DNA of 29,836 nt from assembly GCA_035289485.1 (NCBI GenBank), contig DATDXA010000004.1:1-29836 (forward strand), read 5' to 3'. The notes under the pieces were generated by a model. That model saw only the letters and a program-made list of their open reading frames with translations. It did no database searches and had not been told where the DNA came from. The translations under genes and the position numbers were made by a program. The first letter of the stretch is position 1. Every line of letters starts with the position of its first letter. Below are positions 1 through 29,836 of the stretch, in pieces. This DNA is from an archaeon (GTDB taxonomy: Archaea > Iainarchaeota > Iainarchaeia > Iainarchaeales > Iainarchaeaceae).

Positions 1-1495
1 CTGCTTTTAGGCGGATAAAGGGCTTTCCTAGCCTGTAGAGCTCGGAAAACCTGCGGGAAATACCAAGGGCTTCGGAATGATTCAAAAATATGCTCTGGGA
101 ATTCCCCGCAAGCCGGATAGCCGAACCTGAGGATGAAGCAAGCGAATCAAGCTCTTTTACAATGCCGGCCTTTAGGCACTCTATGGAAACCGCCACATTG
201 CGCTCGAAGAACCGGCTTTGGGGATTTGCAAGGATTGAGGGCAAATCTGAGAGCACCATGGAAATGTTTTCTGCCAAGGCGCGCGCAAAGAAAAAACCGG
301 GATTTGAATCAAGCGACTGCGCAAAGAAAAGCCCTTTTGAAGCCACAGTTGAAACCTGCTCTGACTCAACCCTTTCAGAAAGGGCTGAAAGCATTGCCTT
401 GAGAGAATTTATTTCCTGCGAGAGCCTGCTTTCGGATTTTGAACAGCACCACATTGGCTTTGAATCGCCAGAAATTACTGCGCTGCCATCTGCCTGAAGC
501 GAGAGTGCATCTGCGAGCAGGATTGCGACTTCCTCACCGCGCCCGAATGGGCCTAGGGGATACGAATCATAAAAATACTCGCGCTTCCTTCGCTCGCGCT
601 TCTCTTTATCCTCGTGCGAATCGTGAAATTCCTGCGCCCACGCAGCGGAAGCGGAATTGAAATAGAAGCCTTCCTTTAGAAAACTCACACGGACAAGAGA
701 GGAGGCGAGAACATTCTTATCTGAAAGCGAGAGCGGCCTGCAGCACTCGCAGTTCATGGATTCGAAACCAATATTATTGAAAGGCTGCGCTGCTACAATT
801 GAGACAAGGCGCGAAAAATCAAGCTCTGCGCTTCCGCGCACAGAATGCGAGCGAGGCTTGTTCTCTTTTGGGCCAAATGAGAGTGGCATCGAGCTTGAAA
901 AGAAAATGTTCTCAAGAAAAATCTCTTCTTTGGAAACTTCCGCGTCATTGCCAACAAGCGGGATTTTCAGGATGCGCGAACTTGCTATTCGCCCAATCAA
1001 ATCCTGTGCAAGCGGCTTATTTGAGCGCAAAAGATCCGCAGCGGTATCGGATAGTGCACCGGAAAGGAAATCAAGCGGGAGATTTGGAAAATCGAATGAG
1101 CCAAGCCTCGCAGGTTCACCGTTATTGAACGAGAACGGCTCGAAATATCCCCAGCCCTTTTCAATGAGAAACTGCCTCTGAGGCTCAATAAGGTTTGAAT
1201 GAAAACCGAAGAATTCGGAAAGCAGATTGTTCAGCTTTTTCAAATCCGAAAAAGTCGCCGCGAAAACAATCGCAGTGCCGCCCTCGAAATCTATTTTCAC
1301 GCGCTTCAAATCATACTCCGCAACCGCATCCCTAAAGGATTCTTTTGAAATTCCGCGCAAAGGAAAGAACATGCGCGGGAAAAATGAATAGCGCTTTGAG
1401 TACTTCTCAAACATGTTTGAGAACTCGGCAACTATCTGCCGCTTTTCCGGAACATAGGCGACCCTGCCTAAAAACACGGGCGTGCTTGGGGGCAT
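1..1495 (-). CDS. Degenerate family-B DNA polymerase-like protein, at least 498 aa, 3' end outside the window, predicted inactive
   Basis: Manually translated open frame from ATG 1495 (MPPSTPVFLGRVAY...) to the window edge. It is absent from the ORF track because no stop lies in the window. PolB remnants: IEPQRQFLIEKG (cf. DIPF.RRYLIDKG), ELDFSRLVSIVAAQPFNNIGFESMNCECC (motif A region), MWCCSK and LAGNSQSIFL (cf. YGDTDSIF). A TATA box ends 20 nt upstream of the ATG. Confidence 0.75.
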   Translation of the reverse strand, partial: MPPSTPVFLGRVAYVPEKRQIVAEFSNMFEKYSKRYSFFPRMFFPLRGISKESFRDAVAEYDLKRVKIDFEGGTAIVFAATFSDLKKLNNLLSEFFGFHSNLIEPQRQFLIEKGWGYFEPFSFNNGEPARLGSFDFPNLPLDFLSGALSDTAADLLRSNKPLAQDLIGRIASSRILKIPLVGNDAEVSKEEIFLENIFFSSSMPLSFGPKENKPRSHSVRGSAELDFSRLVSIVAAQPFNNIGFESMNCECCRPLSLSDKNVLASSLVRVSFLKEGFYFNSASAAWAQEFHDSHEDKEKRERRKREYFYDSYPLGPFGRGEEVAILLADALSLQADGSAVISGDSKPMWCCSKSESRLSQEINSLKAMLSALSERVESEQVSTVASKGLFFAQSLDSNPGFFFARALAENISMVLSDLPSILANPQSRFFERNVAVSIECLKAGIVKELDSLASSSGSAIRLAGNSQSIFLNHSEALGISRRFSELYRLGKPFIRLKA

Positions 1496-1515
1496 GAAAG
1501 AGGTTCGAATCCGCC

Positions 1516-1523
1516 TTTAAAAA
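1516..1523. promoter_or_regulatory. TATA box, possibly bidirectional, for the leaderless PolB-like gene
   Basis: CCTTTAAAAAGG; the minus-strand TTTTTAAA ends 20 nt before ATG 1495. Confidence 0.6.
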
Positions 1524-1626
1524 GGATTTGGAGGGAGTTCGGTGCCGGTGCGGAAGGTAATCTGGATGCAGATAATATGCGCCCGTATTAAAAGCGCGGT
1601 TTTGTTTGAAATTTGCATCCGGCAAT

Positions 1627-2292
1627 TCATTTTTGCCCTTTTGCGGCTTCGAGTTCTTTTTTATATTTTGCCACTAGTGCATTTGCAGTCTTGTTTACCA
1701 TTAATCTCTTGAAATTTTCTCCAAAAAATGAGGTGAAAGAAAGTGGGTCACCCAAACTTTTCGATTTCGCATCTTTTTCAATTTCTTTGAGCTCTTGTTT
1801 TGTTGGTCTTACAACCGCCAATAGGTGTTTTTTTGGTATGTGACTATATGTGTTTTGAGGGAAGCCCGTTATTTTTCTATATCCTCTTTCCGACCCTTCT
1901 CTTGGAGCATAGTCTGCGGCCACCGCAGGGTTATTACCGCCCCTATATTGCGGATGATTTCCAACTATAACTATTACGGGATAGCCCTTAGGAGTTCTCC
2001 ATCCCGCCCATTTTCCTGGCGGGTGTGTGCCAACCAGTATATTTACTGAGGTGTGGATAGTTGCCCGGAGTTTTTTTATTGTATCCATTGGATTTTTCAA
2101 GTCTTCAGGGCGAGGAGCCTGCCAAACATAAATGTCCCTCCCTTTAGAAGTGGTTAACCCCGAAGCAAGACCTTCTTTTGCTCTTTGCCAACTCATTCCG
2201 CGGATTCCGAGTCCTAAATCTTGATGTTTTAGGGCTTCGTGAAGATAACGTAATTTTAATATGCCCGATTTTTTTGCCGGAGAAGGGGTCAT
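1627..2292 (-). CDS. Hypothetical basic protein, 221 aa
   Basis: Long ORF with an ATG start and a TTTATATT box about 25 nt upstream; no family confidently recognised. Confidence 0.7.
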   Translation of the reverse strand: MTPSPAKKSGILKLRYLHEALKHQDLGLGIRGMSWQRAKEGLASGLTTSKGRDIYVWQAPRPEDLKNPMDTIKKLRATIHTSVNILVGTHPPGKWAGWRTPKGYPVIVIVGNHPQYRGGNNPAVAADYAPREGSERGYRKITGFPQNTYSHIPKKHLLAVVRPTKQELKEIEKDAKSKSLGDPLSFTSFFGENFKRLMVNKTANALVAKYKKELEAAKGQK

Positions 2293-2405
2293 AACAATAA
2301 TTTGTTTTGGAGCAATATAAATCTGTCGAGACGGCCACCCTCACTTGGTCTTCCGTCCACCGCACTTTTCCTCGGTTAGCTTTCCTCGCCTGTGGCAAGT
2401 CCGAT

Positions 2406-3011
2406 TCATTTCCGATTTCTCAGCCGCTTGAGAAACTCCAATACAATCGGAATTGTTGAAATGACAATTATTGCAAGCACAATGAGCATTATCAGGCTTT
2501 CGGATTCCGGAAGGAATGTGCCGAGGAAATATCCGGCAAGAAGGAATGTAAGAGACCAAAGTACCCCGCCAAGGATGTTGTATGTGACGAATGTTTTGTA
2601 CTCCATGTTTGCAATGCCGGCAACAATCGGCGCGAATGTTCGCACAACAGGAACAAAGCGCGCTAGCACAATCGCTTTCGGGCCGTGCTTTGCATAGAAG
2701 CTTTCGGCTTCCTCAACATGCTTTGGGTCGCGGAATAAGGAATTTGGCTTGTTGAAAAAACCCCTGCCGAATCTGTGCCCCATCCAATATCCGACCTGGT
2801 CTCCAAGAATTGCCGCAATTGAAACGCCAATGATTGCAATGCGAATATCAAAAATGCCGCGCGCAGCAAGCAGCCCTGCAGTAAAGAGAAGTGAATCTCC
2901 CGGAAGGAAAAAGCCAAAAAATAAACCGGATTCTGCGAAAACTATTGCAAAAAGCGCGAAATACCCAAAGCTTGTAAGCAGAGACTCCACACTTCCGAGA
3001 AGGTCGAACAT
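2406..3011 (-). CDS. DedA/VTT family membrane protein
   Basis: FAESGLFFGFFLPGDSLLF, GDQVGYWMG and ARFVPVVRTFAP motifs. Start moved to ATG 3011, downstream of the TTTAAAA box near 3041-3047. Confidence 0.93.
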   Translation of the reverse strand: MFDLLGSVESLLTSFGYFALFAIVFAESGLFFGFFLPGDSLLFTAGLLAARGIFDIRIAIIGVSIAAILGDQVGYWMGHRFGRGFFNKPNSLFRDPKHVEEAESFYAKHGPKAIVLARFVPVVRTFAPIVAGIANMEYKTFVTYNILGGVLWSLTFLLAGYFLGTFLPESESLIMLIVLAIIVISTIPIVLEFLKRLRNRK

Positions 3012-3130
3012 TTTGAACCCACACAAAAATGGCTGCAAGGTTTTAAATCAGGCACCTCCACGATTGTGGAAACTGGAAGCGACAATTGGCGAAAAAACAG
3101 GGTTTTTAACCATGGGCTTCAATAATCCTA

Positions 3131-4159
3131 ATGATTTTGATGGATGTGGGGGAGTGGTTTTCGAAAAATAAGTTCCATGCAGACGATTTTTCAGACATCG
3201 GAATGCTGGTAAAACTCAAGAATAAAAAGAAAAAGAAAATTTCCTGTGTAATACCAACGCTCAACGAGGAAAAAACCGTCGGCAAAGTGATATCCGAAGT
3301 GAAAAGGAAACTGATGGAAACACACAGGCTTGTTGATGAGATCATAGTTGTGGATTCTGGCTCGGATGACAGGACAAAAAAGGTGGCGGAAAAGGCGGGC
3401 GCGCAGTTTTTTTATTCAAGGGACATCCTCAAAAGGTTCGGAGGGCCGAAAGGGAAGGGCGAGAACCTCTGGAAGAGCCTTTTTGTCGCAAGCGGGGACA
3501 TCATATCATGGATTGATGCCGACATCGAGAACATCAGCGCGAAATTCGTCTACGGGCTTGTCGGGCCGCTTTTGCAAAACGAGAAAACGGGATTCGTGAA
3601 GGGATTTTACAAAAGGCCGCTTGGAAAAGGGGGCAAGACAATTTCCCTTGAGGGCGGAAGGGTTACAGAGCTTCTCATGCGCCCTTTATACAACCTCTAT
3701 TTTCCAAACCTCTCGGGGTTCATACAGCCGCTTAGCGGCGAATATGCCGGAAGGCGTGAGGTGCTTGAGCAGATACCGTTCTTCACAAGCTATGCGGTTG
3801 AAATGGGCATGTTGATAGATATAGAGCGCAAATTCGGGCTTGATGCCATGGCGCAGGTGGACCTTGAGGAGAGGGTGCACAGGAATAGGCCGCTGCAAGA
3901 GCTCAGCAGGATGTCGTTTGAGATACTGCAGGCATTCTCACAAAAGGCAAATGCGCTTGGCGTGTTCACAAACATTGACAGGATAAACCAGATGTATACG
4001 CTGATACAGCCAGGGTTCATAGGGAAAAAATCGGACTACCACCTCAACATCAACAAGGTGATAACGCTTCAGCGCCCGCCCATGACATCGGTGATTGAGT
4101 ATGTGCGCAAATTCCATCCGGAGCAGGAATGGCTAATGCCTATGGCTCGCGATGAGTGA
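3131..4159 (+). CDS. gpgS: Glucosyl-3-phosphoglycerate synthase-like GT-A glycosyltransferase (GpgS/MpgS type)
   Basis: IPTLNEE, DSGSDD, GKGENLWKSL, WIDAD, GGRVTEL, QPLSGEYA and HRNRPL motifs. The start could be ATG 3140. Confidence 0.85.
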   Translation: MILMDVGEWFSKNKFHADDFSDIGMLVKLKNKKKKKISCVIPTLNEEKTVGKVISEVKRKLMETHRLVDEIIVVDSGSDDRTKKVAEKAGAQFFYSRDILKRFGGPKGKGENLWKSLFVASGDIISWIDADIENISAKFVYGLVGPLLQNEKTGFVKGFYKRPLGKGGKTISLEGGRVTELLMRPLYNLYFPNLSGFIQPLSGEYAGRREVLEQIPFFTSYAVEMGMLIDIERKFGLDAMAQVDLEERVHRNRPLQELSRMSFEILQAFSQKANALGVFTNIDRINQMYTLIQPGFIGKKSDYHLNINKVITLQRPPMTSVIEYVRKFHPEQEWLMPMARDE

Positions 4160-4354
4160 GGCTGCACTAAGTATTGCCGCGCTCAATACAGCTGTTTCGG
4201 ATGAAACCCCTGCATAGCCAACCAGGTTTGAAGCAGCCTTTATTATAAAAAGGCTCACCGCGAAATAAATTATCCCAAGCAGGATCAGTATTACCGAAGA
4301 AATTATGGTCACCGTAACCATAGTGCCTAGTTGAACTGCTTCCCCAAGAACCAT
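4133..4354 (-). CDS. Small two-TM membrane protein, about 73 aa
   Basis: Hydrophobic ORF (MVLGEAVQLG...SAAILSAASLIA) with a G-rich RBS before ATG 4354; its 3' end overlaps gpgS convergently by 27 nt. Confidence 0.7.
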   Translation of the reverse strand: MVLGEAVQLGTMVTVTIISSVILILLGIIYFAVSLFIIKAASNLVGYAGVSSETAVLSAAILSAASLIASHRH

Positions 4355-4423
4355 TTGCAAAAACCCCCCATGCAAAAATCAAATGCACATATTGGGAATG
4401 AAAAATATATAAGCATAAGCAAT

Positions 4424-7400
4424 TCAGAGCAAATCATCCAAATCCTTTGCTGCCGCATCCTTTGTGTCCTCAAAATCGAGCGCGGCCTTTTCAAGCGTCA
4501 TTTCATGGTGCGAATCCTGCGAGAGCTTCTTTCGAACCTTGAAAAAGCACGGGTAGTTCACCGCTTCGCCAACAATTAGCGCTTCGCCTGTTCGCAGAGA
4601 AGTAATCATATCCAAACTGCGATTATCAAGCCCTTCACTTGTTTCTCCGATGTGCTTCAAATCATACGGGTTTGTTACACGCAAAATTATGTGGGTTCCG
4701 CACTGACTAAGAGCGGTTGTAGAAAGGTTTATCGGCCTCTGTGAGATGAGACAAATACCAGCACCGAACTTCCTGCCTTCACGCGCGATTGTTTCAATTA
4801 TGCTTCTGCTAATCGCCCCTTCCTTTGACATTTTCTCTGGTGCCAACTGATGTGCTTCCTCTAAAATCATCGTGAATGGCGGCACGCGCTTTTGCTGGCG
4901 CTCATTGAAGAGCTTGCGCGCGAAATAGGCGACAATTACCTGTTTTTTTTTCATATCAACAATATCGCTTAAATCTACAATCGTTAACCTGCCTGGTTTT
5001 ACTAAATCGTTGATGCTTGGATTGTCTGTTTTTCCAAAAAGCCCAAGCTGCTCAAGTGAAATAATCCAGCCAATAAGCGAATCTTTTGTCGCTGGCTTAA
5101 TTTCAGAATCGCGGCTGATTTCTGCCTTCACCGCGCCAAAATCATACGGGCCCATGCCATCTTTCATTTCCCTTTTCAATTTATCAATAACTCTCCCCAA
5201 ATCCCTTTTCTGCGCGGGGGAAATTCCCGGAACAATGCCCGCAATCATGCCGGCAGAGAGCTTTGGAACGCCTATCTGCACTTCGCTAGCTTTTATGAAG
5301 CGCGAGTTCTGCGAAAAGTCGGTACTGCCTTTGCCCTGCACCGGCTCGGCAAAAGAGCGGTACTCGCCGTGCGCGTCCATAACTATTACCGCAAGGCGGC
5401 CGTGCTCTTTTTTTCTCTGCAAAAGCTCTTCTAGAAGCACGGAAACAAGGTAGCTATTGTGGATAACTACCCCATTTGCAACAAAATTGGAGTTTTCAAC
5501 CGAAAGATCGTATACGTATTTGTAATCCGGATTTACCTTCTTAACGCTTTTCACTTTATCAAAGAATGCATTCATCTCGCAAAATTGCCTAAGCACCTGA
5601 ACCCTTGCCCTTGCCTGAACCAGATTTTGGGAGGATTCATCCGCAATTTTTTTCAGGGAATCGGCAAAAGACACCACTATCGAATGGCTTGCTTCACCCC
5701 TTCCTTTTGAATGGCTATAGAGAAACTGCTTATGGCAACCATTAACTTTGCATAATTCCTCTGTTGAATAGCCAAGAGTTTCACAAATCCTCTTGATTTC
5801 GAAAAGAGTGCTGTTCCGGTTTATGGAACTTGCGGCTTCAAGTTCGGTTAGGCTCTCGCCCCTTATTTTTAATGCATTTTTCGCCAAAAGAAAAACTGTG
5901 TTTTTTGGTGAAGTTATTTGCATGACAACTCGTCTAGCCGTCGTACTTGAAACACCGCTGCCTGCTGCAATTTGATTGAAATCAAAACCGCTTGAGTAAG
6001 CTGTCTTTACTAGTTCAAGTGCCTTCTGCTCTGAAATGTTGGGAACGGTTTGCAAAACCATATTTGCCTGCGCCAAGGCATTTTCAATGCCCTCGGAGCG
6101 CCTTTCAAAAATCCCGAGCAAAGCCCTGAGCGATTTCCTTGAAGGATTGTCTTTGCGGAAAAGGTAATTGTTTATTGCCGAAGACTCTGACTGCGGCTGT
6201 GGCATTTTGAGAAGGGATATTAGTTCCCGGAGATGCTGGTTTATGTTTGGCACTATGTCAATATTGGTATTGGGCTTTGCGGACGCCCATTTTTTCAGTG
6301 CGGATTTTTTGTAATCAATAAGCAAATCCAAATCGTTAAGTTTGGAAATTTCGCCCGAACCGCTTACAAGCACCCGTTGGTATTTTTTACCGTCAACGGT
6401 TTTAATCTTGCGCAGGGTTATTACGCCTAATTTTGCGTATATTTCCTCGATTCCGTCGGCAAGCCTTTTGCTTGAAATTGTTATATCCACTTCTGGCTTG
6501 TCCGGGTTTACATATCCATCGCAATCTATAAAGGATGAGATGAAGTTCTTGAGCACATTCTTTTGGCTTTGAAGAATTTCGGGCGGGATGAATTTTGTCC
6601 AGCTTGAGTTTGTAAAACCGTATTCGTTCAGGCACCTTGCAAGGACCACGGAATCAATTAATAATTCGCCTTTTGATTTGGCCTCTTTAACGTTCAAATT
6701 GAATTTTTCCCCGCATAGGTCTGCAAAATCCCCCCGAATTAAGTGATTCTCGTTGGAAAAGTTTATTCGTGATTTCATGCTATTGTGCCCTTCAGCAAGA
6801 AGATATGCCATAAGCCTTGCGAAACGTTCATCCACATCATGCACTAGCCTTGTAAAAACTTTTGACTGCTTTTGAAGTGCATGGCCATTTTCAATTGTAA
6901 CCATGCGCAATTTTGAAGCGGTTTTTGTAAAATCTATTTTTGACCTTATGCCGTTCCACTCAATCCTTGGCAAAAAAACATGGTCATTTTCTGAAATAGT
7001 TTGTGCCTCTTTCCACTCAATACGCCCATTAAATACAGGCACCAGGTGTTCTGGCGTAACTTCGACTTCTCGCCCGGCTCTTGTTTTTATTCTGACAACA
7101 CGCTCTGGAGCTTTGCGCCGGTAATACCCCAGTATTTTTGCTGGCGATATTTTTCCGGTTAAATTTGAAATAGCGTAGGCACTTGTGCCGAAATCCTGTT
7201 CCCAAAACTCCACCCCGCCATCAACCTTCTTATTTTTTTCGAGGACAGCATCTACAAGCTCGCCAATAGTTTTCTGCGCACTATTCTCAAGAAATATTTT
7301 TGTGTCAGGTTTTGCACATTTACCAGCTCCAGACATTGCAAGGATTGCAAGGTGCTTCTGGAAGAGGCGGGAGAGGTTTAATTTTACTGAAACATCGTGG

Positions 7401-7822
7401 TGCTCGATTTCGCCCAAATAAAGCCCTTTCTCCAAATCAAGGCCGAGGAATTTTTCTAAAGTTTCTCTTGTTGCAATCCTTGCCTTTGTCCCAGGAGACG
7501 GAGGGAAAGTTGAGCGCTTTATCATGCCGTTTTGATAAACCCCCAGAGGGCGGGTTTTTGCAACCAAATACTCCCACTCTCCTGCAGGGAACTGCTCAAA
7601 GAGCTTGAAGCCTGAACTCTCGAATTCCTTGACGCTCTCAAAGCGCTCAAAGTAGCGGTTGGTTTTGTAAACATTTGTAATAAGGCACACCATTGTGCCT
7701 TCGGAGAAATCGAGCTCGACATACTGGCCCCTGTGAAGCTTGCCTGAAGTTATCACCAAATCCAGTTCGCTTGGCGATGGGCCTTCCTCGCTTGAAATTA
7801 CGGTGCCTATTTCTTCAGCCAT
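4424..7822 (-). CDS. herA: HerA DNA translocase/helicase precursor containing an intein (extein about 511 aa)
   Basis: N-terminal HAS-barrel-like region, HLAILAMSGAGK|S Walker A, DAHGEY, ILEEAH Walker B, IAREGRKFG and ISQRP; same strand as and downstream of nurA. Confidence 0.93.
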   Translation of the reverse strand: MAEEIGTVISSEEGPSPSELDLVITSGKLHRGQYVELDFSEGTMVCLITNVYKTNRYFERFESVKEFESSGFKLFEQFPAGEWEYLVAKTRPLGVYQNGMIKRSTFPPSPGTKARIATRETLEKFLGLDLEKGLYLGEIEHHDVSVKLNLSRLFQKHLAILAMSGAGKCAKPDTKIFLENSAQKTIGELVDAVLEKNKKVDGGVEFWEQDFGTSAYAISNLTGKISPAKILGYYRRKAPERVVRIKTRAGREVEVTPEHLVPVFNGRIEWKEAQTISENDHVFLPRIEWNGIRSKIDFTKTASKLRMVTIENGHALQKQSKVFTRLVHDVDERFARLMAYLLAEGHNSMKSRINFSNENHLIRGDFADLCGEKFNLNVKEAKSKGELLIDSVVLARCLNEYGFTNSSWTKFIPPEILQSQKNVLKNFISSFIDCDGYVNPDKPEVDITISSKRLADGIEEIYAKLGVITLRKIKTVDGKKYQRVLVSGSGEISKLNDLDLLIDYKKSALKKWASAKPNTNIDIVPNINQHLRELISLLKMPQPQSESSAINNYLFRKDNPSRKSLRALLGIFERRSEGIENALAQANMVLQTVPNISEQKALELVKTAYSSGFDFNQIAAGSGVSSTTARRVVMQITSPKNTVFLLAKNALKIRGESLTELEAASSINRNSTLFEIKRICETLGYSTEELCKVNGCHKQFLYSHSKGRGEASHSIVVSFADSLKKIADESSQNLVQARARVQVLRQFCEMNAFFDKVKSVKKVNPDYKYVYDLSVENSNFVANGVVIHNSYLVSVLLEELLQRKKEHGRLAVIVMDAHGEYRSFAEPVQGKGSTDFSQNSRFIKASEVQIGVPKLSAGMIAGIVPGISPAQKRDLGRVIDKLKREMKDGMGPYDFGAVKAEISRDSEIKPATKDSLIGWIISLEQLGLFGKTDNPSINDLVKPGRLTIVDLSDIVDMKKKQVIVAYFARKLFNERQQKRVPPFTMILEEAHQLAPEKMSKEGAISRSIIETIAREGRKFGAGICLISQRPINLSTTALSQCGTHIILRVTNPYDLKHIGETSEGLDNRSLDMITSLRTGEALIVGEAVNYPCFFKVRKKLSQDSHHEMTLEKAALDFEDTKDAAAKDLDDLL
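5456..7318 (-). mobile_element. Intein (621 aa) with a LAGLIDADG homing endonuclease and extra HTH-like segments, inserted in the HerA Walker A
   Basis: Starts with Cys after GK (CAKPDTKI); block B VTPEHLV; LAGLIDADG motifs MAYLLAEGH and FISSFIDCDG; block F/G YVYDLSV...FVANGVVIHN followed by the extein Ser. Confidence 0.95.
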
Positions 7823-8295
7823 CGGTTCACCCGCCCTAAAGTAACTAAAGATTTCGCCTTCCCTTTATCAAGTGCAGTCAATTTTCTTCGTGGACTAATA
7901 TGTTTCAATGGCAGTTTTATTCTGCCAGCCTTCGCCTCGGTGTAATAATGTGAAACAAAACTCCCGGCATACGCGCCAGAATCACAACAAACAACTGTTT
8001 TTTTCCCCGAACTCACAAGTGACCATGCTTTCATGCCAATCCATTTTGCAGGGTCGTTCAAACTGTTCGAGCGCCTAAATAACCAAGCTGAAGGTATAAG
8101 CATAATTCCGTTTTCTTTGCAAAAAGTTGGAAACCCTGACGGCGCTGGTTTAACAGTAATTATAGCGCGAATTCCGAGTTCCTTATATTTTTCCCAAAAT
8201 GGCAACTGTGGAAGTATCGTTACCGGCCCAGTATAAAAATTGTCGTCGTGCTGCACTATTGCAATAGAACTCGTTCCAACAGGTATTTTCTGCAC
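7807..8295 (-). CDS. Dual-specificity/PTP-fold phosphatase-like protein lacking the CX5R arginine
   Basis: ELGIRAIITV and GKKTVVCCDSGAYAGS resemble the DSP GI..VI.L and GKKVLVHCxxGxxRS motifs; GTG start; overlaps the herA start by 16 nt. Confidence 0.55.
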   Translation of the reverse strand: MQKIPVGTSSIAIVQHDDNFYTGPVTILPQLPFWEKYKELGIRAIITVKPAPSGFPTFCKENGIMLIPSAWLFRRSNSLNDPAKWIGMKAWSLVSSGKKTVVCCDSGAYAGSFVSHYYTEAKAGRIKLPLKHISPRRKLTALDKGKAKSLVTLGRVNRWLKK

Positions 8296-8310
8296 TTTTC
8301 CACATCCAAA

Positions 8311-8427
8311 TCAGAACAATTCATCCATCGCAGGGCCTTCATATCCGCAATCCGGGCACTTGTACTGCCTGCCCTTCTGCAAAGGGTTTTCCTTCATATT
8401 TTTCGAGCGGCATTTTGGGCAAATCAT
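8311..8427 (-). CDS. Small CPxCG-type Zn-ribbon protein, 38 aa (below the ORF-track cutoff)
   Basis: MICPKCRSKNMKENPLQKGRQYKCPDCGYEGPAMDELF; two CxxC pairs; GTGAGG RBS upstream. Confidence 0.8.
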   Translation of the reverse strand: MICPKCRSKNMKENPLQKGRQYKCPDCGYEGPAMDELF

Positions 8428-8437
8428 ATGCAAAACC

Positions 8438-8845
8438 TCACACAACCGTTACCTTAGCCTCTTTTACCTGCGCCCAAACCTTGTCACAGGTCACTATTTC
8501 AAAATCATTATCAATTCCAGTCTGCAAAATTATGGCATCTGCCATTGAAAGGTTCAACTGCGGATATTTGAGTTTAAGAAAAGCCGCCCTCTGCGCAGTT
8601 TCAAAGTCGGTTGGAAGAAAATCAAGAATTTTTTGGAAATAGATAAGTGATTTTACAGCCGGCTCTCCGCCCCTTTTTCCAATTGAAAAAAGGAATTCAA
8701 AAGCGCTCAGTGCACTCGCCTTTTCCCGAGCAGCATTTGCGGCACCGGCATGTAATAATGCAGCCACGTTTTCAAACCCTTTTTCTTTGTTAGAGACACG
8801 CACCAGCGCAGACGTGTCATAAATTCTTGAAGGCAATCTTGTCAT
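8438..8845 (-). CDS. vapC: VapC-type PIN-domain toxin
   Basis: YDTSAL, AFE, LSMADAII and IVTCD supply the four PIN acidic residues; overlaps the upstream antitoxin. Confidence 0.88.
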   Translation of the reverse strand: MTRLPSRIYDTSALVRVSNKEKGFENVAALLHAGAANAAREKASALSAFEFLFSIGKRGGEPAVKSLIYFQKILDFLPTDFETAQRAAFLKLKYPQLNLSMADAIILQTGIDNDFEIVTCDKVWAQVKEAKVTVV

Positions 8846-9062
8846 CCTCCTGGCGCATTTTCTTTATGTCTGAAGATTTTACGCCAAGCCCTTTGGTCAT
8901 GCCAATCAGTGCCTTTAGCGGATCCTTTGGAACAAGAACCATCATGACGCCCCATGGAGTTTCCTGGAAAATGACCTTTCGCCCCTTTCCAAAACCGGCC
9001 CTTTTCCTTATTTTTGCCGGAACAACAACCTGCCCCTTTGATGAAAACTTGGCTTCGTACAT
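8817..9062 (-). CDS. AbrB/MazE/SpoVT family antitoxin (VapB-type)
   Basis: KFSSKGQVVVPAKIRKRAG swapped-hairpin signature, directly upstream of the PIN gene. Confidence 0.9.
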   Translation of the reverse strand: MYEAKFSSKGQVVVPAKIRKRAGFGKGRKVIFQETPWGVMMVLVPKDPLKALIGMTKGLGVKSSDIKKMRQEDDKIAFKNL

Positions 9063-9122
9063 ATCACACCACCTATAACATATCTTACTTTTAAGTATAA
9101 AAATCTTACCTCTAAATATTCA

Positions 9123-10220
9123 TTAAAACGGCCTGTTGTCCCTTCTCATTTTCAGCTTTATCGAAGAGCCGAGCTTATCGAGGATTTTATTGGAAATAAT
9201 TTCTATCTCATCATTGCGAAGCTTTGCGTGCATATCTGCTTCTATTAGAACCGTTGGGTATGCGTACTCGCGGTGCATGCAGCTAAGGGCGAATGCAACA
9301 GAGGAAACTTCATCTGCGGTTTTCCGAAGATTTGCAGGGTCTTTGCAGATGAACTCAACGCGCAGTGGCCTGTCAAATAGCGAAGGCTTGATGTAGAGGC
9401 CGTAGATGTGCTCTCCCCACTTTGCATCAAAATCCTGAAGCACTGGATGCTGCTTGATGTTTTTTGTGTAAGTGAAGGCGCAGCTGCGCTCTCCGAGCGC
9501 GAGGAAATAATCAAGCAGGGAAGAATCGAAAAAACCCTCAAGGTCTTCTGAAGGCATCACGTTCTCATAAGGGAGAATGCCTTCCTGCAGAATCTGCCGG
9601 AAGCGCGAGCCCCTGCTGTCCTCAACTGTTGAAATGAGCGTGCACCCTTTTTCTTCTGCAAGAGCATACAGTGATTGGAATTCGTGCACGATATCGGAAT
9701 AATTTTTTGTAAGCCCTGATTCCTTGCGCGGCTTGTCCTGAAACTGGGGCACAATAGAGCCGTCTATGAAAAGATACTTAGGAGAGTGCTCTGCAATTAT
9801 TTTCTTTGCGGTGTTCACTTCCTCGCGCAATCTCATAAGGCTCTTGCTCTGCTCTGCCTCGTCCTCTTCTAGTGAACCTGAACTTAAATGCGGCTCTGGA
9901 AAGTGGAAAAAATCGGGAAAATATTTTGCAGAGGAGATTTTGCCATCCGCATAATCAAAAACAACGCCCACTGCACGGATAAGAACCAAATCAACTGAAG
10001 CAAGGCGCTTTGCAACAAAACCGGAATCAACTCCCGCGACAAGCCCCTGCGGAACCCAGCGTGGGACCTTATACGCAAGGAACTCCTCTGCAAGGTCAAA
10101 GCCGTTGGATACGAACTTTCTTGTTTTGAGGGGCGCAAACTTTTCCGCGGCGGCCTTCTTTCTTTGCTCACCGGAATGGATAGCTTTTACGGTCTGGTCT
10201 ATTACCGAAGTAATGCCCAT
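9123..10220 (-). CDS. nurA: NurA 5'-3' nuclease
   Basis: VAGVDSG, RLREEV, FIDGSI, RVE and YAYPTVLIEADMHAK motifs. Start reassigned to ATG 10220 (MGITSVID), 20 nt below a TTTAAAAA box. Confidence 0.92.
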   Translation of the reverse strand: MGITSVIDQTVKAIHSGEQRKKAAAEKFAPLKTRKFVSNGFDLAEEFLAYKVPRWVPQGLVAGVDSGFVAKRLASVDLVLIRAVGVVFDYADGKISSAKYFPDFFHFPEPHLSSGSLEEDEAEQSKSLMRLREEVNTAKKIIAEHSPKYLFIDGSIVPQFQDKPRKESGLTKNYSDIVHEFQSLYALAEEKGCTLISTVEDSRGSRFRQILQEGILPYENVMPSEDLEGFFDSSLLDYFLALGERSCAFTYTKNIKQHPVLQDFDAKWGEHIYGLYIKPSLFDRPLRVEFICKDPANLRKTADEVSSVAFALSCMHREYAYPTVLIEADMHAKLRNDEIEIISNKILDKLGSSIKLKMRRDNRPF

Positions 10221-10240
10221 AATGAAACAACGCTCCGCGC

Positions 10241-10250
10241 TTTTTAAATA
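10241..10250. promoter_or_regulatory. Bidirectional TATA box (nurA leftward; putative small RNA rightward)
   Basis: TTTTTAAATA inside the inverted repeat GCGCTTT...AAAGCGC; spacing fits ATG 10220 on minus and +1 near 10273 on plus. Confidence 0.55.
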
Positions 10251-10272
10251 AAGCGCAGGGTTCGGTGCCGGT

Positions 10273-10348
10273 GCCAAACCCGACCTGCTCGTCGGGAGGG
10301 AGCGTCCGCCTCGCTTGAGCTCAGCAGGACTGAAAGTCATTGTTTGGC
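10273..10348 (+). ncRNA. Putative structured RNA element, copy A
   Basis: GCCAAAC/GTTTGGC closing stem, CCCGAC-ctgctc-GTCGGG and GAGCG-tccgcct-CGCTT hairpins; homologous to 14646-14704 (-) and 19635-19691 (+). Confidence 0.55.
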
Positions 10349-10408
10349 GACGGGATAGGCCAGCGGCAGGACATTAGTTTAAACAACACATTAGCAATAT
10401 CTCTTTGC

Positions 10409-11269
10409 ATGGAAATGGTAATCCTTGCGGCATTTTGCGCAATGCTTCTTTGGGGCGCTGCGGATTTTCTCATACAAAGGCTCTGCCGCAAAATAGGAAA
10501 CCTTGAAACGCTTCTCCTTATTGATTTCTCGGCCGCGATTCTTCTTCTCCCGATTGTGTGGAACGATTTTGGCGCAATAAACCAAAGCAACCTGCCGCTG
10601 CTCATTGCTCTTGGGGCAATTGGCTGGTTTAGCGGAGTTGTGAGCTTTGAGGCGCTGAATAAAGGAAAGCTCTCGGTTGTTGATGCGATACTTGTACTGG
10701 AACTGCCAGTCACGATAATTCTTGGAATCTACTTTTTCCAAGATGCGATAAGCTCTTTACAATGGGCACTCATCGCGGCGGTGCTTATCGGCACAATTCT
10801 TGTAAGCCTTGCAACGCTTAGCGCCAAAAAAATCCTTGCAAACCTTGAAAAGGGAGCGGCAATAGCGCTTGCAGCCGCATTCATTTTCGGGGTGATGAAC
10901 TTCACAACGGCAGCGGTTGCGCGCGATGTCACTCCAATTCTTGCAATATGGTTTCCCTGGACAATTAGCATGTTTGTAACCGCCGCAATAATGGCAAAAA
11001 GAAAATCACTTTTTGGCACGGTTCGCAAGGTTGCAAGCGCGCCTTGGCTTTCCCTTTTCACGGCTCTTTGCGCAACATTTGGATGGGCAGCATATGCAAT
11101 AGCAGTTGAGGGGGGCGAACTTTCAATAATAACGGCAATCACCGAAAGCTATGTGGTTATTGCCGTGCTAATGGGAGTGCTTGTTAATAGGGAAAAACTC
11201 GCCCCGCACCAGATGGTTGCGGTAATAGGGGTCATTGCCGCAAGCATTTGGCTTGGGATGAGCGCATGA
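10409..11269 (+). CDS. EamA/DMT family transporter
   Basis: About 10 hydrophobic segments in two EamA repeats (WG...D, GKLSVV, NREKL). Start reassigned to ATG 10409, downstream of TTTAAACA at 10378-10385. Confidence 0.88.
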   Translation: MEMVILAAFCAMLLWGAADFLIQRLCRKIGNLETLLLIDFSAAILLLPIVWNDFGAINQSNLPLLIALGAIGWFSGVVSFEALNKGKLSVVDAILVLELPVTIILGIYFFQDAISSLQWALIAAVLIGTILVSLATLSAKKILANLEKGAAIALAAAFIFGVMNFTTAAVARDVTPILAIWFPWTISMFVTAAIMAKRKSLFGTVRKVASAPWLSLFTALCATFGWAAYAIAVEGGELSIITAITESYVVIAVLMGVLVNREKLAPHQMVAVIGVIAASIWLGMSA

Positions 11270-11367
11270 AATAATCAGAAGGCAAAAAGCGGGAATAAAC
11301 ATAACCGTTTCTTGGCAAAATTTTCCTGCGGAAAAATATTTAAACTCCAGAGCACTTACTCTAAGCT

Positions 11368-11781
11368 ATGAAAGCTGTTTTTGAAGTGCGAACAATTGAG
11401 AGCGACTGGAAGCCGCCCTTTAAGAAGAACAATTACGCAAACGAATACGTGGTTGCCGATGGGGAGGCATTTGACCGCATAATGGGAAATGGCAATGATG
11501 AGCCTGTTTTTGAACTGATGGAAACTGCAGGGGACAGGGCAAAGGTCAAATACAGCAGGCTTTTTACAATAAAAGAGCCAAGCGAGCGCGTTGGAAAGGA
11601 CAAAACAGTCTGGCTTATACGCGGCGATGAGCAGCCCCTGAGCTATTTATGGGGCGAGAAAGGAATTACAAAAAAGATTGTTTACAAGGGAATTGCCTCA
11701 CGCGAACAGGAATCAGTGCAGGAACAGGCTGAAGAAATAGTTGAAATTACAGAGCCGCCATCGCAAGAGAACGGGCAATAA
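11368..11781 (+). CDS. Hypothetical protein, 137 aa
   Basis: Clean ORF with TTTAAAC about 25 nt upstream and an acidic C-terminal tail. Confidence 0.75.
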   Translation: MKAVFEVRTIESDWKPPFKKNNYANEYVVADGEAFDRIMGNGNDEPVFELMETAGDRAKVKYSRLFTIKEPSERVGKDKTVWLIRGDEQPLSYLWGEKGITKKIVYKGIASREQESVQEQAEEIVEITEPPSQENGQ

Positions 11782-11824
11782 GCTCTTGCAACATCTTTTA
11801 ATTTTTACATAGCGTCTTTTTCTA

Positions 11825-12535
11825 ATGACCAATAAGATTTACCAGGCTGATTCGTACGCAAAAGAGTGCGAAGCTACTGTTCTGAAAGCCGATGGCAAAT
11901 TTGTTGTACTTGATAGCACTGTGTTCTACGCGCAGGGAGGCGGGCAGCCGTCTGACACGGGAAAAATAATTTCACAAAGCGGGAAAGAGTACAAAGTGGT
12001 TGCCGCGAAAAATTCCGGAGAAGATGTTGTTCACGAGCTTGATTCTGAAGGCTTGAGCGCGGGAGAAAAAGTAAAATGCGCAATTGATTGGGAGAGGCGC
12101 TACAAGCTTATGCGCATGCACACATCCGCGCACCTAGTTGCCGCCTGCATTATGAAAGAGACCGGAGCGCTAATCACGGGAAACCAGCTTGATTTGAAGC
12201 AATCCCGCATGGATTTTAATGTTTTGGATTTTGACCGCGCACTTCTCAAAACCTTTGAGGAAAAGGTGAACGGAGCGATAAAAGATGCGTTGCCTGTTTC
12301 TATTTCTTTTATGGAAAGGGAGAAGGCGCTGCAAAAGCCCGAGCTTTTCCGGCTCAAAGACGTGCTCCCGAAAGATATTCCAATTCTTCGCATTGTCGCA
12401 ATTGGAGAATTTGATGTGCAGGCAGATGGCGGAACGCATGTGAAAAACACTTCTGAAATCAAGGGGATAAAAATTGTTGATTTCAAGAACAAGGGATCGG
12501 AGAACCGAAGGATTTACTGGGAACTGGTTGATTAA
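11825..12535 (+). CDS. alaXM: AlaX-M type alanyl-tRNA editing protein
   Basis: FYAQGGGQPSDTG, IDWERRYKLMRMHTSAH and DGGTHV (Asp at the usual Cys position). Confidence 0.92.
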   Translation: MTNKIYQADSYAKECEATVLKADGKFVVLDSTVFYAQGGGQPSDTGKIISQSGKEYKVVAAKNSGEDVVHELDSEGLSAGEKVKCAIDWERRYKLMRMHTSAHLVAACIMKETGALITGNQLDLKQSRMDFNVLDFDRALLKTFEEKVNGAIKDALPVSISFMEREKALQKPELFRLKDVLPKDIPILRIVAIGEFDVQADGGTHVKNTSEIKGIKIVDFKNKGSENRRIYWELVD

Positions 12536-13153
12536 ATGAAAATTATAGACCTTACAATGCCGCTTGACGCCAATACTCCGGTGTATCCGGGCGACCCGAA
12601 ACCGAAAATAACAATTGCCGCAACAATCGAACGCGACGGCTGCAACGGAAAGCATCTCGAATTCAATTCGCATTTCGGAACGCACATCGACGCTCCGTTT
12701 CATATGCTTGCGGATGGGAAAAAGCTTGATGAGTTCCCACTGGAAAAATTCATCGGTGAAGCTATTGTAATTGATGCGCGCAAGAAGAATTCTGAGAATG
12801 AAATTATTGTGGACCTTTCTCAAGTGAAGCGCGGGGACATTGTCTTTTTCTGGACTGGGAATACTGACAAGGCGTATACTGCGGAGTTCTTTGAAAACAT
12901 ACCCGTGATTTCTCTGCAAACCGCAAAGGAGCTCTGCGCGCGCGGCGCGAAAATAATCGGGATTGATTCGTACACTCCGGACAATGAGCCATTTCTCACG
13001 CACAAGGAGCTTCTGGCGCACGAGATACTGATTTTGGAAAACCTTGTGAACCTTGAAAAAGTTGCGGGAAAGAGATTTGAGTGCATAATAATGCCCCTAA
13101 AGATTGTGGATGCAGATGGGGCGCCTTGCAGGGTTGTCGCGCGCCTGCCTTAA
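12536..13153 (+). CDS. Cyclase family / kynurenine formamidase-like metal hydrolase
   Basis: HFGTHIDAPFH, IGIDS, ILENL and DGAPCRVVA motifs. Confidence 0.9.
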   Translation: MKIIDLTMPLDANTPVYPGDPKPKITIAATIERDGCNGKHLEFNSHFGTHIDAPFHMLADGKKLDEFPLEKFIGEAIVIDARKKNSENEIIVDLSQVKRGDIVFFWTGNTDKAYTAEFFENIPVISLQTAKELCARGAKIIGIDSYTPDNEPFLTHKELLAHEILILENLVNLEKVAGKRFECIIMPLKIVDADGAPCRVVARLP

Positions 13154-13204
13154 AAGGGCGGCTTCACAGTAGGATTAAATTCCCGTTCGAACATCATCTA
13201 AATC

Positions 13205-13555
13205 ATGGAACTAAAGCAGGCAATAGTTATCCGGCAGGACCTTGGAATGGGAAAGGGAAAAATCGGGGTACAGTGCGCACACGCTTCGCTTGCGGCATAT
13301 GAGAAGGCACAAAAGCAGAGCCCGATGTGGGTTGAGGAATGGAAAAGCGGCGGCACCGCTAAAATAGTTTTGAAAATCGGCTCGGAAAAGGAGCTTCTCT
13401 CTTTGTTTGAAAAAGTCAAGAAAATACTTCCCGCAGCGCTCATAAAAGATGCTGGCAGAACGCAAATAGAGGAAGGAAGCCCAACCTGCATTGGAATAGG
13501 GCCTGCGCCTGAGAGCGAAATAAACAAGTTCACAAAAGATTTGAAGCTTCTTTAG
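13205..13555 (+). CDS. pth2: Peptidyl-tRNA hydrolase 2
   Basis: MGKGKIGVQCAHA, KIVLK, DAGRTQ and GIGP motifs. Confidence 0.96.
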   Translation: MELKQAIVIRQDLGMGKGKIGVQCAHASLAAYEKAQKQSPMWVEEWKSGGTAKIVLKIGSEKELLSLFEKVKKILPAALIKDAGRTQIEEGSPTCIGIGPAPESEINKFTKDLKLL

Positions 13556-13586
13556 AGCATTCCATTTTTGGTTGCGGCGGGATTGC

Positions 13587-13814
13587 ATGGAACGAACGAT
13601 CAAGCTTTTTGGAATAGTTGCCGGAATTTTTGCGATATTTGCAAGCATTGCGCTCTTCGCATATTTTGGGGATTTTCAGGGAGTATTGCTCGGGGACAAA
13701 TTATTTTCACAGGTAAACCCTATCGGAGTTTTTGCAATTTTTGGAATATTGCTCTTTGCAGGAATTTATTTTTTCACGGCCGCGGGGCACATCATAAAAG
13801 AAGCGGTGAAATGA
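13587..13814 (+). CDS. Small two-TM membrane protein
   Basis: Two hydrophobic stretches; ATG 13587 preferred; lies between pth2 and the GTPase gene. Confidence 0.65.
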   Translation: MERTIKLFGIVAGIFAIFASIALFAYFGDFQGVLLGDKLFSQVNPIGVFAIFGILLFAGIYFFTAAGHIIKEAVK

Positions 13815-13837
13815 ATATTTTTTAGGGATGATAAAAA

Positions 13838-14608
13838 ATGGGTTACTGGGACATTGTAAAGAAAATTGTTCGGGACGCGGATATCGTAATGGAAATAGTT
13901 GACGCGCGCTTTCCGCAGCAGAGCAGAAATAACGAGCTTGAGGATTTTGTGCGCGGCTCTGGGAAAAAGCTCATAATAGTGCTCAACAAATCAGACCTTA
14001 TTTCAAAGCGGAACGCCCAGAAGGCAAAAGATTCCATCACCGAGAGATGCGTGTTTGTTTCCGCACGGCAGCGAAGCGGGGTAAAGGCGCTCAAAATCGG
14101 CATTGAAAAGCTTGTTTCAGGAGATGAGGCAAAGGTTGCAATTGTCGGCTACCCAAACACGGGAAAGAGCAGCATCATAAATATGCTAAGAGGAAGAAAG
14201 GCGGCTCGCACTTCAAGCACTGCCGGATTCACTAGGGGCAAGCAGCACGTGCGCATAAGCAACAAAATCCTTCTAATAGATACGCCCGGAGTGATACCGC
14301 TGCAGGAGAGCAATGAAACGCTTATGGCTATGCTCTCGGCCAAAAACGCGCACCAGCTAAATGATATGGAAGGCGCCGGAATGGAAATTGCTGAATATTT
14401 AATTTTGAATATGCCAGAAACGCTCAGAGGATTTTATGGCGTGGAAGCAAAAGACGGGGAGGAGTTTTTGGAAAAACTTGCATTTCACAGAAAAAAGCTG
14501 CTCTCGGGCGGAAGGCCTGATTTGAACTCAGCTGCAAGAACGCTAATTGAGGATTTCCAGCGCGGGAAAATCAATGAAAATACGCAGGGCAAAAAGGCGC
14601 GAAAATAG
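13838..14608 (+). CDS. Circularly permuted GTPase, RbgA/YlqF family (large-subunit biogenesis)
   Basis: G4-G1-G3 order: DAR, NKSDL, GYPNTGKSS, T, DTPGV. Confidence 0.92.
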   Translation: MGYWDIVKKIVRDADIVMEIVDARFPQQSRNNELEDFVRGSGKKLIIVLNKSDLISKRNAQKAKDSITERCVFVSARQRSGVKALKIGIEKLVSGDEAKVAIVGYPNTGKSSIINMLRGRKAARTSSTAGFTRGKQHVRISNKILLIDTPGVIPLQESNETLMAMLSAKNAHQLNDMEGAGMEIAEYLILNMPETLRGFYGVEAKDGEEFLEKLAFHRKKLLSGGRPDLNSAARTLIEDFQRGKINENTQGKKARK

Positions 14609-14645
14609 GGCAAAACTGAGCGTAAAATAAGCTAATTTACTCAAG

Positions 14646-14704
14646 GCCAATCGAGCCCAAGCGAAGATTGGGCGCCCCCTCCCGACGGGCTTGTCGGGAT
14701 CGGC
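14646..14704 (-). ncRNA. Putative structured RNA element, copy B
   Basis: Minus strand reads GCCGATCCCGAC-aagccc-GTCGGGAGGGGGCG-cccaatctt-CGCTTGGGCTCGATTGGC; the closing stem has a G-U pair only in this orientation. Confidence 0.55.
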
Positions 14705-14771
14705 AACAAAAGCTATTTATTAATGTAAAACACCCAAATATAAGGTTTCGAGCCCAAGCAAGGGTATCACA

Positions 14772-15704
14772 ATGGCACAGGCAAAAACAGCAAACACTCC
14801 TAGCATAATTGAGACCATTGACAAGATGGTCAAAGAGGGCGAGAGCGAGGAAAAAATCCTCAACACCCTCAAGGACATAGGCATAAGCCCGGATAATGCA
14901 AGAAGGCTTTTGATACTTGGGCAGGCGGATGTTTTTTCACTTTTGAAAGGCGAAATAAGAAGGACAATAAAACAGGAAATAGAAACAGGCGGCGGAGTGC
15001 AGCCGGCGCAGCAGGGGCTTGATGAGAAACAGTCAGCAAAGTACATGGCAGAACTTAAGGATTATGAAAAGAGCATGGCAAAGCAAAACGAGTCCATGAA
15101 AAACGAGCTCGAGGAAAAAATAAGGCGCATAACTGAAATGGAGCAGAAAACCAAAACAGGGTATTCTGGCCAGTCAAAAGAAATCCAAGAGCAGGTGCTC
15201 ACAAACCTGCGGGAATACGAAAAGAACCTCTCGGCGCAGAACAAGGCCTTCCAGGAACAGATGCTCTCAAAAATTGCAAAAGGCCCGGGGCTTGTTGACA
15301 AAGTCAGGGCAGAGGCGCTTGGATCTTCTGGAAAGGACGGCGAAGCGCTCAAAAATTACCAGAAAGTGATGCTTAACCAGAGCAAGGAGTTCCAACAGGA
15401 CATGTACTCAAAAATCCAGAAGATGAATGAACTGGAGGAAAAGACCCAGAAAAGATTGAACCAGGTAACTGATGAAGTGAAAAAGGTAGAGGCGGATATC
15501 GGGGAAGTTGGGATGCGCGGAGTTGGAACGCGAAACAAATTCATAAGTTATATTGTGATAGGAATGGGGCTTGTATTTGGCGCGGGAACGCTCTACACAT
15601 TTTACATGAACACGCAGGCGGCGTTCACCACTCAGAGCATAATCACGATGACTGTGATGGCGATAATTACGGTGACGCTTTTAGTTGTTGGAACGCTTAT
15701 ATAA
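14772..15704 (+). CDS. Coiled-coil protein with three internal repeats and two C-terminal TM helices
   Basis: Repeats LKDYEKSMAKQN / LREYEKNLSAQN / LKNYQKVMLNQS; hydrophobic C-terminus. Confidence 0.8.
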   Translation: MAQAKTANTPSIIETIDKMVKEGESEEKILNTLKDIGISPDNARRLLILGQADVFSLLKGEIRRTIKQEIETGGGVQPAQQGLDEKQSAKYMAELKDYEKSMAKQNESMKNELEEKIRRITEMEQKTKTGYSGQSKEIQEQVLTNLREYEKNLSAQNKAFQEQMLSKIAKGPGLVDKVRAEALGSSGKDGEALKNYQKVMLNQSKEFQQDMYSKIQKMNELEEKTQKRLNQVTDEVKKVEADIGEVGMRGVGTRNKFISYIVIGMGLVFGAGTLYTFYMNTQAAFTTQSIITMTVMAIITVTLLVVGTLI

Positions 15705-15750
15705 AAAATTAGAAATAGTTTACTGCGTCGAAATTATTTTTTAGAAAAAG

Positions 15751-15891
15751 TCACTGAATATTTTTCGAATCCAATTTGCTGTACTCCCGCAGCTCGCGCA
15801 GCGCATTTTCCAAATGAATGCGCTTTCGCATGCCCTTCTCCTTTGCATGGAGCTTTTCAACTTCCATCAAAACGAGTTCGAATTCCAGCAA
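15751..15891 (-). CDS. Small helical hypothetical protein, 46 aa (below the ORF-track cutoff)
   Basis: TTG start after a GGTG RBS; MLEFELVLMEVEKLHAKEKGMRKRIHLENALRELREYSKLDSKNIQ; just downstream of hjc. Confidence 0.55.
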   Translation of the reverse strand: MLEFELVLMEVEKLHAKEKGMRKRIHLENALRELREYSKLDSKNIQ

Positions 15892-15919
15892 TTTAGCACC
15901 AATAAAATTAAACGGAAGA

Positions 15920-16324
15920 CTAATTTTTAAGCTGAACCTGCTCTCCTAAAAGAACATCCAAAGTCGCGCCAACCCTCTGCGCTTCCGAGAGCGAAATCGC
16001 ATAATGCTTGTTTTTGTGGAAGTGCGAGGGCTTTATGAAAATCCAGCCCTTATTCGGGTAGCGCCATGCCACATAGACTTCTGCGCCCGCAAGCTCTTCC
16101 CATTTGAAAAGCTCCTGCATCTGGTAATCAAGAATTGTGAGGTTGTTGTTTCTCCACGCCTTTGCCTCGAGAACAATCGAGCGCCCTTTTCCCATTACAA
16201 TCAAATCAGGCATTGGAAGCGCATTCTTGCCAGAGCCAGCAGTGCGCGCGACCGCGTACCCCTTGCCCCAGAAAAGCTTGAGAAGCTCGCGCTCAGCGTT
16301 AGCGCCCTTGTTGTAGTGAGCCAT
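15920..16324 (-). CDS. hjc: Holliday junction resolvase Hjc
   Basis: KGANAERELL, RTAGSG, PDLI and LEAK (PD-(D/E)xK fold). Confidence 0.93.
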   Translation of the reverse strand: MAHYNKGANAERELLKLFWGKGYAVARTAGSGKNALPMPDLIVMGKGRSIVLEAKAWRNNNLTILDYQMQELFKWEELAGAEVYVAWRYPNKGWIFIKPSHFHKNKHYAISLSEAQRVGATLDVLLGEQVQLKN

Positions 16325-16555
16325 TATGCAAGAAAGAGGAAAGCCGGATTTAAATAGAGTTCTGGCAATGCGGAAGCATTCAAAACGCCGTTTAAAGGCA
16401 TTTTAAGGCATTTAGGGGCTGAAACCACCCTTTTTAATGATTCTGCTTGAAAATAATAAATAGTTCCCAAAAGGGAACAATTGCATTTAACAGAAATTTG
16501 GGGTTAACGGCAGCAAGAACGGCTTTTGCCGCCATTGCGCTTGAAGCTTGAAACA

Positions 16556-16846
16556 ATGAATGCAGGAGAACAAAACTCCTTGGAAATCGGTTTGGAAGTC
16601 GTGCCGAACTCAAGAAAGTTCGGGATAATGGGCTTCAATCCGTGGACAAACTCTTTGAGAGTAAAGGTCAGGGCAAAACCGCAAAAAGGCAGAGCCAATG
16701 ACGAAATAACCCAAGAGCTGGAAAAATTGTTTCACGCCAACCTTCGCATAATCGCGGGGGAAAAGGCCAGGAAGAAAAAATTAATCTTCACAGGAATTTC
16801 AAGAGAGCAGTTCGAGAGAATTGTTATTGAAAATTCCAAACCCTAA
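16556..16846 (+). CDS. DUF167/UPF0235 (YggU-like) protein
   Basis: VVPNSRK, LRVKVRAKPQKGRANDE and GEKARKK motifs; ATG 16556 preferred. Confidence 0.88.
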   Translation: MNAGEQNSLEIGLEVVPNSRKFGIMGFNPWTNSLRVKVRAKPQKGRANDEITQELEKLFHANLRIIAGEKARKKKLIFTGISREQFERIVIENSKP

Positions 16847-16879
16847 TTCTGCAATACACAAAAAAGGAGATGTAAAAAA

Positions 16880-18286
16880 ATGGCAAAAACATACATAAAC
16901 ACGGTCAAGTACCTTGTGAAAATAAAATTTGAAATAGACGGAATCGTTGATAAGCCAGACATTGTTGGCGCGATATTTGGGCAAAGCGAAGGGCTTCTCG
17001 GAGACGAGATGGATTTAAAGGAGCTGCAAAAAAACGGCAAGCTCGGAAGAATAGAAATAAATTTCACAACTTCAATGGGAAGAACAAAAGGCGAAATACT
17101 TGTGCCATCCTCAATGGACATGGCAGAGACCAGCCTGCTTGCAGCGGGAATTGAAAGTGTTGACAAGGTTGGCCCGTGCGAGGCAAAGCTTGAAATTCTT
17201 GATATTGAAGACACAAGAAATGACAAGAGAAAGGAAATCAAGGACAGGGCAAAGGAAATTCTAAAGCGCCTCATGGACAAGAATTCTCCGGATACGCAGT
17301 CCCTTAGCGAAGAGATTCGCGAGAATGCGAGGGCGGCAGACATTGAAGAGTTCGGCACGGATAAACTCCCTGCAGGCCCGGACATTGAAACGAGCGAGGA
17401 AATAATCGTTGTGGAAGGAAGGGCTGATGTAATCAACATGCTAAAAAATCAGATAAGAAATGTGATTGGCATGAACGGCTCGAACATTTCACAAACCATT
17501 GTGGACCTGAGCAAAAGAAAGCAGATAACCGCCTTCGTCGATGGCGACCGCGGCGGCTCGCTCAACGCGAGAAAACTCGCGCAGATGGCGCGCGTAGAGT
17601 TCATTGCAAAAGCCCCTGACGGAAAGGAAGTCGAAGAGCTTACAAGAAAAGAAATTCTCCAGTCGCTCAAAAAAAGGGTGAAGGCTTCTGAAGAGCTTGC
17701 AGAGGAGAGAAGCTTCAGGCCCCCTCAGAGAGAATTCGAGCACCCGCAAGGGCAAAGGCCCCCTTTTGAGAGAAGGGAAGGAGGCTTTAGAGGCCCGCCG
17801 AATATGGGAATGAATCCAAGAAGGCCTCCGATGAGGGACCACTCAAGAGTCCCGCCCATGAGAAGGGGGCCGCCATTTGAGAGGCACGGGAACGGAATGG
17901 GATTTGAAAGGCCCGCATTTGAAAGAACTCCATGGAGCCCTGAGAGAACACCTTTCGGAGAAAGTGGCCAGCCGCAAGTAAAGGCCGCACCTGCGGTATA
18001 TCTAAGCGCGCAAGAACAGGAATTGTTCAAGCCTATTTTTGAAGGGCTCAAGGGCTCGATGAAGGCGAAAATACTCGGCGCGGACAACGAAGTTCTAAAA
18101 GAAGTAAAGGTCAAGGACATTGTCGCGGAAATCGGGAAAGCTAAAAATCCGCAGGCAATAGTGCTTGATGGCGTAATCACAAAAAGGCTCGTTGATGCCG
18201 CGGAAAAAGCGGGCGCGAAATACGTGATAGGCGCAAGGAAAGGAAAAATTGAGGGAAATGAAAAAGTAAAAGCGGCAACACTTTAA
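16880..18286 (+). CDS. dnaG: Archaeal DnaG (Toprim, exosome-associated)
   Basis: VDKPDIVGAIFGQSEGLLG, IVVEGRADV, DGDRGG and GKEVEEL motifs; low-complexity insert before the C-terminal domain. Confidence 0.95.
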   Translation: MAKTYINTVKYLVKIKFEIDGIVDKPDIVGAIFGQSEGLLGDEMDLKELQKNGKLGRIEINFTTSMGRTKGEILVPSSMDMAETSLLAAGIESVDKVGPCEAKLEILDIEDTRNDKRKEIKDRAKEILKRLMDKNSPDTQSLSEEIRENARAADIEEFGTDKLPAGPDIETSEEIIVVEGRADVINMLKNQIRNVIGMNGSNISQTIVDLSKRKQITAFVDGDRGGSLNARKLAQMARVEFIAKAPDGKEVEELTRKEILQSLKKRVKASEELAEERSFRPPQREFEHPQGQRPPFERREGGFRGPPNMGMNPRRPPMRDHSRVPPMRRGPPFERHGNGMGFERPAFERTPWSPERTPFGESGQPQVKAAPAVYLSAQEQELFKPIFEGLKGSMKAKILGADNEVLKEVKVKDIVAEIGKAKNPQAIVLDGVITKRLVDAAEKAGAKYVIGARKGKIEGNEKVKAATL

Positions 18287-18294
18287 AGTTGCCG
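18273..18294. terminator. Hairpin between convergent genes
   Basis: CGGCAAC-actttaaa-GTTGCCG over the dnaG stop, followed by A/T tracts. Confidence 0.4.
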
Positions 18295-18336
18295 TAAAAT
18301 ATTTTTAATTAAATGAACCGTGGGTTTTCTTCGGTT

Positions 18337-18792
18337 TTATCTTTTTCTTTTATACGCGAACTTTGACTTTGGAAAATCCGGAAGGTCGCGAACTCTTTCC
18401 TCTATCGGTAGAATTATTTTATCGGTCCGGTAGAGCGTGTAGCCAACGAAGAATACCGCAAGCCACAAGAGCAGAGCGCCCATTGGGCCAAGAAGGCCGA
18501 TTGCGAACTGGCGCTGCGTGAGCAATGGGTGCTCAAGCCTTGTAACTATACCAGTTGATCGGTAGAGCGTATCGGCGCAGTTGCTGAACTGTGCCCTCTG
18601 GTCAGAGATGCTTTCATTTGTGTTTATTCCAAGAATGCATTTGTCATAATACTTCATGGTGTCCCATGAATCAAACATAGTAGAAGATGCCTGCACGAAA
18701 AGCAACGCAGTTGCAAACATTATGAATGCCCCAATAAGCTTTGGAAGATGAACATCGCTTCCTGCCACCCTGAAATAGAAAATCCTTCGCAC
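18337..18792 (-). CDS. Hypothetical two-TM membrane protein with a Cys-containing loop
   Basis: GTG start after a GGTGA RBS; two hydrophobic segments. Confidence 0.78.
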   Translation of the reverse strand: MRRIFYFRVAGSDVHLPKLIGAFIMFATALLFVQASSTMFDSWDTMKYYDKCILGINTNESISDQRAQFSNCADTLYRSTGIVTRLEHPLLTQRQFAIGLLGPMGALLLWLAVFFVGYTLYRTDKIILPIEERVRDLPDFPKSKFAYKRKR

Positions 18793-18864
18793 TCAAATCA
18801 CCGCAATCTAATACACTTCACCGATATTTAAACGTTTCCGCGAAGGGCTTCTGGGGAAGTGGAG

Positions 18865-18937
18865 TGGGCCGGGCAGGATTCGAACCTGCGACCACATCGA
18901 TGTAAACGATGTATCATAACCGCTAGACCACCGGCCC
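18865..18937 (-). tRNA. tRNA-Val(TAC)
   Basis: GGGCCGG acceptor stem, CATCG-TTTACAT-CGATG anticodon arm, GCAGG-TTCGAAT-CCTGC T arm; CCA not encoded. Confidence 0.96.
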
Positions 18938-19085
18938 GACCTTTTTCTTTTCGTTACACGAAAAGAAAAACATCGACGAAAAAGAAAAGTGTCTGGCTAA
19001 AAGCATCTGCACCATAATATTAAATAAAGAATAACAGGAAATTGGTAATAAAGCCTTTTAACGGCAAAAAACGGAGGATTTTACA

Positions 19086-19634
19086 ATGATTGTATTGGTT
19101 GTTGGCGCAATAGTAGTAATAGGGGCACTTTGGTTTGTACTCTCATACAACGGGTTTGTGCAGCTAAAAAACAGGATAGACAATTCCTGGAGCCAGATAG
19201 ATGTCCAGCTAAAGAGGCGCTTTGATCTGGTGCCAAACCTTATTGAAACCGTGAAGGGCTATGCAAAGCATGAGAAGGAAACGCTCAAGATGGTTACAGA
19301 GGCAAGGGCGGCAATAACAAAGGCAGGAAGCGGCAAGGACAAGATGGCGGCAGAGAACATGCTCACGGGAGCGCTCAAATCGCTTTTCGCGGTTTCTGAA
19401 AGCTATCCTGATTTGAAGGCAAATCAGAACTTTCTGATGCTCCAAGAAGAGCTTGCAGGAATCGAATCGAAAATCGCATACGCAAGGCAGTTCTACAATG
19501 ATACAGTGCTCTCATTCAACACCAAGGTTGAAACACTTCCAGACAGCATACTTGCCGGAATGTTTGGCTTTACAAAAAGGGAGTATTTCCAGATAGAAGA
19601 AGCAGCGCGAACGAATGTGAAAGTGCAGTTCTAA
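19086..19634 (+). CDS. lemA: LemA family protein
   Basis: N-terminal TM, WSQIDVQLKRRFDLVPNL, ESYPDLKANQNF and ARQFYND motifs. Confidence 0.96.
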   Translation: MIVLVVGAIVVIGALWFVLSYNGFVQLKNRIDNSWSQIDVQLKRRFDLVPNLIETVKGYAKHEKETLKMVTEARAAITKAGSGKDKMAAENMLTGALKSLFAVSESYPDLKANQNFLMLQEELAGIESKIAYARQFYNDTVLSFNTKVETLPDSILAGMFGFTKREYFQIEEAARTNVKVQF

Positions 19635-19691
19635 CTCCCGAAAAGCCTTTCGGGAGGAGGCGCCCTTTCTTCGCCTCGTGGCTCGAAAGGC
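19635..19691 (+). ncRNA. Putative structured RNA element, copy F (lemA-htpX intergenic)
   Basis: CTCCCGAA-aagcct-TTCGGGAG-GAGGCG-ccctttctt-CGCCTC-GTGGCTCGAAAGGC; homologous to copies A and B. Confidence 0.55.
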
Positions 19692-19719
19692 CTGAATTTT
19701 TGATTTCACAGGTGAACTC

Positions 19720-20601
19720 ATGTACGAACAGATTGAGGAGAACAAGAGAAACACAATAATACTGATAGCACTCTTTGCAGTGATTATCACCGCGCTTTCG
19801 TGGGTTCTTGGAGAGTTCGTGCTGGGGTTTGGCTTTGGCGGGCTGTTTTTTGGCGGAATATTTGTAATTTTCTACGCGCTCATAAGCTACTTTTTTTCAT
19901 CGAACATAGTGCTTGCAATCAGCGGGGCGCGCGAAGTGAAAAAAGAGGAATACCCATATCTTTTCAACATCATAGACGGGCTCTCAATTGCAGCAGGAAT
20001 TCCAAAACCCAAAGCATATATTATCAATGACACCGCGCTCAATGCGTTTGCCACCGGAAGAGACCCAGAGCATGGTATAGTTGTTTTCACAACCGGAATT
20101 TTGCAAAAGCTTGACAGGCAAGAGCTTGAAGGAGTGGTTGCGCACGAGATGAGCCATATAAAAAATTATGATATCAGGCTGCAGACTGTGATTACTGTTC
20201 TCATCGGGGTTACTGCGCTTCTTAGCGACATACTTTTGCGCAGCATGCTGTGGGGAAAGAATGACAATCGAGATTCTAAAATCGGCATTGCAATGCTGAT
20301 TGGGGGAATTCTTCTTGCAATCCTAACGCCAATAATAGCCCAGGTGATAAGGCTTGCGGTTTCAAGGCAGCGCGAATACCTCGCGGACGCTTCCGCCGCG
20401 CTAATGACGCGAAATCCTGACGGGCTTGCAAGCGCACTTGAAAAAATCGGGGGGGACAGGGAAGTTCTCGAGGCCGCAAACAAGGCAACCGCACATTTGT
20501 ATATTGACAACCCGCTCAAGAACAGAAAAGGCCTAATGGACGGGATGTTCTCAACGCACCCTCCAATAGCAGAAAGGGTTGCAAGGCTTCGCAAGATGTA
20601 A
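19720..20601 (+). CDS. htpX: HtpX-like M48 zinc metalloprotease
   Basis: NAFATG, HEMSH, SRQREYLAD and FSTHP motifs; AGGTGA RBS; typical lemA-htpX pairing. Confidence 0.96.
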   Translation: MYEQIEENKRNTIILIALFAVIITALSWVLGEFVLGFGFGGLFFGGIFVIFYALISYFFSSNIVLAISGAREVKKEEYPYLFNIIDGLSIAAGIPKPKAYIINDTALNAFATGRDPEHGIVVFTTGILQKLDRQELEGVVAHEMSHIKNYDIRLQTVITVLIGVTALLSDILLRSMLWGKNDNRDSKIGIAMLIGGILLAILTPIIAQVIRLAVSRQREYLADASAALMTRNPDGLASALEKIGGDREVLEAANKATAHLYIDNPLKNRKGLMDGMFSTHPPIAERVARLRKM

Positions 20602-20687
20602 GAGGCAAACAAATTGTCTTTGAAAGCATTTGCCAAATCCCCCGTTTAATTAGGTTTTAAAGGGTTTGCCAAAAGATTTGTTTGCAA

Positions 20688-20760
20688 GCGACCGTTGTCT
20701 AATGGTTCATGATTCGTCCTTGCCAAGGACGGGGTCCGGGTTCGATTCCCGGCGGTCGCA
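20688..20760 (+). tRNA. tRNA-Gly(GCC)
   Basis: GCGACCG/CGGTCGC acceptor, CGTCC-TTGCCAA-GGACG anticodon arm, CCGGG-TTCGATT-CCCGG T arm. Confidence 0.96.
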
Positions 20761-20769
20761 ATCCGATTT

Positions 20770-21390
20770 TCACAAATTAAGCTTGGCTGCTAGTGCCGTG
20801 GCGATTTCACGCGAAACTGATTTTTTTGGCCTTGAAGCGTCAATGAAAATTATTTCTTCTTTCTGGAAAATTTCCTTAAGGCTTAGAAACCCCATGCGCA
20901 CCTTTTCCATGAAAGCGCGCTGCTCGAACACTTCGGTTTTTGTCCTGCGCGCGATGCGCTTTAGCGCATCATCCACAGGAAGGTCCAGAATGAAAACCAA
21001 ATCAGGAACACTCATCCCTGAGTGCAGCGAGCGGATTTTTTCGAGCGGAATTCCCTGAATCGATTGGTATACAAAAGTGCTGTACTTGAAGCGGTCGCAG
21101 AGAACAATCTTTCCCGCGGCGAGCGCCGGAGTTATTTCCTTTTCAAGATGCTCTTTTCTGTCCGCAACATATAGGTCGAGGAACTGCTTTGCGCTAAGCG
21201 AGGGGTCTATCTGGGCGCTTAGAAGCTCACGGACCTTTTTGCCAAAATACCCATGAGTAGGCTCGGCGGTTGTGAAAATCCTCTCAGGCGCAACCCCTTT
21301 TTCCAGAAGGAACCTGTGCGCCTCCTTAACCATCGTGCCTTTTCCAGAGCCGTCAAGGCCGTCGAATACTGCGAAAAAACCTTTTGCCAA
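20770..21390 (-). CDS. tmk: Thymidylate kinase
   Basis: DGLDGSGKGT P-loop, EPT, ADRKEH, CDRF..S..YQ and PDL motifs. Confidence 0.94.
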   Translation of the reverse strand: MAKGFFAVFDGLDGSGKGTMVKEAHRFLLEKGVAPERIFTTAEPTHGYFGKKVRELLSAQIDPSLSAKQFLDLYVADRKEHLEKEITPALAAGKIVLCDRFKYSTFVYQSIQGIPLEKIRSLHSGMSVPDLVFILDLPVDDALKRIARRTKTEVFEQRAFMEKVRMGFLSLKEIFQKEEIIFIDASRPKKSVSREIATALAAKLNL

Positions 21391-21454
21391 CTTACCGCCG
21401 ATTATAAGGAGGAATGCTCAATTTTAAAACATTGCCGAGCCCCTAATTAGTCAG

Positions 21455-21526
21455 GCACCTGTAGTGTAGGGGTTAACATGCGAGCCTTCCAAGCTTGCGT
21501 CCCGGGTTCAAATCCCGGCGGGTGCA
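21455..21526 (+). tRNA. tRNA-Gly(TCC)
   Basis: GCACCTG/CGGGTGC acceptor, CGAGC-CTTCCAA-GCTTG anticodon arm, CCGGG-TTCAAAT-CCCGG T arm. Confidence 0.96.
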
Positions 21527-21649
21527 CTTCCCCAAACTGCACTTGCCATGCTTGGCACCTTCGGTCGGGAGAGAGCAGACTTGCCCATTCTTGCGAATGG
21601 GCAGAGGCATTGCATCTGTTTTTAATTTCCTCAAGCGCAAATTCTTCAC

Positions 21650-21994
21650 ATGAAGCACATCAAATTGCAAGAACTGGGCCTTGAGAGAATTTACAGGCTC
21701 TTTGAACTTGCTGAAGCGGAATTTTCTCTGCATCCTGAACGGAGCAAAAGATATGTGCAGCTCTCGCTTGAGATTTCCAAAAAGGTGCGCGCGCGCATTC
21801 CAGACGAGCTTAAAACCAAATTCTGCAAAAAATGCTTCGCGTTTCTAGCGAATGGGAAAAATGCAGCAATAACAAAAAACGGGACTATTACAAATGTAAA
21901 ATGCCTCGAATGCTTTCATGAGAGAAAAAGCGGAAGAAAAATTCTAATACAGGGAACCGAACGAAAACGCAGCGGCAAACAAACGAATAAATAA
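21650..21994 (+). CDS. rnp4: RNase P protein component 4 (Rpp21)
   Basis: ERIYRLFELA, RYV, FCKKC...CLEC zinc motif; conserved position upstream of rps19e. Confidence 0.9.
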   Translation: MKHIKLQELGLERIYRLFELAEAEFSLHPERSKRYVQLSLEISKKVRARIPDELKTKFCKKCFAFLANGKNAAITKNGTITNVKCLECFHERKSGRKILIQGTERKRSGKQTNK

Positions 21995-22018
21995 AGGAAA
22001 AAGCCTTATTCTGGCACC

Positions 22019-22783
22019 ATGCAAAAGGCACAGGGCGCTTTGGAATATCTAATGCTTCTTGGCGGGGCAATAGTGATTGCGGCAATAGTTATAGCAATCA
22101 TACTTGGGCTTGGCTCGACGCAGTCAAGCGTTGCGCAGAACGCGGCATACCAGGCAGCGGTAAAACAGCTTTCGGCCCTAAGTGGCGTTGACCTTGCCGC
22201 GCTGCAGGCATGGTACCCGTTTGATGGAACCTATTTTGACACTTCTGGAAAAGGGAACCACGGGATACCTTATAGTGGGGCGACGTTTGTGCAGGGTAAA
22301 AACTGGCAGGGGGTTTATGACCCGAGCGCTTCTGCGTATGTAGGAGTAAAGCCGGAAGCGTTCAATGGGCTTGGGGATTTTACGATGATGCTCTGGTTTA
22401 ATGGAACTATTAATGGTAGCCCAAATGTAATACGCGGAAGTTTGGTTGGAAGCAACAAAATAGTTCTGATTCCGTACATAGGAAGCTCAAATATACACAC
22501 GTCCCTTTATCCTGGCCCAGGAAGCACGGAACTCGATTTTTCCACTCCCAGCATCAGTACAAATATGTGGCATCATGTGGCATGGGTTAGAAGCGCGGGG
22601 TTTCAGACAGTATATTATGATTGCGTGCCAAAAAACCCTGTAGGCGGCCAGACACCTAATTCGGGGGTAATCTCCATTGATACCGCAAAAATCGGCCAGT
22701 TCAATAGCGGCACAATCGACGATGTTTTGATAATAGGCAGGGCATTGCAAGAATGGGAAATCAAGGCGCTTGCGAAATGCTAA
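22019..22783 (+). CDS. Class III (pilin-like) signal peptide protein with a LamG/concanavalin A-like domain
   Basis: KAQGALEYLMLLGG plus hydrophobic helix; AWYPFDG...DTSGKGNHG, WHHVAWV and GTIDDVLI..RAL motifs. Confidence 0.85.
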   Translation: MQKAQGALEYLMLLGGAIVIAAIVIAIILGLGSTQSSVAQNAAYQAAVKQLSALSGVDLAALQAWYPFDGTYFDTSGKGNHGIPYSGATFVQGKNWQGVYDPSASAYVGVKPEAFNGLGDFTMMLWFNGTINGSPNVIRGSLVGSNKIVLIPYIGSSNIHTSLYPGPGSTELDFSTPSISTNMWHHVAWVRSAGFQTVYYDCVPKNPVGGQTPNSGVISIDTAKIGQFNSGTIDDVLIIGRALQEWEIKALAKC

Positions 22784-22984
22784 CCCCCAATCTGCCGCGG
22801 GTCGGGGCTCGCGAAAACCAACCTTTAAAAAGATTCCTTGGGAAGAGTTGATACTTCTAATTCTTTGAATTGGGAGTTTTTCTGGCAATTCGCTAAGCGA
22901 ACCTGACTGGAATCAAACACTCCGACTTTCTCCGAAAGGAGGCAAAAAAGGCGGAATCCAAAAAAAATCAAAAAGGTGTACTGA

Positions 22985-23677
22985 ATGGGAATTTATGATG
23001 TGCCTGCTGGAATGCTTATCGAAGAGGCCGCAAAGGACTTCAAAACAAGGGTAAAAAAGCCCGCGTTCACAGATTATGTAAAAACAGGCTCGCACAAGGA
23101 AAGGGTGCCAAATAACCCTGACTGGTTTTTTACAAGAATGGGAGCCGTGCTCTACAGAACATACAAGGAAGGAAACCTTGGCACTGGAAGGCTCCGCACT
23201 TATTTTGGTGGAAGGAAAAACCGCGGAGTGAAACCTGAGAAGAAAGCGAAGGCCTCCGGAAAAATACTTCGCACATGCCTTCAGATGCTTGAAAAAGAGG
23301 GGCTTGTAAAGAAGGACAAGAAAGGGAGAAAAGTTACCCCTAAGGGAGAAAAGTTTTTGTTTGAAAAATCGAAAATAGTGCAGGTTGTTTTTAATGAAAG
23401 CCTCAAAAAGAAGAAAATAAGCGCTGATGAGGACGCGCAAAAGAGGATTGCAAACAGAAAGGCCGCAGAGCAGAAAGCGCAGGCGGCTCCGGCAGTGCCT
23501 GCCCAGAAAGGAATGAAGCCGATGGCACCGCAAGGAGTGCCGAATGCAAATGCGCAGCATCATAGCTCGCAGCAGGCACAGAAAGCGCAGGATGGAGCGC
23601 ACGCTCAGGCGCAGGGAAACGCGCCGCAGCACAAGCATGACGATGGAAGAGGAAGAACTGAGGCAAAAAAAGCTTGA
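22985..23677 (+). CDS. rps19e: 30S ribosomal protein S19e with a long C-terminal extension
   Basis: VKTGSHKERVP, DWFFTR, YFGGRK and GRKVTPKG motifs. Confidence 0.96.
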   Translation: MGIYDVPAGMLIEEAAKDFKTRVKKPAFTDYVKTGSHKERVPNNPDWFFTRMGAVLYRTYKEGNLGTGRLRTYFGGRKNRGVKPEKKAKASGKILRTCLQMLEKEGLVKKDKKGRKVTPKGEKFLFEKSKIVQVVFNESLKKKKISADEDAQKRIANRKAAEQKAQAAPAVPAQKGMKPMAPQGVPNANAQHHSSQQAQKAQDGAHAQAQGNAPQHKHDDGRGRTEAKKA

Positions 23678-23966
23678 GGAATTGCAGCAGCAATACTCAA
23701 GGCAAAAGGAGGATGAAGAGAAAAAGGCCCAAGCGGAAAGCAAAATGCAGTCTCTTTTGAACAGGGTTCTGGACGAGAACGCAAGGCAAAGGCTTGCAAA
23801 TGTCCGGCTCGTGAACAGGGAGCTTCATATGAAGGCTTTCCAGGCAATAATGTCGCTTATGCAAAAAGGATATGTTGAGGGCAAACTCACTGATGAACAG
23901 GTAAAGGAAATCCTGCGGCAACTTAGCGAAAAACGCGAAACGAAAATTGATTTTCAAAGGAAATGA
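23643..23966 (+). CDS. PDCD5-like DNA-binding protein
   Basis: EEELRQKKLEELQ, LDENARQRLANVRLV and LTDEQVKEIL; start ATG 23637 or 23643, overlapping the end of rps19e. Confidence 0.9.
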   Translation: MEEEELRQKKLEELQQQYSRQKEDEEKKAQAESKMQSLLNRVLDENARQRLANVRLVNRELHMKAFQAIMSLMQKGYVEGKLTDEQVKEILRQLSEKRETKIDFQRK

Positions 23967-24241
23967 TTTTTATGGGAAGAAAAGACAGGGAAGAAAAGGA
24001 ATTCCTCATATCGACGAGGAAAAAAATCGGGCCGGGCTCTACAAACGCGCCCGTGTGGATACTTAGAAAGGCGGGAAAGAGAATCTGGAACAAGAAGGCA
24101 AAGAGGCACTGGAGAGAGACAGATTTTGGATTTCTATTTAAGAAAAAGCAGCGCGAACAGGGAAAAATCAAGAACATAAAGCACCGCAAGAGCGGAAGGA
24201 AAAACAAGAGCAGGATGTTTAAGACAAAAAGGGTGCAATGA
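23963..24241 (+). CDS. rpl39e: 50S ribosomal protein L39e with a basic C-terminal extension
   Basis: NAPVWILRK...KRHWR and conserved operon position; start may be ATG 23972. Confidence 0.85.
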   Translation: MIFMGRKDREEKEFLISTRKKIGPGSTNAPVWILRKAGKRIWNKKAKRHWRETDFGFLFKKKQREQGKIKNIKHRKSGRKNKSRMFKTKRVQ

Positions 24242-24678
24242 ACATGAAAAGCGAACAGGCAAACTACGTGATACCGCTTGACAAGGCGTTCTCATTCCCG
24301 CCAAAGAAAAGGGTGACCAAGGCGCTAGCGGTTGTAAAGGCGTTTGTGAAAAAGCACACAAGGTTTAATGAACTGAGCGTGAGCATGGAAGTAAATGAAT
24401 TTTTGCACCTTCACTCAAAGAACATACCAAAGAGAATAGATGCGACACTTCTAAAGGATGGCGGCAAAATAATTGTATTTATGCGCGAAGGAAAGCAGCT
24501 TGCGCAGTACCAGACGAAAAAGGAAGCAGAAAAGAAAAAGAAAGAGCAGAAAAAAGAGGAAAAGAAGGATTCAAAAGAAAAGAAAGAAGAGGCCGAAGAA
24601 AAAAAGCAAAAGCTTGAAGACAAGAAAGAGAAAGAAGACGCGGCAAAGGCTGCCGGAATAAAAAGAGGCACGGCTTAA
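24238..24678 (+). CDS. rpl31e: 50S ribosomal protein L31e with a K/E-rich tail
   Basis: YVIPL, KRVTKA..VKAFVKKH and VNEF...PKRI motifs. Confidence 0.9.
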   Translation: MNMKSEQANYVIPLDKAFSFPPKKRVTKALAVVKAFVKKHTRFNELSVSMEVNEFLHLHSKNIPKRIDATLLKDGGKIIVFMREGKQLAQYQTKKEAEKKKKEQKKEEKKDSKEKKEEAEEKKQKLEDKKEKEDAAKAAGIKRGTA

Positions 24679-24696
24679 AGCCTGCGGCGATTTGCA

Positions 24697-25362
24697 ATGA
24701 ATTTTTCAAGAGGGACTGTAAAGAGCAGCCCCTATATAGGCGTATTCTGCACGGTTACTGATGATATAGCACTCGTGCCAAAATCCATTACACAAAAAGA
24801 GCTCTCAGAAATTGAAAAAACCCTTGATGTGAGCGCACTGCGCTGTGAAATTGGAAACAGCGGGCTTGTTGGGATTTTGGCAAAGGGACTTGGAAGAAAA
24901 TTTGCTATTTCTGCGCTTGCGGAAAAGGAAGAGAAAAAGGCGCTTGAAAAGGAAGGCCTTGAAGTGCACACAATAATGCACGGGTTCACTTCAACCGGAA
25001 ACCTTATAGCGTTGAATGAGAACGGCGGCATTGCAAGCCCTTTGCTTGCACAGAGGGAAATTGACGATTTGAACGCTTTTTTCGGGGTCAGATTCAGCAC
25101 CGTGAAAATCGATGACAATGACATATGCGGGGCCAGCACAACAGTAACAAATAAAGGGTTTATCTGCCACCCAAATATAAGCGAAAAGGGCTTTTCAGAG
25201 CTTGAAAAAATCTTTTCCGTAAAAGGCATGCCAACAACCGCAAATTTCGGGGACATGTTTGTTGGAAACAGCGTTCTTGCAAACAGCAAAGGAGTAATGG
25301 CTGGATTGAACACATCAGGTATTGAGCTTTCAAAAATAGATCAGGGACTGAGGGGAGATTGA
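24697..25362 (+). CDS. eif6: Translation initiation factor aIF6
   Basis: IGVF, GNLIALNENG, TNKGFICHP, TANFG and ANSKG...TSGIEL motifs. Confidence 0.94.
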   Translation: MNFSRGTVKSSPYIGVFCTVTDDIALVPKSITQKELSEIEKTLDVSALRCEIGNSGLVGILAKGLGRKFAISALAEKEEKKALEKEGLEVHTIMHGFTSTGNLIALNENGGIASPLLAQREIDDLNAFFGVRFSTVKIDDNDICGASTTVTNKGFICHPNISEKGFSELEKIFSVKGMPTTANFGDMFVGNSVLANSKGVMAGLNTSGIELSKIDQGLRGD

Positions 25363-25553
25363 ACATGGTAGAAAAAGTATTCACAATAGCAGGAACATAC
25401 GCAGAAAAGAGCGGCGAGAAGAAATTCACAAAGGAAATGAGCGCAATCAACCAGAACTTTGCGCGCGAAAAAGTGCTCTCGCAGATAGGCTCAAAGCACG
25501 GGGTTCTGAGAAACGCGATAAAAATCGCATCAATAACAGAGAGAAAAGAGTGA
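25359..25553 (+). CDS. rplX: 50S ribosomal protein LX (L18Ae/eL20)
   Basis: FTKE...AREKVLSQIGSKH..RNAIKI. Confidence 0.92.
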   Translation: MNMVEKVFTIAGTYAEKSGEKKFTKEMSAINQNFAREKVLSQIGSKHGVLRNAIKIASITERKE

Positions 25554-26005
25554 ACAAAATGGCAGAACAAAAAATGACACTGACGGGAAACCAACTGGCT
25601 CAGCTTTCAGAGCAGGAGAGGCGCAAGCTCTCTGAAATAAGCAGGCGCGTGAACTCGCTGCAGAGCTTTAGAAATGAGCTGCAGGCTGCGCGCGATGCGC
25701 TCGAAGAAGTTGGCAAAAACGAGAAAGGAACGCAGATATTAGTAAATCTTGGCGGCGGAGTGTTCATAAAAGCGTCCATCGATGATGCATCAAAGGCGAT
25801 TTCATCCATTGCAGCTAATGCATTCACAGAGAAAAGCGGTAAGGAACTTGTAAAAGAGCTTGACAGAAAAATCGGCAACCTCAATAACTCGCTTGATGCG
25901 GTTGCAGGCGAGCAGCAAAAAGTTGTGATGAGGCTAAACCAGCTAGAGCAGATAATGGAAGCGGGAATGAGAGAGATTAGGAAGGCACGAGATGGGCAAA
26001 AGTAA
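25550..26005 (+). CDS. pfdA: Prefoldin alpha subunit
   Basis: Coiled coils flanking ILVNLGGGVFIKA; located between rplX and ftsY. Confidence 0.9.
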   Translation: MNKMAEQKMTLTGNQLAQLSEQERRKLSEISRRVNSLQSFRNELQAARDALEEVGKNEKGTQILVNLGGGVFIKASIDDASKAISSIAANAFTEKSGKELVKELDRKIGNLNNSLDAVAGEQQKVVMRLNQLEQIMEAGMREIRKARDGQK

Positions 26006-26026
26006 GCCCCAATAAAAATTACATTT

Positions 26027-27346
26027 ATGTTCGAATTTTTAAAGAAGAAAATATCTGGCTTTACGGACAAATTAAAGGAAACAATACAGGGAAAGCAGAA
26101 GGCGCAGGAGAAGCAGCCCTCAAAACCTGAAGAAATTACTCAAGAGCCGGCGCAAGAACAATCTTTGCAAGCAGCTGAAATTAAAACTGATTCTGAAATT
26201 ATTCAACCTGAAAAGCAGGAGCAAACTGCGCAGCAGGCTGAAGAGAAACCTGCTGTGGAGAAAAAGGCGCCCAAAAAAGAAAAACACTCAAAACAAACTC
26301 AGGCGCAGGAAGAGAAAGCGGAAATACAAAATGAAATTCATTCTGAAGCGGCACTTGAAACTGAGCTTCAAGCAGCAGAACCTGAACATGATTTTCAAAT
26401 AGGCGGCGAGGACAGGAGCGCCATAGAAAAAGTAAAGGAAGTGCGAGAGGATGAGAAGCGCGAACTAAAGGCCAAGGTTGGCATAACAAAAAAACTATTC
26501 GGCTTTCTTGGCGGCAAAATAAAAATTTCGGAAGGCGAAATAGGCAATTTCTTTGAAGAATTTGAACTCAGCTTGCTTGAATCTGATGTGCAGCAGGATG
26601 CCGCGGAAGCCATTGTAAAAGAACTCAAAGGAAGAATTTTGGGAAAGGAAATAAGCGCAAAAGAGGACGCCACAAAATTCATTAAAAATGAAATACGTGC
26701 ATCGCTTGCAAAAATAATGGAAACAAACAAAGTGGAGCTGCTTTCTATGAAAGGGCACCCCACTAAAATACTTTTTTTAGGGCCTAACGGAGCTGGCAAA
26801 ACCACATCCATTGCAAAGGTTTCGGATTATTTGATGAAGAAAGGCAAAAGCGTGATACTTGCCGCGGGAGACACATTCAGGGCCGCTTCGATTGAGCAGC
26901 TAGAGGAGCACGCAAATAAGCTTGGAGTGAAAATGATAAAGCACAAATATGGCTCTGACCCTGCGGCGGTTGCATTCGACGCCGTGAAGGCTGCGGAAGC
27001 TAAGGGAATTGATTATGTTCTCATAGATACTGCAGGAAGGCAGGAAACTAATAGGAACCTAATTGAAGAGCTCAAAAAGATTGAACGCGTGGTAAAACCC
27101 GATTTGAAAATTTATGTTGGAGAGGCGTACACGGGGCAAGCTCTGCTGCAGCAAGCAACCGAATTTGACAAAGCTATTGGGATTGATGGATTTATTCTGA
27201 GCAAAATAGATACGGATGCAAAAGGCGGAACAGCGATTTCACTTTTGTACACACTCAAAAAACCGATTCTTTTTGTTGGGACGGGGCAGAGGTATTCGGA
27301 TTTGCTTGAATTTAAGCCGGAATTTATAATTGACAGGATAATTTGA
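26027..27346 (+). CDS. ftsY: SRP receptor FtsY with an acidic N-terminal region
   Basis: MFEFLKKK, GPNGAGKTT, DTFRAA, DTAGR, DAKGG and GTGQ motifs. Confidence 0.96.
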   Translation: MFEFLKKKISGFTDKLKETIQGKQKAQEKQPSKPEEITQEPAQEQSLQAAEIKTDSEIIQPEKQEQTAQQAEEKPAVEKKAPKKEKHSKQTQAQEEKAEIQNEIHSEAALETELQAAEPEHDFQIGGEDRSAIEKVKEVREDEKRELKAKVGITKKLFGFLGGKIKISEGEIGNFFEEFELSLLESDVQQDAAEAIVKELKGRILGKEISAKEDATKFIKNEIRASLAKIMETNKVELLSMKGHPTKILFLGPNGAGKTTSIAKVSDYLMKKGKSVILAAGDTFRAASIEQLEEHANKLGVKMIKHKYGSDPAAVAFDAVKAAEAKGIDYVLIDTAGRQETNRNLIEELKKIERVVKPDLKIYVGEAYTGQALLQQATEFDKAIGIDGFILSKIDTDAKGGTAISLLYTLKKPILFVGTGQRYSDLLEFKPEFIIDRII

Positions 27347-27355
27347 GCTGATGAA

Positions 27356-27811
27356 ATGGAAAAAATAACCCAAAAAATATTCTTTTATGCCGGATTGGTT
27401 TTAGCCGCCATTTTCTTTTTTCAATCAATAAAATGGATTTCAATTATTCCGATCAAAGAAGCACTTGAAATTCTTGGAGTGAGTAACGACCCTCTAAAAA
27501 TAATTTTTTTTGTATTTCTGTCGTACATATTATTTTTCCTTGCGTTTCCAATATTCAAAATTCTGTCAATGCTGGGAATCAGGAAGGATGTAAAAACGAA
27601 AATTGTAGGCAATATTATAACAAAGGGGTTCATGGGATTCTTTATTTTGTTCATTTCACTCATGTCATTTGCCGTATTTTTTGGCGGCTTTGGGAACATT
27701 TTTGAAGGAAAAATTCCTGAATTCCTCAACTGGCACCTATTCTGGTCCTTTCTCATTAATTCTTTTGTGAAACCGGAATTCGAACCTCTTGACAAAAAAG
27801 AAGGAATCTGA
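27356..27811 (+). CDS. Hypothetical multi-TM membrane protein
   Basis: Phe/Ile-rich with 3-4 hydrophobic segments; AT-rich coding sequence. Confidence 0.7.
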   Translation: MEKITQKIFFYAGLVLAAIFFFQSIKWISIIPIKEALEILGVSNDPLKIIFFVFLSYILFFLAFPIFKILSMLGIRKDVKTKIVGNIITKGFMGFFILFISLMSFAVFFGGFGNIFEGKIPEFLNWHLFWSFLINSFVKPEFEPLDKKEGI

Positions 27812-27954
27812 AAACAGTTCGTGCAGGACAGGGTCCCGTCAGGATTATCGGCATCAAAAAATAGTTTTGTATAAAAGCTTTTGGTTATATTTGCACACTG
27901 TGATGGATTCAGGTGTTAAGGCAAACTTTTATTCGCGCTAGCAGTATTTAGTAC

Positions 27955-28287
27955 ATGGCAAATTACAGGATATTCAAAACGCGAGAATTCGATGATGATT
28001 TTGAAAAACTTGAAAAATTCGAAAAAGAACGCGTCCGCAAGTTCCTTGCACAGCTTTCTGAAAAAGGCGGTTCTGTAGGCAAGCCGCTTTCCGTTCCATT
28101 TTTCAGGGAGAAGAAATTTTCGGGCAACAGGCTATATTTCTTGGTTTATGAAAATTTTTTTGTAATTCTGGCGGTTGCAATAAGCGACAAGAAGGCGCAG
28201 CAGGCAACCATAAACGCAATATTGTCAAAACTCGCGGCTTACCAAAGTTATGTTATGGAAACGCTCAAGAAAACGGGCACAATATGA
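27955..28287 (+). CDS. RelE/ParE-like toxin
   Basis: YRIFKTREFDDDFEKL, GKPL..FFREKK and RLYFLV...ILAVAI motifs. Confidence 0.75.
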   Translation: MANYRIFKTREFDDDFEKLEKFEKERVRKFLAQLSEKGGSVGKPLSVPFFREKKFSGNRLYFLVYENFFVILAVAISDKKAQQATINAILSKLAAYQSYVMETLKKTGTI

Positions 28288-28425
28288 TTATTGTTTCCAT
28301 TCGCTGATTCTGCCGTGCCTTATGTCCTCAAGACCCCTGGTTATCTTTGCTACAAGAGAGCGGTCAACTGCAGACCTTTTTTTGAGGCGCACATATTCTT
28401 TCTTTGAAATAGTCACTGTTTCCAT
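28288..28425 (-). CDS. Small archaeal RelB-like antitoxin candidate, 45 aa (below the ORF-track cutoff)
   Basis: METVTISKKEYVRLKKRSAVDRSLVAKITRGLEDIRHGRISEWKQ; has its own TTTTTATA box about 30 nt upstream. Confidence 0.72.
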   Translation of the reverse strand: METVTISKKEYVRLKKRSAVDRSLVAKITRGLEDIRHGRISEWKQ

Positions 28426-28601
28426 TCAAACCACAATATAACTGCAGCACAGAAGTATAAAAATAATTCTATGCCCCATGCATTTCATTTAAAAGGATTA
28501 TTCGATGAGAATTCTTTGCTGATTAGGGAAATGCTTATCCCATTGAAAATGGGATAACAGTCGCTCCCAAAGCGGCGAAAGGGTTGTAAGAGGTTTTTCA
28601 A

Positions 28602-28892
28602 ATGAAAGTTTCTGAACTAAAAGCAAGGGCACCAGTGCCAGCAATGACGCTTGAGATTACTTCAAAGGGCGAACCGCGCCAATGGGCAAACGATAACGGC
28701 TCTGGCAAGGTATGCAGCTGCGCAGGAAAAGACGAGGACGGGCAGGAAGTTAGCATAAGCCTTTGGAATGACCAGATAGATGAGGTCAATGAGGGCGACA
28801 AAATAGAGATAACTGAGGGCTGGTGCTCGGAATTTCGCGGCCAGATGCAGGTTTCAACAGGCAAGAAAGGCGCACTAAAAGTGCTCAAATAA
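28602..28892 (+). CDS. Single OB-fold ssDNA-binding protein (SSB/RPA-like)
   Basis: MKVSELK, KDEDG.VSISLWNDQ...EGD.IEITEGW..EFRG.MQVSTGK. Confidence 0.88.
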   Translation: MKVSELKARAPVPAMTLEITSKGEPRQWANDNGSGKVCSCAGKDEDGQEVSISLWNDQIDEVNEGDKIEITEGWCSEFRGQMQVSTGKKGALKVLK

Positions 28893-29115
28893 CCCTTTTG
28901 CAAAAAACCAAATTCCGGATTAAAGGCATTTTAATCAATCTATAGCCGTATTTGACTAGTTTGACTAATTAAAGTGGCTGGTTTAAATACTCCGGAAGCA
29001 GCATATAGTAGTAGGATTGGATTTAGTAGCAAATACCTTTTTCTAAGGGTCTTCAAAGGATTGCTGAGAACAGGGGCTTGCGTGCCATTCCTTTGGTTAA
29101 CGGAGGAGAAATAAA

Positions 29116-29460
29116 ATGGAATTTGGGGATAGAGAAAATAGGTCAAGAGGCAGCAGAGGGCCGATACCGGTCAAAGAAGGCGACACATATGATGTCGAGA
29201 TTGAAGGAATCGGCGAAAAGGGAGATGGCATAGCAAAAATCAACGGCTATGTGATCATTGTTCCTAATGTTAAGAAAGGCGACCAGGTAAAGGTGCGCGT
29301 CAACGCCGTAAGGGGCAAGGTAAGCTTTGGAGAAGTAATAGGAGAGGCAACCTCGGCAAGCGCTGCAGAAGAGGAACCAAAGGAAGACGGGGACGACATG
29401 GGCGAGGATTCAATGGATGAAGACCTTGACGAAACTGAAGAGAAAAAAGAGGAAGAGTAA
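29116..29460 (+). CDS. Single TRAM-domain RNA-binding protein with an acidic tail
   Basis: PVKEGDTYDVEIEGIGEKGDGIAKINGYVIIVP...GDQVKVRV; GGAGG RBS. Confidence 0.93.
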   Translation: MEFGDRENRSRGSRGPIPVKEGDTYDVEIEGIGEKGDGIAKINGYVIIVPNVKKGDQVKVRVNAVRGKVSFGEVIGEATSASAAEEEPKEDGDDMGEDSMDEDLDETEEKKEEE

Positions 29461-29510
29461 TTCTTAAAACAGGATTCAAAGGATTGGAAAAACAACGGGG
29501 GGAGAAAAAA

Positions 29511-29726
29511 ATGTCAAGTCTTGATGAACTACTTGGGCTAGAGTCCAGCGAACAATTCAGGGTAAAGCTCCTAAAGCAGGAATTTAAGCTAAGGAAGAAA
29601 CAGCCTGAGGCGTGGACAAAGACAAAGTACAGGCCGTATGCGAACTTCCGCACAAAGAAGAGGGAAGATCTAATAGACACAGCGGCAAGCGCAACAACGG
29701 CAAAAGTCATTGTTGCAAAAGCGTAA
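29511..29726 (+). CDS. Hypothetical basic protein, 71 aa
   Basis: ATG 29511 after a GGGGGAG RBS; followed by three hairpins. Confidence 0.6.
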   Translation: MSSLDELLGLESSEQFRVKLLKQEFKLRKKQPEAWTKTKYRPYANFRTKKREDLIDTAASATTAKVIVAKA

Positions 29727-29836
29727 AACAACAGTTTCGGCTGTTGGGTACGACGGTTATCCCATCCGCAAGATGGGATAAGCCAATTTTATTTTTTAGG
29801 GACCCCGCAAGGGGCCCTGAACCTAATTTTTTCAAA

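Follow-up and report, generated by a model that had tools for sequence, protein, structure and literature searches.

The DNA analysed here (the window, 29,836 nucleotides) forms the start of a contig from an archaeon of the phylum Iainarchaeota, in agreement with an earlier note on the same stretch that had guessed a DPANN host. On the minus strand, 498 codons follow one another without a stop, from an ATG at 1495..1493 to the window edge, where the frame is still open (Table 1). By overlap comparison, an identical segment of 141 nucleotides was identified at the end of another contig of the assembly (C5), in which the frame continues for two more codons (..RLKAGL) before a stop, so that the full protein comprises 500 amino acids. 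The intact open reading frame read by the earlier note checks out in every coordinate, and its continuation past the window edge exists, although it does not go far. A relative (P0001, 97% identical to the copy in the window) likewise has 500 amino acids. Because the 500-residue protein is complete, the polymerase thumb discussed below is truly absent rather than hidden beyond the window edge. A search of 1.84 billion representatives yielded 157 relatives, nearly all of about 500 amino acids, which excludes a chance open reading frame. Upstream on the same strand lies an array of nurA, a PIN gene, ORF162 and herA.

Table 1 Features of the PolB-like gene and its surroundings (window coordinates; residue numbers refer to the 500-residue protein).
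Feature	Position	Strand	Remarks
PolB-like gene, whole	2..1495	-	498 codons in the window, 2 codons and stop on contig C5
PolB N-terminal domain, first part (residues 1-122)	1130..1495	-	Includes FFPxMFF and IEPQRQFLIEKGW (residues 103-115)
Short linker in place of the 3'-5' exonuclease domain (residues 123-151)	1043..1129	-	Model and hhalign
N-terminal domain, helical second part (residues 152-215)	851..1042	-	hhalign
Motif A remnant L-D-F-S (residues 225-228)	812..823	-	hhalign and family alignment
C249-E-C251-C252	740..751	-	All three Cys invariant; they align with PolB C453..C458
Insertion without PolB counterpart (residues 253-348)	452..739	-	GINS-B-domain-like beta module and helical hairpin
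W349-C350-C351	443..451	-	Invariant C351 closes the cysteine clamp; aligned with PolB W-F-C472
Fingers helices (residues 357-423)	227..427	-	Model and hhalign
Palm, second part (residues 432-498)	2..202	-	VIA and hhalign; protein stops where the PolB thumb would begin
Motif C remnant G-N-S-Q-S (residues 464-468)	92..106	-	hhalign and family alignment
TATA-like box TTTTTAAA	1516..1523	-	About 24 nt before the ATG, leaderless-transcript geometry; read from sequence, putative role
Promoter word CACCGGCACCGAACTCCCT	1532..1550	-	Also before nurA, radA, hef, uvrB, mcm, the RecJ/GAN gene and LAGLIDADG genes
herA, intein-containing	4424..7822	-	Precedes the family gene in a conserved neighbourhood
nurA, 365 amino acids from the ATG at 10220	9126..10220	-	Opens the nurA-PIN-ORF162-herA array that precedes the PolB-like gene
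Promoter word upstream of nurA	10256..10273	-	18/18 match to the consensus used

The proposal that the gene derives from a family-B DNA polymerase (PolB) was upheld by fold searches and by profile-profile alignment. When the AlphaFold model of the 500-residue protein (pLDDT 89, pTM 0.89) was compared with known structures using Foldseek, all 50 of the best matches listed were family-B polymerases (best E = 7.5 × 10−8; 151 matches with E ≤ 0.001). The VIA fold search, which is independent of Foldseek, returned only PolBs in its top 17 rows, the best match being 5mdn_B (Z = 23.9, rmsd 5.5, 382 aligned residues), with positions 5..498 of the model superimposed on 1..591 of the 761-residue chain. 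In hhalign, the alignment of 94 family members matched that of 31 DPANN PolBs with a probability of 98.8% (E = 1.1 × 10−16), residues 152-495 of the family corresponding to residues 332-602 of PolB. All three methods retain the PolB order of N-terminal domain, palm and fingers. Profile and sequence searches recovered none of this: no Pfam family matched the protein at E ≤ 10, DNA_pol_B and DNA_pol_B_exo1 included, no PolB model matched any of 20 scanned relatives at E ≤ 1, and nothing in NCBIfam matched the protein; the sequences in the PDB gave no match with either the protein or the profile as the query, and the ESM Atlas contains the sequence with neither a usable neighbour nor a model. Judging from the predicted structure and the profile alignment, the gene encodes a 500-residue PolB derivative, the probable ancestor being the B3-type PolB of the same lineage.

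The domains that are retained and those that are lost can be traced along the protein. The N-terminal domain was recovered by VIA (6s1c_A, Z = 10.2, model positions 7..198), with a weak co-linear hhalign signal, and the N-terminal motif already singled out from the letters, IEPQRQFLIEKG, occupies residues 103-114. The 3'-5' exonuclease domain, suspected to be missing, is indeed absent: PolB residues ~152-331, with Exo I and Exo II, have no counterpart, a linker of about 29 residues standing in their place, and the Exo III Tyr and Asp are replaced by Ser158 and Leu162 in the hhalign alignment. In motif A, the LDFS remnant aligns with the polymerase motif such that D226 (818..820) corresponds to D432 of PolB; Asp occupies this position in 75 of the 94 sequences and a different residue does so in 19, of which 12 have Asn, and the SLYPS portion, including the position of the steric-gate Tyr, is lost, as had been noticed. 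Motif B, described earlier as unrecognizable, is represented by S412 (for Lys), S416 (Asn), D417, P419 (Tyr) and S420 (Gly), and the Lys equivalent is Lys in only seven of the 94 sequences. In motif C, GNSQS aligns with 'NDTDS' of PolB, with N465 and Q467 in place of D570 and D572, so that both catalytic aspartates are replaced, exactly as proposed; a survey of the 94 sequences shows that these losses are family-wide, position 465 being Asp in nine members and Asp not being among the seven most common residues at position 467. The thumb is missing, residue 500 aligning with residue ~602 of the 803 in PolB. Since neither exonuclease nor thumb remains and motifs B and C have been stripped of their catalytic residues, the protein is most likely unable to polymerise DNA.

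The ~85 extra residues noted before 'MWCCSK' proved to be a real insertion relative to PolB, and it is this insertion, rather than the palm, that forms the conserved core in the family alignment. All 94 family members possess C249, C251, C252 and C351, and 91 have H291; R300, G315-P316-F317 and D329 (Asp in 92 of the 94) are likewise invariant or nearly so. The cysteine cluster, confirmed as C249/C251/C252 and C350/C351, had been read as a metal site, and the invariance of the four cysteines is consistent with this prediction: together with the nearly invariant histidine, they probably hold the base of the module and bind a metal. When folded alone (pLDDT 91.3), the insertion most closely resembled GINS B-domains. 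In VIA, 3anw_A and 5ghr_B both scored Z = 5.8, the latter with an rmsd of 1.9 over 53 of its 55 residues, and the top 12 Foldseek rows were all GINS subunits or GINS-containing complexes (E from 0.3 to 1). A comparison of the insertion with the lineage's own GINS in hhalign yielded E = 1.2 × 10−4 at a probability of 55% over 30 columns, centred on GPF..G...LP..A..L. Thus, the insertion appears to resemble a GINS B-domain, the likeness being modest. In Pol epsilon, a cysteine cluster and the P-domain are inserted in the palm after motif A; homology of the insertion to that P-domain was considered and set aside, since the matches listed for the module on its own include no such domain, which leaves a parallel in topology only.

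The gene is widespread and conserved. It was detected in 176 of the 215 Iainarchaeota genomes and in 52 of the 58 high-quality ones, with internal stops in three of the 150 matches listed. Intact frames of about 500 residues persist among relatives that are 19-97% identical to the copy in the window. Because the losses are family-wide and nearly every genome has an unbroken copy, this is no recently decayed pseudogene, the outcome that the earlier note had named as one that would speak against its reading. The family is absent from sister clades, namely clade f2 (0/7) and the genomes G196-G213.

Related loci, sought with a 20-sequence family alignment, show a consistent neighbourhood: the family gene lies inside or next to a herA-mre11-rad50-nurA end-resection cluster. 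Of 63 loci, 49 have herA upstream in the same orientation, 14 with a gap of 300 nt or less; within 8 kb, HerA occurs in 55, Rad50 in 49 and NurA in 40 of 64 loci. Equally constant neighbours are RpoK (48 of 64) and S17e (49 of 64), and conserved gene order in a single phylum with small genomes can reflect inherited order rather than function. In one rearranged clade (L047), unrelated genes separate the family gene from nurA and herA, so that this clade provides no independent support for the link to these two genes. NurA is present without the family in all seven f2 genomes and in most of G196-G213, which indicates that NurA-HerA does not need the family protein and that the latter is an accessory; across genomes, the presence of the family does not follow that of NurA, and no co-loss of the two was seen. 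Substitution for Mre11 was ruled out as a role of the family protein, a 406-residue Mre11 being encoded on another contig (C62).

Upstream of the family gene we identified a word of ~20 nt that recurs elsewhere in the genome, with 11 sites at three or fewer mismatches compared to a mean of 0.47 and a maximum of 2 in 30 shuffles. Sixteen of 52 relatives retain the word ahead of the family gene, at −56 to −58, compared to one of 52 control windows. The genes behind it include nurA, radA, hef/XPF, uvrB, mcm and the RecJ/GAN gene, suggestive of an apparent DNA-repair regulon that includes the family gene. The word also precedes many homing endonuclease genes, a PIN gene, an acylphosphatase gene and six genes of unknown function; given its presence before mcm, homing endonuclease genes and genes without an obvious DNA role, the regulon is broader than repair. 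A locus without an open reading frame carries an identical copy of the word and gave no match in Rfam. Before nurA, a high-scoring word was found in six of 16 genomes with the family gene and, rightly placed, in two of eight genomes of other orders that lack the gene (G212 and G200), the two rates being close; in clade f2, there was no scoring word upstream of nurA (0/7).

We favour, with evenly balanced confidence, a non-catalytic role of this PolB-derived protein as a DNA-binding or adaptor accessory of DNA repair or recombination; its promoter word is shared with DNA-repair genes and, on that ground, it is probably a non-enzymatic helper in repair. Under this scenario, a PolB ancestor would have been cut down to the N-terminal domain, palm and fingers, and the palm loop between two ancestral cysteines would have gained the ~85-residue module resembling the GINS B-domain, which is a protein-docking domain. 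The gene would be expressed from its own leaderless promoter bearing the operator-like word; the polymerase remnant would bind DNA, conceivably at a junction of single strand and duplex or at a 3' end, and docking of a partner protein would fall to the inserted module. A more specific and rather doubtful proposal extends the principle of Pol epsilon to archaea: a stripped polymerase, re-used as a stand-alone adaptor with a copy of the GINS docking domain in a metal-cysteine clamp, would mimic or compete with GINS and bring a GINS partner (RecJ/GAN-Cdc45, PolD or another) to broken or stalled DNA processed by NurA-HerA.

The same resemblance can be read as pointing to the replication fork, where the dead polymerase would be a structural component of the replisome and its module would plug into the sites for the Gins51 B-domain on GAN/Cdc45 or on the N-terminus of DP1 of PolD. 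In favour of this possibility are the fold and profile matches of the insertion, of which GINS B-domains are the best, the documentation of GAN and DP1N as B-domain partners (PMC5100581, PMC9023282), the presence of the promoter word on mcm and on the gene for the CID-bearing RecJ/GAN, the encoding of PolD, PolB, GINS and MCM in the genome, and the precedent of Pol epsilon, in which a dead PolB is an essential scaffold (PMC7544198). However, GINS is present in 61 of the 61 genomes and retains its B-domain, so that there is no gap to fill; the gene is located beside nurA-herA-rad50 rather than replication genes; and the f2 and G196-G213 clades replicate without the family. Furthermore, a close orthologue of RecJ/GAN was not found in 10 of 41 genomes (one query, E ≤ 10−20), all 10 of which carry the family, so that GAN is no universal partner. 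A place in the replisome thus appears unlikely. A complex predicted, without controls, for the module and the RecJ/GAN-type protein of the genome scored 0.00 against a mark of 0.32, which speaks neither for nor against such a contact.

Considerably less probable is retention of an enzymatic activity, be it that of an unconventional polymerase, a primase, a terminal transferase or a nuclease, based on D226 and other conserved acidic residues that would stand in for the motif C aspartates. This would be compatible with the frequent conservation of D226, the near invariance of E195 (94 sequences) and that of D329, as well as with the precedents of PolB2/Dpo2, predicted to be inactive and nevertheless working in translesion synthesis (PMC8764526), and of primer-independent PolBs that are active without the first Asp of motif C (PMC7544198). 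On the other side of the balance, both motif C aspartates, the Lys, Asn, Tyr and Gly of motif B, the palm's C-terminal end and the entire thumb are gone, D226 itself is replaced in 19 of the 94 sequences, D329 is located in the inserted module, outside the palm active site, and conservation is centred on the insertion. The earlier note had offered a DNA-binding scaffold or a regulator, and only the former half, in the shape of the non-catalytic binding or adaptor role, is favoured here. That the protein itself binds the promoter word and controls a repair regulon including its own gene would agree with the word in its own promoter, as is typical of autoregulated genes, and with the joint lack of the gene and of the scoring word before nurA in f2; yet the word is retained before nurA in G212 and G200, which lack the gene, no helix-turn-helix or similar domain was found by Pfam, NCBIfam or VIA, and polymerase folds bind DNA without sequence specificity. 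The occurrence of the word in genomes without the gene makes regulation by this protein very improbable. The least credible option is a functionless, pseudogene-like remnant of a duplicated PolB: the lost catalytic motifs and the two deleted domains would be expected of such a relic, but this reading is refuted by conservation, that is, by the intact frames across divergent ~1-Mb genomes, the invariant residues and the conserved promoter.

The non-catalytic accessory we favour matters for several reasons. Scaffolds derived from inactivated polymerases figure centrally in ideas on the origin of the eukaryotic replisome, the dead half of Pol epsilon being the case in point; to our knowledge, few prokaryotic scaffolds of this kind are known, and the best known candidate, PolB2, proved active. 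The present family, overlooked by the Pfam and NCBIfam profile libraries, is nearly universal in one phylum with genomes of about 1 Mb, where little survives without reason, and seems to combine a polymerase remnant, a GINS-type docking module and membership in an apparent repair regulon. Being small and expressible, the protein could serve to probe what a polymerase fold does after catalysis and offers a handle on DNA repair in uncultivated DPANN archaea; if it is indeed an adaptor with a GINS domain, it would be a natural example of a dead polymerase bridging replication and repair machines. No published description of the family was found in the literature, including the available portions of PMC7544198, PMC4104785 and PMC12680538, nor is it listed in the accessible part of the supplement to the 2020 PolB survey (PMC7544198); among the PolB derivatives found described in these sources, it is the most reduced.

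Canonical archaeal PolB of group B3, represented in the same genome by an 803-residue protein on contig C3 and among solved structures by PolB of P. calidifontis (5MDN) and P. abyssi (4FLT) and by E. coli Pol II (3K57), has a similar fold and domain order and shares the landmarks FxPxFY, IP/EPxxRxxLI, LDFxS, the C...C pair around 'KNVxP', WFC and SRW/FY. In contrast, the family protein has 500 rather than ~800 amino acids, lacks the exonuclease and thumb, and carries the ~85-residue insertion clamped by four cysteines. Chordopoxvirus F12 and the Polinton-type helicase-fused PolBs have likewise lost catalysis and acquired new uses (PMC4304020, PMC5499653); these are viral or eukaryotic, differ in domain content and show no demonstrated kinship to the family. 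PolB2/Dpo2 (PMC4104785, PMC7544198, PMC8764526) is similarly an extra PolB paralogue that accompanies the replicative enzymes, is linked to DNA damage and has exonuclease and polymerase motifs that have degenerated. PolB2 retains one motif C Asp, the other being compensated, as has been proposed, by a D(K/R) motif (PMC7544198), and, long called inactivated, is an active translesion extender (PMC8764526), whereas the family has lost a conserved Asp from both motif C positions, lacks the thumb and carries the GINS-like insertion. The inactive C-terminal half of eukaryotic Pol epsilon offers the parallel of a dead PolB that persists in a DNA-handling machine without an enzymatic role (PMC2669801 and PMC7544198). 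That half makes contact with the CMG helicase, which includes GINS. Unlike the family protein, which is not fused to other domains of this kind and is much further reduced, it still has a degenerate exonuclease-polymerase module and is joined both to an active polymerase and to a zinc-finger tail. The comparison is one of analogy only. Finally, the GINS B-domain, i.e. the C-terminal domain of archaeal Gins51 (3ANW, 5GHR), is the best fold match of the insertion, which differs from it in being inserted in a polymerase palm, where a two-helix hairpin splits it and four cysteines clamp it.

The long minus-strand frame proposed in the earlier note is real (498 codons with an ATG start, open at the left window edge in the ORF listing), and every coordinate assigned there was correct; the N-terminal motif corresponds to residues 103-114 and the cysteines are 249/251/252 and 350/351. 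The source genome comprises 1.16 Mb in 64 contigs and is 90% complete; the window makes up the first 29,836 bases of contig C4, the start of which shares exactly 141 identical bases with the end of another contig, C5, and on C5 the same frame runs for two further codons and a stop (..RLKAGL*). Extended past the window edge, as had been proposed, the frame thus continues, yet by only two codons, so that the PolB-like protein is complete at 500 residues; P0001, a database protein 97% identical to it, also has 500 residues and an identical ending. Beyond the gene, C5 carries rpoK, rps17e and then a convergent rad50, and because the same genes follow in related genomes, the C5-C4 join is sound. 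The two contigs can accordingly be joined, which puts rad50, rps17e and rpoK beside the window.

The PolB-like protein is a family-B polymerase derivative by descent and fold. Searches of Pfam and NCBIfam gave no match even at E ≤ 10, a PDB sequence search gave one chance-level match with the single protein (E = 2.4) and none with the family profile, and no PolB model of Pfam matched any of 20 relatives. The AlphaFold model built with the family alignment is confident (pLDDT 89.0, pTM 0.89), and the fold searches return PolBs, in line with the ancestry that the earlier note had put forward: Foldseek against the PDB yielded 151 matches at E ≤ 0.001, the best 50 of which are all family-B polymerases (top E = 7.5 × 10−8), and in VIA, which is independent of Foldseek, rows 1-17 are all PolBs, the best being P. 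calidifontis PolB (5mdn_B; Z 23.9, rmsd 5.5 Å, 382 aligned; model 5..498 on chain 1..591 of 761). In VIA, residues 1-198 match the yeast Pol2 N-terminal domain (Z 10.2, 181 aligned); since this match is spread over chain 77..524, the exonuclease domain is skipped.

The genome encodes a canonical PolB of 803 aa (contig C3) as well as PolD, and the PolB of this lineage has been assigned to group B3 (Kazlauskas et al., PMC7544198). When a profile of 94 family members was compared with one of 31 PolBs of the lineage, family residues 152-495 paired with PolB 332-602 (probability 98.8%, E = 1.1 × 10−16). In this alignment, the motif A remnant recognized in the earlier note (LDFS) has its D226 opposite PolB D432, and the claimed absence of motif B is borne out, the Lys, Asn, Ser, Tyr and Gly positions being occupied by S412, S416, D417, P419 and S420; similarly, motif C has lost both Asp, with G-N-S-Q-S aligned to 'NDTDS'. 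PolB C453 and C458 correspond to C249 and C252, and W-F-C472 to W349-x-C351, whereas about 85 residues between 'KNVLxSS' and 'W-x-C' have no PolB counterpart and form a true insertion, as had been noticed. The absence of the exonuclease domain is likewise confirmed: nothing in the family corresponds to PolB ~152-331, which holds Exo I and II, and Ser158 and Leu162 stand in place of the Tyr and Asp of Exo III. The family C-terminus falls about 200 residues before that of PolB, such that it lacks the last part of the palm as well as the thumb. The N-terminal 150 residues align weakly with PolB (E = 0.002, probability 13%), yet co-linearly, FFPxMFF with FxPYFYV and IEPERQFLIEKGW with DIPFAxRYLIDKxL. 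The common 'KNVxP' and cysteine pattern suggests that the family descended from the lineage's own PolB.

The relatives are 'hypothetical proteins' of about 500 aa, 20 of them close; clustering at 50% gave 157 family representatives among 1.84 billion proteins, the longest among the matches listed having 546 residues. In 94 full-length members, 19-97% identical to the window's copy, C249, C251, C252, C351, P40, F109, R300, G315 and P316 are invariant, so the Cys cluster described in the earlier note is indeed kept, and H291 (91/94), W349 (92/94) and D329 (92/94) are nearly so. Judged by residue conservation, the most constrained part of the family is the cysteine-flanked insertion. Of the 94 sequences, 75 have Asp and 12 have Asn at position 226. 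At motif C, 9 have Asp in the first position, and the seven most frequent residues of the second do not include it; the Lys of motif B is kept in 7. Because the catalytic residues of motifs B and C are absent from most members, their loss is old and common to the whole family, which answers the question of a conserved loss of the motif C Asp. By profile search, the gene is present in 176 of 215 genomes of the phylum (52 of 58 high-quality ones), with one internal stop in 3 of the 150 matches listed; the same search gave no match in clade f2 (0/7) or, by elimination from the tallies, in genomes G195-G213. Where the 64 species-level loci come from named records, these almost always belong to Candidatus Iainarchaeum; the type genome is among them, as is a closed chromosome of 1.05 Mb.

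In the joined contigs, the gene order is ef1b(+), rad50(+), rps17e(−), rpoK(−), the PolB-like gene(−), a 221-aa ORF(−), a VTT/DedA gene(−), a glycosyltransferase gene(+), herA(−), ORF162(−), a PIN gene(−) and nurA(−). Within 8 kb of the gene in 64 related loci, we found HerA in 55, Rad50 in 49, S17e in 49, RpoK in 48, NurA in 40 and EF1B in 40; in 49 of 63 loci herA precedes the gene on the same strand (gap ≤300 nt in 14), and one clade departs from this order, with unrelated genes in between. The ORF of 221 aa that immediately precedes the PolB-like gene had no tblastn match in the 64 loci. Unlinked to rad50, herA and nurA, mre11 has two HAD-type phosphatase genes as neighbours. NurA turned up in 185 of the 215 genomes, among them all 7 of f2 and most of G196-G213, two groups that lack the family; there is thus no co-loss, and NurA-HerA works without the PolB-like protein. 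With one RecJ/GAN query (E ≤ 10−20), no close orthologue came up in 10 of 41 genomes, each of which carries the family. In relatives, several PolBs reach ~1220 aa and contain intein domains.

A TTTTTAAA box lies ~24 nt ahead of the ATG of the PolB-like gene, and the word that directly precedes it recurs in the genome: there are 11 sites at ≤3 mismatches, where 30 shuffles averaged 0.47 (maximum 2), and 29 at ≤4 mismatches, compared with 5.9. In 32 sites the core is combined with a nearby A/T box, and in 14 of these the start codon lies 53-57 nt past the first base of the word. The genes that follow include nurA, the PolB-like gene, hef/XPF, radA, uvrB, mcm, a RecJ/GAN-type DHH protein with a CID domain and six free-standing LAGLIDADG genes; 20 downstream ORFs were run against Pfam, among them also a PIN gene, an acylphosphatase gene and six unknowns. 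Placed at a constant spacing ahead of TATA boxes, this operator-like word of ~20 nt marks a putative regulon, with nurA-herA among its members. In relatives, the word is located at −56 to −58 of the family gene, with at least 12 of 18 positions matching in 16/52 loci vs. 1/52 control windows, and more distant lineages have a variant form at the same place. At one further site, on contig C31, a TATA box accompanies an 18-mer identical to that of the PolB-like gene; neither an ORF of ≥40 aa in the next 160 nt nor an Rfam match was found, and this copy may drive an unannotated small transcript.

Locations of the genes, motifs and promoter words
Feature	Location	Strand	Remark
PolB-like gene	window 2-1495	−	
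D226 codon	window 818-820	−	
GNSQS (residues 464-468)	window 92-106	−	
Contig overlap	window 1-141		G000:C5:51888-52028
Promoter word CACCGGCACCGAACTCCCT	window 1532-1550	−	just upstream of the box
221-aa ORF	window 1627-2292	−	no family match
herA	window 4424-7822	−	intein with LAGLIDADG endonuclease domain
Inverted near-copy of word	window 4757-4774	+	in herA coding region, 2 mismatches
ORF162 (162 aa)	window 7807-8295	−	no family match
nurA, probable start ATG	window 10220	−	365 aa; 53 nt past promoter word
nurA, ORF-finder ATG	window 10340	−	
Promoter word, nurA copy	window 10256-10273	−	upstream of nurA
mre11 (406 aa)	C62 (L072:913-2133)	−	
mcm	G000:C51:284-3814		intein with LAGLIDADG endonuclease domain
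Word with TATA box	C31:58245 (L003)	+	
GINS of clade f32 (example)	G186:C27:5583-6302		two-piece match in one frame

Residues 236-360, modelled on their own (45 sequences), give a small beta module plus a hairpin of two helices (pLDDT 91.3). The leading VIA matches are B-domains of archaeal GINS (3anw_A and 5ghr_B, both Z 5.8; for 5ghr_B, rmsd 1.9 Å over 53 of its 55 residues), followed by S. solfataricus and eukaryotic GINS subunits; each of the top 12 Foldseek rows is a GINS subunit or a complex containing GINS, though weak at E = 0.3-1.2, and profile comparison with the lineage GINS puts residues 314-343 on GINS 154-183 (E = 1.2 × 10−4, probability 55%). These results lend modest support to a GINS-B-like module. 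In clade f32, GINS matches in two pieces within a single frame of 233-281 aa, which points to an insertion separating the A and B domains.

The protein may be a non-catalytic accessory of repair or recombination, a reading to which we give about an even chance: the cysteines would hold a metal, the polymerase remnant would contact DNA and the inserted module would dock a partner. What the data show are the adjacency to nurA-herA, the promoter word common to repair, recombination and replication genes, and four invariant cysteines that clamp a conserved insertion. The main rival, a scaffold of the replisome, seems considerably less probable; the genome's own GINS, of 183 aa, keeps its B-domain, and GINS is present in 61/61 sampled genomes. 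Residual enzymatic activity would draw on the motif A Asp, set against a PolB fold without exonuclease or thumb that has lost the motif B and C residues family-wide, and appears improbable.

A regulator, which the presence of the word before the protein's own gene might suggest, is more doubtful still. With a weight matrix trained on this genome and scored over −85..−25 of nurA (threshold, 95th percentile of 248 control windows), the word exceeds the threshold in 6/16 genomes with the family, but also in 2/8 of other orders without it (f2, 0/7); since the word exists without the PolB-like protein, a role of the latter as its regulator is improbable. That the gene is a functionless relic is hardly credible, set beside its near-universal retention within one order-level clade. 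The non-catalytic accessory remains our preferred reading.

Our literature search, as far as its sources extended, found no description of the family. The covered part of the supplement to the 2020 PolB survey (PMC7544198) lists Ca. Iainarchaeum andersonii with a B3 PolB and DP1 only, and the family member of AQRS01000029.1 is absent from that same part, although the remainder of the supplement could list it. Among seven features of the PolB enzyme family, five are lacking (exonuclease domain, motif B, motif C, thumb and profile match), whereas the fold is present and motif A is partly kept. PolB2 retains one motif C Asp (PMC7544198) and is active (PMC8764526); the PolB-like family has no conserved motif C Asp. 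In its mode of working, the PolB-like protein might resemble the dead half of Pol epsilon, by analogy only.

Follow-up and report, generated by a model that had tools for sequence, protein, structure and literature searches.

The window analysed here is the whole of a 29,836-nt stretch of contig DATDXA010000004.1 (GCA_035289485.1, an Iainarchaeaceae archaeon with a 1.16-Mb genome, labelled G000 in the genome comparisons), and all coordinates count from its base 1. Three places in it, called copies A, B and F, hold a short folded element whose parts are listed in Table 1. Copy A has a NurA-domain gene on its left and, on our reading of the sequence, lies upstream of a neighbour's TATA-like box, outside the leader of that neighbour. 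Copy B lies between a GTPase gene (13838-14608) and an ORF (14772-15704). Copy F begins 2 nt past the stop codon of lemA (19632-19634), and 27 nt separate its end from the htpX start (19720). The reader's orientation is the strand used in the first-pass annotation, and its complement is called the R strand. The R strand reads in the sense of the NurA-domain gene at copy A and, as the + strand, of both flanking frames at copy B, while copy F is among the 5 of 35 copies in which the reader's orientation is the sense of the neighbours.

Table 1. Coordinates of the three element copies in the window and of their structural parts (strand in the reader's orientation)
Feature	Position	Strand	Details
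Copy A core (P1 to end of H2)	10279..10330	+	Model match 10278-10340, 53.8 bits
Copy A P1	10279..10296	+	Arms 10279-10284 / 10291-10296, loop 10285-10290; P1 columns covary
Copy A pseudoknot	10287..10303	+	Loop 10287-10290 with 10300-10303; linker 10297-10299
Copy A H2, weakened (degenerate)	10304..10330	+	From alignment; R-strand minimum-energy fold yields this hairpin
Copy B core	14645..14698	-	Model match 14635-14699, 69.8 bits
Copy B P1	14681..14698	-	Arms 14698-14693 / 14686-14681; P1 covariation
Copy B pseudoknot	14674..14690	-	14690-14687 with 14677-14674
Copy B H2	14645..14673	-	Conserved internal loop and small inner hairpin; R-strand fold is the family consensus
Copy F core	19637..19692	+	Model match 19636-19702, 69.8 bits
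Copy F P1	19637..19654	+	Arms 19637-19642 / 19649-19654; P1 covariation
Copy F pseudoknot	19645..19661	+	19645-19648 with 19658-19661
Copy F H2	19662..19692	+	Outer arms 19662-19669 / 19685-19692, inner hairpin 19673-19682

In the core fold the hairpin P1 comes first; its loop forms a pseudoknot of 4 bp with bases directly 3′ of an AGG (this 3′ strand begins three nucleotides past P1), and a second hairpin, H2, which contains a conserved internal loop, follows. The fold was tested by counting the paired cells of an alignment against shuffles, together with the pairs changed on both sides and slid controls. In the alignment of copies from the own genome 91.6% of cells are paired against 71.8% when shuffled, with 15 of 21 pairs changed on both sides; two alignments from relatives gave 93.0% against 67.2% (19/21) and 92.2% against 66.1% (20/21), and the slid controls paired only 25-49% of cells in all three. 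The covariation of the fold is very strong and shows that selection acts on the fold itself. The pseudoknot helix is paired in 97.4% of cells in the own genome (2/4 pairs changed on both sides) and in 89.4% and 91.2% among the relatives (3/4 in each), and this loop-to-downstream pairing, backed by two-sided changes, places the element among the H-type pseudoknotted elements. The linker and loops are variable; only the H2 internal loop, which reads GA/GAA on the R strand, and two loop bases are conserved.

The first-pass annotation had described a covarying structured element with a possible pseudoknot, and this description holds: the element is real, has no Rfam match, and covaries in its first hairpin, the P1 columns being supported in all three alignments. 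Its three places are also real, since one covariance model matches them all, but its number was too small: the own genome has 36 matches at E<=1 and 31 at E<0.01. The loop of the first hairpin does take part in a pseudoknot, but the partner then proposed, GRGC inside the second hairpin, was not confirmed (79.7% of cells paired, 0/4 pairs changed on both sides). The competing helix from which two alternative folds had been proposed pairs 67.4% of cells against 66.1% in shuffles, with 78 of 500 shuffles equally good, so that the alternative folds are without support; the 3′ arm of this helix is the 3′ strand of H2, borrowed from it in copy F. An outer closing stem is likewise no feature of the family, since in copy B its 3′ arm is an H2 strand and copies with flanking repeats begin at the first P1 base.

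The covariance model was searched against 61 relatives and a phylum sample of 151 genomes. Many further copies were found: 27 of the 61 relatives have matches, the element occurs in 26 of the 151 sampled genomes, and this search gave zero copies in three genomes of the family (G010, G014 and G019). The core is about 51-60 nt long, and extra hairpins bring copies up to about 140 nt. Several copies lie at contig ends. The proposed comparison with Rfam 15 gave only three tRNAs for the whole window at gathering scores and no family matching the element; copy A at E<=10 returned only noise (CRISPR-DR56 at 15.8 bits, where the gathering score is 35).

New copies are shown to enter gene boundaries, and each time 11-49 nt of the target are duplicated, so that the gene upstream keeps an intact end and the gene downstream an intact start. 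Flanking direct repeats, counted as significant when they exceeded the 99th percentile of a null built from mismatched pairs, were found in 6/34, 11/34 and 13/61 copies of three sets (30/129 total); their length, 11-49 nt, differs from copy to copy, and for 25 of the 30 no more than 3 nt lie between the end of the upstream repeat and the base that opens P1. The other 99 of 129 copies have no significant flanking repeat and are assumed here to be old insertions. At a filled site in G009 a 51-nt core is flanked by two copies of a gene end of roughly 32-36 nt, and the matching empty site in G013 has one copy of this gene end and no element (left flank identity 163/176). In the G009 insertion, the only filled site examined for it, the junction on the H2 side shows microhomology. 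A second polymorphic filled/empty site was found between congeners, and the same two boundaries, the first P1 base and the last H2 base, recur across many independent copies. The element occupies the rpoB'|rpoA' junction in 7 genomes, with pristine 3-22-nt spacers in 5, and 5 of 16 tRNA-Trp loci. In G015 and G020 different variants are joined at the same base of a duplicated rpoB' end. In the lemA-htpX spacer the model finds only copy F; by eye, variants are seen in G005 and G002, and nothing in 3 of 7 congeners. Four copies examined in four DNA runs gave no strain-level polymorphism.

The join at the P1 end is precise and often falls exactly on base +1 of a tRNA gene or on a start or stop codon. 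With tRNA 5′ ends taken from ARAGORN calls and an element counted as abutting within 2 nt, 4/35, 2/32 and 13/69 copies of three sets abut a tRNA 5′ end (19/136 total). Other copies lie at the operon junctions rpoB''|rpoB'|rpoA', S15|S3Ae, PheRS alpha|beta, SufC|SufB and NDK|dUTPase, and one is translated through in frame by a 163-aa ORF (C22:7573-8064). On our reading the R strand is the sense of the P1-side gene in 30 of 35 own-genome copies, which would place the element in the mRNAs of operons and in the leaders of pre-tRNAs. The first-pass annotation had taken G-U pairs to fix the strand in the orientation it used. This is contradicted by the mismatched pairs of 120 distinct copies, where A.C/C.A number 37 and G.T/T.G 9 (binomial p = 4e-5), an excess which favours the R strand; the R-strand minimum-energy fold is also the family consensus for copies A, B and F.

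We consider, with a probability of about 0.8, that these copies belong to a family of very small insertion elements, non-coding and non-autonomous, in a single lineage of DPANN archaea. The insertion machinery would recognise the fold, not the sequence, on a single-stranded intermediate, and the strand that matters would be the R strand, which is mostly the sense strand of the neighbours. Movement would be of the copy-and-paste kind, through template switching or target-primed synthesis, and unlike the cut-and-paste of a classical transposase; the likeness to copy-and-paste lies in the variable long duplications, the one precise end and the microhomology at the other end (one filled site). The scarcity of wobble pairs whichever strand is read (2.4% of 1901 cells) gives an RNA intermediate no support, and the exact join to tRNA +1 is unaccounted for by random insertion and selection and weighs against the mobile-element reading as such. 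So do the 99 copies with no significant flanking repeat, the four copies without strain-level polymorphism and the positions that persist between species. A more specific and unlikely form of this reading is a prokaryotic retroposon-like element, whose R-strand RNA would be the 5′ leader of a tRNA gene, freed by RNase P; such release would yield the exact P1-side end that every copy shows, target-primed synthesis by a polymerase other than a canonical reverse transcriptase would return the RNA to DNA at gene boundaries, and copies landing at another tRNA +1 would turn into source genes.

The search for a mobilising enzyme yielded none, which also counts against the preferred reading. The RVT_1 profile (PF00078) matched none of 23 family genomes, with controls matched in 3 of 14 genomes, and Cas1 was found in 0 of 5 genomes; other polymerases with reverse-transcribing activity may be possible. 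Genes for TnpB, DDE and Y1 transposases occur in some genomes only and never adjoin the element, and a test for a MITE parent at TnpB, Y1 and DDE loci, in genomes 63-99% complete, found no element there. Movement by a Y1 HUH transposase (RAYT or IS200/IS605 TnpA) in the manner of REP/REPIN or PATE sequences, or a role as the target motif of an Ssn-type GIY-YIG nuclease, is in our view quite improbable. The linked HUH/TnpA transposase which the first-pass annotation had suggested looking for did not appear: 9 of 23 family genomes have Y1_Tnp genes, with seven such genes in G009, and in G009:C12 one is 360 nt distant from the polymorphic insertion, but this is the nearest, none is flanked by the element even in a covariance search with filters off at two sets of Y1 loci (4 + 11), and G001, G012 and G013, though rich in the element, yielded no Y1 gene. 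One IS200-like copy of G009 was folded, and the hairpins at its ends have 8-bp stems and 4-nt loops, unlike P1 or H2; REPs, REPINs and IS200/IS605 elements are not known to make a target duplication on insertion, against 30/129 copies here. A GIY-YIG gene of 83 aa occurs in 20 of 26 element-bearing genomes against 66 of 125 element-free ones, but it is also common in families that yielded no element (f11 24/26, f21 13/13) and has no copy within about 1.5 kb in five genomes. According to PMC11893778, Ssn nucleases cleave ssDNA next to multi-copy hairpin repeats and belong to cd10448, whereas the 83-aa protein matches the UPF0213 proteins 1zg2 (E = 9.6e-17) and 1ywl. It is also improbable, if less so, that no dedicated machinery is involved and that the stable hairpins stall replication, with forks switching templates and so producing both the copies and the flank duplications (microhomology-mediated templated insertion). 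The variable and at times very long duplications, the H2-side microhomology in G009 and the lack of a linked transposase would suit such a process, whereas the two recurrent boundaries, the selection on the fold and the exact tRNA +1 joins would not.

We also regard as unlikely that the element is primarily a functional cis-acting RNA of the R strand, situated in the spacers between cistrons and in the leaders of mRNAs or pre-tRNAs and setting processing sites, protecting transcript ends or coupling or uncoupling translation, with its spread secondary. The sense bias within essential operons, the position directly before tRNA +1, where RNase P would cut (RNase P RNA is present), the wobble tolerance and minimum-energy fold of the R strand and its GA/GAA loop agree with such a role, and a copy in the tRNA-Ile leader is retained in both G000 and G004, a persistence between species that could mean function. 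Against it stand the same junctions left empty in sister genomes with intact short spacers, the five reversed copies, the position of copy A outside a leader and the family genomes without any copy. A self-cleaving ribozyme, riboswitch or free-standing sRNA, of which the first-pass annotation had offered the ribozyme and the sRNA, is far less probable still: the fold is compact, covarying and pseudoknotted and has one precise end comparable to that of retroelement-end ribozymes, but there is no Rfam match, the linker and loops vary, the neighbours are unrelated housekeeping genes and tRNAs in both orientations, copies come and go among close relatives, wobble pairs are almost absent from the stems and the alternative folds failed. 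Of the options then offered, a REP-like repeat was the nearest. The first observation is partly confirmed and its interpretation partly supported.

The preferred reading, a small insertion element, can be set beside known systems. Like SINEs and other non-autonomous retroposons, which insert by target-primed reverse transcription, the element is a short structured non-coding unit without terminal inverted repeats, with target duplications of variable length, one precise end and a looser one with microhomology. It differs from SINEs in its prokaryotic host without RVT_1 (23/23 family genomes) and in having no A-rich or repeat tail. Ty3 and the Dictyostelium TRE elements share its affinity for tRNA genes. 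The REP, BIME and REPIN sequences that go with RAYT are GC-rich extragenic hairpins, many per genome, with structure kept more than sequence, and the element resembles them as a GC-rich hairpin in operon spacers, but it has a pseudoknot, a second hairpin and target duplications, and no copies around a Y1 gene. The Rickettsia palindromic elements are small folded repeats of reduced genomes tolerated at or inside gene ends, which recalls the copy translated in frame; the host domain and the fold are different, and the target duplications are clear in the element. The MITEs of bacteria and archaea (reviews PMC10969869 and PMC11602168) are small, multi-copy, non-autonomous and intergenic with target duplications, and in all of this the element is alike. 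It differs in lacking terminal inverted repeats (in 107 cores a mean of 4.24 of 14 terminal bases are inverted-identical, never more than 8, and shuffles give 3.84) and in duplications that are long and variable where those of MITEs are short and fixed, and the TnpB, Y1 and DDE loci yielded no parent insertion sequence sharing its ends. In PMC11893778 the NTS/SRM repeats are described as hundreds of oriented hairpins around genes, recognised as ssDNA by Ssn GIY-YIG nucleases, each NTS being a simple hairpin of about 30 nt without a pseudoknot. The own genome also has a small GIY-YIG gene, but this is UPF0213-like, outside the cd10448 clade as that paper gives it, and is not flanked by copies.

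The long variable duplications, the absence of inverted repeats and the exact joins to tRNA base 1 match no described prokaryotic transposition mechanism, which points to an undescribed enzyme or to an RNA- or single-strand-based route. Searches by inverted repeats, transposases or Rfam families miss the element. It explains the duplicated gene tails and starts in the own genome, and its copies break assemblies and create false N-terminal extensions and orphan gene fragments, so annotation should mask them. With it the DPANN genomes, thought to be streamlined and poor in transposons, gain an abundant mobile element.

The element is a real multi-copy family and not a trio of copies. All three stretches which the first-pass annotation had pointed out (copies A, B and F) were present as described, and they have in common a hairpin, the linker AGG and a second region rich in GC. 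In the window's genome, which comprises 1.156 Mb in 64 contigs, a simple pattern gave 10 strict matches and a profile search gave 30 at E<0.02. Covariance model R1, built from an alignment (A2) of 19 simple copies whose coordinates were taken from fixed offsets, gave 36 matches at E<=1, of which 31 were at E<0.01, and the element is therefore taken as a family. A generic hairpin-plus-pseudoknot finder was too noisy and was dropped. The element matches no Rfam family: at the Rfam gathering score the window has three tRNAs only, and copy A has nothing but noise at E<=10. None of the papers listed by full-text literature searches describes such an element.

Among the relatives 27 of 61 genomes are matched at E<=0.001; 19 of these belong to the window's own family, which is represented by 22 genomes. 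When the phylum was sampled evenly, matches at E<=1e-5 were found in 26 of 151 genomes and were distributed over families f1 (15/19), f2 (4/7), f14 (2/2), f24 (2/4), f17 (1/3) and f11 (1/26), while families f3 (0/15), f27 (0/12), f30 (0/17) and f21 (0/13) had none. Diverged variants may escape the model, and the copy numbers are lower bounds because R1 misses the short-H2 variant at locus L205. In viral contigs the 19-base pattern gave 9 stretches, about the number estimated for chance; the best of them scored 24.7 bits without a proper P1 and no other reached that score.

The folded core, read with its first hairpin (P1) at the start, opens with the 6-bp stem of P1, whose loop has 6 nt. A linker of 3 nt follows, then four bases which form a pseudoknot with the P1 loop in its 3′ part, and directly thereafter the hairpin H2. 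The outer stem of H2 is 8 bp long and usually contains one mismatch; within it are an internal loop of 3 + 2 bases and a further, small hairpin. In some copies H2 is plain and short, others have one or two additional hairpins in the loop of P1, and some have three sub-hairpins inside H2. Paired cells amounted to 91.6% in 19 copies of the own genome (shuffles 71.8%), 93.0% in 34 copies of relatives (shuffles 67.2%) and 92.2% in a further 69 copies (shuffles 66.1%), with 15, 19 and 20 of the 21 pairs respectively changed on both sides; for the second and third sets the alignment had been fitted to the nested structure and not to the pseudoknot. Slid controls were paired in 25–49%. Other parts of the structure first proposed did not hold up. 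The pseudoknot partner placed inside H2 was paired in 79.7% of cells with 0 pairs changed on both sides, the competing helix of two alternative folds was paired in 67.4% against 66.1% in shuffles, and the closing stem belongs to copy A alone; in copy B it reuses a strand of H2.

The strand was also assigned differently. G-U pairs had been said to fix the strand on which P1 comes first, but the nested helices of 120 distinct copies pooled (1901 cells, 1749 of them Watson-Crick) contain 37 A.C/C.A and only 9 G.T/T.G cells (binomial p = 4e-5), an excess which holds although the collecting model favours G.U on that strand. As A.C on one strand is G.U on its complement, it is the complementary strand, hereafter the R strand, that tolerates wobble. 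Folded as the R strand, F, B and A have a minimum-energy structure identical with the centroid and with the family consensus, whereas the other strand departs from it; folding z-scores are weak on either strand (+0.4 to -1.9). The R strand also places the short pseudoknot loops where an A-form pseudoknot can presumably accommodate them, and makes the H2 internal loop GA/GAA, which we take to agree with such a fold. Since wobble is rare on both strands, a single-stranded DNA form of the element is possible.

The neighbours are ordinary housekeeping genes, such as rpoB''|rpoB'|rpoA' (two copies), S15|S3Ae, S9|S2, PheRS alpha|beta, SufC|SufB, NDK|dUTPase, ATP synthase F, PCNA, RNase P p30, tRNase Z and four tRNAs. 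On reading of the gene maps, 30 of 35 own copies have the R strand as sense strand for the gene which starts on their P1 side. The other strand is sense in the remaining five (F, C18, C3:45474, C7 and C25), and in four of these P1 begins 1–4 nt past a stop codon, the exception being C18 with the nearest called gene end 178 nt off. The P1 end lies <=2 nt from an ARAGORN-called tRNA 5′ end in 4/35 own copies, 2/32 copies of relatives and 13/69 of the further set; three more copies of relatives abut a tRNA 5′ end by eye, and at L062 and L048 it is the 3′ end of an opposite-strand tRNA which the P1 end adjoins. Some copies are at contig ends and some are in tandem. As to a coding reading, two of the three complementary-strand frames are open through most cores of 45–70 nt (70/78 and 67/78), and the test is therefore powerless. 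The ~24-nt block common to copies A, C5 and C38a is possibly a regulatory site in its own right or an extension of a subfamily. These and other located features are collected in the table.

Locations of element copies, neighbouring genes and associated sequence features
Feature	Location	Strand	Description
Copy A, core	window 10279-10330	+	
Copy B, core	window 14645-14698	-	
Copy F, core	window 19637-19692	+	
HerA helicase gene	window 4424-7822	-	LAGLIDADG intein; ORF of 1132 aa with Intein_splicing, LAGLIDADG_3, DUF87 and HerA_C together
PIN-domain ORF	window 8438-8845		between HerA and NurA-domain genes
NurA-domain gene	window 9123-10340	-	two ORFs beyond HerA gene
~24-nt block, copy A	window 10251-10278	+	beside P1; doubled GGTGCC, then TATA-like box on gene strand
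~24-nt block, copy C5	G000:C5 ~26640-26665		as for copy A
~24-nt block, copy C38a	G000:C38 ~1356-1380		as for copy A
163-aa ORF (L094)	G000:C22:7573-8064	+	Lys/Ala/His-rich protein; ATG upstream of element, in-frame read-through; first ~9 codons duplicated after element without start codon
tRNA-Pro pair (L041, G045:C48)	1343-1480 and 2443-2540		full gene and partial copy (first ~28 bases), 1 kb apart
57-nt repeat (L097)	2308-2364 and 2458-2514		ends in start of an element
Short-H2 variant (L205, G009:C13)	228-300		second variant, opposite orientation, adjoins model-detected copy
GIY-YIG gene (L221)	1495-1746 (G000:C24:13187-13438)		83 aa, single domain, UPF0213 type
IS200-like element (L237, G009:C12)	1425-2037		~610 nt, Y1 transposase gene, 8-bp/TAAA end hairpins

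Mobility is supported by flanking direct repeats, by the nature of the duplicated segment, by filled and empty sites and by the uneven occupancy of orthologous spacers. The flanks were analyzed by comparing the upstream flank of each copy with its own downstream flank, taking flanks of different copies as the null. Direct repeats above the 99th percentile were found in 6/34, 11/34 and 13/61 copies, with lengths from 11 to 49 nt; the second set is what was left of 37 copies after removal of 3 with N or short flanks, and the third covers 61 of 69 copies. The upstream repeat ends <=3 nt from the first P1 base in 25 of the 30 repeat-bearing copies. In several copies the downstream repeat begins right at the H2 end, so the tail past H2 is target sequence. 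On the gene strand the duplicated segment is a two-gene junction. It takes in the final codons and the stop of the gene upstream, often also the ribosome-binding site or the opening codons of the gene that follows, and both genes thus stay whole.

Filled and empty sites were seen between two congeneric genomes, G009 and G013. In G009:C12 a 51-nt core lies between two copies of a ~32–36-nt gene end, while G013:C6 has a single copy of the gene end and no element, its left flank being identical to that of G009 in 163/176 positions. A further site, which is a 36-nt spacer in G013:C53, contains in G009:C13 this element and an adjacent variant. Between lemA and htpX the model detected only copy F; variants were seen by eye in G005 and G002, G001 is ambiguous, and nothing was found in G003, G004 and G006. 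The rpoB'|rpoA' junction is occupied in G000 (the window's genome), G005, G004, G012, G016, G015 and G020, and has spacers of only 3–22 nt in G003, G006, G007, G022 and G010. At tRNA-Trp, 5 of the 16 loci shown are occupied, 0–1 nt from the tRNA +1, the sequences of P1 and pseudoknot differing from locus to locus. In G015 and G020 different variants adjoin one and the same base of the duplicated rpoB' end, and the orphan copy is still nearly intact, which argues for independent insertions. In contigs of four DNA runs aligned to a 14-kb contig with four copies no joint skips a copy, an uninformative outcome.

Two further loci were noted. Elements ~80% identical precede both the full and the partial tRNA-Pro of L041, and this is therefore a segmental duplication including the element. 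At L038 (G011) and L039 (G008) different variants in two genera have flanking repeats of nearly one ~20-nt target including GCTGCTAATCACTT, and this reflects either a hot spot common to both or an orthologous insertion of old date.

The candidate enzymes were searched by domain. RVT_1 was found in 0/5 genomes and 0/23 family genomes and Cas1 in 0/5; the TnpB zinc ribbon occurs in 2/5, DDE_Tnp_1 in 3/5, and Phage_integrase in 5/5, which is not discriminating. A linked HUH/TnpA transposase had been suggested as a check, and Y1_Tnp is present in 3/5 genomes and in 9/23 of the family, but no copy flanks the fetched Y1 loci, and likewise no element lies beside any fetched TnpB, DDE or GIY-YIG locus. 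The IS200-like element has at least 7 copies in G009 (L237 and six other contigs) and none was found in G013, one contig of which ends exactly at the start of a G009 copy; one copy (G009:C12) was folded, and its end hairpins do not resemble the element. GIY-YIG occurs in 5/5 genomes and in 86/151 of the phylum sample, and the UPF0213-type gene is somewhat commoner with the element (20/26 against 66/125 genomes, kinship ignored). This gene falls outside the Ssn clade as defined in PMC11893778 and has no flanking copies.

As none of the enzymes searched for was found linked to the element, we infer only copy-and-paste insertion through a folded single-stranded intermediate. Target-primed synthesis or template switching is favoured over classical transposition by the long and variable duplications, by the one precise end, and by microhomology at the other end in the one filled site examined. 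The reading as a ribozyme or sRNA was not supported. The REP-like repeat was the nearest of the options first proposed, but the element, which has no terminal inverted repeats, falls outside REP/REPIN, MITE, IS200-derived and Rfam families by the defining tests of each. With SINE-like insertion it shares the structural hallmarks only, as no RVT_1 reverse transcriptase was found in the 23 family genomes. The element is a new variant among the small non-autonomous mobile repeats.
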